DNA of 64,000 nt from an uncultured Nitrospiraceae bacterium (GCA_963705105.1 CAVPIW010000019.1:1-64000); one strand, 5' to 3'. Shown: positions 1 through 64,000, counted from the first letter of the stretch. Notes: generated by a model not told the origin, from the letters alone. A program made the numbers and translations.

Positions 1-318
1 CTCTCTTTTCACTGTACACTGTAAAAATACTGTAAAAATAAATCCGTCCCCCTTTTTTCTCTAGATGCGCTTGATTTCATTGATGTGCTTCGAAACAGAG
101 CCATCCCAAAGTGCTGAGCAGGGTCAGCCCTTGAATCTTGACAATACTGGTCCATCATTTTCAGGAGCCGTGAATGCCGGTGCGCAACCACCGAAAAGGT
201 GACTCCCCCGTTCTTATCTCAAAGATAATCGCAAAATCGTTGAATGTCAAGATAATGTCAAGATAATGTTCAAGATATTGTGATTCAGCGGTTCGATCGG
301 CCGGTGTGTGCCCGAGTC

Positions 319-361
319 GGCTTTGAGGCGCTTCGCCCCGCCTTTCCGTGCAACTGTAAGA
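319..361 (+). mobile_element. Right-arm fragment of the ~200-bp hairpin MITE-like repeat family
   Basis: GGCTTTGAGGCGCTTCGCCCCGCCTTTCCGTGCAACTGTAAG matches the 3' arm of the full copy at 6076-6290. Confidence 0.8.
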
Positions 362-519
362 TTGACTCTTTTAACTGAATCCTGACCGGATTGGGTGAGA
401 TCAAAGTCTCTCTCAGAAGAAGTCTGATACATTCCACCACGAGCAGAGAAATGCAGATAGAAGGGATAGGATGCGAGACCGAAAGGACGACGGAAATACA
501 CGATCAGCGGCGTGCTGTG

Positions 520-555
520 AAAGAAGGAACCCCGCAGGATGTGCGGGGTTCCTTC
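520..555 (-). terminator. Intrinsic terminator after the first glutamate-synthase operon
   Basis: Perfect 14-bp inverted repeat GAAGGAACCCCGCA/TGCGGGGTTCCTTC, 30 nt past the stop at 586, with a short T run on the minus strand. Confidence 0.75.
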
Positions 556-585
556 CTGAAATCACATAATCTATCAAGCGGACGA

Positions 586-2955
586 CTATATGTTCTCCTC
601 CATCTCCCAGACGCCGCAGGGGCAAATGCCGGCGCAAAAGGCACAGCCGATGCACTTGTTCTCGTCGACGACATACTCGTAGGCACCTCCGGGTTTTTCG
701 ACCCTGCTGATTGCACCCCAGTAGCACGTCGACTCGCACATGTGGCAGTCGCGGCAGGTGGCGCAGGACATGCACCGCGACGCCTCTTTCTCGGGGTCAT
801 ACTCGCCGGCGCAGGCGTCGTAGTATTCCGACTTTATCCGCTCATAGGGGATGACCTGCTCGACCTCGGGTTGCCGCGGCGCGTGCATGAGCTGATAGTG
901 GATCGTCTCGGCGGCGATCCGGCCCTGCCCGATGGCGTGGGTCACGAGGCCGAGCCTTGTTGCGTCACCGATGGCGAAGACCTTGACGTCCGAGGTCTGG
1001 CCGATACTGTTGACGGCAATCCACCCCTTTTCGGCATGAACGCTCGGCGGGAGGAAATCGACGACGGGCACATCGCCGACGGCGACAACGACGAGGTCGG
1101 CATCGAGAGACGTTCCGTCAGTGAAGAATAGGCTCTTCAGCGTCTGGTCATACCGCTCCGTGAACTTCGGCCAGACGATCTCCGTGCCCTTCGCAACGGC
1201 CAGTTCCATCTCCTTGCCGAAGGCGGCCGGTTTCTGGATATCGACGGCGATGACGGACCGGGCACCGCAGTTGAATGCCTGCGAAGCCACATCCATGCCC
1301 ACGTTCCCGGCGCCGACGATGACGACCCGGGCGTCCTTCAGGTCCGGCAGGTTCCCGATGTTCGCGCCCTTGAGAAAATCGTACGCCGTCACAGTGTGTT
1401 CGGAACCGGGGAAGTTGAGCACCCTCGGCTTGTGGGCGCCGCAGGCGACGACGACGATCTCGTGCTGTTTATAAATCTCATCGAAGGTGCGCTGGTCGAC
1501 CTTCTTCCTGAGGTGGACGGTGATGCCCAGCTCAAGGAGCCGCGATATCTCTTTCTGGAGGAGCTCCTGGGGAAGGCGCTCCCGGGGGATGCAGATCTCC
1601 AGCTTCCCGCCCAGCTTGTCCGCGGCTTCATACAGGTCCACGGAATGACCCTTCAGGGCGAGCTGCCACGCGGCGCTCAGGCCGCCCGGTCCGCCGCCGA
1701 TGATGGCGATGGAATGTCCCGTCGGCTCTGCCCGTTTCGGCGCCGGCAGGTCAAGGGCGAGGAGCCCGTAATTGTCGATATGCACCGGCTCGTCGAGCTG
1801 CCCCCTCGTGCAGGTCTGCATGCAGAGGTTCGGGCAGATCTGGCCGCAGACCGTCGCGGGCAGAGGGCTGTACTGCAGGACAAGCTCGAGGGCCTCCTGC
1901 AGCCTGCCCTGTCGGATCAGGCGCGTCCTCGTGTGCGAGGGGATGCGCGAGGGACAGGAAAACGCGCAGGGCGGCAGGTACTTTTCGTTCGCCCAGACGG
2001 GGCGGTTCCTCCTCTCCTTCCCCGTCGTGATGTAGGGGAGGAGCGTCTGGTCATGATCGATGTATTCGGCGAAGAGCCCGCCCTGGCCGAGGTCCTTTTC
2101 CCACTCCGTCTTCCTGAAGTCCGACGTGGAGATCCTGAACCATGTCCGCTCCCGTTTTTCCCGGGGAGTGTACGTCATGAGCTTCTTCCAGTCTTCCGGC
2201 GACCGGGTCAGCTCCTTGTAGAAGGACAGCCGCTCGATCTCCGTCAGGAAGGGCTTCATGTTGGTCGTCAGCCATTCCCAGTCCTGGGGCGTGAGGTCCA
2301 GGAGCTTCACGTCCCGCTCGCTGTATCCGCTGATGGGTCCCCTGAAGTAGATAACGCCGCCCACCATGCCGACACAGGGTCGATAGCCGAGGATATTGTC
2401 CGGGTTCCTCGGGTTCACACCACAGACGACGGTGATGCCGCCGGCCTTGAACTCGGCGAAGGAATCGCCCACGTCCCTGAAATACCAGGACTGGGGAGGA
2501 TCAAACCGGGGGTTCTGCTTGGTCATCGTGTCGCACCGGGCTCCGCCGCTGCCTTGTACATAGAGGATGCCCTGCGCCGCGGCGTTGAAGGCGCCGTTGG
2601 TGACGTCGCCGAGCACCGTGATCTTTGCCCCGCAGTTCAGCCACCCCACGTCGTCGGAGGCGCTCCCCCTGACGACGATCTCGGTGCCGAACATGCCCAT
2701 GCTCCCGAGCCGCTGTCCCACCGGTCCCTCGACGACGATCCTGACAGTCTCGCCGCGGTTCCAGATGCGTCCCCCGATACCGTGCTGTCCGTCGGCCGTG
2801 ACGTGGAGGTTCCGGCCACCCTCGGCGACGGTCTGCTGGATCTGCTCTTCCAGTATCCTCGTCGGGACGCGCTTGCCCCGGATGTGCCCGTGGATCGTTA
2901 TAACTTTCCTGTCCTTCTCGTGACGCTTCACGTCTTTATCCCATTTAGCACGCAT
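586..2955 (-). CDS. Glutamate synthase GXGXG (GltB domain 3) fused to a GltD-like FAD/NAD(P)H oxidoreductase with C-terminal 2x[4Fe-4S]
   Basis: N-terminal GQHGIGG/GQRLGSMG GXGXG repeats; GltD-like PPC...CP...CGQICPNLC cysteines; IIGGGPGG and VGAGNVG dinucleotide motifs; CMSCATCRDC and CIGCAFCAGICP. Confidence 0.88.
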   Translation of the reverse strand: MRAKWDKDVKRHEKDRKVITIHGHIRGKRVPTRILEEQIQQTVAEGGRNLHVTADGQHGIGGRIWNRGETVRIVVEGPVGQRLGSMGMFGTEIVVRGSASDDVGWLNCGAKITVLGDVTNGAFNAAAQGILYVQGSGGARCDTMTKQNPRFDPPQSWYFRDVGDSFAEFKAGGITVVCGVNPRNPDNILGYRPCVGMVGGVIYFRGPISGYSERDVKLLDLTPQDWEWLTTNMKPFLTEIERLSFYKELTRSPEDWKKLMTYTPREKRERTWFRISTSDFRKTEWEKDLGQGGLFAEYIDHDQTLLPYITTGKERRNRPVWANEKYLPPCAFSCPSRIPSHTRTRLIRQGRLQEALELVLQYSPLPATVCGQICPNLCMQTCTRGQLDEPVHIDNYGLLALDLPAPKRAEPTGHSIAIIGGGPGGLSAAWQLALKGHSVDLYEAADKLGGKLEICIPRERLPQELLQKEISRLLELGITVHLRKKVDQRTFDEIYKQHEIVVVACGAHKPRVLNFPGSEHTVTAYDFLKGANIGNLPDLKDARVVIVGAGNVGMDVASQAFNCGARSVIAVDIQKPAAFGKEMELAVAKGTEIVWPKFTERYDQTLKSLFFTDGTSLDADLVVVAVGDVPVVDFLPPSVHAEKGWIAVNSIGQTSDVKVFAIGDATRLGLVTHAIGQGRIAAETIHYQLMHAPRQPEVEQVIPYERIKSEYYDACAGEYDPEKEASRCMSCATCRDCHMCESTCYWGAISRVEKPGGAYEYVVDENKCIGCAFCAGICPCGVWEMEENI

Positions 2956-4606
2956 AGCTGATCTCCAGCCTCTCCGCCATCGCCCTGTCGTCCGTACTCA
3001 GACCGTCAGCCATGCCGATGGGCAGCTCCGTGCTCCGTCCCATGGGGGCGAAGATCTTCCTGAGCTCCACATCGGCGGCCTTGAATGTCTCGACGACACG
3101 CTCCGCCACCCTGTCGGGGTCGAGGCGCCGGTAGAGCCTGGGGTCCTGCGTCGTGATGCCCCGCGGGCACTTCCCGGTGTTGCAGAGGTTGCACCGGTTG
3201 TATTCGTCGCCGAAGCAGTCCGAGGCGGCCTGCATGATGTACTTGCCGATGGCGACGGCCGAGGCGCCGAGCATGATGAGCGCCGCCGCGTTTGCAGCGA
3301 GGTTTCCCTTCTTGCCGACGCCTCCCGCTGCGATGAGGGGAAGCTCGTTCTGCTTGCCCTGCTTCACCAGGTCCAGATAGCACTCCCGGATGTTCGACGC
3401 GATCGGGTGGCCCATCTTGTCCATCGAGACATTGTAGGCAGCGCCCGTCCCGCCGTCCTCGCCGTCGATGCAGAGGCCCGCGGCGTAAGGGTTCCTCGCC
3501 AGGTTGTTGAGCACGGCCCGGGCCGTCTTGGTCCCCGATATCTTCGGATAGACGGGCACCCTGAAGCCGAAGGCCATGGACATGGACTGGATCATCTTCG
3601 CCACCGACTCCTCGATGGAGTACTTCGTCTGGTGCGTCGGCGGCGACGCGAGGTCCACGAACTGCGGCACGCCGCGGATTTTGGCGATCAGCTTGAGCAC
3701 CTTCTGGGCCATGAGGAGACCGCCGTCTCCGGGCTTTGCGCCCTGGCCGTACTTGATCTCGATGGCAGCGGGGTCCTCGACCATATCGGGCAGGGCATGG
3801 ATGATCTCGTCCCAGCCGAAATAACCCGAGGCGATCTGGATGACGAAGTACTTGAGGTAGCGCGACCTGAGCAGGCGCGGCGGCATGCCCCCCTCGCCGG
3901 AGCACATGACGACGGGCATGTTTTCCACCTCGTTGAGGTATGCCACACCCATGGCGAGACCCTCCCACATGGGCGGGGAAAGGGCGCCGATGGACATGCT
4001 CCCGATCATGATCGGGAAGATCTCCCGGACGGGCGGGATGAAGCGGCCGTTGTCCCTGTTGATGACCAGACTCCCGTTGTCCGCGACAAGGGGCAGGTCT
4101 TCCGGCGGCAGGATCCTGCCAAGGAGTGTCCTGATCCGGAACTCATGGCGCCCCGCGTCGAGGGCCGGGTCCGTGAGCATGGATATGCGGGTGAACTTCA
4201 GGCGGTCGAGCGTCGAAGGCGATGGATCGTTCCTGCGCCCGCCGCGCCTGTACCCCTCTCCTCCCCTGTTTTTGTAATGGAGGAGCTTGTTCTGGAAGTT
4301 GTATTCCGGCTCGATGGCCTCGTTCGGGCAGACGAGGGTGCAGGTCCCGCAGCCGACGCAGTAGCGCTCCATGTCGGTCACCTGTTCCACGACCTGGACG
4401 ACCCGTCTCACCGCCTTCGGCGTCGGTACAGGTCCCTCGGAATGGACCGTCCGCATGAGCTTCACCGTCGGCTCGATGGCCTTGACAGGGCAGACGGCGG
4501 TGCACCGTCCGCACCGTTTGCACCGGTCGTCTCTCCACCGGACGATATAGGGGAACTCTTTGAATGTGAGCTGGTGATTGTGGTCTAACCGTGCAGCTGG
4601 TTCCAT
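2945..4606 (-). CDS. Glutamate synthase FMN-binding subunit (GltB domain 2) with N-terminal 2x[4Fe-4S]
   Basis: MSIGALS, SGEGG, QIASG, EIKYGQGAKPGDGG, DGEDGGTGAA and CNLCNTGKCPRGITTQ motifs; start moved to ATG 4606 behind GAGGAGG. Confidence 0.9.
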   Translation of the reverse strand: MEPAARLDHNHQLTFKEFPYIVRWRDDRCKRCGRCTAVCPVKAIEPTVKLMRTVHSEGPVPTPKAVRRVVQVVEQVTDMERYCVGCGTCTLVCPNEAIEPEYNFQNKLLHYKNRGGEGYRRGGRRNDPSPSTLDRLKFTRISMLTDPALDAGRHEFRIRTLLGRILPPEDLPLVADNGSLVINRDNGRFIPPVREIFPIMIGSMSIGALSPPMWEGLAMGVAYLNEVENMPVVMCSGEGGMPPRLLRSRYLKYFVIQIASGYFGWDEIIHALPDMVEDPAAIEIKYGQGAKPGDGGLLMAQKVLKLIAKIRGVPQFVDLASPPTHQTKYSIEESVAKMIQSMSMAFGFRVPVYPKISGTKTARAVLNNLARNPYAAGLCIDGEDGGTGAAYNVSMDKMGHPIASNIRECYLDLVKQGKQNELPLIAAGGVGKKGNLAANAAALIMLGASAVAIGKYIMQAASDCFGDEYNRCNLCNTGKCPRGITTQDPRLYRRLDPDRVAERVVETFKAADVELRKIFAPMGRSTELPIGMADGLSTDDRAMAERLEISYAC

Positions 4607-5694
4607 ACCTGTACCTCCTCCGCCTGGGGCGACACGATGACCATGTCGTATTTCATGGGGAATATGTCCGTCGCGCGGTCGCGGTCCGGCAGGACCCGGT
4701 CCACGCCGCACTCTTCGGACATCAGCGCGTACTTGCCTTTCGCACCACCCACGATGCCGGGCCTCAGCTTTTTCGCATCGTGCACCATGAAGCAGGTCCC
4801 GTCAGGAGTGAAGCCGATGACGAGATTGGGACCGTCGATGCAGAGGGGCCTCAGGGAGTGTTTCATGAGCCTGAGCGCCTCGTGGTCATCCCTCCGCTCC
4901 AGCTCCCCGTCCTGGAGCGGCGTGATGACGTCCTTGTAGTATGTCAGGGGATAGCCGAGCTGCCGCGACGTGTAGTGCAGAATGTGGGTGAAGACCTCGC
5001 TGTCGCTGTTGTACCCGATGTAGCCGGGAAAGCCCCTGCCCGTGAGGAACTCCCGGATGGGCACGAAGGCCGTGTTCTCGCCGTTCGTCATGGAGCAGAA
5101 GCCCTGGATGAAGAAGGGGTGGCAGGCATACAGGTAAATGGCGTAGTTCGTGTTCTGCCTGCCCTGGGCGAAAATGATCTTCGCCTTCACGTCATCGCGG
5201 TCGAGGCCGAAAAACTCGCCCAACTGAAGGGGGTCGCCGACCTCTTTCAGGGTGATGACGTCGGGGTAAAAGGAGAAGGCGAAGAGCGACTCGTCCGTCT
5301 CTCCGAGCCTCCTCAGGGCGATGCGCGTGTTCATGAGGAGGTCTTCCTTGTCGTGTTTCGATTTGTATTTGATGGAGTCGGGGTAATCGTAGACCCTCGC
5401 GAAATAATACTCCCGCGGCGCCACCCCCCTGACCTTCTTTATCTTCGGCGCCCAGACATGGAGGAGCTTGAACCCGAGCTTGTCCATGTATTCGTCGATC
5501 GTCCAGGCGCCCTTCTTGGAACAGATGCCGGACAATATGGGGTATTCCTTGAGGTCCTCGAACTCCCCGTCCAGGTCTTTCATGGTGATCCCGAGACCGC
5601 TCCCGTCGTGACCCTCCCTCATCGTCTCGAGGGCGTGGATCGGTTCCATCGGGGACACATACGTACTCGATGTTACAGCCGCCAGTCTGCACAT
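4585..5694 (-). CDS. Class II glutamine amidotransferase (GltB domain 1-like)
   Basis: N-terminal MCRL nucleophile Cys, GHDGSG, RQNTN, HPF, NGE and SDSE motifs; first gene of the operon. Confidence 0.88.
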   Translation of the reverse strand: MCRLAAVTSSTYVSPMEPIHALETMREGHDGSGLGITMKDLDGEFEDLKEYPILSGICSKKGAWTIDEYMDKLGFKLLHVWAPKIKKVRGVAPREYYFARVYDYPDSIKYKSKHDKEDLLMNTRIALRRLGETDESLFAFSFYPDVITLKEVGDPLQLGEFFGLDRDDVKAKIIFAQGRQNTNYAIYLYACHPFFIQGFCSMTNGENTAFVPIREFLTGRGFPGYIGYNSDSEVFTHILHYTSRQLGYPLTYYKDVITPLQDGELERRDDHEALRLMKHSLRPLCIDGPNLVIGFTPDGTCFMVHDAKKLRPGIVGGAKGKYALMSEECGVDRVLPDRDRATDIFPMKYDMVIVSPQAEEVQVWNQLHG

Positions 5695-5765
5695 GGTCTG
5701 ATTCCTCGATGCCGTCCGCTCTCATTGCCGGCAGGAACAAGGAGACGGACAGCTCATTTATGAGT

Positions 5766-5879
5766 AAAAAAGAGCGCCTATACCCTGATCGGCATAGACG
5801 CTGAACATGGTCAACCCTGCCACTTGCTTCGTCAACTGATCATATATTAATCATAAAAAGAGGAGTCACTCTTTGTCAA
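5766..5879 (-). promoter_or_regulatory. Sigma70-type promoter plus 5' leader ending in a terminator hairpin (candidate attenuator)
   Basis: TTGACA(5879-5874)-N18-TATGAT, then AGCGTCTATGCC-GATCAG-GGTATAGGCGCT-CTTTTTT ending about 70 nt before the GATase ATG. Confidence 0.65.
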
Positions 5880-5954
5880 TGTGCCACAAGGGAAAATCGT
5901 TGACCCGTATACCTTTTTACCGAGGCAGGAAGACGAAAAGTTAAAAGCCTATTT

Positions 5955-6040
5955 TCGCGCAAAGACGCCAAGTTCGCAAAGAAAGGCGGAATGAAGGGAT
6001 GAATTTATCTTTCTTTCCGCGCTTTGCGACTTTGCGTGAG
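5955..6040. repeat. CGCAAAG...CTTTGCG palindromic repeat; the right arm recurs at about 36205-36236
   Basis: CGCGCAAAGACGCCAAGTTCGCAAAG ... CTTTGCGACTTTGCGTGAG; CTTTGCGACTTTGCGTGAG is also found near 36217. Confidence 0.6.
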
Positions 6041-6075
6041 CCCGCAGTTTCCGGATGCTTCCGGCATTGCAGGGT

Positions 6076-6290
6076 TAACCTTCTCGTTGCAATACACTCC
6101 CGGGAAAGGCGGGGCGTATGCGCCGAAAACCTTGCTGCGGCGACACCTGTATCAAAACGAAAGATGCACTATACGCCCATGGTCGATGACACAAAGAGTG
6201 AAATCCTGAAACACAAACCTGATGAGGAGTATCGTCGCCTTCAGCAAGGCTTTGAGGCGCTTCGCCCCGCCTTTCTATGCAACTGCAAGG
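6076..6290 (+). mobile_element. Full-length ~200-bp hairpin MITE-like element (subfamily 1)
   Basis: Imperfect inverted arms GAAAGGCGGGGCGTATGCGCCGAAAACCTTGCTGCGGCGAC / GTCGCCTTCAGCAAGGCTTTGAGGCGCTTCGCCCCGCCTTTC; abuts the cysK stop codon. Confidence 0.85.
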
Positions 6291-7214
6291 CTAAGGCTGG
6301 CTGAACAGTCCCGTGCTCAGGTACCGGTCGCCGCGGTCAGGCAGGATCACGACGACCTTTCTCCCCCGGCCGAGACGCTTCGCCACCTTTAAAGCCGCCC
6401 ACAGGGCCGCACCGGACGATATGCCCGCCAGAATGCCTTCCCTCAACGCCAGTTGACGCGTCATGTCCGCCGCATCGTCGTCGGTGACGGGAATCACCTC
6501 GTCGTAGATCTTTGTGTTCAGGATGCCGGGATAAAATCCGGCGCCGATGCCGGCGATCCTGTGCTTTCCCGGGTCTCCTCCCGACAGCACGGGAGACCCG
6601 GCAGGCTCCACTGCGCTGATCCAGATGTCCTGCTTCCGCGCCCGGAGGACCTCACCGACTCCGGTAATCGTGCCGCCCGTGCCCACGCCGGCAACGAAAG
6701 CGTCCGGCGCCCCGCCCAGGTCGTTCAGGATCTCGAGGGCCGTTGTCTTCCTGTGGGCCTCGGGGTTCGATTTGTTTTCGAACTGGTGCGGCATGAACAC
6801 GCCCGGCCTTTCCCTGTACAGCACCTCCGCCCGCTCGACGGCCCCCATCATGCCCCGTTCTCCCGGTGTCAGGATGAGCTCGGCGCCGAAGGCCTGGAGC
6901 ATCTGTCTCCGCTCCAGGGACATCGTCTCCGGCATGGTCAAAACAAGGCGGTACCCCCTGATCGCAGACACGAGGGCGAGGCCGATGCCGGTGTTGCCGC
7001 TCGTCGGTTCGACGATCGTTCCTCCCGGTATCAGGAGGCCCTCCCGTTCCGCCGCCTCGATCATCTCGAGGGCGATCCTGTCCTTGATGGATCCGCCGGG
7101 ATTGAAACCCTCGACCTTCGCCCAAATATCGGCATCGCCCTCCTGCACGAGGTGATTGATCCTGACAAGAGGAGTGTTGCCGATGATGAGGGACATCTGA
7201 TCATATCTCTTCAT
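6291..7214 (-). CDS. cysK: Cysteine synthase A (O-acetylserine sulfhydrylase)
   Basis: NPGGSIKDR (PLP Lys), EPTSGNTG, GVGTGGT and GISSGAA motifs; 307 aa. Confidence 0.95.
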   Translation of the reverse strand: MKRYDQMSLIIGNTPLVRINHLVQEGDADIWAKVEGFNPGGSIKDRIALEMIEAAEREGLLIPGGTIVEPTSGNTGIGLALVSAIRGYRLVLTMPETMSLERRQMLQAFGAELILTPGERGMMGAVERAEVLYRERPGVFMPHQFENKSNPEAHRKTTALEILNDLGGAPDAFVAGVGTGGTITGVGEVLRARKQDIWISAVEPAGSPVLSGGDPGKHRIAGIGAGFYPGILNTKIYDEVIPVTDDDAADMTRQLALREGILAGISSGAALWAALKVAKRLGRGRKVVVILPDRGDRYLSTGLFSQP

Positions 7215-7293
7215 GTATTATTCTCCAATCATTACAGGATACCGTGTCTCGAAAAAAAGCAAAAAACGCAAGGGAAGACTGTGCCTTTCAGTC

Positions 7294-7490
7294 AAAGGCG
7301 GGGCGAAGCGCCTCAAAGCCTTGCTGAAGGCGACGATGATCATTGTCAGGTTCGTCTTTCAGAAATCCGTCTGCGTGCCATCGACCATCGGCTTGTGCCT
7401 CGTCTTTCGTGACAATACAGGTGTCGCCGCATCAAGGTTTTCGGCGCATACACCCCGCCTTTCCGGAAGGCGTATGCAACGATGAGGTAT
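7294..7490 (-). mobile_element. Near full-length MITE-like element (subfamily 1), inverted relative to 6076-6290
   Basis: Reverse complement carries both arms and the internal ATGGTCGAT and CTGAAA..AACCTGA motifs. Confidence 0.85.
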
Positions 7491-7550
7491 GCTTCGGCCT
7501 GTTCTTATGTACGACTGCAGGCTGTTTTTATGGTAAATAATAAACGGTAA

Positions 7551-8369
7551 ATGCTAAAATTTCAAACTATGCGCCTCGGTTTTTCACCATGCCCGAACGA
7601 CACGTTCATCTTCTACGCCCTCGTCAGCGGCCGCGTGCGGGCCGACGGCCTCGTCTTCGAGCCCGTCATCGAGGACGTGGAGACCCTCAACAGGCTCAGC
7701 CTCAAAGGAGCTCTCGACGTATCAAAGATATCCTGCCATGCCTATGTGCATTTATACGATTCTTACATATTTCTCCGCTCCGGCGGGGCCTTCGGGAGGG
7801 GATGCGGCCCCCTCGTGGTCGTCCGCGATGAAGCCGCCGGCAGCCGCCTGCGGTCAGCGACGATCGCCATTCCCGGGGCCCTCACGACGGCGCATCTGCT
7901 CCTGAAGCTATTCTTCTCCTCACGGTACGGCCAACCTCCCGCGCGGGTCGTCGAAATGCCCTTTCACGAAATCATGACTGCGGTAAGGGACGGCGCCGTC
8001 GACGCGGGCCTGATCATCCACGAGGGGAGGTTCACGTACCCGGCGTACGGACTTCAGCAGATCGCCGATCTCGGCGAGTGGTGGGAGCGGGAAACGGGCC
8101 TGCCCATCCCCCTCGGCGGCATCGTCGCGAAAAAGCATCTCGATCAGCCTGCGATCGAATCCATCGAGGACGGTATCCGCCGAAGCATCCTCTACGCCCG
8201 TTCTCACGGCGACGAGCCGATGCCCTATATCAGGGCTCATGCACAGGAATTGTCGGATGACGTCATCCGGAGCCACATCGGCCTTTACGTGAACGATTTC
8301 ACCGTCGACATGGGTAGTGAGGGGGACGAGGCGCTGAAGGAGCTTCTGGAGCGCGCTTCGCACCTGTGA
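7551..8369 (+). CDS. mqnD: 1,4-dihydroxy-6-naphthoate synthase (futalosine pathway)
   Basis: LGFSPCPNDTFIF, DVETLN, IIHEGRFTY, DLGEWW..TGLPIPLGG and HIGLYVN motifs; start may be ATG 7569. Confidence 0.93.
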   Translation: MLKFQTMRLGFSPCPNDTFIFYALVSGRVRADGLVFEPVIEDVETLNRLSLKGALDVSKISCHAYVHLYDSYIFLRSGGAFGRGCGPLVVVRDEAAGSRLRSATIAIPGALTTAHLLLKLFFSSRYGQPPARVVEMPFHEIMTAVRDGAVDAGLIIHEGRFTYPAYGLQQIADLGEWWERETGLPIPLGGIVAKKHLDQPAIESIEDGIRRSILYARSHGDEPMPYIRAHAQELSDDVIRSHIGLYVNDFTVDMGSEGDEALKELLERASHL

Positions 8370-8463
8370 AAAATCTCTCGTGTCGAAAGCAGACGACAGA
8401 GAGACCTTGAAAACGAGGATAGAGTGTGTTTGTTGGATTACATTGGACTCCAATGGTGAAGAA

Positions 8464-8674
8464 TACACCCTGCAGATGCCCTCAGAAAACGCGGGGCGAT
8501 GGCGCCGGAAATCATCGGTGCTGCGAAACCTTTGCCTTCCCATACAGACTATTTCAGGCAAACGATCGGTGTCACAAAGGATGGAACCTTGAAAAACGAA
8601 CATAGAATGATCAATCTCGCAATCAGCGAGGCGTTGAGGCGTTTTGCCCCGCCTTTTCGCACAACTGTTGGGTA
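8464..8674 (+). mobile_element. MITE-like element, diverged subfamily 2
   Basis: Arms GCGGGGCGATGGCGCCGGAAATCATCGGTGCTGCGA / TCGCAATCAGCGAGGCGTTGAGGCGTTTTGCCCCGCCTTTTC; closest to the copy at 47023-47230. Confidence 0.75.
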
Positions 8675-8704
8675 CACATTACTGCAAAGAGTGAGGAGAA
8701 TCGC

Positions 8705-10405
8705 ATGACTGTCATAGAAGAGTTCACGAAGGAACCGAAGATCGCCTACCTCTCCATGGAAATCGGCATCAGGAGCGACATGGCAACATACAGCGGCGGT
8801 CTCGGTGTGCTTGCGGGCGATACGATCAAATCCGCTGCTGACCTGAGACTCCCCATGGTCGCCGTGACGAGCCTGACGAAAAAGGGGTATTTCAAACAGG
8901 ACCTCGACATCTACGGCAGGCAGACCGAACGCCCCGAGGAATGGGACCCGAACCACTTCATGCTTCCTCTCAAGGAACGCGTAACTATCTCCATCGAGGG
9001 CAGGGAGGTCCTCCTCGGTGCCTGGCTCTATGTCGTCACCAGTGAAACGGGCGGGAAGCTGCCCGTCATCTTCCTCGACAGCGACCTCCCGGAAAATGAC
9101 CCGAGGGACAGGGAGATCACCCACTCACTGTACGGCGGCGACCTCGAATACCGGCTCAAGCAGGAGATCGCCCTCGGCATCGGCGGCTGCAGGATGCTCG
9201 ACGCGCTGGGATTCGAGATCAAGAAATACCATATGAACGAGGGTCACTCGAGCTTTCTCACACTGGAGCTGCTGAGGAAATTCAAGCGCGACATCGAGGA
9301 GGTCTGGGACGAGCGGCTCGTGTGGGACACGGAAAAGGTGCGAAGTCTCTGCGTATTCACCACCCATACCCCCGTGGCTGCCGGGCATGACAGGTTCCCC
9401 TACGATCTCATCGAGAAGACCATGGACAGCGTGATCCCCCTCGACATTATCAAGGACTTCGCCGGTCGCGACGAGCTGAACATGACGAAGCTCGCCCTGA
9501 ACCTCTGCAATTTCGTCAACGGCGTGGCGAAGAAACACGGCGAAGTCTCAAAAAGCATGTTCCCCGGTTACGAGATCTATGCCATCACGAACGGCGTGCA
9601 CTCCTTTACCTGGACCTGTGACAGTTACAAGAGACTCTACGACAAGTATTTTCCGGGCTGGGCGAATGAACCGGAAATCTTCGTCAGAGTCGACCGCATC
9701 CCTGATGACGAATTCTGGGCCGCCCATATGGAGGCGAAGAAGCATCTCATCGACTATGTCAACCGCGAGACGCAGGTCGGCATGAATCATGACACCTTCA
9801 CTATCGGTTTCGCCAGGAGGGCGACGGCATACAAGCGCGCTGACCTCCTGTTCACCGATACGGAGAGGCTGGCGCGGATCGGTGAGGGCAGGCTCCAGAT
9901 CATCTACGCGGGCAAGGCCCATCCCCATGACGAGGCGGGGAAGAAGCTCATCCAGCGTATATTCGAAATGAAGGACCGCCTCAAGGACAAGATCAAGATC
10001 GCCTTTCTCAAGAACTACAACATGGACCTCGCCTTGCAGCTCGTGTCGGGCGTCGACGTCTGGCTCAACACGCCGCTGAGGCCCCTGGAGGCATCGGGCA
10101 CGAGCGGCATGAAGGCCTGTCACAACGGCGTACCCAACTTCAGCGTCCTTGACGGCTGGTGGATCGAAGGATACATCGAGGGATACACCGGCTGGGCCAT
10201 CGGTCCCTCGCCGGATGTGCCCGCCGACCCCGCGCGGGATGCCGATGACCTCTATTACAAACTGGAGACTCTCATCATCCCGACCTTTTACAGCGACAAG
10301 CACATGTGGATCAGGATCATGAAGAACGCCATCGGAAAGAACGCCTATTACTTCAACACCCACAGGATGATGAGGAGGTACGTGACGGAGGCTTACATCA
10401 GGTGA
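8705..10405 (+). CDS. glgP: Alpha-glucan (glycogen) phosphorylase, short type
   Basis: YSGGLGVLAGD, HMNEGH, FTTHTPV, FARRATAYKR and EASGTSGMKA (PLP Lys) motifs. Confidence 0.93.
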   Translation: MTVIEEFTKEPKIAYLSMEIGIRSDMATYSGGLGVLAGDTIKSAADLRLPMVAVTSLTKKGYFKQDLDIYGRQTERPEEWDPNHFMLPLKERVTISIEGREVLLGAWLYVVTSETGGKLPVIFLDSDLPENDPRDREITHSLYGGDLEYRLKQEIALGIGGCRMLDALGFEIKKYHMNEGHSSFLTLELLRKFKRDIEEVWDERLVWDTEKVRSLCVFTTHTPVAAGHDRFPYDLIEKTMDSVIPLDIIKDFAGRDELNMTKLALNLCNFVNGVAKKHGEVSKSMFPGYEIYAITNGVHSFTWTCDSYKRLYDKYFPGWANEPEIFVRVDRIPDDEFWAAHMEAKKHLIDYVNRETQVGMNHDTFTIGFARRATAYKRADLLFTDTERLARIGEGRLQIIYAGKAHPHDEAGKKLIQRIFEMKDRLKDKIKIAFLKNYNMDLALQLVSGVDVWLNTPLRPLEASGTSGMKACHNGVPNFSVLDGWWIEGYIEGYTGWAIGPSPDVPADPARDADDLYYKLETLIIPTFYSDKHMWIRIMKNAIGKNAYYFNTHRMMRRYVTEAYIR

Positions 10406-10989
10406 CGCAGGAGGCTGTGCGCAGGTCCCTCTGACTCGAGCCGCAGCAGCAACTCCTTGATCGCCACGCCACAGGAATAGCCTCCCAGGGAACCGTCCGA
10501 GGCGATGACGCGGTGACAGGGCAGGACGATCGGCAACGGGTTTTTTCCGAGGGCCTGGCCGACGGCGCGGGACGCACGCGGCCGGCCGATCCGCTCTGCA
10601 AGCCAGTGATACGACCGGGCTGCTCCATAAGGAACGTCCCTCAGAGTCCTCCATACGGCCTGCTCGAACTGAGTGCCACCGGGGAATTTCACATCGAGGG
10701 TGAAGTCCTGCAACTCGCCCCCGAAATAGGCATCCATCTGATCCACAAGGGCGCCGGCACAGGCCGATGCCGTCTCATGATGAGCAATGAGATGCCTGAG
10801 GGGGGAGCCGGGCGGGTAGTACAGGCCTGACCCGGGTGAAGGAGAATGTCCGTGACCGGCAGGGGTCGAAGCGGCCCTCTCCTGTTCCGAAAGTACCTCA
10901 AGGTCAATGCGGACGACCATCCCGCCTTCGCAGCGATAGATGATGCGCAGGTCCTCCAGAGAAAGGGAATTCTTTGCTCCTTCACTCAC
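10393..10989 (-). CDS. ogt: Methylated-DNA--protein-cysteine methyltransferase (start uncertain)
   Basis: GTQFEQAVW, RAVGQALGKNPLPIVLPCHRVI active-site motif; the longer ORF-track N-terminus overlaps PBP1A and a simple repeat. Confidence 0.85.
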   Translation of the reverse strand: MSEGAKNSLSLEDLRIIYRCEGGMVVRIDLEVLSEQERAASTPAGHGHSPSPGSGLYYPPGSPLRHLIAHHETASACAGALVDQMDAYFGGELQDFTLDVKFPGGTQFEQAVWRTLRDVPYGAARSYHWLAERIGRPRASRAVGQALGKNPLPIVLPCHRVIASDGSLGGYSCGVAIKELLLRLESEGPAHSLLRHLM

Positions 10990-11041
10990 ACTCACACTGA
11001 CACTTTCCTGTTGTATTATTCCTTCACTGTCACTGACACTT
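10983..11041 (+). repeat. (ACACTS)n hexamer simple-repeat patch
   Basis: CACTCACACTCACACTGACACT...CACTGTCACTGACACT; similar patches at about 13582-13612, 24407-24435, 24893-24917 and 60872-60890. Confidence 0.7.
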
Positions 11042-11083
11042 TCCGTAATGTACATAGCTAAACACCTTCCATTATAATCAAAC

Positions 11084-13371
11084 ATGCGTCTTAAAATCAT
11101 ACTCGCCCTGTTCGTCCTGCTCCTGGGTTTTGCTGCAGGCGGATATCTCGCCCTCGCCAAGGACGTGCCCTCCATCAAGGAACTGAAACAGTCCAGGTCC
11201 ATCCAGGGAACAAAGGTCTATGCCGACGACAACACGCTCATCGGGGAATTCAAGGCCGACAAGGGGATATTCGTTCCCATCGGCAGGGTGCCGGAACACC
11301 TCAAGAAAGCCGTCGTCGCCGTTGAGGACGCGAGGTTCTGGAGTCATAAGGGCATCGACTACATAGGCATCGCCCGGGCCCTCGTCAAGGACATCATGTA
11401 TGCGAGCCTCAAAGAGGGAGGGAGCACCATAACGCAGCAGCTCACAAAGATCGTTTTTCTCACGCCCGAGAAGACGCTGCAGCGCAAGCTCCGCGAGGCC
11501 GAGCTCGCCATACGACTGGAGAAGGAGCTGACCAAGGAGGAGATCCTTGAGCTCTATCTCAACAAGGTCTATTTCGGGCATAACGCCTACGGAGTCGAAA
11601 TGGCCTCGCGTCTCTACTTCGGCAAACCCGTCAGCCAGGTGACCCTTCCCGAGGCCGCCCTCCTGGCCGGCCTCATCAAGGCGCCGAACAGCTATTCTCC
11701 TTATAATGACCTGGTGAGGGCAAAGGAACGGCAGGAGATCGTTCTCGCGAGGATGGAAGACGTGGGCTACCTGAAGCCGGCGGAACGGGATGCAGCGAAG
11801 AAACAACCCATTGCTTTCGCATCACTCCTGTCCTCGGGAGAGACGAACAATTACTTTCTCGAATACGTGCGCCAGCAACTGGAGCAGAAATACGGCGTTG
11901 AGGCGGTCTACAAAGGCGGTCTCAGGGTCTACACCACCTTCGACAGGAGGATGCAGCAGGTCGCCCAGCGGGCCCTCCAGAGCGGACTTCGCGACGTGGA
12001 CAAACGCAAGGGTTGGAGGGGACCTGTGGGCCGGAAGGAAAACATCGCCGGTCAATCCGACGAACTGAGGGTTTCCTTCCCCGCGCGCGAAGGGGACATT
12101 TCCACGGGCGTCGTCATGTCCGTCGGCCCGGCGGAGGCTTTCGTCAAGGCCCGGGGCGTTACGGGAAAGCTGATGCTCTCCGATGCCCTCTGGGCCGGCA
12201 CCGTCATCGACAAGGCGAAGGGACGGGCCACCACTATCAAGAACTTCAAGCTCACCGACATTCTCCACCGCGGGGATGTCATCTGGGTGAAGCTGAAGAG
12301 CATCGCCGGCAAACAGGTCCTGTTCAGCCTCGAACAGGAGCCGGAGGTCGAGGGGGCCTTCGTCGCCATCGATGCGGAGACGGGATATGTGAAGGCCCTC
12401 GTGGGCGGCTTCGGCTTCGCAAAGAGCGATTTCAACCGTGCCCTGCATGCAAAGAGACAGCCGGGGTCTTCCTTCAAACCCGTTGTCTATGCCGCCGCCC
12501 TGGAGCGGGGATTCACGCCGGCCAGCATCGTCAACGACGAGCCGGTGACATACCCCGGGGGACCGGGCGGCAGCTGGAGTCCTGAAAATTCCGACCACAG
12601 GCATTACGGGCCGACGCGCCTTCGCGAAGCGCTCGCCTATTCGAGGAACGTCGTGACGGTCAAGCTGGTCGACACAATCGGCATCGACAATCTTCTGGAC
12701 TTCGCCCGGGATATGGGCATCACGGCGTCCATGCCCAGGGACCTCACCATAGCCCTCGGTTCGATGTCAATGAGCCCCATGGAGATGGCGACTCTTTATA
12801 CGTCCTTCGCAAACGGCGGGTTCAGGACCAACCCGATCACGATCAAGTATGTCCTCGACGGCAAAGGAAGGCTCCTCGAGAGCAACGAGCCCGAAGCGAC
12901 GGAGGTCATGTCCCCTCAAACGGCCTTTCTCGTCACCTCGATGCTTGCCGACGTCATGCGGTACGGAACGGGGGGAGGGCCCAGATCGGCGTGCCGGCGG
13001 CGGGCAAGACCGGCACGAGCAACGATTACAAGGACGCCTGGTTTGTCGGCTATACAACCCAGCTTGTGGGGTGCGCCTGGGTCGGTTATGACGATATGAA
13101 ACGGTCCCTCGGCCCCGGTGAGGTGGGCGGACGGGCTGCCGCACCCATCTGGGCGAATTTCATGAGAGGCGCCATTGACAGCTCGGGAGCGACGGATTTC
13201 ACACAACCCGACGGATTGATCAGGGTGCCCATCGACGCTGCCACGGGCCTCCTTGCCAATGATCCCGCCCATGCCGTGCAGGAGTTCTTCAGAGAGGGGA
13301 CGCAACCGAGGGAATTCGCGAAGTCCTCGTTACGGACGGAGCGGGCGCCCGTGAGAGGCGACTATGATTAG
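11084..13371 (+). CDS. mrcA: Penicillin-binding protein 1A, split by a 1-nt frameshift near 12970-12975
   Basis: Transglycosylase EDARF, GGSTITQQL, RKLRE; transpeptidase SSFK and SRN in 11084-13099; the KTGT motif lies in the other frame (12991-13371). Confidence 0.88.
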
Positions 13372-13548
13372 CGCATACACCCAAACCCCCGACTTTCCGG
13401 AAGGCGTATGCAACGAGAAGGTCTACCGTATCGCAGTCCCGGGAAAGGCGGGGCGTATGCACCGAAAACCTTGCTGCGGCAGCACCGTAACTCTCATAGA
13501 AGACAATCTTTCAAGCCAATGGTCGATCACACGAAGAGTGGAATCCTG
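13371..13548. mobile_element. Two head-to-head MITE-like partial copies (13371-13422 minus, 13424-13548 plus)
   Basis: Inverted left end ...TATGCAACGAGAAGGT joined to TACCG...GGGAAAGGCGGGGCGTATGCACCGAAAACCTTGCTG...ATGGTCGAT...GAATCCTG. Confidence 0.8.
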
Positions 13549-13665
13549 CAGGGGCCGTTCCCCGAACGGCCCGACATTAATGACACTTTTCCTGACACTC
13601 ACACTGACACTGTTTAAGGTCTATTGAAGGGGGGGTATCCTATCCCGCCCGCAGATTGAGGGCAT

Positions 13666-14106
13666 TCACTGCGGGGACCGGTTGTCGGTCCTGCTGGCGA
13701 TGTAAATGACGCAGTCTTCACAGGATGTCCCGTTCTGGCTGCATACCATCTTCTTCAATTCCCAGCATGGCTTGGACCTGTTGATGAAGGCCGTGCAGAA
13801 TGACCGGCTCTCGTCGGTGCAGCGCTTGATCTCCCAGCAGGGGACATAGTCGAGCAACCGCTTGATCCCTTCGATGCTTATCTTGTTGCCGTGAATGAGA
13901 TCCCTCACGCACCTGAGCCACTGTATGTCATTCTCCGAGTAATACCGGTTCTTGTTCCGCCGTGCCGGCACGATGAGCCCGTGCTTTTCATACAGGCGCA
14001 ATGTCTGGTTGGTGATGCCGATCAGCTCTGCAACGATGCCTATCGGATAAAGAGGAAGGCTTTTCTTGCCCTGGCTCGGTAACTGTACACTTTTCTTCAT
14101 ACACAC
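13666..14106 (-). CDS. MerR/HspR-family regulator with Cys-rich C-terminus (two CWE..C motifs)
   Basis: YPIGIVAELIG...QTLRLYEKHGLIVPAR...RYYSENDI HTH; CWEIKRC...C and CWELKKMVC...CEDC. Confidence 0.85.
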   Translation of the reverse strand: MCMKKSVQLPSQGKKSLPLYPIGIVAELIGITNQTLRLYEKHGLIVPARRNKNRYYSENDIQWLRCVRDLIHGNKISIEGIKRLLDYVPCWEIKRCTDESRSFCTAFINRSKPCWELKKMVCSQNGTSCEDCVIYIASRTDNRSPQ

Positions 14107-14163
14107 CTCTATTTGTAATTCTTAATTTTACTATATTTATTTTCGGTATTTCATCAGAAAGAT

Positions 14164-16791
14164 TCAATATGTCTTCCCGGCGGGCAGAAAATGCTCCTGT
14201 ACGTATGATATTTCATCCTCCCTGGTCGTCAGGCGGTCGAGCAGTTTTTCTTTCAGTATGCCGTTGAAGATCGCGGCATACTGCGGTCCCGGGGGGATCC
14301 CGAGCGCCGCCAGGTCGCTTCCCCTGATGATCGGTCTCGTGTTCCTGAGCTTCGTCAGAAACTGCGAGATGCTCTTCTTCTTTTCCTGGTCCTGCGTCAG
14401 GGCCATGCAGAGAAGCATGGTCTCGAGATCGCACCCTGTCAGGGCATCGTAAATCCGTATGGGATCGTCCGGTTTCAGTCTCCTGAGGACGGAGTCGGCG
14501 GACTGCAGTCCCGAAAGAATCTTGCCCCTGATCTTCGCCGAGATCCCCAGCCTTTCGAGCGCCACCTCCCTTTCCGCCGCCGTCAGCCTGTGGAGAAGCG
14601 CCATGGTATAGAGGACGCCCCTGTCGAAGCTCTCCTTCAGATAGAGCAATTCGAACCAGGAAATGGTCGTTTGGACCGATTGCAGGAGCGTCTCGAGCCC
14701 GGCCGTCCACGTGATCCGGGGATGGATGATCTTCAGGAGCTCATACGCGCTCAGGCGCCGGATCGCCCTGACAGGGTCCGTCTCGTGGAAAATGAGGTTC
14801 AGTTCGTCATAGATCCTTGTCCCCGAGAGCTTTTCGAAGATGTTCATGCGCACGGCGAGCTTGATGAGGTTCTCCGTATGTTTCGAGAGCTTGTACCCGA
14901 AACGCTCCGAAAAACGGACGGCGCGGTATGCCCGCGTCGGGTCTTCGACAAAGCTGAGATTATGAAGAACCTTGATGACCCGCTCCTTCAGGTCCCTTTG
15001 TCCCCCGAAAAAGTCGATGAGCTGGCCGAAGTCTCTCCTGTTCAGCTTCACTGCAAGGGTATTTATGGTGAAATCCCTGCGGTACAGGTCTTTCTTGATA
15101 GATGACGCCTCGACTGTCGGCAGGGCTGCCGGTGATTCATAGTATTCCGTCCGTGCCGTGGCCACATCGAGCTTGAAGGAGTCCCTGATGATCTTGGCGG
15201 TGCCGAAACGGTGATGGACCGTCACACGTGCGCCGATCTTCGCGGCAAGGGCCTTTGCGAAGGTGATCCCGTCCTGCTCGACGACGATGTCGATGTCGAG
15301 ATTCTCCTCGCTCCTCAGGAGGTCCCGCACGAAGCCTCCGACCAGGTACGCGGCGCAGCCGAGCTCATCGGCCACGTCGCCCGCCGTCCGGAGGATCTCA
15401 TAGACATCGTCCGGCAACCGGTCCCGCAGGATCGTCGAGAGGTTCCTCCCGAACCCGGGCATGGTTTCATCTCGGGAGAGGTCCTTCGACGTCACCCTGC
15501 TCTTGCGGAGGAGGTCTTCATAAAGGGCACGCATGATGTCCGTTCTCGTGATCGCCCCCGTCACACTGTCGCCCTCGACGACGGGGATGAACCGCTGGTT
15601 CTGCCCGACCATGGCCTCCTCCACATCGGCGATCGGCGTGTCGGGGGTGGCGGTCGTGGCGTCCGTCGTCGCGAAGTCGATGCACCTGCTCTTGCCGAAG
15701 CCGTGAAAGAGGGCCTTCTCGACGATTTCCCTTGTGATGATGCCGCTGTAAACGTCATCCCTGACGACGGGGAGGACCGTCACCCCGTACCGTGTCATAG
15801 TGTCCTCGGCCTCCTTGACGGTGCTGTTCCAGGCGATGACGACGACAGGCGCCGTCATAACGTCGCGGGCGACCTTCATGGGCCGCACATGCTTCTCCAC
15901 GGAATCCAGGAGACGCTCCTCGACGATCTCGAAGGGGATGTCCTTGATCGTCGCCGAGGCGGCGCTCGGATGACCCCCTCCGCCGAAGACGGACAACACC
16001 CGGCCGACGTCGAGTTCCGGCACCTTGCTCCGGGCGACGATGAGTATCTTGTCTGCCATGCCGATGAGGAGCACCACGGCGTCGGTGTCCTCCATGTCCA
16101 TGATCTTGTGGGCGAGATGGGCCACATCGCCGAACCCCTCCATGTTCCCCTTCGCGATCTTTATCCTCACTCCCTGGACGACGATTTCGCGGATCGACCG
16201 GAGGAGCTCGTTCAGGAGGTCGAATTCCTCCTTGCTCAGCTCGACCTTGAGGAAATTGGAGACGATGTTCAGGTTTGCGCCACGGCGGAGCAGGTATGCC
16301 ACGGCCATGAGATCCTTCGGCGTCGTGGACGCATAGAGGAGAGAGCCCGTCTCCTCATAGATGCCGAGGCAGAGGATCGTCGCCTCCATGGGTGTCGGCA
16401 TGATGCCCTTCTTCTGCAGGATCCCGGCGAAGATCGTCGATGCGGCGCCCACGTTCTCGAAGATCTCCACCTCTCCCCGTATGTCATCCTTGCTGCCCGG
16501 GTGATGGTCGTACACGTGGACCTTGATGCCACGCCGGGCCAGCACTTCCTTGAAAGGACCGATGCGGTCCGGGTGCTTCGTATCGACGACGACGAGGCGA
16601 TTTATCTTGTCGAGAGCGAGGTCCCTGAACCTCCTGATCTCAACGGGCTGAAAGACGTCGACGAAGTCGCGGACCCTTTTTTCCATGGACCCGGGAAACA
16701 CGATGACCGCTTCAGGATAGAGTTTCCGCGCGGCGATGACCGAGGCGAGGGCGTCGAAATCGGCGTTGATGTGCGTCGTTATGACATCCAT
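14164..16791 (-). CDS. tRNA nucleotidyltransferase (CCA/A-adding type) with N-terminal DHH-DHHA1 and CBS domains
   Basis: HINADFD, YDHH, GGGGH; CBS pair; VGGFVRD..DIDI, DLYRRDFTIN and EDPTR motifs. Confidence 0.92.
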   Translation of the reverse strand: MDVITTHINADFDALASVIAARKLYPEAVIVFPGSMEKRVRDFVDVFQPVEIRRFRDLALDKINRLVVVDTKHPDRIGPFKEVLARRGIKVHVYDHHPGSKDDIRGEVEIFENVGAASTIFAGILQKKGIMPTPMEATILCLGIYEETGSLLYASTTPKDLMAVAYLLRRGANLNIVSNFLKVELSKEEFDLLNELLRSIREIVVQGVRIKIAKGNMEGFGDVAHLAHKIMDMEDTDAVVLLIGMADKILIVARSKVPELDVGRVLSVFGGGGHPSAASATIKDIPFEIVEERLLDSVEKHVRPMKVARDVMTAPVVVIAWNSTVKEAEDTMTRYGVTVLPVVRDDVYSGIITREIVEKALFHGFGKSRCIDFATTDATTATPDTPIADVEEAMVGQNQRFIPVVEGDSVTGAITRTDIMRALYEDLLRKSRVTSKDLSRDETMPGFGRNLSTILRDRLPDDVYEILRTAGDVADELGCAAYLVGGFVRDLLRSEENLDIDIVVEQDGITFAKALAAKIGARVTVHHRFGTAKIIRDSFKLDVATARTEYYESPAALPTVEASSIKKDLYRRDFTINTLAVKLNRRDFGQLIDFFGGQRDLKERVIKVLHNLSFVEDPTRAYRAVRFSERFGYKLSKHTENLIKLAVRMNIFEKLSGTRIYDELNLIFHETDPVRAIRRLSAYELLKIIHPRITWTAGLETLLQSVQTTISWFELLYLKESFDRGVLYTMALLHRLTAAEREVALERLGISAKIRGKILSGLQSADSVLRRLKPDDPIRIYDALTGCDLETMLLCMALTQDQEKKKSISQFLTKLRNTRPIIRGSDLAALGIPPGPQYAAIFNGILKEKLLDRLTTREDEISYVQEHFLPAGKTY

Positions 16792-16851
16792 GTGTATAGA
16801 ATACCATGGATCAGTACGTTTACTTATTGGACATAGCGTCTAAAATCATCT

Positions 16852-16936
16852 GTCATTCCCGCAACCCCGCACTTGATGCGGGGGCGTCGGGAATCCTTCT
16901 GACTACAAAGATAGATTCCGGACAAGCCGAAATGAC
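16852..16936. repeat. GTCATTCC...GAATGAC REP-like palindrome
   Basis: Near-identical to 56287-56369; inverted relative at 60039-60110. Confidence 0.85.
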
Positions 16937-17171
16937 AAACTGAACGGACTTATGTAGTTGTGTATAGTTGCGTCAAAAGGCGGGGCCTGTGCGACGAGGG
17001 GCTTTACCCATTACCTTTGCTTCAGGAGACCGGCAAGATTGACACATGGACACGATGACGATATACTTTAGGGCTTGAAGCCTTCGATGCAGTCGATTCC
17101 TCCCGACTCCCTGAGCCCATACGTGAGAACTCAGGAACTGCGATCTGCCTGCGAGATCATGGAACGATTCT

Positions 17172-19190
17172 GTGAACCAAAACCGTACGGGAAGCCTTGA
17201 AAATAGGGCTCTGACCTCAACTTCCCGCTTCGCCGACTGGCCGCCTCTGATTAAGGTCGCCATCTGGGGGGCAGGCACATACGGCTGCGGCCTGGCGATC
17301 CAGGCGCTCCTCACCGCGGCCGGAGCGGACTTCTCCGTGTTTTCCCGCCGCGGCGCATGGCTAATCTTGACGCTGGCCATGCTGACCGTTGGCATTCTTG
17401 CGCGGATGGACCGCAGGCCGCTGAGCGACTATGGCCTCGCCGTGGGGCCGCAGTGGGCGCGGCAGTTCCGGCTCGGCTTCCTGGCCGGGACGGGTGCGTA
17501 CGCCCTGTACTTCGGCCTGCTGTGGTACAGCGGCGCAGCCGCTCCGGACCCTCGCGGCCGCCCGCCTTTCGGCTGGCTGTCGGTGCTGTGGATCTTTCCC
17601 GTGTCCGTGGTACTGGCGACTACGCAGGTGGTATTGTTCTCCGGTTACGTGGTGGGCCTGTTCCGCCGGGCCTGGGGCAAGGGTCTGCCGGCTACGCTCG
17701 CCGCCGTCTTTCTGCCGGCCTTGCTCTTCGGCCTGCTCAGCCGCGTGCACGCGCCCTGGGAGATGCTCTGGACGCAAAACCAGCCGCAACTGGCAGGCCT
17801 GGTTTTTGCCATTGCACTGCTCAATGTCCTGAGGTTGACCAGCGGAAGCGTCGTTCTCCCCGCCGCTGTGCTGGCCGGCTTCATCTTTGTCGTTCGCAGC
17901 AACAAAACCCTGCGCCTGGTCAGAACACCGGGCGACGCAGACCTGATGGCACTGCTGGCGCCGGGACTGGAGCCGTTGCGCTCCCCGGTCCTCTGGGCGA
18001 TCCTGGCAGCGGCCGTGGTCGCGGGTTTGCTGGTCCTCTGGCGACGGGGCGAGCCGGAACCCGACGGGCGTCAGGACATCCCTGAAAGCTTCCGCCGCAT
18101 CTATCCCCTTGCCATGTTCAACCTGGGGGCCCCCCTTGATGTATGGCTCGCACGGCTGTTCAAGGCGCGCTTCCGCATCCCTCCGGTCTATCTGCCCCGC
18201 CTGGCGGTGGCACTGTCCGTATCCTGCCTGAACACGTTGGTGTGTTTGCCGGAACGCTTTCTCCTGCCGCTGATACTGCGACGGTGCAAGGTCCCCGATC
18301 CCGTCTTCATCGTCGGGGCCCACCGCAGCGGGACGACCCACCTGCACAACCTGCTGGCCCTGGATCCCGGCTTGATTCCGGCCCGCACCTTTCAGGTCCT
18401 CAACCCCAACGGGTACATGGTATGCGGCTGGCCACTGGCTGTGATCCTGGCGGCATTCATGCCCTGGAAACGCCCCCAGGACCACATGGACCTGGGTATC
18501 CTAAGTCCCCAGGAAGACGAGTTCGCCATGCTCAACTCCACCGGACTGTCCCCCTACTGGGCCATGTCTTTTCCTCAACATTACGGGCCGTACCTTGAGA
18601 CCGCCTATCCCGACCGCCTCTCGCCCCGGGACCTGGAGATCTGGCAGAGGCATTACCTGCGCTTTCTCCGGAAGCTGACGCTCTTCACCAGCCGGCGGCC
18701 TGTGCTCAAAAACCCCTGCAATACGACACGTATCGCCCTCCTGAGGCGGATGTTCCCCGGCGCGCGGTTCATCCACATCTACCGGAATCCCTGCGCGGTC
18801 TATCGCTCCAACCTGCACATGAAGCATCACCTCTATCCCCTGGTTCAGCTGCAGGAGCATCCTGACGACCGGGCCTATGGCCGGCAGTTTCTTGAGGGCT
18901 ACCGTGATGCCATGGAACGGCTGTACCGGGACTCCGCCGATTGTCCGCCGGGACGGTTCGCGGAGGTGCGTTACGAGGACCTGAAGACGGACCCGATGGG
19001 AGAGATTCGCCGTATCTACCGGGAGCTGGAACTGCCCTGGAACGGGCACTTCGAGGAGCGTCTGCGCCGTTACCTGGCAGAAATCGCCGGCTATCGCGGG
19101 AACCCTTCCCTACCGCTGCCGGAGGACGTGCAACAGTCTGTAGAGGAGACGATGAAGCCCTTTCTTGTCCGGTGGGGATATTTGGCCTGA
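17172..19190 (+). CDS. Multi-pass membrane domain fused to a PAPS-dependent sulfotransferase
   Basis: Several hydrophobic segments in the first ~290 aa; PVFIVGAHRSGTTHLHNLL 5'-PSB loop, PQEDE, LKNP, FIHIYRNP and VRYEDL motifs. Confidence 0.85.
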   Translation: MNQNRTGSLENRALTSTSRFADWPPLIKVAIWGAGTYGCGLAIQALLTAAGADFSVFSRRGAWLILTLAMLTVGILARMDRRPLSDYGLAVGPQWARQFRLGFLAGTGAYALYFGLLWYSGAAAPDPRGRPPFGWLSVLWIFPVSVVLATTQVVLFSGYVVGLFRRAWGKGLPATLAAVFLPALLFGLLSRVHAPWEMLWTQNQPQLAGLVFAIALLNVLRLTSGSVVLPAAVLAGFIFVVRSNKTLRLVRTPGDADLMALLAPGLEPLRSPVLWAILAAAVVAGLLVLWRRGEPEPDGRQDIPESFRRIYPLAMFNLGAPLDVWLARLFKARFRIPPVYLPRLAVALSVSCLNTLVCLPERFLLPLILRRCKVPDPVFIVGAHRSGTTHLHNLLALDPGLIPARTFQVLNPNGYMVCGWPLAVILAAFMPWKRPQDHMDLGILSPQEDEFAMLNSTGLSPYWAMSFPQHYGPYLETAYPDRLSPRDLEIWQRHYLRFLRKLTLFTSRRPVLKNPCNTTRIALLRRMFPGARFIHIYRNPCAVYRSNLHMKHHLYPLVQLQEHPDDRAYGRQFLEGYRDAMERLYRDSADCPPGRFAEVRYEDLKTDPMGEIRRIYRELELPWNGHFEERLRRYLAEIAGYRGNPSLPLPEDVQQSVEETMKPFLVRWGYLA

Positions 19191-19315
19191 GACGGTCATG
19201 GACGATGCAGATGACTTTTCGAAGAGGACGTTGCCGGGGTTCAGGGGCAAGCCCCTTATCACCCCTTGTGACCTTACTGTTACCTTCCTATAGAGAAGAG
19301 GACCAAAGGCAGGAA

Positions 19316-21515
19316 CTAAGGGGCGACGAGGAAATCGACATAATCGAGATAAAGATGATCGAAGTCGATGCGGCCGTTTCTCACCGTGTCGACAGCGAAG
19401 TAGACGGAGTAGGCCCCATGGGGTAACCCGCTCGCGCGAAGCACCTCTATAGCCGGAATATCCCCGAGGGGACCCTGGTGGGCAGGCATGAGATCCTCAA
19501 AAAGGGGCGCGAAATGCCACATGTCCGGATGAACGTAGTAGAACAAACCCGCCGGAGTGTACGCAACGACCCACCAGTCTGCGTCTTCCCCGTTGTTGCG
19601 TGGGTCTTGAGGCCGACCTTCAGGGAGAGTTCGCTTGCGGTACTGAGGGTCAGCGGGCCACCAGCATCGTTGACTTCAATCTCAGGGGTATAGAGGCGAT
19701 CTGACCGGAGGATTGTGCCCCTGTTTCCCACAATGAAAAACGCGTTGTCGCTGAAGCCGACGCTTGTAAGATCGAGATCGGTAGGGGATGTTTTGACTGT
19801 CCATTGCATGCCGTCGATAGACGCCAGTATCCTGCCCCATGGGCCCCTGGCCCTGTCGCCGACGGCCAGAAACATACGGTTGCGAAAGCCACCTTGCGGA
19901 AGGGACCGACGTCGTCCGGGGCCCTCACAGTCCTCCAGCTTATCCCATCTGAGGACGTCATAAAAATGAAATCTGCCGCCATTGATATTGCCGAGCGATC
20001 CGCTCCGATGACGGCGAACACCCCGTTATCAAAGAAGAGATCCAGCAGTTCAAAGCCGGGAAGTCCCGCTGCCCTCAGGGTCCAGGCCGCACCATCCACA
20101 GATGTGACAATCGTGTTGTCATCACGCAGTGCGACGAAGAGGCCATTTCCAAAACGCACCCCTCTAAATCCGTGAAATGTCCCGGACCACCGGGGGGCCC
20201 AGCTCATGCCGTCGGGCGATGTGAAACTGACGCCTGCAGACCCGACTGCGACAAAGCTGCCGTTGCCGTAAGCAATCCCCGAGAGATCGCCTCCCGGGAC
20301 GTTCAATGTCCACGTGAGCCCATCGAAGGACGTCGAGAGACCGCTTCCGCCCACTCCCACAAAGATCCCGTTGCCAAAGGCGACATCGAAAAGAGTGACG
20401 TCCCGCACCAATGTCCCTGTCGACACGCTGCGCACTACCAGGATTTCATCTGCGGCGGGAAAAGTGATGAAGAGCATGCCGCCGGCCGAAAGTACGCGCG
20501 ATCCGTCACCACTCACGTCTGGTACCGTGTACCGGGTTCTGAGGGTCCAATTTGCCAAGTCCGGCGAGGTAAATATATCCCTGTCCCGCACGGCCACAAA
20601 GACTGCGTCTCCCCTTACGATGCCTGACGGCGACAAATCGCGGGCAGGCAGGGCAAGTCACTCCAGCGTCAGCGCTGGAGTTGCACAGAAAGGCGTAGAA
20701 GGCGAAACTTGATGCTGGAGCCGATGAAAAGCAGTGTCGAAGGTGAGTGCCTCATCGCCGGTGTCGGAAAACCGCTTCTCTCCCACGGCCCTCCACCTTG
20801 CTCCGTCCGTCGAGACGTAGATCTGCTTGTCCTGCGGGTAGCAGGGGATAAAAAGACAGGGAAAGTCAGGTCGGGCGATCACCGAGGCTACAGAAAGGCG
20901 GTTAGCGAAGGCCACTGTCGAAAAGATATCAGCATCACCCACAGCCACGCGTGTCCATGGAAAAGCGTCCTGTGATATCAAGAAGGCGGATTCGGCTGCA
21001 ACGACAAAGACGCCATTCCCGAAGGTTGCCGCCGAAAGTCGGTTTGAGGTGCCCGATTCCTGTCTGGTCCATGTCACGCCATCCGGCGAAGTGACAATCG
21101 TGCCCTGATCTCCAACAGCCACAAATAAACCATTGCCGGCAGCAACGCCCCGGAGCAAGCTGTCTGCGACGGAAGGCCTGTTTGTCCAGGACATGCCGTC
21201 AGGCGAGGTGACTATAGTGCCGCCTTCTCCCACGGCGACGAACATGCCGTTACCGAAAATACTGCCGTGAAGTGCCTTGACAGTGCCCGTGGCCCTGGGC
21301 GTCCAGCTCTCTCCGTCGGGTGAAGTAATTATGCCCCCCGTATCGCCGAAGGCCACAAACAGGTCATTGCCGAAGATGACGCTGTTCAAAGAATTGCCCT
21401 GGGGCTGCGGATTTATCCAATGCCACGTGTCGAGCGGATCGGCTGAGGCAATGAAAGCACATGTAACTATTAAAAGAAGACAGAAAAAACCGACTGATAG
21501 GCCACGGGCATCCAT
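19316..21515 (-). pseudogene. Secreted beta-propeller/BNR-like repeat protein broken by at least three frameshifts
   Basis: Signal peptide, then FGNGxFVAVG..GTIVTSPDG..WT repeats that continue across ORFs 20658-21557, 19650-20636 and 19447-19875; C-terminal domain in 19316-19546. Confidence 0.75.
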
Positions 21516-21624
21516 GGAAGCGCCTCCTCTAAAAGACAAAAAGCTGATGAAATGCAAAGTGGCCCTCGCTGCGCGTCATGAATATCAAGGGCCGTATGAA
21601 GGGCGGCGGGAAAAACGGCCCCTA

Positions 21625-21744
21625 CAGAATTCCACCGCTTTGTGTCATCGACCATACTGGCACTCGCCTTTGAGTGGTTATCTTCTGTGAGGGTTATACG
21701 GGTGTCGCCGCAGCAAGGTTTTCGGCGTTCAATACGCCCCGCCT
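21625..21744 (-). mobile_element. Truncated MITE-like copy joined to a GTAGGGGC-type hairpin (21589-21625)
   Basis: Reverse complement: GGCGGGGCGTATT..CGCCGAAAACCTTGCTGCGGCGACACC...ATGGTCGATGACACAAAG..GGAATTCTG then TAGGGGCCGTT...ACGGCCC. Confidence 0.8.
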
Positions 21745-21988
21745 CATCACCACAACCTCAACAGCCCGCGCCCTGAGTCAATGCGCAACCAAAACGTTCC
21801 CGGGATGTCTATTGCAAATTTTGAGATCGGCTGTCAATAGCGGACAGGGACCTTCCATTTGAGGGAGACAGTTGTGAGGCCAGCCCCTGAAGCGTGACAA
21901 TTATGTCTTTCCATTGCCCTCACAACTTCTATTTGTCAAGGATCAAGGGCGTACAATCATAATAAGGGGCACCTCTTTCACTTCCGCT

Positions 21989-22100
21989 CACCGACCTTGA
22001 CCTTGATGTCACGACAGGGAGAGCGGTTCCACCCGATTGAGGTCATCCTTTCAATGATGATCAAAATCGCGATTATCCTCCTGCTGGGGGCACCTGCCTG
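21989..22100 (+). pseudogene. Isolated fragment of a sterol desaturase paralogue
   Basis: Aligns with 25363-25473 (TDLDLDVT..RFHPIE..LLLG) with mostly synonymous or conservative changes and a 1-nt insertion. Confidence 0.8.
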
Positions 22101-22121
22101 CAGGGGGAGCTTAGAGTCAAC

Positions 22122-22187
22122 GGATTCAAACGTGCACGCCACGTGTTTGCAGATAGAATTTCACAAGGCATGGTAAAATCGCGAATG
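22122..22187 (+). repeat. 66-bp direct repeat, copy 1
   Basis: 65/66 identical to 24697-24762. Confidence 0.9.
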
Positions 22188-22255
22188 GCGAATGCGATAC
22201 GGTTACACCTATGTTCCGACGCAAGCCAAGGTCAGACATCATTGAGGGTTGCTTT

Positions 22256-22672
22256 TCACTCACGATTGCGTTTTTGTGCACTCCGGGTGGACCGTTTTGT
22301 TGAGTGTTCATTGAACCACCCGGCTGCACGTTCAATTGAAAGGCGTCCTGTTGCAACAGCCAGCGTGAACCGTTCAAGTTCTTTCTGGGTGCATTCCAGA
22401 ACGTACCCGTTCATGCCGAGGAATATTCCCGCAGCCGCGATAGCGGTCCTCTTGTTGCCGTCAATGAACGGGTGGTTCTTCGCGAGCGATTCCATCAGCG
22501 CAGCCGCTTTTTGCACCGGATCGGGATAGAGATCCATGCCTTCGAAGGCCGCTCCGGGCCGTGAGACTGCTGACTGAAGAAGTCCTATATCGCGAATGCC
22601 GTGAGCGCCGCCCGTGGCCTCGATCAGCCTGCTGTGGATGAAAAGAACCTGCTCCGGAGAGAGGTATTTCAC
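22256..22672 (-). CDS. doc: Doc/Fic-family toxin
   Basis: HPFIDGNKRTA Fic motif, GIRDIGLLQSAV; overlaps the antitoxin stop. Confidence 0.92.
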   Translation of the reverse strand: MKYLSPEQVLFIHSRLIEATGGAHGIRDIGLLQSAVSRPGAAFEGMDLYPDPVQKAAALMESLAKNHPFIDGNKRTAIAAAGIFLGMNGYVLECTQKELERFTLAVATGRLSIERAAGWFNEHSTKRSTRSAQKRNRE

Positions 22673-22917
22673 TTCTTTGCAAGTTCTTTCAGGGCAGGTT
22701 CGTACCGTGCGATAAAGTCATTCACCTGTGAGACGAACTCACGATCAAGATCCGTTAAGGTCGGTTTCTTTCTCACAGGTTCGATAACGATCTTTGATTC
22801 CGTCTCGTCGACGCTGACATCAACCTCGGAACCGACGGACAGACGGAGCTTTTCGAGGAATTCGGCAGGTATCGATATGCCCCTGCTGTTGCCGATGGAG
22901 ACAATCTTTCTGTGCAT
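22669..22917 (-). CDS. AbrB/MazE-family antitoxin
   Basis: RKIVSIGNSRGISIP..L..LRL..G..V swapped-hairpin signature; directly upstream of doc. Confidence 0.9.
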   Translation of the reverse strand: MHRKIVSIGNSRGISIPAEFLEKLRLSVGSEVDVSVDETESKIVIEPVRKKPTLTDLDREFVSQVNDFIARYEPALKELAKK

Positions 22918-22934
22918 GGCCTCCTCCCTGACAA

Positions 22935-22954
22935 CGTTATAACGAAATTATAAC
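22935..22954. promoter_or_regulatory. Tandem palindromes, probable TA operator
   Basis: CGTTATAACG and ATTATAAC just upstream of the antitoxin RBS. Confidence 0.55.
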
Positions 22955-22980
22955 ACAAACCATAGAGGGCCAAGCGTCTT

Positions 22981-23019
22981 TACCTTCCGGTTGCACAGAA
23001 AGGCGGGACAAAGTGCCTC
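22981..23019 (-). mobile_element. Right-arm fragment of the MITE-like family
   Basis: TACCTTCCGGTTGCACAGAAAGGCGGGACAAAGTGCCTC; sits beside the stop at 23021. Confidence 0.65.
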
Positions 23020-23020
23020 G

Positions 23021-24127
23021 TCATGTCAGGACTGCTTCAATCGGGCGTCGCAGCGACGGCGGCAGTTTCGGGCCGCGGCCGAATCGCACAACCAGATCCG
23101 GCCTGCGGCCGCCAATACCGAGAAAGGTCGCGAACTGAGCCCTCAGCGCAGTGACTTCCACCGGTTGATTGAGCATGGCATTGCGTATCCCCAGGGCCGT
23201 GGACTGGAGCGCGAATCGTTCGTAGCAACGCCCAACTTCGATCCACTGGGCTGGGCTCTCAGTCTCAGACACAAACACCGCTATGCCGGATGAGCTGCGC
23301 ACATGTTTCGCATACTTGTCGTTTTCGCTCTTTGTCGTAAAGAACAAGCCAAAGAGGAGACTGCCCAGCCACGAAGGCACGGACGGATTACCCGACGATG
23401 CCGAATACAGTCCGTCTCCTGTCCGTACCGCGTCGCTGCCGCTGAATCGGATCCATGCTTTCAATTCTTCGACAAAGGCGCGGTCGTTCATTTGAGCCGT
23501 GTTGCCCTGCACGACGTATTCAAGCACTTCTTCCATGGCCGCACGTTCAGTGAGGAGGACAACCCGGACACCATTGCCGGTACCTGCTCTCTCCAGCATC
23601 GCAAGTTCATTCGTGGAGATCGGCTTCCCATCATACTCGCCCCGGGTGCTCTGGCGCTCCGGTATCGCGTTGAACAGCGCGGAGGCAACGGCTTTGGTTG
23701 GTTCTAACGACAAGCGCAGCGTCCCCCCCGAGGACGAATCGAACATGGCAGTCCCGTTCAGCCCGTTGGCTGATGCGGCCTGTATCAGGTTCTCGGTCGC
23801 ACACCCGATCGAGACAAACAGGTGGTGGTCGTCCGGATCGACTGCGGGGCATCTGCGCGAGAAATCGGGCAAGACCGAGATGGAACGATCTTCAATGCGA
23901 AACTTCCAGCACTGGGTGTTGTGGCTGGACGGTGCCAGTGTCGCATAGCGCACAAGTTCACGCAGGACCGCCGGCTTGTTGCCCTCGTCTGCCTTGTCGT
24001 GACGCCAAGTGCGGCGCACAGCATGCTCGTAGCTGTCGGTAATGGTCCCCAATGAGCATGCCGATACGGTCGCCAGCCCACCCGTGGCCGCTATGGAGGA
24101 AAGAAGAAACTGTCTTCGAGTTACCAT
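23021..24127 (-). CDS. Acg-type nitroreductase-family protein with Tat/lipoprotein signal
   Basis: TRRQFL twin-arginine motif, VSAC lipobox-like, LAPSSHNTQCWKF, RQSTR. Confidence 0.85.
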   Translation of the reverse strand: MVTRRQFLLSSIAATGGLATVSACSLGTITDSYEHAVRRTWRHDKADEGNKPAVLRELVRYATLAPSSHNTQCWKFRIEDRSISVLPDFSRRCPAVDPDDHHLFVSIGCATENLIQAASANGLNGTAMFDSSSGGTLRLSLEPTKAVASALFNAIPERQSTRGEYDGKPISTNELAMLERAGTGNGVRVVLLTERAAMEEVLEYVVQGNTAQMNDRAFVEELKAWIRFSGSDAVRTGDGLYSASSGNPSVPSWLGSLLFGLFFTTKSENDKYAKHVRSSSGIAVFVSETESPAQWIEVGRCYERFALQSTALGIRNAMLNQPVEVTALRAQFATFLGIGGRRPDLVVRFGRGPKLPPSLRRPIEAVLT

Positions 24128-24280
24128 GGTTGGCTATCCCCGTATTGACGGGCAACATTATTCTTTCGCTGCCGACTGTATTTGATCACATCATAGCGGA
24201 AAAAAGAGGGCGAGTCAATCAGAAGGACTGGTTTTGCAACGTTTAGGGGATAAAGCAGCCGTCTTACATTACCGAGAAGG

Positions 24281-24481
24281 TATACCTTATCGTTGCATAC
24301 GCTTTTTGGAAAGGCGGGGTGTATGCGCCGAAAACCTTGCTGAGGCGACACCTTAACCGTAACAAAAAGTATCTTTCAAGCCAATGGTCGAAATATGATC
24401 CTCTTTACTCACACTCACACTGTCACTGTCACTGTTTTTTAGCGCTTCGGGCCCCGCCTTTCCATGTAACTGCAAGGTATA
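24281..24481 (+). mobile_element. MITE-like copy with both termini, inner 3' part replaced by hexamer repeats
   Basis: Begins TATACCTTATCGTTGCA and ends TGTAACTGCAAGGTATA. Confidence 0.82.
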
Positions 24482-24696
24482 TTATCCAGTCACCGCACAA
24501 AAACCAGGATTTGTTATTTTTGTCCCTGAAGCGACTGCCCACCTGTCTTCACTGGGTGAGCCGTTTCCACGAATTCTGTAACCGCAGAAATCCTGACGAC
24601 AACGTCCGGAAGAGCATCGCAGCATGTGTCCAAGATTTGGCAGCGAACCATGAAGACTTGCAGCGATAGAGAGGGCAGGTGGGGTTCGGAGCCAGG

Positions 24697-24762
24697 GGAT
24701 TCAAACGTGCACGCCACGTGTTTGCAGATAGAATTTCACAAGGCATGGGAAAATCGCGAATG
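24697..24762 (+). repeat. 66-bp direct repeat, copy 2
   Basis: 65/66 identical to 22122-22187. Confidence 0.9.
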
Positions 24763-24991
24763 AACCTTATCGGTGCAAGAGGAAATCTCGGAAACGGCGC
24801 GAAGATGACATAAAGGGTGTGCTACGACACCTTTGCCTTCCCGATGCGGTTCATTTCAGGATGACGGTTGAAAAAAAGATGAACCTTTTGTTGACACTCA
24901 CACTGACACTGACACTGTTTTTTCAGAGCACTTTGTCGCGCTCTTTGCATGCAATTGGAAGGTGATAAGTCATGATGGGGAAGATGATCCG

Positions 24992-25801
24992 ATGAACATG
25001 CTTTCAACCGATTACGAAATCTTCATCAGGCTGGGCTGCTTTTTCGGCATTTTTGTGATCATGGCGCTCTGGGAAGCGATTGCCCCGCGCCGGCGTCGCA
25101 CGATCCCCAGGAGTGCCCGGTGGCTCGCTAATATCGGCATAACGGGCCTCAACTCCCTGCTGGTGCGGTTTGTCCCGCTTCTTTCGGCGACCGCCGCCTC
25201 TGTCACCGCGGCCGACCGGGGCTGGGGCATCTTCCGGATCATGGGGTTTTCGGATCTCTCTGCGGGCATACTCTCCGTCTTCATCCTCGACCTCACCATC
25301 TACACACAGCACAGGGTATTCCACACGGTGAAGCCCTTCTGGCGACTTCACAAGATGCACCACACCGACCTTGACCTGGATGTGACGTCAGGGGCGCGGT
25401 TTCACCCGATTGAGATCGTCCTGTCAATGGTGATCAAGATCGCGATTGTCCTCCTGCTGGGGGTACCTGCCTGGTCAGTCATCCTGTTCGAGGTGCTCCT
25501 GAACGCGACGTCCATGTTCAACCACAGCAACGTGTATATCCACCCGGCCATAGACAGGATCCTGAGGCTATTCGTCGTCACGCCCGACATGCACCGCGTC
25601 CACCATTCGGTCCTGATCCGCGAGACAAACAGCAACTACAGCTTCAACCTGCCCTGGTGGGACCGCATCTTCGGGAGCTATCGCGCCCAGCCGGAAGCGG
25701 GGCATGACGCTATGAATATCGGCCTTGCGAACTACCGGAAAGCGGAAATGCTGACTCTTCCGCGATTGCTCCTGGTGCCCTTCGACGGAAAGGAGAGGTA
25801 A
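24992..25801 (+). CDS. Sterol desaturase / fatty acid hydroxylase family membrane protein
   Basis: His boxes HRVFH, HKMHH, FNHSN and HRVHH; hydrophobic segments. Confidence 0.9.
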   Translation: MNMLSTDYEIFIRLGCFFGIFVIMALWEAIAPRRRRTIPRSARWLANIGITGLNSLLVRFVPLLSATAASVTAADRGWGIFRIMGFSDLSAGILSVFILDLTIYTQHRVFHTVKPFWRLHKMHHTDLDLDVTSGARFHPIEIVLSMVIKIAIVLLLGVPAWSVILFEVLLNATSMFNHSNVYIHPAIDRILRLFVVTPDMHRVHHSVLIRETNSNYSFNLPWWDRIFGSYRAQPEAGHDAMNIGLANYRKAEMLTLPRLLLVPFDGKER

Positions 25802-26581
25802 GGTTGATCGCGGTAGATATGAGGGCGGGAGTTGACCAGGAGAGCAAATACTGAATTCACTCCCGTCAGACGCTATTCACTAAATACGATTAGTAATAAG
25901 ATCTCTTCAGGCGGATCGTGATTAGCAATACCAGCGATCCGGTCCGGATTCCAGCATAATAACAAAGCGTCCCTAAAAATGATTCTAAATGTTTTGTAAT
26001 AACAATGACCTCGCACATTGGGCATGTCTGTTTCAATAGCCGCAGCGGGAAGGAGAGCGGTAACTTTGTTTCAGAAACGAAATAACGGTTTCGTCACTCG
26101 GAGGATCACCGGAAATATTCCGGATAGGAGTGATAGCATAAACCGTAGAGGAAGTCATGATATCCAAGAAACTGGAAGAACTCTTCGTGAAGTGGCAAAA
26201 TGAGCCTAGCGCGAGCACCAACACGTCTGAACCCCGAAGGCTGCTTCCTTATGGAAAGCTGAGTTACAACATACTGGACAAGAAGGATATAGACAAGGCT
26301 CATTAAAATTATTCAGCTCAGAGACATATGCAGACAATCTAAAAGAATATAATCAACAAACCGGCTGCACTCCACTTCCTTTGCATACTGCGAATACCGA
26401 GCCTGCAATGAGCGGCGATTAAGAGTTGTCTGGAGGATCGTGCCACTCTATGGGACAGGCTCCTGGGCGGCGGAAGCGAGTAGGTCGCTTCTGGCCGCAT
26501 CACGAATTTATAAACTCCGTAAGAAAATTAAGGGCATAGAGCAAATGAATATGAGGCGTTGAAGCACTCGGTTCTCATACG

Positions 26582-27244
26582 GTGCGGATTGGCTTTGTAC
26601 CGTCATGCATATTGTCGGAAGGTCTTGATGAACTCATTCGACAGGCGATCGATTTCGATCCCCGATATGACGCTCGAAATTACCACGATAGAATGTGGGC
26701 GTGTCAACTCATCGTCGATTATGTCCGACCGGAAGATATCGACAAGTTGATTCCTCTTATAGGACAGGGAGCATACGGTTATATCTCGGGTCATCTAATC
26801 GAGGAGAGGGGAACGTCGTTAATCCCTGTTTTGCGTGATGAACTCAGAAAAGATGGCCAGGTCAATCCATATATAGCACTTACGCTCTGCAGGTTGGGAG
26901 ACGCTGAAGGGTTTGAAATCACAAAAGAGATACTTCTTAACTATGACCGCTACCAAATGTTGGACAGCCCCGTCGACTGGTCATCAGGAGCTCTTACCTT
27001 ATATGCGGAACACAATCCCGAAATCATTTTGCCGATACTCGTCGAATTCCTCGAAAAAGAGATGCTTCGGCCGAATGGTGGACATCCCATTCATATAGAA
27101 TGGGTCGTCAGTCGTTTGAAGAGAATATTCTCATATTCGACAATACAGAACATTCTTGCAAAGATACATCGTCATGTAAGAGATAACCCGTATTGGACTG
27201 CAAATGACAGAAGGATGGTGGATTATCTCTTTAAATCGGCATAA
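26582..27244 (+). CDS. Hypothetical helical protein in a low-GC patch
   Basis: 220-aa ORF in visibly AT-richer DNA; no family recognised. Confidence 0.5.
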   Translation: MRIGFVPSCILSEGLDELIRQAIDFDPRYDARNYHDRMWACQLIVDYVRPEDIDKLIPLIGQGAYGYISGHLIEERGTSLIPVLRDELRKDGQVNPYIALTLCRLGDAEGFEITKEILLNYDRYQMLDSPVDWSSGALTLYAEHNPEIILPILVEFLEKEMLRPNGGHPIHIEWVVSRLKRIFSYSTIQNILAKIHRHVRDNPYWTANDRRMVDYLFKSA

Positions 27245-27373
27245 TAATAACCCGTAGGTCCAATGGGCGGCCCAACTCTGAAAGACAGGCCTAATGATTT
27301 TCTTGAAAGAAGGTGATTAAAGTGGAACAATATGTTTTGCCGGAATGTTGAGCAAGCTAAGAAGGGGAAGGAA

Positions 27374-27622
27374 ATGATCAGGAAATATATTCAAACTGCG
27401 ATGGAGCACGCCAACTACGAGATCCTTCAGGACGACGGCACGTATTACGGCGAGATTCGGGAGTGCCCCGGTGTCTACTCAAACGCTCCGACGTTGGAGA
27501 AGTGCAGGAGTGAGCTGGAGGAGGTTCTTGAGGAATGGATTCTGTTTCGTGTATACAAGAATCTGGATATTCCCGTCATTGATAACATCGAAATCAAGAT
27601 CAGGAAGCAGGCGATTGCCTGA
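27374..27622 (+). CDS. hicB: HicB-family antitoxin
   Basis: YEILQDDGTYYGEIRECPGVYSNAPTLEKC..LEEVLEEW partial RNase H fold; coupled to hicA. Confidence 0.85.
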   Translation: MIRKYIQTAMEHANYEILQDDGTYYGEIRECPGVYSNAPTLEKCRSELEEVLEEWILFRVYKNLDIPVIDNIEIKIRKQAIA

Positions 27623-27840
27623 TGCCGACCTTTGGTCCGATCAAGAGGTCCGACCTGGTCAGGTATCTTCGGAAATGCGGTTTCGACGGCCCCTATTCCG
27701 GCGGGAAGCACCCTTTCATGGTCAAGGGGGATCTTACCCTCACCATTCCCAACCCTCATCAGAAAGACATCGGACGGGAGTTCTTAAAGAGAATACTTCG
27801 TCAAGCCGGGATCTCCAAGGAAGAATGGGAAGGGTTATAG
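27622..27840 (+). CDS. hicA: HicA-family toxin
   Basis: LRKCGF...GGKH..M.KG...IPNPH..DI...L..IL.QAG signature. Confidence 0.88.
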   Translation: MPTFGPIKRSDLVRYLRKCGFDGPYSGGKHPFMVKGDLTLTIPNPHQKDIGREFLKRILRQAGISKEEWEGL

Positions 27841-28006
27841 TCCAATCGGGTGAGGGACGGCAGCAAACCGGCCATCCCTACTCCGTCTGACAAGCGAGAT
27901 CCGTCGATGACTATCGGGAAATCGCGTGAGTCATCGGTCCGGCTTTCGCGAATAAGGGGTAGAGCAGTCGTCAACCTGAACGGCAGAGGAACCATTCAGT
28001 CCGGCT

Positions 28007-29330
<1,324 letters not shown>

Positions 29331-29359
29331 ATGTACCATAATGTTACCTTATGGGGCGG

Positions 29360-29387
29360 AAAAATGAGGGAGGCCCGGGCCTCCCTC
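29360..29387 (-). terminator. Hairpin terminator after the FMN glutamate-synthase-family gene
   Basis: GAGGGAGG-CCCGGG-CCTCCCTC followed by ATTTTT on the minus strand. Confidence 0.6.
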
Positions 29388-29410
29388 CGCAACACGCAGA
29401 AACGAATGTA

Positions 29411-30997
29411 TTAGCTGAAGAGTATCCTCTCGGCCTCTTCCATGTCGGACTCCATGACATAGGGAATACCCGTCACATCCGCAGCCTCCCTGGTGAGGGA
29501 GACGAGGTCGTTCCTCTCGAGGTACTTGAGGGCGAACTTCCTCTCGCCTGCCATCAGCTGCTGGAGACCCAGCTTCAGCCTGTCGCAGAAGGTGTACATC
29601 GCGACGGCGCCGAGGGGGATCTTGTCGAAATCCTTGCCGAACCTGTTCTTCAGGGTCTCATAGGAGATGAATATCCTCTCCGCAACGTCGCCGTGCTTCT
29701 TGATCTCGGCGGGGAGCTTCTCCTCGTCGATCCACTTCTGGATGTTCTTGCCGACGAAAGCGGGGATCATGAGGGCCCTTCCCATGCAGACGGCCTTGAA
29801 GAAAGGCGCGCCGAGCGCGAGGGCCTTGAAGAGGTGATCTTCAAGGGAGAAGCCGCCGGCAATGGCGAGATCGGGGACGTACTTCCCTTTTGCCTTGAGC
29901 TGGGAGGCATACTTGTATGCGAGTGCCTGGAGGTAGATCGTCGGGATGCCCCATTCGTTCATCATCCTCCAGGGGCTCATGCCCGTCCCGCCGCCGGCGC
30001 CGTCGATCGTGAGCATGTCCACCTGCGCATCGGAGCAATACCGCATCGCCCTGGCGAGGTCGGAGACCCTGTACGCGCCCGTTTTCAGTGAGACGAACTT
30101 GGCGCCAACCTTCCTATAATACTCGACGGCCTTCGCGAAGCCATCAGGGTCAACCATGCCGAGCCTTGAATGACGCTCGAACTCCTTGAACTCCTCCTCG
30201 CCGAATGCCTTCTGGACGATGGGATCCGTCGGGTCGGGCAGGACGATATAACCCCTGTTCTTCAATTCCTGCGCCTTCTCCATCTTCTTGACCTTCACTT
30301 CTCCGCCGATGTCCTTGGCTCCCTGGCCCCACTTGAGCTCGATGCATTCGACGCCAAGCTTCTCAACAGCGTATTCAGCAGATCCGAGCTTGGTGTCTTC
30401 CACGTTCTGCTGGAGGATGATCTCGCCGAAACCCTCATCCCAATCCTTGAAGCCCTTGATGCGCCTTTCGAGTTCGGGCGACTTCACGACCCTGCCCTTC
30501 TTGAACTGGGCGTTCATGTCCATGCCGACGACGTTCTCGCCGATGACGACGATGATGCCCGAGATGGCGGCTCCGATGGCGAGACCGTCCCAGTTATCGC
30601 GGGCGATATCCGTCGAGCCCAGGGCGCCGGTGAACACAGGCAGGCTCATCTTGATCTTCTTGCCCTTGCCGCTATTGCCGCCGAGGGTGACCTCCGTCGA
30701 AACGGCGGGGAAGATGGCCTTGTCGGGGTCGGCCTCGATGCCGACGGCGCCGACGCACGTGCCCTGGATATTGATGTGCGAGTAATCGACGGGATACTTC
30801 TTCGTCGCTCCTGCCGTCACCTTGCCGAAAGGCATCGGGTAGATGACTTCCCTGCCCCTGTATGACGACTTCCCTATCTCGCACGGACCCGGGCAGCCGT
30901 CGAGGCAGACCGAACAAATACCGGAATAGGGCGCGGGATCGGGAACCCTGTTCCGCGTACCCGTAGCTGAACTTGCGTTTGGCTGACCTTGCTTCAT
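29411..30997 (-). CDS. Stand-alone FMN-binding glutamate-synthase-family protein
   Basis: N-terminal CxxCxxxCxGxC; ELKWGQGAKDIGGE, LKTG, IDGAGGGTG and IAGG motifs; no C-terminal 3Fe-4S cysteines seen. Confidence 0.85.
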   Translation of the reverse strand: MKQGQPNASSATGTRNRVPDPAPYSGICSVCLDGCPGPCEIGKSSYRGREVIYPMPFGKVTAGATKKYPVDYSHINIQGTCVGAVGIEADPDKAIFPAVSTEVTLGGNSGKGKKIKMSLPVFTGALGSTDIARDNWDGLAIGAAISGIIVVIGENVVGMDMNAQFKKGRVVKSPELERRIKGFKDWDEGFGEIILQQNVEDTKLGSAEYAVEKLGVECIELKWGQGAKDIGGEVKVKKMEKAQELKNRGYIVLPDPTDPIVQKAFGEEEFKEFERHSRLGMVDPDGFAKAVEYYRKVGAKFVSLKTGAYRVSDLARAMRYCSDAQVDMLTIDGAGGGTGMSPWRMMNEWGIPTIYLQALAYKYASQLKAKGKYVPDLAIAGGFSLEDHLFKALALGAPFFKAVCMGRALMIPAFVGKNIQKWIDEEKLPAEIKKHGDVAERIFISYETLKNRFGKDFDKIPLGAVAMYTFCDRLKLGLQQLMAGERKFALKYLERNDLVSLTREAADVTGIPYVMESDMEEAERILFS

Positions 30998-31124
30998 GGA
31001 AGACCTCCGTTTAATGATTAGTTATTTTTCGGGCCATAATTTTCAGTATTTATAACCCTAGGAGGCAAAAAAATACCGATGATATCTCCTCGCCCCCGCT
31101 TATTTTCCGTCTAATACTCCCGTT

Positions 31125-32414
31125 TCACACCAGTCCTGCCGTTCTTTCCCACATGACAAGAATTTCCGTCTCCTCCTCCCCATCGTTCTTCCAGCGCGCC
31201 GGAAAGGTGTCCCTCACAAAGAGCCCGTCTCCCTGGCTGAGATATTCCGTTTTGGCCTCCAGTGTCACCTCCGCGGCGCCCTTTACGACATAGAGGAACT
31301 GCGGCGACGTGTGATAGAGGAAGTGCCTGCCCAGGTCCGCCCCGGGTGGAATGACGGCGAGGCTGACGGAGAGGGTACCGGAGTTGAGAATCGGGAAGAC
31401 CCTGACCCCGTCTTCAAGCGCAGGGGGCTTCGACAAGACTTTGTCCCTTGGGAAAAGCCACGGCGCCGTCTCTTCCCTGCTTCCCTCCAGGAAATCCCCC
31501 GGCTTGACGGCCACGGCGGCGCACAGCTGGAGGAATGAGCTCAGGGACGGGCTGATCTGATTGTTTTCGAGCTGAGAGATGAAACTCGGTGTCAGCCCGA
31601 CCTTGACGGCGAGCTCCTTCTGGCTCATGCCCCGCCTCGTCCTCATCTCCCTGAGCCTGCCGCCGATATCGGTGGCGGGCTCCCGCTTCTGGGACGTGAT
31701 GGTCGCCATATCTTGCGTGATCTCGTACAGGTGGGGCTTGAAGGCCTCGCGGTCCTGTCGTCCCGAGAGTTTCAACGCCTTGATGAAGAGCTTTTCCTTT
31801 CTCTTGTAGAGATCGATGACGACCTGCGTGATGTGCCGCAGATTGGCCTTGAAATTCTGGCTATGAGCGTCCTTGTCCAAAATCCAGTAGGCGACGGTAT
31901 CGAGATCGAAAAGCCTCGGGCACATGTACGTGAAAAACTTGTATGTGCTGTTCTCGTCACCCCAGAGGTCCTGCATCCCCGTGAGGCTGTCGAGGACATA
32001 CCGTGTGCCTGCGGGGACATCGTCCTCGATGGATGTGAGGATGCGGGTGAACTCTTCGATGTTCTTCGGGTCGTTGACGCGGATCGTCCTGACGTTTCTC
32101 TCCCTTTCGTAATACTTCAGGAACGTCGGATCGTTCTTTCCCTTGCCCGACGTGAAGCAGTCGATGAGGATGAAGTATTCCGGTGTCAGGTACGGCGCGA
32201 TCTCGTTGATGATGCTCTGAGGCGACCTGTTGAAGCTGACGTAGATGACTTTCTGGGATTCGCTGTTGGACTGGCGGACGAAATTCTTGACGAATATGTC
32301 GTAGGCCGTCCCCGAGTCCACCTCCCATACGACATTATCGCCGATATGGAGTGAGTCGATAAGACTGTCGAGCGATGGTATTCCTGATGAAATATTAGCC
32401 ACGGTAAACGGCAA
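31125..32414 (-). CDS. KaiC/RAD55-like domain + XRE HTH + cupin regulator
   Basis: ISSGIPSLDSLI, VIYVSF, VLDSL (RecA/KaiC-like); IGGRLREMR..GMSQKELA..VGLTPSFISQLENNQISPS; C-terminal cupin. Confidence 0.8.
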   Translation of the reverse strand: MPFTVANISSGIPSLDSLIDSLHIGDNVVWEVDSGTAYDIFVKNFVRQSNSESQKVIYVSFNRSPQSIINEIAPYLTPEYFILIDCFTSGKGKNDPTFLKYYERERNVRTIRVNDPKNIEEFTRILTSIEDDVPAGTRYVLDSLTGMQDLWGDENSTYKFFTYMCPRLFDLDTVAYWILDKDAHSQNFKANLRHITQVVIDLYKRKEKLFIKALKLSGRQDREAFKPHLYEITQDMATITSQKREPATDIGGRLREMRTRRGMSQKELAVKVGLTPSFISQLENNQISPSLSSFLQLCAAVAVKPGDFLEGSREETAPWLFPRDKVLSKPPALEDGVRVFPILNSGTLSVSLAVIPPGADLGRHFLYHTSPQFLYVVKGAAEVTLEAKTEYLSQGDGLFVRDTFPARWKNDGEEETEILVMWERTAGLV

Positions 32415-32458
32415 CCTACTGTTAAGTACTTCAACTATAAATGAGTGCCCCTTCCTTT

Positions 32459-32475
32459 GTCAAGTAATACTTAAC
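32459..32475. promoter_or_regulatory. Palindrome overlapping a leftward -35 box, candidate operator
   Basis: GTCAAGTA-A-TACTTAAC; half-site GTTAAGTA repeated at 32421; minus-strand TTGACA-N18-TATAGT. Confidence 0.5.
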
Positions 32476-32513
32476 GCCAATCGTGTGGCTTAAAATATAT
32501 TAGAATCAATGAG

Positions 32514-32620
32514 TTGACAAAGTTGTCGCCTTGCCTTTACTATGGAGTAGGAATTATTGTCACTCGGCAATCGGTTACCGTCGGCGTCTATCCCTCCGTC
32601 TGGGCATAGACGCTCTTTTA
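32514..32620 (+). promoter_or_regulatory. Sigma70-type promoter plus leader ending in a terminator hairpin (candidate attenuator)
   Basis: TTGACA-N18-TACTAT, then GCGTCTATCCC...GGGCATAGACGC-TCTTTT about 50 nt before the mvhD ATG; resembles 5766-5879. Confidence 0.65.
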
Positions 32621-32668
32621 TGTGGAGACGGGTACAGTGAAACTAACAAAAGGATAAAAGAGACCCTC

Positions 32669-33106
32669 ATGGACCAACGAAGCGCCGGACTCAACCTCTC
32701 CATCTTTTTTTGCCAGCAACTGGACCCGGATCAGGATGTCAACAGGCGGGCCCTTGAAAAAGAACTCGGCAAACGCATCAGGTTCTTCCCCCTGCCCTGC
32801 AGCGGCCGGATCGATCCCCTCCACCTCATGCGTGCCCTCGAATCGGGGGCGGACAAGGTCTATCTCGTCACCTGTCCCGAAGGGGCTTGCCAATACCGCG
32901 AGGGAAACATCAGGGCGCGGAAACGTGTCGCCCATACGCAGACATTGATCGAAGAGATAGGGCTTGAGAGGGACCGCATCGAGCTGATCCTGTCACCGCC
33001 GGGCCCCGTCGCTACGGTTGATGAACTGGCGAGGGGACTCCTGGCCCGGGAGGCGACGGTCGGGGCATCTCCGGTGAGGGACAGGGAGACAGTAGGTAAT
33101 AGATAG
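32669..33106 (+). CDS. mvhD: MvhD/FlpD-family [2Fe-2S] protein
   Basis: FFC, PCSGRID...RALESGAD.V....C..GACQY.EGN motif; start moved to ATG 32669. Confidence 0.85.
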   Translation: MDQRSAGLNLSIFFCQQLDPDQDVNRRALEKELGKRIRFFPLPCSGRIDPLHLMRALESGADKVYLVTCPEGACQYREGNIRARKRVAHTQTLIEEIGLERDRIELILSPPGPVATVDELARGLLAREATVGASPVRDRETVGNR

Positions 33107-33159
33107 TAGTCAATAGTCAGCAAGGAAAATTTCGTACTGGATATAAAAGGAGTGTGGGC

Positions 33160-33828
33160 ATGATTACAGCAGAAAGAAAACCTTTGGAGGAAATCAGGGA
33201 GATGCTGGCGCCGTACAATAAGATCCTGGTGGCCGGTTGCGGCTCCTGCGTGGCCGAGTGCGCCTCAGGCGGAGAGAAGGAGGTGGGACTCCTCGCCTCG
33301 GCGCTCCGCATGGATGCAAAGATGTCCGGCAAAGACCCGGTCATTGACGAAATAACGCTGGACCGCCAGTGCGTCTATGAATTCATCGACGAACTGACAG
33401 GTCTTGTCGACCGTTACGACGTCGTCCTGTCCCTCGGGTGCGGCGCCGGTGTGCAGGCCGTGGCGGAGGTCTTCCCGAAAGTCCCCATCGTTCCCGCCCT
33501 CAACACGACTTTTATAGGGCAAACGAAGGAAGCGGGCCTGTGGATCGAAAACTGCAGGGGCTGCGGCGACTGCAAGCTCGGCTTTTTCGCAGCCGTCTGC
33601 CCCGTCACCCGCTGCGCAAAGGGACTCTTCAACGGCCCCTGCGGAGGGTCCCAATCCGGTCTCTGCGAGGTCGACCCGGACGTGCCCTGCGCGTGGCAGC
33701 TGATCGTGACGAGACTGGAAGACACGGGCCGCCTTGGCCTCCTCAGGGCGGTTCATCCGCCTGCTGACTGGTCGAAGCAGCAGGGGAAGGGACCGAGGAA
33801 AATCTACAGGGAGGATCAGAGAGCGTGA
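33160..33828 (+). CDS. metV: MetV (methylene-THF reductase Fe-S partner subunit)
   Basis: GCGSC...C, RQC, GCGAGVQ, CRGCGDC...CPVTRCAKGLFNGPCGG...CEV...CAW; overlaps the metF start. Confidence 0.88.
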   Translation: MITAERKPLEEIREMLAPYNKILVAGCGSCVAECASGGEKEVGLLASALRMDAKMSGKDPVIDEITLDRQCVYEFIDELTGLVDRYDVVLSLGCGAGVQAVAEVFPKVPIVPALNTTFIGQTKEAGLWIENCRGCGDCKLGFFAAVCPVTRCAKGLFNGPCGGSQSGLCEVDPDVPCAWQLIVTRLEDTGRLGLLRAVHPPADWSKQQGKGPRKIYREDQRA

Positions 33829-34748
33829 AGACAGGAAGCCGGCTCAAGGAAGTGCTGCAGAAGGGAGAGTTTGCCGTTACCGCCGAATGCGGTCCGCCCA
33901 AGGGGGCCGACCCGGAGGTGGTGAAGAACAAGGGAAAAATCCTCAGGGAATACACCGACAGCGTGAACGTCACGGACAACCAGACAGGCGTGGTCCGTCT
34001 CTCCAGCCTTGCCGCCTGTGCCTTGCTGAGGCAGGAGGGGATCGACCCGGTGCTCCAGATGGTCACCCGTGACCGCAACCGCATCGCGCTCCAGTCGGAC
34101 ATCCTGGGCGCCTCCGCCCTCGGCATACGCAATATCCTCTGTCTCTCCGGCGATCACCAGTGCTTCGGCAACCAGCCCCAGGCAAAGGGCGTCTTCGACA
34201 TCGACTCCATCCAGTTGATCCAGGCAGTCCGGCACATGAGAGACGCCGGTGAGATCATCGGGGGAGAGAAACTGACGGAGCCGCCAGACCTCTTCATCGG
34301 GGCGGCGGCAAATCCCTTTGCCGACCCGTTCAAATACCGCGCCGCCCGCCTTGCCGTCAAGGCCGACGCAGGCGCGGAGTTCATCCAGACACAGTGCATC
34401 TACAACCTCGGCCGCTTCAGGGAATGGATGGACCTCGTGAAGGACTACGGCGTCCTCGACAGGGTCTTCATCCTCGGCGGGGTGACTCCCCTCAAGTCGG
34501 CAAAAATGGCCGAATACATGAGCCGGAATGTCGCAGGCATGGATATCCCCGACGACGTTATCGCCAGGATGAAGTCCGTGCCTCCGAAGGAACAGCGCCG
34601 TGAAGGCATCAGGATCGCCGTGGAGACGATACAGGCCCTCCGTGAGATGGACGGCGTCCGAGGCGTTCATATCATGGCAATCGAATGGGAAGAGATCGTC
34701 CCGCAGATCGTGGAAGAGTCGAAGCTCTTCCCGAGACCGCAGGTCTGA
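33825..34748 (+). CDS. metF: Methylenetetrahydrofolate reductase
   Basis: VTAECGPPKG, NVTDN, RDRNRIALQSD, LSGD and FIQTQ motifs. Confidence 0.92.
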   Translation: MKTGSRLKEVLQKGEFAVTAECGPPKGADPEVVKNKGKILREYTDSVNVTDNQTGVVRLSSLAACALLRQEGIDPVLQMVTRDRNRIALQSDILGASALGIRNILCLSGDHQCFGNQPQAKGVFDIDSIQLIQAVRHMRDAGEIIGGEKLTEPPDLFIGAAANPFADPFKYRAARLAVKADAGAEFIQTQCIYNLGRFREWMDLVKDYGVLDRVFILGGVTPLKSAKMAEYMSRNVAGMDIPDDVIARMKSVPPKEQRREGIRIAVETIQALREMDGVRGVHIMAIEWEEIVPQIVEESKLFPRPQV

Positions 34749-34761
34749 GAGGAGGACCGGT

Positions 34762-36141
34762 ATGCCCCCGAAATATCATATCAAGAGCGAAAAAACGCCG
34801 AACCACTTTCAGGCGATCACCCGGTCCGGCGTCATCGCCTGGGAGGAGGGGTGCCTGAAGTGCGCCCGGTGCGTGAAAAAGGATTGCGTCTACCAGGTCT
34901 ACCACAAGCGGGGCATCGATGCCCGGCAGATGATCGAGTCCCTTGACAGCGTCTGCATGGACTGTTTCCGCTGTGTCCAGGGCTGTCCGAACAGGCTCAT
35001 CCAGAAGGGACTCAATCCATCCTACAAGGTCCTCGGGGACCATTACTGGACGCCGGAGATCATCAGCAATCTCTGGTACCAGGCGGAATCGGGCCGCATA
35101 CCCGTCTCAGGCGCCGGCTACGGTGGCCCTTTTTCGGGAGCGGGCTTCGACGCCATGTGGACGGACATGTCCGAAATCGTCCGCCCCACACGGGACGGCA
35201 TCCATGGCCGTGAATACATCAGCACCACCGTCGACGTGGGAAGGAAGCCATCCTTCCTCGAGTTCGACAGCAACGGCGCCCTGGCGCACACTCCGCCGCC
35301 CCTCGTCGAGCTGCCCCTGCCTATCCTCTTTGACGTCCTGCCCTGGTCGCCGCCGCGGAGGGGGATCCATCCCGCCTTCCTCGAAGGAGCGAGGTCGACA
35401 GGGACCATGACCGTCATCCGCCAGGGGGAATTCGGTCCTTCCATGGATGAGTACCTTCCCTACATCGTTCTGTATGCCGACGAGGATGTCTCCGCCGTCC
35501 ACCCGTCCGTCATCGCCCGGCTGCGCATGGTGGAGATACCGGACGGGGACAGTGTCATGACGGCGCAGCGAACGCTGAAGGAGATGAACCCCGGCCTGGT
35601 GGTCCTTGTGAGGATATCCCTCGATCCCTCATCGGCCGAGAGGGTCTGCAGGCTTGTCGGAGAGGGCGCTGAAGCCGTCCATCTCGTTGCCGACGAGTTC
35701 GGCAATGAGATGGCGGAGAAACCTCTCTTTATCAAGGAAAGGATGCGCAAGATCCACCTCCGCCTCGTCGAGGAGGGGGTGCGGGACCGGGTCACCCTCA
35801 TTGCCGGAGGCGGCATCGCCATGGCGGAGCACGTGGCGAAGCTCATCATCTGCGGGGCGGACCTCGTGTCCGTGGACATCCCGCTCCTCGTCGCGATGGA
35901 ATGCCGCGTCTGCAGGCGCTGCAGGGAGGGCATCGACTGTCCCGTGGAACTGGAAAGCGTCGACCCCCGGTGGGGCTCGGCCCGCATCCGGAACCTCATG
36001 GCCGGCTGGCACAGCCAACTCCTCGAGATCCTCGGGGCGATGGGCATCCGTGAAGTGCGCAGGATTAGGGGAGAAATGGGCCGCGCCATGTTCTTCGAGG
36101 ACCTCGAGAGGGACATGTTCGCCACTTTGGGTCGAAGGTGA
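34762..36141 (+). CDS. Degenerate glutamate synthase FMN-domain paralogue with ferredoxin-type clusters
   Basis: CLKCARC, CMDCFRCVQGCP, GFD, RDRVTLIAGGG, GAD and ECRVCRRC...CP retained; GEGG and QGAKPG motifs absent; ATG behind GAGGAGG. Confidence 0.75.
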   Translation: MPPKYHIKSEKTPNHFQAITRSGVIAWEEGCLKCARCVKKDCVYQVYHKRGIDARQMIESLDSVCMDCFRCVQGCPNRLIQKGLNPSYKVLGDHYWTPEIISNLWYQAESGRIPVSGAGYGGPFSGAGFDAMWTDMSEIVRPTRDGIHGREYISTTVDVGRKPSFLEFDSNGALAHTPPPLVELPLPILFDVLPWSPPRRGIHPAFLEGARSTGTMTVIRQGEFGPSMDEYLPYIVLYADEDVSAVHPSVIARLRMVEIPDGDSVMTAQRTLKEMNPGLVVLVRISLDPSSAERVCRLVGEGAEAVHLVADEFGNEMAEKPLFIKERMRKIHLRLVEEGVRDRVTLIAGGGIAMAEHVAKLIICGADLVSVDIPLLVAMECRVCRRCREGIDCPVELESVDPRWGSARIRNLMAGWHSQLLEILGAMGIREVRRIRGEMGRAMFFEDLERDMFATLGRR

Positions 36142-36151
36142 CCGGGGATAT

Positions 36152-36197
36152 GCAAGGCTTTGAGGCGCTTCGCACCGCCTGTGTATGCAACGACAGG
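36152..36197 (+). mobile_element. Right-arm fragment of the MITE-like family inside the operon
   Basis: GCAAGGCTTTGAGGCGCTTCGCACCGCCTGTGTATGCAAC. Confidence 0.75.
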
Positions 36198-36253
36198 ACG
36201 AATTTTTCTTTGCGCTCTTTGCGACTTTGCGTGAGACAAGATGAGGTGATACA

Positions 36254-37774
36254 GTGACGACACTATATGAGACATTGGATTTGCCGGCGGTGAGGCCGGC
36301 GCCGAGCCGTTTCCGCAACGCCCTCGGCAGATACCGCATCTCCGTGAGCAAGGCCTGCACGAACTGCGGGCTCTGCGTGGAGCTCTGCCCGTACGGCGTG
36401 TACCAGGCGGGCGCGAAAAGACCGAAAGTCGCCGCGGAGCACTTCTGCATCGGCTTTCCCTGCAGCGAAAAGGACTTCCACTGCGTGCGGAGATGTCCCG
36501 AAGGGGCCATCGACCTCCGCCTCAACCCGTCCTTCGAGATCCTCGGGGACAGGCGGTGGCCGGCGGACCTGCTCGCCGCCACCTGGCATATGGCCGAGAC
36601 GGGAGAGATCCCGCACCAGGGACTGAATTACAAAACGGGGGATTCCGGCGGCGGCTTCGACAAGCTCCGGTTCATCTTTCCCCGGGAGCAGGGGCCCGAC
36701 ATCACCGAAGAGGACATATCGACAGCCATCGAGCTGAACCGCTCGGGAGACTCGAGGCCCGGCATTTCGATCCCCGTTCCCTTCTATCTCGGCGGCATGT
36801 CCTTCGGCTCCGTCAGCATCGTCACCATGCTCTCCCGCGTCAGGGCGGCGGCGGCCCTCAAGACCTTCTGCTGCACCGGCGAGGGCGGGTACCCCGAGGA
36901 GCTCATCCCCTATGATGACTATATCATCACGCAGGTGGCGACGGGGCTCTTCGGCGTCAGGGAAGAGACGATCAAGCGCGTCCGGATCGTGGAGTTTAAA
37001 TATGCCCAGGGGGCGAAACCGGGCCTCGGCGGACATCTCCTCGGCGACAAGGTGACGCCCCGTGTGGCCCGTATGCGCGAGGCCGTCGCGGGCAACGCCC
37101 TCTTCTCTCCCTTCCCGTTCCACAGCGTTTATTCCGTGGAAGACCACAAGAAGCACGTGGACTGGATCAAGGAGACGAACCCCCGCACCCTCGTGTCGGT
37201 GAAGGTCTCGACGCCGACGGACGTAGACATGGTGGCCGTGGGGAGTTACTTCGCCGGCGCGCACATCGTCCAGCTCGACGGGAGCTACGGGGGCACGGGC
37301 GCGGCGCCTGACATCGCCAAGAAGAACATCGCCATGCCCGTTGAGTACGCCATCCCGAAGGTGCACAAGTTCCTCAGCGAAGAGGGCATCCGGGACAAGA
37401 TAACCATAATCGCCAGCGGCGGGATACGGTCCGCCTATGACATGGCGAAGGCCATCGCCCTGGGCGCCGACGGCGTCTGCCTCGGCACGGCCGATCTCGT
37501 CGCCCTCGAATGCATCCGCTGCCACCACTGCGAATCGGGCAGGGGCTGCGCGCGGGGCATCGCCACGACGGACGAGGAACTGACGCACCTCATGGACCTC
37601 GAATGGGCAACGCAGCGGATCATCAATATGTACATGAGCTGGCGGCGCCAGCTCGTCGGCATCCTCAGGCGGCTGGGCATGAGGAGCGTCACCGAGCTCG
37701 TGGGCCGCTTCGACGTGATCGGGCACCTCGATTACATCAGTCAGGACGACATCGAGGGGGAACTGGAACTATGA
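36254..37774 (+). CDS. Glutamate synthase FMN-binding subunit (GltB domain 2) with N-terminal Fe-S
   Basis: MSFGSVS, TGEGG, QVATGLFGV, EFKYAQGAKPGLGGHL, DGSYGGTGAAP and CIRCHHCESGRGCARGIAT motifs. Confidence 0.92.
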   Translation: MTTLYETLDLPAVRPAPSRFRNALGRYRISVSKACTNCGLCVELCPYGVYQAGAKRPKVAAEHFCIGFPCSEKDFHCVRRCPEGAIDLRLNPSFEILGDRRWPADLLAATWHMAETGEIPHQGLNYKTGDSGGGFDKLRFIFPREQGPDITEEDISTAIELNRSGDSRPGISIPVPFYLGGMSFGSVSIVTMLSRVRAAAALKTFCCTGEGGYPEELIPYDDYIITQVATGLFGVREETIKRVRIVEFKYAQGAKPGLGGHLLGDKVTPRVARMREAVAGNALFSPFPFHSVYSVEDHKKHVDWIKETNPRTLVSVKVSTPTDVDMVAVGSYFAGAHIVQLDGSYGGTGAAPDIAKKNIAMPVEYAIPKVHKFLSEEGIRDKITIIASGGIRSAYDMAKAIALGADGVCLGTADLVALECIRCHHCESGRGCARGIATTDEELTHLMDLEWATQRIINMYMSWRRQLVGILRRLGMRSVTELVGRFDVIGHLDYISQDDIEGELEL

Positions 37775-37793
37775 CAAACAGCGGGGGTTCACG

Positions 37794-40445
37794 ATGAAAG
37801 GGCAAAGCAGAGCAGACGCGATTATCGCTTCGCGGCATCATTTCCGCGAGGCCGAGAGACTGGTGCACAGATCCGGCATGGAGGTCGAGGAAGGCGGATG
37901 CGGGGTCACGGGGTTCGCGTGCAGCATCCCCGTGAGCGGCCGCCACATCTTCGAGCCCTCCGTGCAGATGCACAACAGGGGAAACGGCAAGGGAGGCGGT
38001 CTTGCGGCCGTCGGGCTCAGGCCTGAGCAGCTCGGGGTAGACAGGGAGACCCTCGACAATGATTTCCTCCTGCAGGTGGCGCTCATCGATGAGACAGTCC
38101 TGCCCGAGATGGAGTCCCGCTTCATCCGCCCTCACTTCCGCGTTGCCCACGAGGCCTTCGTCGAGACCGTCGACGACTACCGCGACATCCCCGGACTCGA
38201 GGTGAAACCGCCGGCAGTGAAACGCTATTTCGTGCGGGCCACGCCGGAGGCCCTGGACCGGTTCGCAAAGGATCGCGGACTCGAAAGCCTGCCCGCAGAG
38301 AGGCTGGAAGAGGAGTTCATCTACCAGAACAGCTATCAGCTGAACCTCGCCCTCTACAGCTCCCTCGGCGACAAGAGGGCCTTCGTCCTGTCCCACGGCA
38401 GGAACATGATGATCCTGAAGATCGTCGGCTATGCCGAGATGGTCGCCCAGTATTACAAACTCGAGCACTTCGACGCCCACATCTGGATCGCCCACCAGCG
38501 CTATCCCACCAAGGGCCGCGTGTGGCACCCGGGCGGAGCGCACCCCTTCATCGGCCTCGACGAGGCCCTTGTGCACAACGGCGATTTTGCGAACTACTAT
38601 TCCGTCTCGGAATACCTGAAGCAGCGCAACATCTATCCGCTGTTTCTCACAGATACGGAAGTCTCCGTCCAGGTCTTCGACCTCCTGAACAGGGTCTGCG
38701 GGTATCCCCTGGAATACATTATCGAGGCACTCGCGCCGACGGGCGAGATGGATTTCGATCACCTGCCGGTGGAAAAGCAGCGCATCTACCGGCAGATCCA
38801 GGCGACGCACATCCACGGCTCACCGGACGGTCCCTGGTTCTTCATCATCGCGCGGAACCACCGCCGCAGAAAACAGTTCCAGCTCATCGGCATCACCGAT
38901 ACGGCGATGCTCCGGCCCCAGGTCTTCGCCATCCAGAAAGGAGAAGTGGAGATCGGGCTGATCTGTTCCGAGAAACAGGCTATCGACGCGACACTGGAGA
39001 GCCTCGCAAAGGAAGACCCCCGGTTCGGGACCGTGGCCGACCATTACTGGAATGCCCGGGGGGGCAGCTATACCGACGGCGGCGCCTTCATCTTCTCTAT
39101 CGGTGGGTCGGAGCCCGGAAAGATGTCCCTCACCTGCACGGACAAGTTCGGACGGCCCGTCGATGTCCCCACGGACCAGCCCCCTCTCGACGTCCGTGCG
39201 AAACTTCCTGTCGCGGCGACACCCTATGTGGACCACATGGCGGACATCATGCGCGGTCTCTCCGGCAATACGGTCGAGGAGCTCTTCAACGGCCTCAGGC
39301 GTGATATGGAGGAATGGGACTATGCACAGCTCCGTGCCTTCCTCAACCACCTCGTCGGCCTTGCGGACAAGGACAACCTGAAAGGTCCTGTGATCAGGCT
39401 CCTCACGCTTCTCCTGGACCGCCGCTACCCCACCGGCAACAAGAGACGCCGCTCCGTGCTCCAGATGGTCAGCGGCACCCTTGATCCAATATTCAGGGCA
39501 ATACCCCTGATCAACGATACGGGGACTGTCTCCTCGTTCCGGAGGATCGGCTTTGAAAGCCGCCATATCCTGAGCGGCCCGAGGGAAGGAGAACAGGTCC
39601 TTGTCGCCGATGCAGGACCTTTCCCGCCCGAAGGGGATGAATCGTTCGCACGCCTGATATCGAACGCCTACGACCTCGGCTGGAAGCGCTTCATCTGTTT
39701 CGGCCATCGCGGTCAGCGCTTCCTCGGCTGCGGTTTCGGACCGGACACGAGGGGAGTGCGCATCGACGCCTATGGCTCCAGCGGCGACTACCTCGCCTCC
39801 GGCGTCGACGGCATGGAGATCCACGTGCACGGCAATGCCCAGGACCAGCTCGGCCAGATCATGAAGGCAGGGAAACTCGTGGTGCACGGCGATGTGGGCC
39901 AGACCTTCATGTACGGCGCCAAGGGCGGTGAGGTCTTCGTGCTGGGGAACGCGGCGGGCCGCCCTCTCATCAACGCCGTGGGGAAACCGCGCGTCGTCAT
40001 CAACGGCACGGCCCTGGACTACCTGGCCGAATCGTTCATGGCAGGAGATCCTCACAACGGCGGAGGCTTCGTCATCCTCAACGGGATAACCTTCGACAGG
40101 GACGGCCGCGTCACGCCCCTTGAAATACCCTATCCCGGGTCGAACCTCTTCTCGCTCGCCTCGGGAGGCGCCATATTCGTCCGCGATCCCCGTCACAGCA
40201 TCGTGCCCGAACAGCTCAACGGCGGGCAGATCCTGCGCTTCACCAGGAAAGACTGGGCTTTGATACTGCCTTATCTGAAGGAGAATGAGCGACTCTTCGG
40301 CATCTCCGTCGATGCGCTGCTGACCGTCGACGGAGTGAAACGCAAACCGGAGGATGTCTACCGCACCATCGCCGCCGTCAAGCTCTCGGTCCTCTCGGCG
40401 AGCACGGCCCTTGCCATGAACGAGGAGTGGGTGGAGGCGGAATAG
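37794..40445 (+). CDS. Glutamate synthase GATase (domain 1) + GXGXG (domain 3) fusion
   Basis: EEGGCGVTG propeptide-like Cys, HQRYPT, AHPF, HNGD; C-terminal GQRFLGCG, GDVGQTFMYGAKGG repeats. Confidence 0.9.
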   Translation: MKGQSRADAIIASRHHFREAERLVHRSGMEVEEGGCGVTGFACSIPVSGRHIFEPSVQMHNRGNGKGGGLAAVGLRPEQLGVDRETLDNDFLLQVALIDETVLPEMESRFIRPHFRVAHEAFVETVDDYRDIPGLEVKPPAVKRYFVRATPEALDRFAKDRGLESLPAERLEEEFIYQNSYQLNLALYSSLGDKRAFVLSHGRNMMILKIVGYAEMVAQYYKLEHFDAHIWIAHQRYPTKGRVWHPGGAHPFIGLDEALVHNGDFANYYSVSEYLKQRNIYPLFLTDTEVSVQVFDLLNRVCGYPLEYIIEALAPTGEMDFDHLPVEKQRIYRQIQATHIHGSPDGPWFFIIARNHRRRKQFQLIGITDTAMLRPQVFAIQKGEVEIGLICSEKQAIDATLESLAKEDPRFGTVADHYWNARGGSYTDGGAFIFSIGGSEPGKMSLTCTDKFGRPVDVPTDQPPLDVRAKLPVAATPYVDHMADIMRGLSGNTVEELFNGLRRDMEEWDYAQLRAFLNHLVGLADKDNLKGPVIRLLTLLLDRRYPTGNKRRRSVLQMVSGTLDPIFRAIPLINDTGTVSSFRRIGFESRHILSGPREGEQVLVADAGPFPPEGDESFARLISNAYDLGWKRFICFGHRGQRFLGCGFGPDTRGVRIDAYGSSGDYLASGVDGMEIHVHGNAQDQLGQIMKAGKLVVHGDVGQTFMYGAKGGEVFVLGNAAGRPLINAVGKPRVVINGTALDYLAESFMAGDPHNGGGFVILNGITFDRDGRVTPLEIPYPGSNLFSLASGGAIFVRDPRHSIVPEQLNGGQILRFTRKDWALILPYLKENERLFGISVDALLTVDGVKRKPEDVYRTIAAVKLSVLSASTALAMNEEWVEAE

Positions 40446-40478
40446 CGAGGAACGATTTCCTTTTTCAGGAACAAACGG

Positions 40479-40512
40479 ACGGGGTCGGTGATTGCACCGG
40501 CCCCGTTTTTTT
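40479..40512 (+). terminator. Intrinsic terminator of the mvhD-metVF-gltB operon
   Basis: ACGGGGTCGGTG-ATTG-CACCGGCCCCGT followed by a T run. Confidence 0.85.
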
Positions 40513-40674
40513 CATCGTCGTGTACCACAAAAAAAATCCGGCAGACACGGGGCATAGAAGGATTAAAGGTTCCCTGTTATACCACCTTGGATCTCCTGAG
40601 GGCAGTATAAGCCTGATCGGCCGATTTCCGAGGGGCCGCTTTTCTCTTGTATCCCGATCTAGTATGATAAGAGT

Positions 40675-41232
40675 ATGAATATCGAAAAACTCATTGCCAT
40701 AGAGGACCCTGTGAAGCGGAAGGCGATGTTCATGGCCATTTTTTCGAAAGAAGTGGCCGGCCGAGGGGGCGCCCCTCCCATAATCGTGGGCGGTGAGGCC
40801 GTAGAGCTTTACACCCAGGGAAGTTACACCACTGGGGACATAGACATTAAATCCCCTCCGGACGTGACAGAAGCCATTCTGAAGGAATGGGGATTCCTCC
40901 GGGCCGGCAGGACTTGGCTCAACAAAGAGTTGGACATATACATAGACTGGCTTGGAAGTTCACTGGATGAGGGTGAGGAGGCCGAAAAGAGGGTCACTAC
41001 CATAAAAATAGCGGAAGGACTCGAAGTCAAGGTTGTTTCCATGGAAGACCTCATTATCGACAGACTCAGCGCCTTCAGACGGTGGGGAGACACGGATAGT
41101 CTGATGTGGGCAAAGGTTCTTATCAATGTAAAGACGTCCATCGATAGCCTCGATGACAACTATCTCAGAGAGAGGGCAAAGAAAGCAGACCTCTTGAATC
41201 TGCTCGAAGAAATCCTTGCATCGGGTGGCTGA
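40675..41232 (+). CDS. Pol-beta-superfamily nucleotidyltransferase-like protein (DUF6036-like)
   Basis: IIVGGEAVELYT..YTTGDIDI (GG plus DxD), VSMEDLIIDRL. Confidence 0.75.
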   Translation: MNIEKLIAIEDPVKRKAMFMAIFSKEVAGRGGAPPIIVGGEAVELYTQGSYTTGDIDIKSPPDVTEAILKEWGFLRAGRTWLNKELDIYIDWLGSSLDEGEEAEKRVTTIKIAEGLEVKVVSMEDLIIDRLSAFRRWGDTDSLMWAKVLINVKTSIDSLDDNYLRERAKKADLLNLLEEILASGG

Positions 41233-41235
41233 TAT

Positions 41236-41481
41236 ATGGAAATAGCCTATGACAGATTGAAGAATATTGCATCAGAAGTCAGGGCGGAACTTGTGTTGAA
41301 AGGAACTATCGATGTCTCCGGGGGGAAGATACGAAAGAAACCGAGAAGCAAGGAAAAGACGGAATTGCTTTATACCATTGCCATGGAAAGAATGGTGAAA
41401 TATCGACCGCGCAAGGAAGATGACAAGATCATCCTCCCTTATTTTCTGCCGGGCGAAGAAGAGATGCCGACTCAATTGTAA
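41236..41481 (+). CDS. Small basic hypothetical protein coupled to the nucleotidyltransferase
   Basis: 81 aa, starts 3 nt after the upstream stop, same lower-GC composition. Confidence 0.6.
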   Translation: MEIAYDRLKNIASEVRAELVLKGTIDVSGGKIRKKPRSKEKTELLYTIAMERMVKYRPRKEDDKIILPYFLPGEEEMPTQL

Positions 41482-41646
41482 ACTTCTCCGACTTTCCGGT
41501 CGGGGGTATTCTAAACGTTCAACTTGTGATCTATCTTCTCTTCTCATTTTGTCAAGGTTCAAGGGCTTACCCCTTTTCGTTTCCTAAATGCCGAGAATAG
41601 AATAGAGCAAGGGCTCTGCATATTTCTGTCACCTCTTCAATTATTC

Positions 41647-41708
41647 GCCGAACGTTCGCGTTGAGCGGTGCGCCGCTTATCGGCGCGTCCGTTTTCGAAC
41701 GCGCGGGC
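41647..41708 (+). other. Eroded attC-like hairpin
   Basis: GCCGAAC box, then CGCGTTGAGCGGTGCGCCG-CTTAT-CGGCGCGTCCGTTTTCGAACGCG imperfect stem with unpaired bases; final GTT box missing. Confidence 0.45.
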
Positions 41709-41893
41709 AAGCCTCAGCATCACCAGTTCTGTACTATTCCCCAATCAACCGTCCCGGGATATTATCCTTTCCTTTCGTCGCGACGACAACAGGAAAAACT
41801 CCGGTATTTACTCTGCCGGTGTCATGCGATGCGCCAAGGTGACATGCTCTGAAATGTGTCATAAGGACCACGAATGTCGGATTTCCACTTCCT

Positions 41894-41938
41894 TATGCGT
41901 CATATGACATTGACAATATGTCAAATGACGCATATAAT
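41894..41938 (+). promoter_or_regulatory. Consensus sigma70 promoter overlapped by a 17-bp inverted repeat (TA operator)
   Basis: TTGACA(41910)-N17-TATAAT(41933); TATGCGTCATATGACAT / ATGTCAAATGACGCATA. Confidence 0.85.
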
Positions 41939-41978
41939 AAAATAACAACCTGAATCTTTCTTATAGCGGGGTTATACA

Positions 41979-42485
41979 ATGACAGCTGCGGCTGAAAAAG
42001 AATTGAATCTGGAACAGAAGGCCCTCACGATCCTCGGGATGAGATTTCCGGCGGTTCGCGCGGTGTTCAGGGGCGACCTTGCGCAGAGCGCCCCCAAAAG
42101 CTGGGAGGACATAACCGGTGAGCACCTTGATCTGATGATCAGACGTGGACTCTCTGTGGATGCGCTTGAAAATCTCCGCACCAGCCTCGGTGTCCCACAC
42201 GCGACTCTGGAAGAACTGCTCGGAACCAGCAGGAGAACGCTCCAGAGGGCAAGGAAAGAGCACAGACGGCTGTCCCCGGTGGAAAGCGACCGCGCATACC
42301 GCCTTGCCAACGTCTTTGCACTCGCCAGCGCGGTATTCGAAAACGAAGAGGCGGCCAGGGCATGGCTGAAAACTCCGCAAATCGGGCTGGGCGGCAAAGT
42401 GCCCTATGACCTCATCCATACGGAGGTCGGCACGAAGGAGGTCATCGAGCTGCTGAAAAGGATCGAATACGGCGTCCTTGCGTGA
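41979..42485 (+). CDS. Xre/MbcA/ParS-family antitoxin
   Basis: HTH, LSPVESDRAYRLA, A.AWL.TP..GLGG..P..L..T..G...V..LL.RIEYG. Confidence 0.9.
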   Translation: MTAAAEKELNLEQKALTILGMRFPAVRAVFRGDLAQSAPKSWEDITGEHLDLMIRRGLSVDALENLRTSLGVPHATLEELLGTSRRTLQRARKEHRRLSPVESDRAYRLANVFALASAVFENEEAARAWLKTPQIGLGGKVPYDLIHTEVGTKEVIELLKRIEYGVLA

Positions 42486-42937
42486 TACCCGCCTGGCGAC
42501 TGGTCAAGGAGAAATACGCCCCGGAGGCCCTCAGCGGCTTTGGCGGCCAGATGGTGTCGGGCAGGTGGCATCACGCCGGGGTGCCCATCGTGTACGCAGC
42601 GGACAGCCTCGCCCTTGCAGCCCTTGAAATATTCGTGCACCTGCCTCCCGGTGCTCACGGCATGAAGTTCGTTGCCGTCAAGATCGAAATACCCGAAGAT
42701 CTTGAAATCCATGCCCCAAAGGTCCCGCATAACTGGAGGGACACCCCCTCTACTGATTCAACGAGGACACTCGGAACGACCTGGTTCCACGGAGCGCATA
42801 CAGCCGTCATGAAAGTCCCCTCGGTTATTGTCCCTGTGGAGAACAATTACATCCTTAATCCTTCTCACCCGGACTTCAGGAAGTTGATAATTCATCCCCC
42901 CTTGCAGTTCAGCTTCGATCCCAGGATGTGGAAGTAG
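42482..42937 (+). CDS. RES-domain toxin
   Basis: AWRL, SG.GG...SGRW, VYAADS..LAALE..VH, VPSVIVP.E.NYILNP.HPDF. Confidence 0.92.
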   Translation: MIPAWRLVKEKYAPEALSGFGGQMVSGRWHHAGVPIVYAADSLALAALEIFVHLPPGAHGMKFVAVKIEIPEDLEIHAPKVPHNWRDTPSTDSTRTLGTTWFHGAHTAVMKVPSVIVPVENNYILNPSHPDFRKLIIHPPLQFSFDPRMWK

Positions 42938-43038
42938 CAAGGGATGCAGGGGTGTCACCCATCAATACGGCCCTGGCACTATGGGCCTGAACCGCTGTAA
43001 ATATGATATCATTTTGAAAAGTGGATCGAGAGGTGAAT

Positions 43039-43236
43039 ATGAAAGCTAAATTGAACATGATCTATTGGAAGGGTGATAAATTCTGGGTGGGCAAATTACT
43101 TGAGCATCCGGAAATAATGACACAGGGAGAAACGCTGGAAGAACTCGAAGATAATATGAGGGATGCTTATATAATGATGACAATGGAGGATGTTCCCGAG
43201 AAATATAAGGTCAAGAAACTTGAATTGGCAGTATGA
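43039..43236 (+). CDS. hicB: HicB-family antitoxin (short)
   Basis: WVGKLLEHPEIMTQGETLEELEDNMRDA. Confidence 0.85.
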   Translation: MKAKLNMIYWKGDKFWVGKLLEHPEIMTQGETLEELEDNMRDAYIMMTMEDVPEKYKVKKLELAV

Positions 43237-43409
43237 AGAGGAAAGACCTTATCAAGAGGTTAACCGATGAAGGATGCCTTCTCGCACGACATGGCAGCCG
43301 GCATGATCTCTATAAAAATCCGACCACAGGCAAGAAACAACCCATTCCAAGGCACATGGAAATAGACGAGGACCTTGCGAAACACATAATAAAAGAACTG
43401 ACACGATAA
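43233..43409 (+). CDS. hicA: HicA-family toxin, 58 aa (below the ORF-track cut-off)
   Basis: Manual translation MKRKDLIKRLTDEGCLLARHGSRHDLYKNPTTGKKQPIPRHMEIDEDLAKHIIKELTR; ATGA overlap with hicB. Confidence 0.88.
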   Translation: MKRKDLIKRLTDEGCLLARHGSRHDLYKNPTTGKKQPIPRHMEIDEDLAKHIIKELTR

Positions 43410-43469
43410 CAGTACCGGGCCGGGATGTCTCAAGTGTAAAGCACACCTGGAAAAGCTTCGAACCATTCT

Positions 43470-45656
<2,187 letters not shown>

Positions 45657-45699
45657 TTAACAAATATTATAGCGCACACTATGAGTGACGCAGCACAGA

Positions 45700-45728
45700 G
45701 GCTTTGAGGCACTTTGTCCCTCCTTTTC
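45700..45728 (+). mobile_element. Degenerate right-arm fragment of the MITE-like family
   Basis: GGCTTTGAGGCACTTTGTCCCTCCTTTTC resembles the reverse complement of 22981-23019. Confidence 0.5.
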
Positions 45729-45817
45729 AACAGTGCCGGCGAGACCATGCAGTTCTATGAACGGCGGAGCCTTTTCCTGTATACTTTAAAAAAACCATGG
45801 ATGGCCGGGGGGGCTCA

Positions 45818-46009
45818 ATGGAGAAAAAAGAACGAAGGTCCGGTGCGGACCGCAGGGCCGGTCAGGATCGCAGAGCGGGTCAGGACCGGAGAAAACGAAA
45901 CGACCCGAATTACAAGGGGCCTGAGCGCAGAAGCGGCAAGGACAGGAGATCAGGGGAGGAGCGCAGGAACCTCTTCGGTTTCTACACGCCGTCCTCGGCG
46001 CCTTCATAA
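45818..46009 (+). CDS. Small protein made of (E/D)RRxG repeats
   Basis: MEKKERRSGADRRAGQDRRAGQDRRK...GPERRSGKDRRSGEERR. Confidence 0.7.
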   Translation: MEKKERRSGADRRAGQDRRAGQDRRKRNDPNYKGPERRSGKDRRSGEERRNLFGFYTPSSAPS

Positions 46010-46027
46010 GCCGGAGAAAGGAGGATC

Positions 46028-46864
46028 ATGCTGAACTTCAAGGTCAATGAGGAGAGGTGCATCAAGTGCGGCGAGTGCGCCGAGGACTGCGTGGCGGACA
46101 TCATCGCCTTCGACGGCGAATATCCCTCCATCAAGCCCGGCAGGGAGGGCGACTGCATCCGCTGCCAGCATTGCTTTGCCGTCTGCAGCGAAGGGGCCGT
46201 CAGCATTTTCGGGCTCGATCCTGACAATGCCGTCAGCCTCGAAGGCAATCTGCCCGACGGGGAGAAGATTGCGACTCTCATCAAAGGGAGACGGTCCGTG
46301 CGGCGTTACAAGAAGGAGCCCCTTGACTGGGCGACGATACAGGAGTTGCTCGAAGTCGTTGCACACGCACCGACGGGGATCAACAACCGGCAGAATCTCT
46401 TTACCGTCGTCGACGATCCTCTTGTCATGGAGAAGATCCGCCAGGAGACGATGGCCGGCGTCAAAAAGGCCGTCACGCAGGGCGCCCTTCAGAAGGGCCT
46501 TGAATTTTATACCGGCATCGTTGATGCCTGGGATGCCGGCAAGGACGTGATATTCCGCGGGGCGCCCCATATGCTTGCCGTCTCGACGCCGAAAAGCGGG
46601 CCGTCACCGGAGCCCGACACGCTCATCGCTCTCTCGTACTTCGAGCTGCTCGCACAGGCCAAAGGGATCGGCACGCTCTGGAACGGCCTTCTGAAATGGG
46701 CCATTACCGCCATCGTCCCCGAAATGCGGGCAAGGATCGGCATCCCCGAGGACCATCACCTCGGATACACAATGGTCTTCGGTAAACCCGATGTCCTGTA
46801 CTACCGGACAGTGCAGAAGAGCCCGGACCGTGTACGCAGGGTTACCTTGCAGGCGCCTAACTGA
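46028..46864 (+). CDS. Nitroreductase with N-terminal 2x[4Fe-4S]
   Basis: CIKCGECAEDC, CIRCQHCFAVC, RRSVRRY, APTGINN, GIGTLW. Confidence 0.9.
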   Translation: MLNFKVNEERCIKCGECAEDCVADIIAFDGEYPSIKPGREGDCIRCQHCFAVCSEGAVSIFGLDPDNAVSLEGNLPDGEKIATLIKGRRSVRRYKKEPLDWATIQELLEVVAHAPTGINNRQNLFTVVDDPLVMEKIRQETMAGVKKAVTQGALQKGLEFYTGIVDAWDAGKDVIFRGAPHMLAVSTPKSGPSPEPDTLIALSYFELLAQAKGIGTLWNGLLKWAITAIVPEMRARIGIPEDHHLGYTMVFGKPDVLYYRTVQKSPDRVRRVTLQAPN

Positions 46865-47022
46865 AAATTCTGCAGGAAGAGCCCATCCAAGGTGCTCTAT
46901 CTTAACCGGATAGAGATGATATTCATGATATAATGACATTTATCACCCCTATCCAAAATATCTTACAGACAGACCTTGAAAGCGAGGATTGGGTGTGGTT
47001 TCTGAAGCAAAATTCACGGTTG

Positions 47023-47230
47023 CCTTGCACGAAAAGACGGTGCAAAACGCCTCAAAGCCTCGCTGATAGCGAGCATGATTGTTTATTATTGGTGTATCAG
47101 GAATTCATTCGACCTGTCATCGATCGTTGGTCTGCAATGGTCTGTACGGGAAGGCAGAGGTTTCGCAGCACCGATGCTTTTCGGCGCATTCGCCCCGTCT
47201 TTCCGGAGATCTCATTGCGGTGATAAGGGT
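47023..47230 (-). mobile_element. MITE-like element, subfamily 2
   Basis: Reverse complement arms GAAAGACGGGGCGAATGCGCCGAAAAGCATCGGTGCTGCGA / TCGCTATCAGCGAGGCTTTGAGGCGTTTTGCACCGTCTTTTC. Confidence 0.8.
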
Positions 47231-47395
47231 TTATTTTGCGAAGAAGGCATGCCTAATCCTCGTGTCGCGTTATTTTGGACACCAATGGACATTTATATAA
47301 TAAAAGATTGCGCTATTTCTCGGTCAAATTGCCTGATATCTTTACTCGAGTCCGACCCTGACTGACTCAAACACCTTGTGAGGAAAGGAGGGGGT

Positions 47396-50300
47396 ATGGC
47401 AGAAATGAAAAGGCCTTCAGAGGAACAATCTCAGCATAAGAGCACTGCCCGCAGGAAGCCGGGGAGCGCTCAAAAGCCCGGCAAAGCCACACCCCTCACC
47501 GTCAAGCAACAAACTCCGCTGCACAGGAGAGGCAGCGGGAGTTTCTATATCGTCGGCATCGGCGCCTCCGCGGGCGGACTGGAGGCCTTTGAGAAATTCT
47601 TCAGGAATATGCCTGCCGATAGCGGCATAGCCTTCGTCTTGATCCCCCACCTGGACCCGACGCACAAAAGCATCCTGGCTGACCTGCTCCAGCGCTACAC
47701 GAAAATGACCATCGTCCAGGCACAGGACGGGATGAAAGTGCAGCCCAACGTTGTGCACATCATCCCACCGAACAAAGACATGTCCATCCTGCACGGGACC
47801 CTTCAGTTGTTTGAACCGGTCAAGAGCCAAGGCATACGGCATCCTATTGATTTCTTTTTCCGGTCACTGGCTGAAGACCAGCGGGAGAAGGCCGTCGCCG
47901 TTATCCTCTCCGGCACCGGGACAGAAGGCGTGCTCGGCTTAAAGGCAATCAAGGGTGAAGGAGGCCTGGTACTTGTGCAGGACGTGATGACGGCGAAATA
48001 TGACGGCATGCCGGGCAGCGCCATAGCAACAGGTCTTGCCGACCACGTGCTGCCTCCGGACAGGATGCCTGAACAGCTCCTGCGCTATATCAGGAGACCC
48101 TATTCCAAACCCGTTCCGCTCGGTGAACAACCGGCGAGGACGTCCCAGAACCTTTTGCAGAAGATATTTGTGCTGATCCGGGCCCAGACAGATCACGACT
48201 TTTCCCTTTATAAACAGATGACCATCCTGCGCAGGATCGAAAAACGGATGGCAATGCACCAGATCGGGCGGCTGGCGGACTACGTCACGTACCTCCGCGA
48301 TACCCCCCCTGAAGTCGAAGCACTTTTCAAAGAGCTGTTGATCAGGGTAACCAATTTCTTCAGAGACCCCGAAGCATTCGAGGTCCTGAAATCGAAAGTG
48401 CTTCCCCACGTGCTGAAAAGCAGACCCGCCGATGCCCCCCTCCGGATATGGGTGCCCGGCTGCTCTACTGGTGAAGAGGCATACTCCCTGGCGATCATCG
48501 TTCGTGAATGCGCACAAATGCTGAAAGCGAAATTCAAAGTACAGATATTTGCGACTGACATAGACGGCGCAGCCATCGAAACGGCACGTGCCGGCCTCTA
48601 TGCCGAAAGTATAAGCGTTGACGTTTCGCCCGAGCGCCTGACCGGATTCTTTGTCAGAAAAGGCGCGAAGTACAAGATAAAGGAAGATATCCGGGGAATG
48701 GTCGTCTTTGCGGTCCAGGACGTCGTCAAGGACCCGCCCTTCTCGCGGCTCGACATGATAAGCTGCAGAAACCTCCTGATCTACATGAGCGCAGACCTCC
48801 AGAAGAAGCTCCTGCCCCTGTTCAGTTATTCCCTGAAGCCCGGCGGCATCCTGTTCCTCGGGTCTTCCGAGAACATCGGAGACCGGGCCGACATGTTTTC
48901 CGTGCTCGACAAGAAATGGAGGATATATGCAGTCAAGCGGTCCGCAGTTGTGCCGTTGCCTGCCGACCTGCATCATGGTCGGCTGCCCGATGCAGTCGCA
49001 AAACCGGAACAGTCCGTCGAATTCAAGACGCCCGGGGATGACAGCATCGGCGTATTGACCGAGCAGTTGCTGCTGGAAAGCTATGTGCCCGCATGCGTGA
49101 TCGCAGATGAAAAAGGCGATATCCTCTATTTCCACGGCAGGACCGGCGCCTATCTCGAGCCTGCCTCGGGAAAAGCACGGCTCAATGTCGTCGACATGGC
49201 ACGCGAGGGGTTGCGCCGTGAACTCCGGACCGGTCTCGGCAAGGCGATGACCCAGGGAGAGGACATCCTGCTGAAAGGGCTTCGCGTAAAGATGAACGGG
49301 GGCTTCAAGACCGTGGACCTCGAGGTGAAATACATCAAAAAGCCGGAGCGCCTGCGAGGCCTCGTGATGGTCGTGTTTCATGAGACGGCGCAGATCAGGG
49401 GTGAGAAAACGGCGCGTCCAAAACTTCCTCCTGAGGGAAAACCGCACCGCCGCACTGCCGAACTTGAATGGGAACTCAAGTCTGCGAAAGAACACCTCCA
49501 GTCCACCATCGAAGAACTCGAAACCTCCAACGAAGAGCTCCAGTCGTTGAATGAAGAGCTCCAGTCCGCCAACGAGGAACTTCAGAGCACGAATGAAGAG
49601 ATAGAGACCTCCCAGGAGGAGCTCCAGTCCGTCAATGAAGAGCTCATAACGGTCAATGCGGAGCTGCAGAAAAAAATCGACGAACTGGTGGAGCTCAACG
49701 ATGATATGAGTAACATGCTTGCAGGCACCCAGATCGCCACCATTTTTTTAAGCAACGATCTGCTCATCAAGCGGTTCACCCCGGCGACGACCGATATTAT
49801 CCACCTTATCCAGGCGGATTTGGGGCGCCCCATCAGCGACATCGCCGCGAAACTGGACTATGACGTGGTAAAAGACGCGGAAGAGGTGCTCAGGACCCTG
49901 GCCTCGAAAGAGCGAGAAGTGCCCAGCCGAAACGGGCGATGGTATGTTGTCCGCATCATGCCGTACCGGACCGTGGCGAACGTCATTGACGGAGTCGTTG
50001 TCACGTTTGCAGATGTGACCGCGCAGAAGCGGGCCCAGGAAGATCTGCGGGAGGCCCTCGATTTCACCGAGGCCATCGTCGAGACAGTGCGGGAACCGCT
50101 CGTGATACTCAATGGGAACCTGCAGGTGATACGCGCAAACAACGCCTTCTATAAGACCTTCGACGTGTCCCCCGGAATGACCGAAAAAAGGCTTATCTAC
50201 GAGCTCGGCAATCGCCAGTGGGACATACCGGCACTCAGGGAGCTCCTCGAAAGTATCCTGCCGGAAAACTCGCAGGTCCTTGATTTCGTGGTTGACCATG

Positions 50301-50431
50301 AATTCCCGGGCATCGGGCGCAAGAAGATGCTGCTTAATGCCCGCCGGATGGCAAGGCAGGAAGCTCGGACACAGACCATTCTCCTGGCCATCGAAGACAT
50401 AACCGACCGGAAAGACAGGCATGAGCAATAG
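47396..50431 (+). CDS. CheB methylesterase - CheR methyltransferase - coiled coil - PAS fusion
   Basis: GIGASAGG, HL.P, LSGTG; VTNFFRD, GCSTGEE.YS, ATDID, SCRN; EELQS.NEE repeats; PAS domains. Confidence 0.93.
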   Translation: MAEMKRPSEEQSQHKSTARRKPGSAQKPGKATPLTVKQQTPLHRRGSGSFYIVGIGASAGGLEAFEKFFRNMPADSGIAFVLIPHLDPTHKSILADLLQRYTKMTIVQAQDGMKVQPNVVHIIPPNKDMSILHGTLQLFEPVKSQGIRHPIDFFFRSLAEDQREKAVAVILSGTGTEGVLGLKAIKGEGGLVLVQDVMTAKYDGMPGSAIATGLADHVLPPDRMPEQLLRYIRRPYSKPVPLGEQPARTSQNLLQKIFVLIRAQTDHDFSLYKQMTILRRIEKRMAMHQIGRLADYVTYLRDTPPEVEALFKELLIRVTNFFRDPEAFEVLKSKVLPHVLKSRPADAPLRIWVPGCSTGEEAYSLAIIVRECAQMLKAKFKVQIFATDIDGAAIETARAGLYAESISVDVSPERLTGFFVRKGAKYKIKEDIRGMVVFAVQDVVKDPPFSRLDMISCRNLLIYMSADLQKKLLPLFSYSLKPGGILFLGSSENIGDRADMFSVLDKKWRIYAVKRSAVVPLPADLHHGRLPDAVAKPEQSVEFKTPGDDSIGVLTEQLLLESYVPACVIADEKGDILYFHGRTGAYLEPASGKARLNVVDMAREGLRRELRTGLGKAMTQGEDILLKGLRVKMNGGFKTVDLEVKYIKKPERLRGLVMVVFHETAQIRGEKTARPKLPPEGKPHRRTAELEWELKSAKEHLQSTIEELETSNEELQSLNEELQSANEELQSTNEEIETSQEELQSVNEELITVNAELQKKIDELVELNDDMSNMLAGTQIATIFLSNDLLIKRFTPATTDIIHLIQADLGRPISDIAAKLDYDVVKDAEEVLRTLASKEREVPSRNGRWYVVRIMPYRTVANVIDGVVVTFADVTAQKRAQEDLREALDFTEAIVETVREPLVILNGNLQVIRANNAFYKTFDVSPGMTEKRLIYELGNRQWDIPALRELLESILPENSQVLDFVVDHEFPGIGRKKMLLNARRMARQEARTQTILLAIEDITDRKDRHEQ

Positions 50432-52223
50432 TCACGAACAGGAAGATGTATCGCGCCTCCGGAAAAATGCGGAGAAGAAACTGAAGGCACAGCTTGTGAG
50501 GCTCAATAAGCTCTCAACCCTGGATGTGCAGGACCTCGTTCACGAACTTGGGACGCACCAAATCGAACTGGAGATGCAGAACGAAGAGCTGCGCAGGGCG
50601 CAGGAAGAGCTTGAGTCATCGCGGAGCAGGTACGTGGATCTCTACGATTTTGCGCCTGTCGGTTATTTCACCTTTGACAAGAACGAACTGATCCGAGAGG
50701 TGAATCTCACGGGAGCAAGATTGCTGGGAATCGAGCGCGCATTGCTGCTCAATAAACCCTTTGCCGGTTTTATTGCAGAGGCGGCGGACAGAATATTGTT
50801 CTCGAACCACCGGCAGGAGGTTTCGCAGGCCCCCGGCAAGCAGACCTGCGAAATCAGGCTCAGGAAGAAAGACGGCACGGTGTTCATTGCGCAACTCCGG
50901 AGCGTGGCGAAGACAGATATGGACGGCAAAGCCTTGTCTATCCATACCGTCATTGCGGACATCACCGACCGCAAACGGCTTGAAGAAAGACTCATTAGAG
51001 CGCACAGCGAGCTTGAAGAGAGAGTGCGGGAGAGAACGTCGGAACTGGAAGCGACCAACAGAGCGTTACAGATAGAGGTGGCTGAGCGCAGAAAGGCTGA
51101 GGAGGCACAGCGCGCCTCTGCCAAGGTGATTCAGGACCTCTACGACAATGCGCCCTGCGGTTACCACTCGCTGAATGAGCACGGGGTCTTTGTTCTGATC
51201 AATGACACCGAGCTGCGATGGCTGGGATACTCGCGCGAGGAGGTCGTGGGCAGGATGAAGTTCGGCGATGTCCTCAGCCCGGGGAGCGCCGAGGTCTTCA
51301 GGGAGCATTTCGTGAAGTTCAAAGAGCGCGGGGAGAAACAGGATCTCGAGCTTGAGATGACCCGCAAGGACAGGACTGTTTTTGCTGCCCTCCTCAGCGC
51401 TTCTGCCCTGCGAGATGAAGAGGGCAACTTCTTCATGTGCAGATCGACCGTGTTTGACATTTCGGAGCGCAAGAAGGCTGAGATGGAGGCGATGCGGGCA
51501 GCCCGCCTGGCCTCGATCGGGGAACTTGCAGCAGGCGTAGCCCACGAGATCAACAACCCCATCAACAGCATCATCAACTATGCGGAGATCATCGCGCAAA
51601 AGACGCACGGGGATGCGCCGCAGCACCCGATGGCAGAGGAGATCAAGCAGGAAGGTATGCGGATTGCAGCCATCGTGAAGGGGTTGCTGTCTTTTGCACG
51701 CGATACGAAAGGCAGGAAGACGCCGGTGACTGCAAGAAACATCGTCTCGGCCGCTCTGGCACTTACCAGTGCCGTCATGCGCAAGGAGGCCATCATCCTC
51801 AGGCTGACGGTCCCCGACGACCTGCCCACTGTGCTTGGCAACACGCAGGAACTGCAGCAGGTCGTGCTGAATATCATCAGCAATGCGCGCTATGCTCTGC
51901 AGGAGAAGTATCCTCACGCACACGACGACAAGATTCTGGAAATCATGGGAGGATTTGTTAAGAATGATACCAGACCGGCGGTCCGGCTCATCTTCCGCGA
52001 TCACGGCACGGGCATCCCCGCGCCAGTGCTTCACCGGGTTCATGAGCCTTTCTTCACGACGAAACCGGGATCCCTCGGGACAGGCATCGGCCTCAGCATC
52101 AGTGCCAAGATCGTGGCGGATCATGGTGGCCGGCTCACCATAGACAGCAAGGAAGGATCGTATACAGAGGTGACGGTCGAGTTGCCCGCTTCAGTTGAAG
52201 AGGGCGGCAAGGGGGAGAAATGA
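50421..52223 (+). CDS. PAS-PAS sensor histidine kinase
   Basis: AGVAHEINNP H-box, QVVLNIISNA N-box, DHGTGI, PFFTTK, GTGIGLS. Confidence 0.93.
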   Translation: MSNSHEQEDVSRLRKNAEKKLKAQLVRLNKLSTLDVQDLVHELGTHQIELEMQNEELRRAQEELESSRSRYVDLYDFAPVGYFTFDKNELIREVNLTGARLLGIERALLLNKPFAGFIAEAADRILFSNHRQEVSQAPGKQTCEIRLRKKDGTVFIAQLRSVAKTDMDGKALSIHTVIADITDRKRLEERLIRAHSELEERVRERTSELEATNRALQIEVAERRKAEEAQRASAKVIQDLYDNAPCGYHSLNEHGVFVLINDTELRWLGYSREEVVGRMKFGDVLSPGSAEVFREHFVKFKERGEKQDLELEMTRKDRTVFAALLSASALRDEEGNFFMCRSTVFDISERKKAEMEAMRAARLASIGELAAGVAHEINNPINSIINYAEIIAQKTHGDAPQHPMAEEIKQEGMRIAAIVKGLLSFARDTKGRKTPVTARNIVSAALALTSAVMRKEAIILRLTVPDDLPTVLGNTQELQQVVLNIISNARYALQEKYPHAHDDKILEIMGGFVKNDTRPAVRLIFRDHGTGIPAPVLHRVHEPFFTTKPGSLGTGIGLSISAKIVADHGGRLTIDSKEGSYTEVTVELPASVEEGGKGEK

Positions 52224-52461
52224 AGCCGACAGTACTTGTCGTCGATGACGAACAGGGCATACGGGCCACCTTTGACATCTTCCTGCGGCACGAGGGGTGC
52301 GAAGCTGCCACTGCAGAAAATGACGAGGAGGCGATGGCGATTATTTCCGGGACCGCCTTTGACATGATCCTCGCAGATACAATCCTGTAAGGCGAGCCAG
52401 GAATCATGCTTCTTCGGGAGATCAGGGATAGGCAGCCGGAATGTCCCGTGGTCATGTTCAC
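52220..52461 (+). pseudogene. Response-regulator receiver remnant
   Basis: MKPTVLVVDDEQ...FDMILADTIL*GEPGIMLLREI...PVVMFT; in-frame TAA at 52388-52390 and no receiver-like sequence after VVMFT. Confidence 0.85.
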
Positions 52462-52649
52462 CTTCTCCTCATGGTGTCGTCCATATGAACGATTGATGAT
52501 CCTGCCGGCTTCGCGCATCAGATTAACGACGAAGCCACATCCCGATAAAGTGGCGCCCGAGTCAGAGTCCCTAAAGAAAGAGGCTCTGAGAAAGATTTAT
52601 AGAACAACAATGTGTGTTGTCAGCTTCACCGATTGTAAGGAGGTAGAGC

Positions 52650-52943
52650 ATGTCCGTGATTCTGATCAATCCCTTCGACGTTCCGGCCGGAAAGGACGAG
52701 GAGGCGCTCGCCTTTTGGGAAAAGGCGGCGGATTACATGCGGACGCAGCCGGGTTTCATTTCCACCCGGTTGCATAAGGCGATCGTCCCATGGGCCCGTT
52801 TCCGTCTTATCAACGTCGCCGAGTGGGAATCGTCGGCGCACTTTGAGGCCGCCGTCAACAGTGCGGAATTCAAGACACTCACCGAGCCCTACATGGAGGA
52901 ATTCCCCCACTATCCCGGTCTTTATGAGGTGGTGAAAACCTGA
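52650..52943 (+). CDS. Antibiotic biosynthesis monooxygenase (ABM) family protein
   Basis: LINPFDVP..., QPGFISTRLH, INVAEWES; RBS AAGGAGG. Confidence 0.85.
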   Translation: MSVILINPFDVPAGKDEEALAFWEKAADYMRTQPGFISTRLHKAIVPWARFRLINVAEWESSAHFEAAVNSAEFKTLTEPYMEEFPHYPGLYEVVKT

Positions 52944-52950
52944 CCGTCGG

Positions 52951-52977
52951 TCAAGATTTCCACCTCCTTCACGATAA
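52951..52977 (+). promoter_or_regulatory. Sigma28 (FliA)-like promoter
   Basis: TCAA-N15-CACGATAA versus consensus TAAA-N15-GCCGATAA, 20 nt before the ATG at 52998. Confidence 0.5.
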
Positions 52978-52997
52978 CAAGCTCAAAGGGTTCACGT

Positions 52998-54068
52998 ATG
53001 ATCATAGAACACGCAAAGCTCAGTCTCTCATCGTTCCGCACCTACGAGAAGTCCCGCGAGGTGAGCGAAAACCTCGAAGCATGGGACAACAGGGGAGCAC
53101 CCCGCGCCGCTGGGATGGGACTGCATGTGGGCGCACTTATAAAGGTAGACACCGTCTCGATTTCGGAAGAGGCGAAGGCATGCCGGACCTGCAATGCCGG
53201 TGAGACAACAGAGGATGATGATATCTCCCGCATGGACAGCAGGCTTTTCCTGATCAAATCGATCGTCGAGAGGATGATGGGCAGGAAGATCAGGGTCCTC
53301 GATGTGGCAGACTTCCGGGAAGGGGTCGCCGAGGCGGAAGAGTGCGGAGAGGAGCTCTCGAAGGCAACGCAGGGAGCAGGCCGCGGCAGGGCGAGCAATG
53401 AAGGCTGGGGTGTGCGCTATGACAGAACGGACACCCAGGTCGAACATGAGGAGACGGTCTTCAAGGCAAAGGGACAGATCGAGACGGCGGACGGCAGGAA
53501 GATCAAATTCTCCCTCTCGCTGATTATGGAGAGAACATTCATGTCATCGGACAGCGTTTCCCTGAGGGCCGGTGATGCCGCCAAGGACCCTCTCGTCATC
53601 AGCTTCGACGGAACGGCCGCCGAACTCACCGATACGACATTCTCCTTTGATCTCGACGCGAACGGCGAGGCGGAGGACATCCCCTTCGTCGGCACCGGAA
53701 GCGGTTTTCTCGTCCTCGACAAAAACGGCGACGGCGTCGTCAACGACGGCTCGGAGCTCTTCGGACCCGGCACGGGTGACGGTTTTGCAGAATTGTCAGC
53801 CTACGACGGAGACGGCAACGGCTGGATCGATGAGCGTGATGCGGCCTATGACCGGCTCATGGTCTGGACGAAGGATGCACAGGGCATCGACACCCTGACA
53901 AGCCTCACTGAAAAAGGGATCGGCGCCATTTCGACGGAACGGATCGAGACGGCTTTCGATATCACAGATGACGACAACTCGCTCCTCGGGCAGATCAGGC
54001 AGTCCGGCGTCTATATCAGGGAAAACGGCACCGCCGGTATTGTGCAGCGCCTCGACATCGTCACCTAA
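52998..54068 (+). CDS. Conserved hypothetical acidic protein with DxDxDG Ca-binding-like motifs
   Basis: DPLVISFDG, FDLDANG, LDKNGDG..NDGSELFG, YDGDGNGWIDE.D. Confidence 0.8.
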   Translation: MIIEHAKLSLSSFRTYEKSREVSENLEAWDNRGAPRAAGMGLHVGALIKVDTVSISEEAKACRTCNAGETTEDDDISRMDSRLFLIKSIVERMMGRKIRVLDVADFREGVAEAEECGEELSKATQGAGRGRASNEGWGVRYDRTDTQVEHEETVFKAKGQIETADGRKIKFSLSLIMERTFMSSDSVSLRAGDAAKDPLVISFDGTAAELTDTTFSFDLDANGEAEDIPFVGTGSGFLVLDKNGDGVVNDGSELFGPGTGDGFAELSAYDGDGNGWIDERDAAYDRLMVWTKDAQGIDTLTSLTEKGIGAISTERIETAFDITDDDNSLLGQIRQSGVYIRENGTAGIVQRLDIVT

Positions 54069-54404
54069 CCCTTCTCTTTCATCTCGCACGTATCCGCAAA
54101 GACAACTTCCCAATCCCCATCCTCGGGCAATCATCATTAAACCTTTCACGGCGGGCTCACTCCTATAGATTATGAAACGGCTGAGATTCCCATGACAAGA
54201 ACTACCTAACGAACGAGACTGTCTTCATAACGGGTCGTTCACATACATGCAATACGAGGAGCGGACCCGGCTCCACGATGAACTCGACAGGGCGAGCAGG
54301 CATATCTATAACCAGAAGCACGACAGGCAGCGGCTCTCTCCCTCCTTGGGGTACCGTCCTGAAACCGGCAGGGCGGTACCCCCTCCTTTTTCCGGATTGT
54401 TCAG

Positions 54405-56222
54405 CTACATTTCAACCCGCGTGATGATGCCGTGCAGTTTCTGCGGAGGGAGTTCGTAGAACTTCACGAAAGCGGGAGTGTTTCTCTTTATGAATGCAAA
54501 AATGCGCCATATGATGCTGTCCGTCACAATGTCTTCAAGACCATAGAAGATGGCGACTTCATCGATGCCCGCCTCCTTGAGGATCTCCTCAACGTCGATC
54601 ACCTCCATGTATCCCATCTGTATCTCGAAAGTCCTCAAACCCGGTGCGACGGTCTCTTTGAAAAATCCGATCACGCCGAAGGGGTCGTCCCGCCTCACCA
54701 GGGAGACGAAGATGTTGTCCTCATAGACGATCCTCTGGGTCAGCATGGTTCTGACGATGTAGGGAGATACCAGGCTGATGTCACGGGCGAAGAAAAGAGC
54801 CGTCCCCTTGAGTCTGCTCATACTCGTGTAGACATACGTATACCGCCTGAGGAACTCGCTCTGGTTCATCTGTTTCATCGATCTGTAGAGCTGCTTCTGA
54901 CCTTTTGTATACAGGAAGATGATCCCGAGGGGAATAGATGCAATGACAATGGACCAGTAGCCGCCGTGAGGGATCTTGTAAATGTTTGAGAGAAGATAAA
55001 CGACATCGACGACCGTCACAAGAAAGGATACGAGGGCCAGGGCCTTCTTGCCTTTCAGGTGAAAGATCCAGGTCATGAAGAGCCCCGTCAGGGTCATCGT
55101 TCCGGTGACGGCAAGGCCGTATGCAGCAGCAAGGCGGCTCGACTCACCGAACTCGACCATGACGAAGAGGACGGCAAGGAGGAGGAACCAGTTGACGGAA
55201 CCTATGTAGATCTGAGATCTCATCTCCGTGGACGTGTAATCGACCTTGAAGAGGGGCATCACATGGGTCGTGATCCCCTGATAGACGATCGAGAACATCC
55301 CGCTGATCATGGCCTGCGATGCAATGACGGTGGCCATGATGCTCAGAATGAGGAAGGGGACGTAGAGTGCCTGCGCATGGTAGAAAACCATCCCGAAGAG
55401 CACGTTCTTGGACTCCGGGTGCCCGATGAGAAAGGCCCCCTGCCCCAGATAGTTCAAAAGCAATGCAAAAAAGACGAAATACCAGGCCCTGAGGATCGGC
55501 ATCCTGCCTAGGTGACCCATGTCGGCATAGAGGGCTTCACCGCCAGTGGCGCAAAGTATGACTTCCGACAGGACGAAGAACCCTGCAATACCGTTCTCGT
55601 ATAGAAACTCCAGGGCATAGTGGGGGCTGATGGCCCTGATCACAGTTGGAAATTCCAGGATGGACAGGACCCCTGAAAGGGCGAGCGACCCGAACCACAG
55701 GACCATCAGGGGGCCGAAGGCGGCCGATACCTTCTCTGTCCCTTTTTTCTGGAACGAAAACAGGACGATGGCGATCATGCCCGCGAGCACGACGAGGAGT
55801 TCCTTGCTCGTATGCTCCAGTCCCGGGATGAGAAGCATCCCCTCGACGGCGCTCAGGATGCTGATGGCAGGCGTGATGACACCGTCTCCGATGAGCAGGG
55901 AAATGCCGGCATAGGAGAGCACAGTGACAAAGGCCGCTTTTTTGCCCGATTTTAGCAGGGGCACGAGGATTTCTCTGAGGACGATCGTTCCGCCCTCGCC
56001 TTTCCTGCTGAGGCTCATGGCGAGCCAGGCGTATGCAACGGTGACAAGGATGATCAGTGTCCACGTGATCAGTGAAAGGACGCCGATGACGTTTGCCTCC
56101 GTCGGCTTCGTAAGCAGGATGATGACGGTGAGAGTATAGATGGGGCTTGTCCCGATGTCGCCGAAGACAAGGCCGAGAGACTTGATGATGCCTTTTGCTA
56201 CCGACTCTTTATGGTTAAGCAC
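54405..56222 (-). CDS. kup: KUP/HAK/KT potassium transporter
   Basis: LGLVFGDIGTSPIYT, GEGG, GDGVITPAISILSAVEG, EALYADMGH, AAAYGLAV; start moved to GTG 56222 (upstream part lies in a REP). Confidence 0.95.
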   Translation of the reverse strand: MLNHKESVAKGIIKSLGLVFGDIGTSPIYTLTVIILLTKPTEANVIGVLSLITWTLIILVTVAYAWLAMSLSRKGEGGTIVLREILVPLLKSGKKAAFVTVLSYAGISLLIGDGVITPAISILSAVEGMLLIPGLEHTSKELLVVLAGMIAIVLFSFQKKGTEKVSAAFGPLMVLWFGSLALSGVLSILEFPTVIRAISPHYALEFLYENGIAGFFVLSEVILCATGGEALYADMGHLGRMPILRAWYFVFFALLLNYLGQGAFLIGHPESKNVLFGMVFYHAQALYVPFLILSIMATVIASQAMISGMFSIVYQGITTHVMPLFKVDYTSTEMRSQIYIGSVNWFLLLAVLFVMVEFGESSRLAAAYGLAVTGTMTLTGLFMTWIFHLKGKKALALVSFLVTVVDVVYLLSNIYKIPHGGYWSIVIASIPLGIIFLYTKGQKQLYRSMKQMNQSEFLRRYTYVYTSMSRLKGTALFFARDISLVSPYIVRTMLTQRIVYEDNIFVSLVRRDDPFGVIGFFKETVAPGLRTFEIQMGYMEVIDVEEILKEAGIDEVAIFYGLEDIVTDSIIWRIFAFIKRNTPAFVKFYELPPQKLHGIITRVEM

Positions 56223-56286
56223 TCTTTTTCCCAGAACTTTTGTCAGCAGAGCTACTAAGAATGTCAGGAGTAAAACCCCGCAATTT

Positions 56287-56369
56287 GTCATTCCCGCAAC
56301 CCCGCACTCGAGGCGGGGGCGTCGGGAATCCTTCTGAAAAGAGAAAGATTCCGGACAAGCCGGAATGAC
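56287..56369. repeat. GTCATTCC...GGAATGAC REP-like palindrome
   Basis: Near-identical to 16852-16936. Confidence 0.85.
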
Positions 56370-56522
56370 AGAATCTTATACCGACCGTGGCTCCACCAAT
56401 AGACCCATTAGTAAATACCCTTTCTTACAGCTTAACAACGGGGGCTGTAAATTTTGGATCAATAAAGGGGCTTCAGGTATAAAGATCCTGTAAAAAAGAG
56501 GGAGGCGAAGGAGGGCTGACGA

Positions 56523-57239
56523 TCAGGGTGACGGCTCATCGTCGTATTTGAGTCTGTAACCAACACCCGGTTCGTTGAGAAGAAAGCGCGGCCGCGCCGG
56601 GTCATCCTCGATCTTGCGCCTGAGCTGGGCCATGTAGACGCGCAGATACTGCGTCTGCCCCGCATAGGGCGGCCCCCACACGTCCCTCAGGATCTGGCTG
56701 TGAGTGACCACCTTGCCGGCATTCCGGATCAGGAGGGCCAACAGCCTGTATTCTATGGGTGTCAGGTGAATCTCCTTCCCGCCGACGAAAACCTGTCTCT
56801 TCGTCAGATCGACCCGTATAGTACCGAGTTCGAATACCGGCTGCTTTTCCTGTGCGTACTGCATTATCTTGTGACGCAGGGACACACGGATGCGGGCGAG
56901 GAGTTCCCCGGCGCCGAAAGGCTTTGTGAGGTAATCATCGGCGCCGGCATCGAGGGCACGCACCTTGTCCTGTTCCTGCTCCCGCGCCGAAAGCACGATG
57001 ATCGGCATCGAGCTCCATTCACGCAACTGCCCGATCACGTCCAGGCCCTCCATATCAGGGAGGCCGAGATCGAGCAACACGACGTCGGGATTGCGCGTCG
57101 TCGCCTGCATCAGCCCTTCCTGCCCCGTTGCCGCCTCAATAAGGCGATAGCCGTGGCTCTGGAGCGTTATCCTCAGGAAACGGCGCATCTGGGACTCGTC
57201 CTCTATAAGAAGGATCAGTTCTGCATCCCGCTCTGTCAT
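56523..57239 (-). CDS. kdpE: KDP response regulator
   Basis: LLDLGLPD, GADDYLTKPF, LTPIEY, YLRVYMAQLRRK, GVGYR; follows kdpD. Confidence 0.95.
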   Translation of the reverse strand: MTERDAELILLIEDESQMRRFLRITLQSHGYRLIEAATGQEGLMQATTRNPDVVLLDLGLPDMEGLDVIGQLREWSSMPIIVLSAREQEQDKVRALDAGADDYLTKPFGAGELLARIRVSLRHKIMQYAQEKQPVFELGTIRVDLTKRQVFVGGKEIHLTPIEYRLLALLIRNAGKVVTHSQILRDVWGPPYAGQTQYLRVYMAQLRRKIEDDPARPRFLLNEPGVGYRLKYDDEPSP

Positions 57240-57267
57240 ACTGTTATCCTCCTGCACGGAGAAAAGA

Positions 57268-59967
57268 TCATTCGAAGACCTCCTCCTCCTCGGGCAGAGG
57301 CAGTTGAGGCTGTTCCCCGAGGGGAAGGGAGAAGCGAAACACAGCCCCCCCGCCCGGACGGTTTTCAGCCCGGATACGTCCGCCGTGGGCATCGATGATC
57401 GCCCTGCAGATCGCAAGTCCAAGGCCGATGCCACCTCCTGAACCGTCCCCTCGCACGAATTTCTCGAAGATCCTCTCCTCTTCGCCCGGCCGGATGCCTG
57501 CTCCCCTGTCGGCCAGTTCCACCAGCACCTCGTCGCCCCTGACGGACGCTGATAACTCGAGCGGAGTGCCCTCGGGAGTGTACCGCAAGGCGTTTTCGAA
57601 GAGATTCATGAGGACCTGTCCGATGAGCAAAGCGTCGACTGAGAGAAGGGGCAGATCACCGGGCAGACGGGTCGTGACCTGGCGGCCGGCCATTTTGTCC
57701 GCAAGACGGTGGAGCACTGCACCAACGATCTCCTCGAAGGATTGCCATTCCCTCTTTATCGTGATTTCTCCCGACTCCAGCCGCATCATATCCAGGACGT
57801 TCCGGATCAGTTGATTCAGATGCTCCGCCTCCTCGTAGATGGTCTGTGTCAGCTCCTGCCTGTTCGCCTTATCCAGAGCGGCATCACCCTGCAAGAGAGT
57901 CGTCGCCGCCCCGGTGATCGCGGCGAGGGGCGTGCGCAGATCGTGGGAAACGGAGCTGAGGAGCGTATTGCGCAGGACTTCCCTTTCCGCCTTCAGGATC
58001 GCCTGCTGTGTCTCCTCTGCAAGCAGTGCCCTTTCGAGGGCCATGGCCGTCTGATTCGAAAAGCTCTCGAGAATATGGATCTGTTCCTGATCGAGAAGGG
58101 AGGATGCGGGATCGGGCAGGATGCCGAGGACGCCGACCGTGCCGGATGAAGTCAGGAGAGGCAAATAAAGGCCCATGGCCCCCGGCAGGGTGTCGGTCCC
58201 GAGGCCCGCCCTTTGAGAATGATCGAACACCCACTGGGCGACGCTTGATTCCCTCTCGTCGAGGGCGAACGTTTCAGGCGCCGTGACCGGAACCGCCAGG
58301 GCGCCCTTTTCGTCGGGAAGCAGAATGACGACGCGGCTCGAGAAGACCTCTCCGATATGCTTCATGGCGACGGCGCATAGCCCCCTGATGCTGCGCTCCT
58401 GCACAAGCTCCCTGCTCAGGTTGTACAGCGCTGAGGTCCTCTTCTCCCGAAATCTCGCCGCCGTTACCTGCTCCCGTATCCGGAGAGTGAGCCTGCTAAT
58501 GACGGAGGCGACGATGAACAGGACGGCAAAGGTGAGAAAGTACCGCACGTCATGGACGGTAAAGGTGTAATAGGGGGGGATGAAGAAGAAATTGAAGGAT
58601 GCCACGCTCAGGAGCGTTGCAAGAAGGGACGGCCATTTCCCCGTTCGGCTTGCCACGATCACGATTCCCAGAAGAAAAACCATGGCCACATCGACAAGGG
58701 TGACAAAGTCATGCATAAGAGCAGCAACAGCGGTGCAGCATGAAACGACGCCCGCACTCAGAAGCCACTCCCCCGGTTTTATCTCCTGCCGCTCCGACCT
58801 GGCGACCGGTCGCGGAACAGGCTCGCCTGAATCGCCTGTGATGACGTAAATGTCTATGTCACCGCTTCCTCTCACGACATCATCGAGCAGGGAACCGAAG
58901 ACCTTGTCCTTCCAGCGGGGATGGGTCGGCTTTCCTACGATAATCTTGGTGACATTGCGGTCGCGGGCATAGTTCAGTATCTCCTCGCTCGCCTTGTGAC
59001 CCGTGAGTGTCACCGTTTCTGCCCCCAGGCTTTCGGCAAGGCGCATATGTTCGGAAAGCTCCGTGAGATCCTTGTCGGAGGGTTTTACCATCGATGGCGC
59101 CTCGACATTCACCGCAATCCAGTCGGCCCTCAGGCTCGCGGACATGCGTTTGGCCGCCCGTATCAGGCGGATCGAGCGGGGATTCGGTCCGACACAGACC
59201 ATGACCCGCTCCCCTGCGGGCCATATTTCCCTGACCCCCTTGACGACACGGTAGCTCTGCATTTGCGCGTCAACACGTTCGGCCGTATGCCGCAGGGCCA
59301 GCTCGCGCAGCGCCAGCAGGTTTCCCTTCCGGAAGAAATGCTCCCGCGCCCTCTCCGCCAGTTCGGCAACATACACCTTGCCCTCGTTGAGCCGCTGCAG
59401 CAGGTCTTCCGGCGGCAGATCGGCGAGTTCTATCTCATCAGCCCTGTCGAGCACGGAGTCGGGCAGAGTCTCCCTGACGACGACGCCGGTAATCTGGGCG
59501 ACCACATCATTGAGACTTTCGAGGTGCTGCACGTTCAGGGTCGTATACACGTCGATGCCTGCGGCGAGCAGTTCGAACACATCCTGCCATCTCTTCTTGT
59601 GGCGGGAGCCCGGAACATTGGTGTGCGCCAGTTCATCGACGAGTATGATCCCGGGTCTGCGGGCGAGGGCTGCATCGAGATCGAACTCCTTCAGCCGGGC
59701 GCCTCGGTACTCGATCGACCGGCGGGGAACCGTCTCGATCCCCTCGAGGAGAGCCCCCGTCTCCGGCCGCCCGTGAGTCTCCACGATGCCGGCGACGACG
59801 TCAGCGCCTTCATCACGTTTCCTGCGCGCAGCCTCGAGCATCGCATAGGTTTTTCCGACACCCGGGGCGGCGCCGAAAAATACCTTGAGTCTCCCCTGGT
59901 GCCTGCGCTCCTCCTCCTTCCGGAACTCTCCGAGCAGCAGGTCGGGATCGGGCCTCTTCTCTTCCAC
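57268..59967 (-). CDS. kdpD: KDP sensor histidine kinase
   Basis: GAAPGVGKTYAML, VDELAHTN, NVQHLESLND, Usp domain, 4 TM segments, SVSHDLRTPL. Confidence 0.96.
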   Translation of the reverse strand: MEEKRPDPDLLLGEFRKEEERRHQGRLKVFFGAAPGVGKTYAMLEAARRKRDEGADVVAGIVETHGRPETGALLEGIETVPRRSIEYRGARLKEFDLDAALARRPGIILVDELAHTNVPGSRHKKRWQDVFELLAAGIDVYTTLNVQHLESLNDVVAQITGVVVRETLPDSVLDRADEIELADLPPEDLLQRLNEGKVYVAELAERAREHFFRKGNLLALRELALRHTAERVDAQMQSYRVVKGVREIWPAGERVMVCVGPNPRSIRLIRAAKRMSASLRADWIAVNVEAPSMVKPSDKDLTELSEHMRLAESLGAETVTLTGHKASEEILNYARDRNVTKIIVGKPTHPRWKDKVFGSLLDDVVRGSGDIDIYVITGDSGEPVPRPVARSERQEIKPGEWLLSAGVVSCCTAVAALMHDFVTLVDVAMVFLLGIVIVASRTGKWPSLLATLLSVASFNFFFIPPYYTFTVHDVRYFLTFAVLFIVASVISRLTLRIREQVTAARFREKRTSALYNLSRELVQERSIRGLCAVAMKHIGEVFSSRVVILLPDEKGALAVPVTAPETFALDERESSVAQWVFDHSQRAGLGTDTLPGAMGLYLPLLTSSGTVGVLGILPDPASSLLDQEQIHILESFSNQTAMALERALLAEETQQAILKAEREVLRNTLLSSVSHDLRTPLAAITGAATTLLQGDAALDKANRQELTQTIYEEAEHLNQLIRNVLDMMRLESGEITIKREWQSFEEIVGAVLHRLADKMAGRQVTTRLPGDLPLLSVDALLIGQVLMNLFENALRYTPEGTPLELSASVRGDEVLVELADRGAGIRPGEEERIFEKFVRGDGSGGGIGLGLAICRAIIDAHGGRIRAENRPGGGAVFRFSLPLGEQPQLPLPEEEEVFE

Positions 59968-60038
59968 CTTATGCTCCTTGTCCGGGATATAGAATTCTCG
60001 TGCAGTCGTAGGTGAAGCCTCTGTCAGTATGTAATGCC

Positions 60039-60110
60039 GTCATTCCGGCTTGTCCGGAATCGTTCTTCAGTTCAGAAGGATTCCCGACGCGCTCCGCTTG
60101 CGGGAATGAC
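60039..60110. repeat. GTCATTCC...GGAATGAC REP-like palindrome (inverted variant)
   Basis: GTCATTCCGGCTTGTCCGGAATC...GATTCCCGACGC...GCGGGAATGAC between kdpC and kdpD. Confidence 0.85.
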
Positions 60111-60171
60111 AGCCCGTGTGACTCCACGTATGACCTCCATAACCCCTTCATCCTTCTAAAGTTTATCAGAC

Positions 60172-60744
60172 TTACCTCAACTCGTCCAATGCAAGGTTCA
60201 GCTTCAGGACATTGACCCTCGGCTCTCCGAAAATGCCGAACTGCCTTTCCTCGGTATGCCGGTCCACGAGAGAGCGGACGACAGCCTCATCGAGACCGCG
60301 CTCCTCCGCAACCCTCCTGATCTGGTATTTCGCTGCCGCAGGACTTACGTGAGGATCGAGACCACTGCCTGATGAGGTCACAAGGTCGGCGGGAATCTGT
60401 CTGCTCCCGTCCCGGTGGGCGGCCTTCAGGAGGGATGCGCTCTCCTGCACCCTCTTTATGAGGGCCGGGTTGCCCTGCGAGAGATTGGACGCGGAGGACG
60501 ACGCGGCATTATATGGATGGGGCTGGGTTGCCGAGGACCTCCCCCGGAAATATCCCGGACCGTCGAAGTGTTGCCCGACGAGGGCGGAGCCTGCAGGCCT
60601 TCCATCCCTCATTATAATGCTGCCCCCCGCCTGAAGGGGAAACAGCACCTGGGCGATCCCCGTGACGAGCAAGGGGTACAGGGCACCCGTCAGGACGGTG
60701 AAGAGGGCCAGCATTGCGACCGATGTTCGTATGATAGTCAGCAT
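60172..60744 (-). CDS. kdpC: K+-transporting ATPase subunit C
   Basis: YPLLVTGIAQ..FP.QA.GS, SSASNL, DLVTSSGSGLDPH, GEPRVNVLKLN; start ATG 60744. Confidence 0.95.
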   Translation of the reverse strand: MLTIIRTSVAMLALFTVLTGALYPLLVTGIAQVLFPLQAGGSIIMRDGRPAGSALVGQHFDGPGYFRGRSSATQPHPYNAASSSASNLSQGNPALIKRVQESASLLKAAHRDGSRQIPADLVTSSGSGLDPHVSPAAAKYQIRRVAEERGLDEAVVRSLVDRHTEERQFGIFGEPRVNVLKLNLALDELR

Positions 60745-60750
60745 AAACCC

Positions 60751-61106
60751 TACCTTTGCATGCACCCCGGAAAGGCGGGGTGTATGCGCCGAAAACCTTG
60801 GTGCGGCGACACCTGTATTGAGACGGAAGACGAGGCATAAGCCGATGTCAGGAGAATGGGACATATTCTCCGACACTGACCCTGACACTCATACCTTATC
60901 GTTGCAATACACTCCCGGGAAAGACGGGGCGTATGCGCCGAAAACCTTGCTGCGGCGACACCTTAACCTTCACTGAAGGCAACCTTTCAAGCCAATGGTC
61001 GATTACACAGAGAGTGGAATCCTGAAAGACAAACCTGACGAGGCTCATCGTCGCCTTCAGTAAGGCTTTGAGGCGCTTCGCCCCGCCTTTTCATGCAGGT
61101 ACAAGG
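60751..61106 (+). mobile_element. Tandem MITE-like copies (left half 60751-60848; full copy 60891-61106) between kdpB and kdpC
   Basis: Both carry GAAAGRCGGGGYGTATGCGCCGAAAACCTTG; the second also has the right arm; a hexamer patch lies between them. Confidence 0.88.
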
Positions 61107-61117
61107 CAAAGTCTCTC

Positions 61118-63211
61118 CTAAAAGATGTGCAGCAGCGTTATCATCATATCAATGAGCTTGATGCCAACAAAGGGGATGACAAGACCTCCGAGCCCGTAGA
61201 TGAGGAGATTATCGCGAAGGAGCACGGCTGCTCCGACAGGCCGGTATTTTACACCCCGAAGGGCCAGCGGTATCAGGAAGACGATCGCGAGGGCGTTGAA
61301 GATCACGGCCGAGAGGACCGCGCTCTGCGGAGTGGAAAGACCCATTATATTCAGTCCTCCGAGTTCGGGATAAATCGGCAGAAAAGCGGCGGGGAGAATT
61401 GCGAAATACTTCGACACGTCATTGGCGATGCTGAAGGTCGTCAGGGTGCCGCGCGTCATGAGCAGCTGTTTTCCGATCTCCACGATCTCGATCAACTTCG
61501 TCGGGTTGGAGTCGAGGTCCACCATGTTTCCCGCTTCCTTCGCCGCCTGGGTCCCCGTGTTCATGGCGACGGCGACATCGGCTTGCGCCAGGGCCGGGGC
61601 ATCATTCGTACCGTCGCCCGTCATGGCCACCAGCCTCCCTCCTGCCTGGTACTCCCTGATGAGTTTGAGCTTCGCCTCCGGTGTCGCCTGGGCAAGGAAG
61701 TCGTCCACTCCCGCCTCCGCCGCGACTGCCGCAGCCGTGAGGGGGTTGTCCCCCGTGATCATGACCGTCCTGATGCCCATGCGCCGGAGTTCGGCGAATC
61801 GCTCCTTCATACCGCCCTTGACGATATCGCTCAACCGGATCGCGCCGAGCACCTTCTTCCCCTCCGCGACGACAAGAGGGGTCCCGCCGGCACGCGCTAT
61901 TTCGGTGACCGTGCTTTTCACATCATCCGGATACGCGCCGCCCAGCCCGGTCACATACTCCCTGATGGCATCTGCGGACCCCTTGCGGATTTCCTTGCCG
62001 TCAAAATTCACGCCGCTCATGCGGGTCTGCGCCGAAAAGGGAATGAACCGGGCGCCCAACCCCTGGATATCCCGTTCACGGATGCCGAAGAGCTCTTTCG
62101 CGAGCACCACGATACTCCGTCCCTCCGGCGTCTCATCGGCCAGGGAGGAGATCTGCGCCGCATCGGCAAGGACCTGCGGTTCGATGCCCTGAGCCGGGAT
62201 GAAGGCCGTTGCCTGCCTGTTGCCGAGCGTTATCGTGCCTGTCTTGTCGAGGAGCAGCACATCGACGTCTCCGGCCGCTTCCACGGCCCTGCCGGACATG
62301 GCGATGACGTTAGCCTGTATCATGCGGTCCATCCCGGCGATGCCGATTGCGGAGAGCAGTCCTCCTATGGTCGTGGGAATGAGGCAGACCAAAAGGGCCG
62401 TGAGGATCGTCATCGTCACGGGGCTTCCCTGGCCGGCCGCCTTCACGCTGTACAGGGAAAAGGGCAGAAGCGTGGCCGTCGCCAGCAGGAAGATGATGGT
62501 CAGGCCCGCCAGGAGGATGTCGAGGGCGATCTCATTCGGCATCTTCTGACGCTTCGCCCCTTCAACCATGGAGATCATGCGGTCGAGGAAGGCCTCTCCC
62601 GGGTTGGCTGCAATTATCACGACAAGCCAGTCCGACAACACAAGGGTGCCCCCTGTAACCGCGCTCCTGTCCCCGCCGCTCTCCCGGATGACAGGCGCGC
62701 TTTCGCCGGTGATGGCGCTCTCGTTGACCGACGCGACTCCGGAAACCACTTCGCCGTCCCCGGGAATGATGTCTCCCGCCTCGACGAGGACAATGTCTCC
62801 CTTGCTGAGCTGTGAAGAGGGGATGGGGGTGATGTCCGCGTCCTTTTCGGGGCGGGAGAGCCTCTTCGCCGTCACGTCCTTCCGGCTGCTGCGGAGCGTG
62901 TCGGCCTGGGCCTTCCCCCGCCCTTCAGCCATGGACTCGGCGAAATTCGCAAATAAGACGGTAACCCAAAGCCAGAGCGAAATGGCCATGATGAAGGCCG
63001 GTGATTCTTCCCCGTGAGCGAAAAGAGCATGGAGAAAAAGGGCCGTCGTCAAAATGCTGCCGACCTCGACGACGAACATGACGGGCTTGCGTATCTGATA
63101 GAGCGGGTTCAGCTTGACAAGGGAATCAAGCAATGCCCTTCTCACAATGGCGGGCTCAAACAGGGGACGCTGTGTCTTATCCTTGCGCATGCTCGCTCTC
63201 CTCTCCGTCAC
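61118..63211 (-). CDS. kdpB: K+-transporting ATPase subunit B
   Basis: [25 protein letters not shown] and [10 protein letters not shown] motifs; start 63211 or 63190. Confidence 0.97.
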
Positions 63212-64000
63212 CGGCCCGTCAGATATTCCGCAACAGGTCCCAGTGCCAGGGCCGGCAGGTAGGTGAGTGCGCCGACGAGGACGATGATCATGACAAGGAG
63301 GAAGACGAAGAGCGGCGTATGGGTCGGCAGCGTTCCGGCGCCTGCCGGCACCTGTTTCCTGGAGGCCAGGGAACCGGCGATGGCGATGACGGGGATCATG
63401 ACCCAGAACCGCCCGAAGAACATGGCCAGTCCCAGCAGTGTGTTGTAGAAGGGAGTGTTCGCCGAAAGCCCGGCAAAGGCGCTCCCGTTGTTGTTGCCGG
63501 CCGACGAGAAGGCATAAAGCACCTCGGAAAAGCCGTGGGGACCGGGATTGGCTATGCCGGCCCTGCCGGATTCGTTTATGACCGCGGCAGCCGTTCCTAT
63601 GAGCACGACTGCCGCAGGCACCAGGATGACGAGGGAAGCCATCTTCATCTCGAAGGAGCCTATCTTCTTGCCGAGATACTCAGGCGTGCGCCCGACCATC
63701 AGCCCGGCGACGAACACTGCGATAATTGCGAAGACGATCATGCCGTAGAGCCCCGATCCGACTCCGCCAAAAACGATCTCACCAAGCTGAATGAGCCACA
63801 GGGGAACGAGTCCTCCCAGGGGACTGAAGGAGTCATGCATGGCATTGACGGACCCGTTCGAAGCAGCAGTCGTCGCCGCCGCCCAGAGGGCTGATAAGGC
63901 CACGCCGAACCTCACCTCTTTACCTTCCATGTTTCCGTCGGTCTGATCGATCCCCAGGGCGTTGAAGAACGGGTTTCCCTGCTGCTCGAAATGGTACGTC
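63208..64000 (-). CDS. kdpA: K+-transporting ATPase subunit A (3' part; continues beyond the window)
   Basis: [44 protein letters not shown]. Confidence 0.96.

Follow-up and report, generated by a model that had tools for sequence, protein, structure and literature searches.

A genuine operon of six genes, located near the middle of the 64,000-nucleotide stretch of DNA that was analysed (referred to here as the window), joins three glt genes, whose products very probably assemble into a split GltB-type glutamate synthase core, to genes for the proteins MvhD', MetV and MetF. Based upon the genes present, the folds of their products, the retained catalytic residues, the synteny and the nitrogen context of this operon, we tentatively propose, with slightly less than even confidence, that MetVF-MvhD' replaces GltD in this putative enzyme and hands electrons from methyl-THF to glutamate synthesis. 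Glutamate synthase brings the nitrogen of ammonia into amino acids, and no description of a folate-methyl-driven coupling of this kind was found in the literature.

Organization and genomic context of the six-gene operon

As indicated in a preliminary description of this DNA, six co-oriented and closely spaced genes are present in the order mvhD-metV-metF-gltB2 (degenerate)-gltB2-gltB1/3, all of them intact ORFs on the + strand with one stop each. They code for MvhD' (145 aa, 32669-33106, PF02662), MetV (222 aa, 33160-33828, PF12225), MetF (307 aa, 33825-34748, PF02219), a degenerate GltB2 (459 aa, 34762-36141, recognized by profile search and by alignment and structure comparison), a catalytic GltB2 (506 aa, 36254-37774, PF01645, E 8e-90) and a GltB1/3 fusion (883 aa, 37794-40445, with GATase_6 and GXGXG, PF01493 being above the cut-off). 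The successive gaps are of 53, -4, 13, 112 and 19 bp; metV thus lies directly 5' of metF with a 4-bp overlap, and the 112-bp spacer between the two gltB2 genes (36142..36253) consists of two short repeats that are interspersed across the whole genome. The earlier claim that the operon is devoid of an NAD(P)H-binding GltD was also borne out, as a domain profile search revealed no Pyr_redox/GltD domain in any of the six proteins. Likewise, ORF calls and domain search identified no hdrABC genes inside the operon, and none of its six genes gave a Pfam or NCBIfam match to an FrhB/Fsr-N-like subunit.

A divergent nitrogen cluster (28007..32414, - strand), delineated by ORF calls and domain profiles, contains the genes for a KaiC-XRE-cupin regulator (31125-32414), a stand-alone GltB2 (29411-30997), NrpR (28308-29339) and PII (28007-28348). 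Elsewhere in the window, a canonical three-gene glutamate synthase (586..5694, - strand), comprised of a GATase, an Fe-S/FMN GltB2 and a GltB3-GltD fusion, includes a GltD domain (586-2955), and a different contig of the same genome (C5) carries hdrC-hdrB-hdrA-mvhD-metV-metF, which encodes other MvhD, MetV and MetF paralogs. As the genome holds both a GltD-fused synthase and a separate HdrCBA-MvhD-MetVF set, the six-gene operon represents an additional route, which was probably acquired. AcsB was found in the host genome, where neither MetH nor MetE was detected. Both the canonical synthase and the Hdr-MetVF set on C5 are absent from the preliminary description.

In the intergenic region upstream of mvhD, a sigma70-like promoter candidate (TTGACA, 18 nt, TACTAT; 32514..32543, + strand) was recognized by consensus match only, in a scan that returned 4 candidates as compared to 3.5 in shuffled sequences, i.e. 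without enrichment. A 14-bp imperfect palindrome (GGYAA-N4-YWRCC), which is a candidate operator, occurs here twice, one copy (32403..32416) covering the point where the divergently oriented KaiC-XRE-cupin gene starts and the other (32566..32579) lying shortly 3' of the promoter candidate; there are 4 matches in the window and 52 genome-wide. This palindrome was not seen upstream of the host's other nitrogen genes and it therefore does not define a genome-wide regulon. The canonical NrpR box, which we take to be GGAA-N6-TTCC, had no match with up to one mismatch in the operon promoter region. The leader contains an attenuator-like hairpin followed by a short U-run (32583..32619, + strand, z -2.9), and an Rfam search of this leader produced no match. 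Twin hairpins conforming to the ANTAR pattern were present in 8/76 leaders of related loci and in none of the shuffled sequences, and they were not found in the leader of this operon. Downstream, the hairpin scan placed a 14-bp hairpin with its T-run at 40477-40508, and the intrinsic terminator that they form, with a 14-pair stem, was assigned to 40477..40513 (+ strand). Contigs from two soil metatranscriptome libraries overlap parts of five of the operon genes (shares 0.12 and 0.07), and one of them spans metF into the next gene (34523-34898), such contigs being unable to demonstrate transcription.

The probable split glutamate synthase core

Single-chain predicted structures were used for the 459-aa and 883-aa proteins. 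The model of the 883-aa protein aligns with GltB chains across residues 1..1498 (575 residues, Z 26.6, rmsd 3.5) and superposes on both ends of GltB, glutaminase and beta-helix together, with its Cys36 falling on residue 1 (Cys1) of 1ofe and 1ea0. This chain is made up of a 35-aa propeptide, whose removal is predicted to expose Cys36, an Ntn glutaminase beginning at that residue, a helical linker (about 455-600) that has no match in the ESM Atlas, and a GXGXG beta-helix. In the 57 rows of the family alignment C36 is invariant, and so are R62, H234-Q-R, H261-N-G and D287, which were aligned to GlmS and which are presumably glutamine-binding.

The 506-aa chain has an N-terminal ferredoxin domain and an FMN/2-oxoglutarate barrel. 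It retains the equivalents of Azospirillum brasilense E886, Q909, K931, Q934, K937, R957, E978, K999 and T1030 (its K255, R275, E296, K317 and T348 aligning to the last five), and its C420, C426 and C432 correspond to C1102, C1108 and C1113. The A. brasilense-equivalent residues are all invariant across 63 rows, and presumably serve as the FMN, 2-oxoglutarate and coupling-loop residues. An extra invariant cysteine, C423, is present beside the other three, which suggests that the site formed by C420/C423/C426/C432 holds a [4Fe-4S] cluster. In the 459-aa paralog, the FMN/2-oxoglutarate residues are gone and the barrel is without its 2-oxoglutarate loop. The best structural match of its model is the FMN domain (Z 26.5), and the chain carries two N-terminal ferredoxin-type Cys motifs and a C-terminal Cys cluster; its profile match to one GltB central domain was 52%, as compared to 8% for the catalytic chain. 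This degenerate GltB2 is a probable electron-relay or scaffold subunit. Natural fusions also exist that unite the two GltB2 chains in one polypeptide and, elsewhere, all three core chains.

The NADPH-GltBD of A. brasilense (1ea0, 2vdc, 6s6s) and the ferredoxin-GltS of Synechocystis (1ofd, 1ofe, 1llw) share with this core the Ntn glutaminase with its propeptide and Cys1, the FMN barrel residues, the cluster cysteines and a beta-helix packed on the glutaminase. In contrast to these enzymes, the core is distributed over three chains with the glutaminase fused to the beta-helix, its FMN-type barrel exists in a second, inactive copy, two ferredoxin domains are added, the cluster site includes a fourth Cys, and its operon has MvhD'-MetV-MetF and no GltD. 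A split GltB with a non-GltD flavin/Fe-S input module has also been proposed, again from gene context, for the putative F420-dependent FGltS(I/II) (PMC3448663), but the input there is FrhB-like in place of MetVF-MvhD' and the pseudo-enzyme subunit is an additional feature of the present operon.

The three domain types GltB1, GltB2 and GltB3 also occur without GltD in MgsABC (PMC6237917). The preliminary description had raised the alternative that the GltB-like parts act in C1-amine chemistry, as in N-methylglutamate synthase, with which the presence of a C1 enzyme in the operon would agree. However, the Mgs subunits (about 300, 225 and 442 aa) differ from those described here in size and Fe-S content and are found beside gmaS and mgdABCD, whereas the neighbours here are type I glnA, amtB and PII. 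The glutamine synthetases neighbouring this type of operon pass the cut-off for type I in 22/24 cases (the other two being partial), and the typing of 15 clusters of recurrent neighbours yielded neither mgdABCD nor a sarcosine-oxidase-like protein cluster. Further, in 9/10 genomes tested this operon type provides the sole strong GltB. As 0/24 of the neighbouring glutamine synthetase-family genes reach the cut-off for type III (GmaS-like, TIGR03105), this alternative is unsupported; N-methylglutamate chemistry is unlikely, and we regard a C1-amine function of the GltB-like parts as extremely improbable.

Characteristics of MvhD', MetV and MetF

MvhD' is a divergent [2Fe-2S]-type adaptor, whose four cysteines (C15, C44, C69 and C74) are invariant in 78 rows, and it forms a branch of its own, apart from other MvhD (FastTree support 95). 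The AADLAG helix, which is found in 32/33 MvhD from other MetF loci, is present in only 1/90 core-linked MvhD', and the C-terminal motif of HdrA-adjacent MvhD is also lost; the two losses fit the loss of an interface with HdrA. Canonical MvhD and MvhD' could not be told apart with an HMM built for the latter. MetV is an Fe-S subunit with the NGPCGG motif (taken from PMC8515935) and the Fe-S cysteines. MetF possesses the methylene-THF reductase barrel, its catalytic E21 and D110 aligning to Glu18 and Asp109 of the Thermus enzyme, and E21/D110/Q190 are kept in 27/27 and 39/39 MetF from six-gene loci (two sets that come partly from the same genomes). The type IV MTHFR of Moorella thermoacetica, MetVF-HdrCBA-MvhD (PMC8760232, PMC8515935), has the same mvhD-metV-metF order, MetV motif and MetF catalytic residues, but in the present operon MvhD is divergent and glutamate-synthase genes stand in place of Hdr. 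A glutamate-synthase partner is part of none of the five MTHFR groups (PMC8515935) or four types (PMC8760232) that have been recognized.

In quick trees of MetF, the six-gene MetF branches from within Hdr-linked MetF, and a single origin of the core-linked six-gene MetF was rejected (AU p 5e-5), which means that there were two or more separate recruitments of MetF to the core. The core lies downstream in 17/18 loci where MetF is at least 66% identical, as compared to 0/49 loci below 66%.

Distribution of the operon and alternative explanations

The core is present in 114/401 sampled Desulfobacterota genomes. A gene-neighbourhood search for mvhD/metV/metF beside GltB-domain genes, which the preliminary description had suggested, showed that the full gene order recurs in 27/77 assessable related loci and is therefore not due to chance, with mvhD' upstream of the core in 77/77, the related genomes in these counts not being independent of each other. 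Among 80 loci, the neighbours include glnA (24), amtB (11), a NifA-like activator (11), carA (10) and purF (11). The sole strong PF01645 match is this operon type in 4/5 six-gene genomes, and AcsB is found in 5/5 of them, a comparison made without a control group. Given the frequency of the core in the Desulfobacterota and its standing as the sole strong GltB of most genomes tested, many anaerobes may rely on it as their principal route to glutamate.

MvhD'-MetV-MetF precedes the core in 33/70 inspected loci. At 22 of the 70 MvhD' is present alone and MetVF is not in cis, and metF is not in cis at five more; the genomes with only mvhD' or mvhD'-metV at the locus have metF elsewhere (5/5 each). 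In Chloroflexota, 7/12 loci consist of the bare core. From these bare-core and MetVF-less loci, it follows that the core can work without a MetVF arm. An unrelated FAD/Fe-S protein, adjacent or fused, takes the arm's place in 4/70 of the inspected loci and in 2/12 of the Chloroflexota loci, and full-length MetV is absent from 4/5 genomes with such an arm. The best solved relative of this protein is LctD (E 4e-22); its identification as a lactate dehydrogenase was rejected, as it scored below the GlcD cut-off and its alignment is missing the metal-binding motif.

Since both the bare core and the core with mvhD' are common, the core and MvhD' may instead constitute a ferredoxin- or flavodoxin-dependent synthase, with the co-transcribed MetVF sharing its low-potential donor for methylene-THF reduction as a passenger or side branch. 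Each GltB2 chain has a ferredoxin domain of its own. For the MetFV purified from C. ljungdahlii, ferredoxin is a direct electron donor in vitro (PMC8515935), and this observation counts against a MetVF arm. In addition, across 22 six-gene loci the distances of MetF follow those of the core less closely (r 0.70-0.78) than do those of MvhD' (0.88-0.91), although correlations are high for all subunit pairs and contact cannot be read from them. This explanation, which we consider somewhat unlikely, does not account for the repeated joining of MetVF to the core, its position after mvhD' and ahead of the core in an operon with nitrogen-type control, the presence of a second MetVF despite the Hdr-linked one and with MetH/MetE undetected, or the FAD/Fe-S protein in the same slot.

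A ten-gene form, mvhD'-metF-core-hdrC-hdrB-long hdrA-mvhD-metV, was confirmed in 5/5 cases, and hdr genes lie 3' of the core in 20/20 assessable mvhD'-metF loci. Its long HdrA contains a GltD-like insert (16 proteins, 27-33% identity) and the Asp that activates the folate is missing from its MetF in 24/26 cases; folate chemistry is therefore not universal in this family, which counts against the MetVF-arm reading. The ten-gene gene order, the hdr genes 3' of the core and the missing Asp, as well as the nesting of six-gene MetF among Hdr-linked MetF, would agree with a connection of the core by MvhD' (with MetV) to an HdrA complex, in cis in the ten-gene form or in trans here (C5), where NADH would be oxidised at HdrA, the synthase would be a high-potential bifurcation sink and MetF an alternative branch or spacer. 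We view this arrangement as quite unlikely, since hdr genes follow the core in 0/22 assessable six-gene GTDB loci, MvhD' is without both features of HdrA-adjacent MvhD noted above, and HdrA has, in the ten-gene form, another MvhD at its disposal that is of the canonical type. At one six-gene locus (L164) hdrC-hdrB come next, which counts against the MetVF-arm reading. The missing Asp also bears on whether MetF could be an NAD(P)H diaphorase of the synthase and not a folate enzyme, as an Asp-to-Asn change in E. coli MetF lowers the folate but not the NADH half-reaction (PMC3156243). However, NAD(P)H is not a substrate of the characterised MetVF-type MetF (PMC8515935; PMC8760232), and the Asp is retained in the MetF examined here, making a diaphorase role very improbable.

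Proposed electron path and its significance

For the favoured reading, in which MetVF-MvhD' is the electron arm, the subunit assembly, MetVF docking, electron path and electron direction that we infer are as follows. The three glt chains would assemble as one split GltB-type synthase, in which the 883-aa chain, with its propeptide removed, would hydrolyse glutamine at Cys36 and the 506-aa chain would form and reduce 2-iminoglutarate at FMN. The 459-aa pseudo-enzyme would provide a scaffold and an Fe-S entry wire, perhaps standing for the GltB central domain. MetF-MetV-MvhD' would take over the role of GltD: MetF would oxidise methyl-THF to methylene-THF, and the electrons would pass via MetV and the [2Fe-2S] cluster of MvhD' to the ferredoxin domains of both GltB2 chains and on to FMN. 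The potentials of ferredoxin-type clusters usually lie below -200 mV, so that the proposed path would include an uphill step, which counts against it, as does the possession by the host of a GltD-type enzyme. The net reaction would be methyl-THF + Gln + 2-oxoglutarate to methylene-THF + 2 Glu, sparing NAD(P)H and ferredoxin, with a computed energy of about -26 to -30 kJ/mol (using -200 mV from PMC8515935). The suggestion that MetF-MetV-MvhD is the arm of a GltD-less synthase, made in the preliminary description, has thus gained from the synteny, the 17/18 loci with close MetF, the at least two recruitments and the FAD/Fe-S swap, but MetVF proved to be optional in cis. A MetVF paralog is also paired with Hdr on C5, which is one half of one of the conditions that that description had named as refuting it.

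A folate-bound methyl group acting as reductant would, if the proposal is correct, be a new class of donor that is neither NADPH nor ferredoxin. It would link the Wood-Ljungdahl pathway directly to ammonia assimilation and add a new partner class for MetVF enzymes, for which the redox partners used in the cell are still under debate (PMC8760232). A broader scheme, which we consider unlikely, is that methylene/methyl-THF functions as a redox shuttle, where HdrCBA-MvhD-MetVF reduces methylene-THF with NADH and bifurcates to a low-potential carrier and the six-gene complex re-oxidises the product for glutamate. Under such a shuttle, the energy released in making glutamate, which is large and normally lost, would be harvested, and acetate-oxidising sulfate reducers could dispose directly of the electrons from methyl-THF oxidation, which are hard to use. 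Glutamate synthases would then make up a family in which the donor arm is exchangeable (folate enzyme, FAD oxidase or Hdr). With only six genes, the operon is compact enough for expression and assay as a unit.

Gene Organization and the Glutamate Synthase Core

The genes of the operon, viz. mvhD' (a divergent mvhD), metV, metF, a degenerate and a catalytic gltB2, and gltB1/3 (window 32669–40445, + strand), were all found intact and in the same orientation, with intergenic gaps of 53, −4, 13, 112, and 19 bp in order. The preliminary description had also placed a promoter-like site upstream and a strong terminator downstream, and had noted the lack of GltD; both sites are present, and a domain search found no GltD domain in the six genes. 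At 36152–36197 and 36203–36239 lie two short repeats, which are interspersed through the genome in hundreds of copies. Judged by its sequence, the operon is a real, widespread, and uncharacterized glutamate synthase variant with a swappable putative electron arm, in which mvhD'-metV-metF or its substitutes precede a core encoding chains of 459, 506, and 883 aa. This core is predicted to work like GltB, and the operon is not a member of the GltBD, type IV MTHFR, or N-methylglutamate synthase systems. No description of MetVF paired with glutamate synthase was found in full-text searches of papers from largely non-subscription journals.

Modeled with AlphaFold (pLDDT 81), the 883-aa chain aligned with GltB residues 1–1498 at 575 positions (Z 26.6); Cys36 fell on Cys1, and the glutaminase and beta-helix take the same places in the model as they do in GltB. 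The motifs of this chain for glutamine binding are invariant across 57 aligned homologs. A helical linker domain between the glutaminase and the beta-helix (residues about 455–600; window 39200–39600) had no match in Pfam or the ESM Atlas. The residues that serve FMN, 2-oxoglutarate, and the cluster in A. brasilense GltB are retained in the 506-aa chain and are invariant in 63 homologs. The 459-aa chain is a full-length GltB2 paralog (hhalign 100%), whose model (pLDDT 84) has the GltB FMN domain as its top structural match (Z 26.5); neither the 44-residue segment AQGAKPG...YSVED nor the motif GGTGA is present in it, but its N-terminus keeps eight cysteines that are invariant in 76 homologs. 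On a weak comparison, it may stand in place of the GltB central domain. Its residues 114–153 (gene 34762–36141) form a near-invariant motif, PVSGAGY...WTDMSEIVRPTRDGIHGREYI, which is poorly ordered in the single-chain model and is probably a subunit interface. Natural fusions join the two GltB2 chains and, in one 3016-aa protein, all three core chains.

Among the top 80 GTDB matches to the core, out of at least 600, the recurrent neighbors were glnA (24 loci), amtB (11), a NifA-like activator (11), purF (11), carA (10), and carB (8). The alternative raised earlier, that the GltB-like parts act in methylamine (C1-amine) chemistry, is most improbable: 22 of the 24 neighboring glnA genes scored above the type I cut-off and none above that for type III.

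Variation in the Front Module

Excluding three loci at contig ends, 77 of the 80 GTDB loci were assessable, and mvhD' lies 5' of the core in every one. The arm was mvhD'-metV-metF in 27, so that the proposed neighborhood of these genes beside GltB-domain genes does recur, mvhD'-metF in 27, mvhD' alone in 13, mvhD'-metV in nine, and of another kind in one. Where at least 1 kb past the core was available (56 loci), hdr genes followed in 0/22 six-gene loci, in contrast to 20/20 mvhD'-metF loci. The latter ran on into hdrA-mvhD-metV in all five checked, giving a ten-gene form whose long HdrA (1430 aa) contains a GltD-like insert. A wider sample of 70 loci from 114 Desulfobacterota genomes (the top 30 and 40 hand-picked at lower ranks) had metV-metF in 33 (plus one partial), mvhD' alone in 22, mvhD'-metV in five, a FAD-oxidase-family gene in four, mvhD'-metF and a double-mvhD form in two each, and one cut locus. 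In Nitrospirota, all seven fetched loci were of the six-gene type; a canonical three-gene synthase directly follows in four, indicating that both enzymes are kept side by side. The 12 loci fetched from Chloroflexota, with only two candidates scored per genome, comprised seven bare cores, two FAD arms (one fused), two mvhD'-metV-metF arms, and one mvhD'-metF arm. In the bare-core loci (L295–L301) the catalytic GltB2 is shorter (429–462 aa in four), apparently through absence of the ferredoxin domain.

The FAD arm is a protein of the FAD-linked oxidase family that carries a ferredoxin domain and, instead of MvhD'-MetVF, stands beside the degenerate GltB2 or is fused to it (L290:8089–11679, L291:8229–10073, L378–L381; proteins P0258, P0271, and P0390). 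It lacks the metal motif of lactate dehydrogenase. The only strong PF01645 match lies in the operon in 4/5 six-gene and 5/5 FAD-arm genomes; weaker stand-alone matches exist.

MetF, MetV, and MvhD' as a Possible Electron Arm

GltD is a flavin and Fe-S relay serving a two-electron donor. The same layout is common to MetF-MetV-MvhD' and the FAD/Fe-S protein, which fill the same gene slot, and as the latter is sometimes joined in one polypeptide to the N-terminus of the 459-aa chain, this chain would be the point of electron entry. MetF-MetV-MvhD' could take the role of GltD, with methyl-THF electrons going to glutamate synthesis, a reading that we favor tentatively. Taking −200 mV for the methylene/methyl-THF couple (PMC8515935), together with assumed values for the glutamate couple and for hydrolysis of glutamine, such synthesis was computed to be exergonic by 26–30 kJ/mol.

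The reverse association is consistent with MetVF being the synthase arm, as first suggested: among the 80 best metagenome matches to MetF, 13 of them too short to assess, the core follows in 17 of 18 at 66% identity or above (the 18th ends at a contig edge) and in 0/49 below it. However, the arm is optional, the MetF of the ten-gene form apparently cannot activate folate, and hdrC-hdrB stands behind one six-gene locus. It is less likely that MetVF and the synthase instead share the use of ferredoxin.

Six-gene MetF retains E21, D110, and Q190 in 27/27 sequences, and PMC3156243 describes the equivalent Glu and Asp as catalytic. A role of MetF as a diaphorase appears very unlikely. The catalytic Asp is retained in only 2/26 ten-gene-type MetF sequences as against 36/36 others, and the former may be a non-folate flavoprotein. 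Ten-gene loci with Asp-less MetF include L058, L073, L074, L097, and L100. At L359, L364, and L355, MetF-like proteins adjoining the core have lost further catalytic residues, the gene order in the first two being mvhD-metV-metF-mvhD'. In a quick tree, six-gene MetF formed a main branch nested among Hdr-linked MetF and had a second origin; a single clade was rejected by an AU test set up after the first tree was seen (p 5e-5; 15 vs. 20 rows). MvhD' forms a separate branch, in which four cysteines are invariant and the AADLAG helix is missing. In small sets that include kin, metF absent from the operon was encoded elsewhere (5/5 and 5/5 genomes), and full MetV was missing in 4/5 FAD-arm genomes.

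Genomic Context and Origin

The host genome (99% complete) encodes a second, canonical glutamate synthase of three genes with a GltB3-GltD fusion (window 586–5694, − strand) and, on another contig, an Hdr-linked set, hdrC-hdrB-hdrA(1008 aa)-mvhD-metV-metF (L001; G000:C5:131739–138561, − strand); hence neither textbook job needs the six-gene operon. Coupling of the operon to Hdr in trans is rather improbable. The Hdr set adjoins a cooC-like gene, folE, and folD, with a nif cluster about 10–20 kb off. AcsB is present, and a pterin-binding protein near it is read as AcsE; profile searches of this genome found neither MetH (PF02574) nor MetE (PF01717).

The full 883-aa protein occurs in only 1/30 relatives, in the same six-gene order, and as that operon matches one of the 80 GTDB loci it adds no independent count. 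The degenerate GltB2 was detected in 10/401 Nitrospirota genomes (this one counted) and 114/401 from Desulfobacterota, the phylum of G041 (Syntrophorhabdaceae). The closest relatives of MetF and MvhD' are in Nitrospirota, Syntrophus, and Syntrophorhabdaceae records, and we infer that a Nitrospirota host acquired the operon horizontally.

Regulation

A hairpin resembling a terminator occurs in the leader; ANTAR-type twin hairpins, carried by 8/76 leaders, are absent here. The region between the divergent promoters contains a palindrome in two copies. Upstream, on the opposite strand, a domain search identified a KaiC-XRE-cupin regulator, a stand-alone GltB2, nrpR, and a PII gene. The first, a KaiC/RecA-like, XRE, and cupin fusion (31125–32414, − strand), is a candidate binder of the palindrome; it recurs beside such operons, also in forms of 770–930 aa. 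The stand-alone 528-aa GltB2-like flavoprotein (29411–30997, − strand), beside nrpR, is likewise recurrent near such operons.
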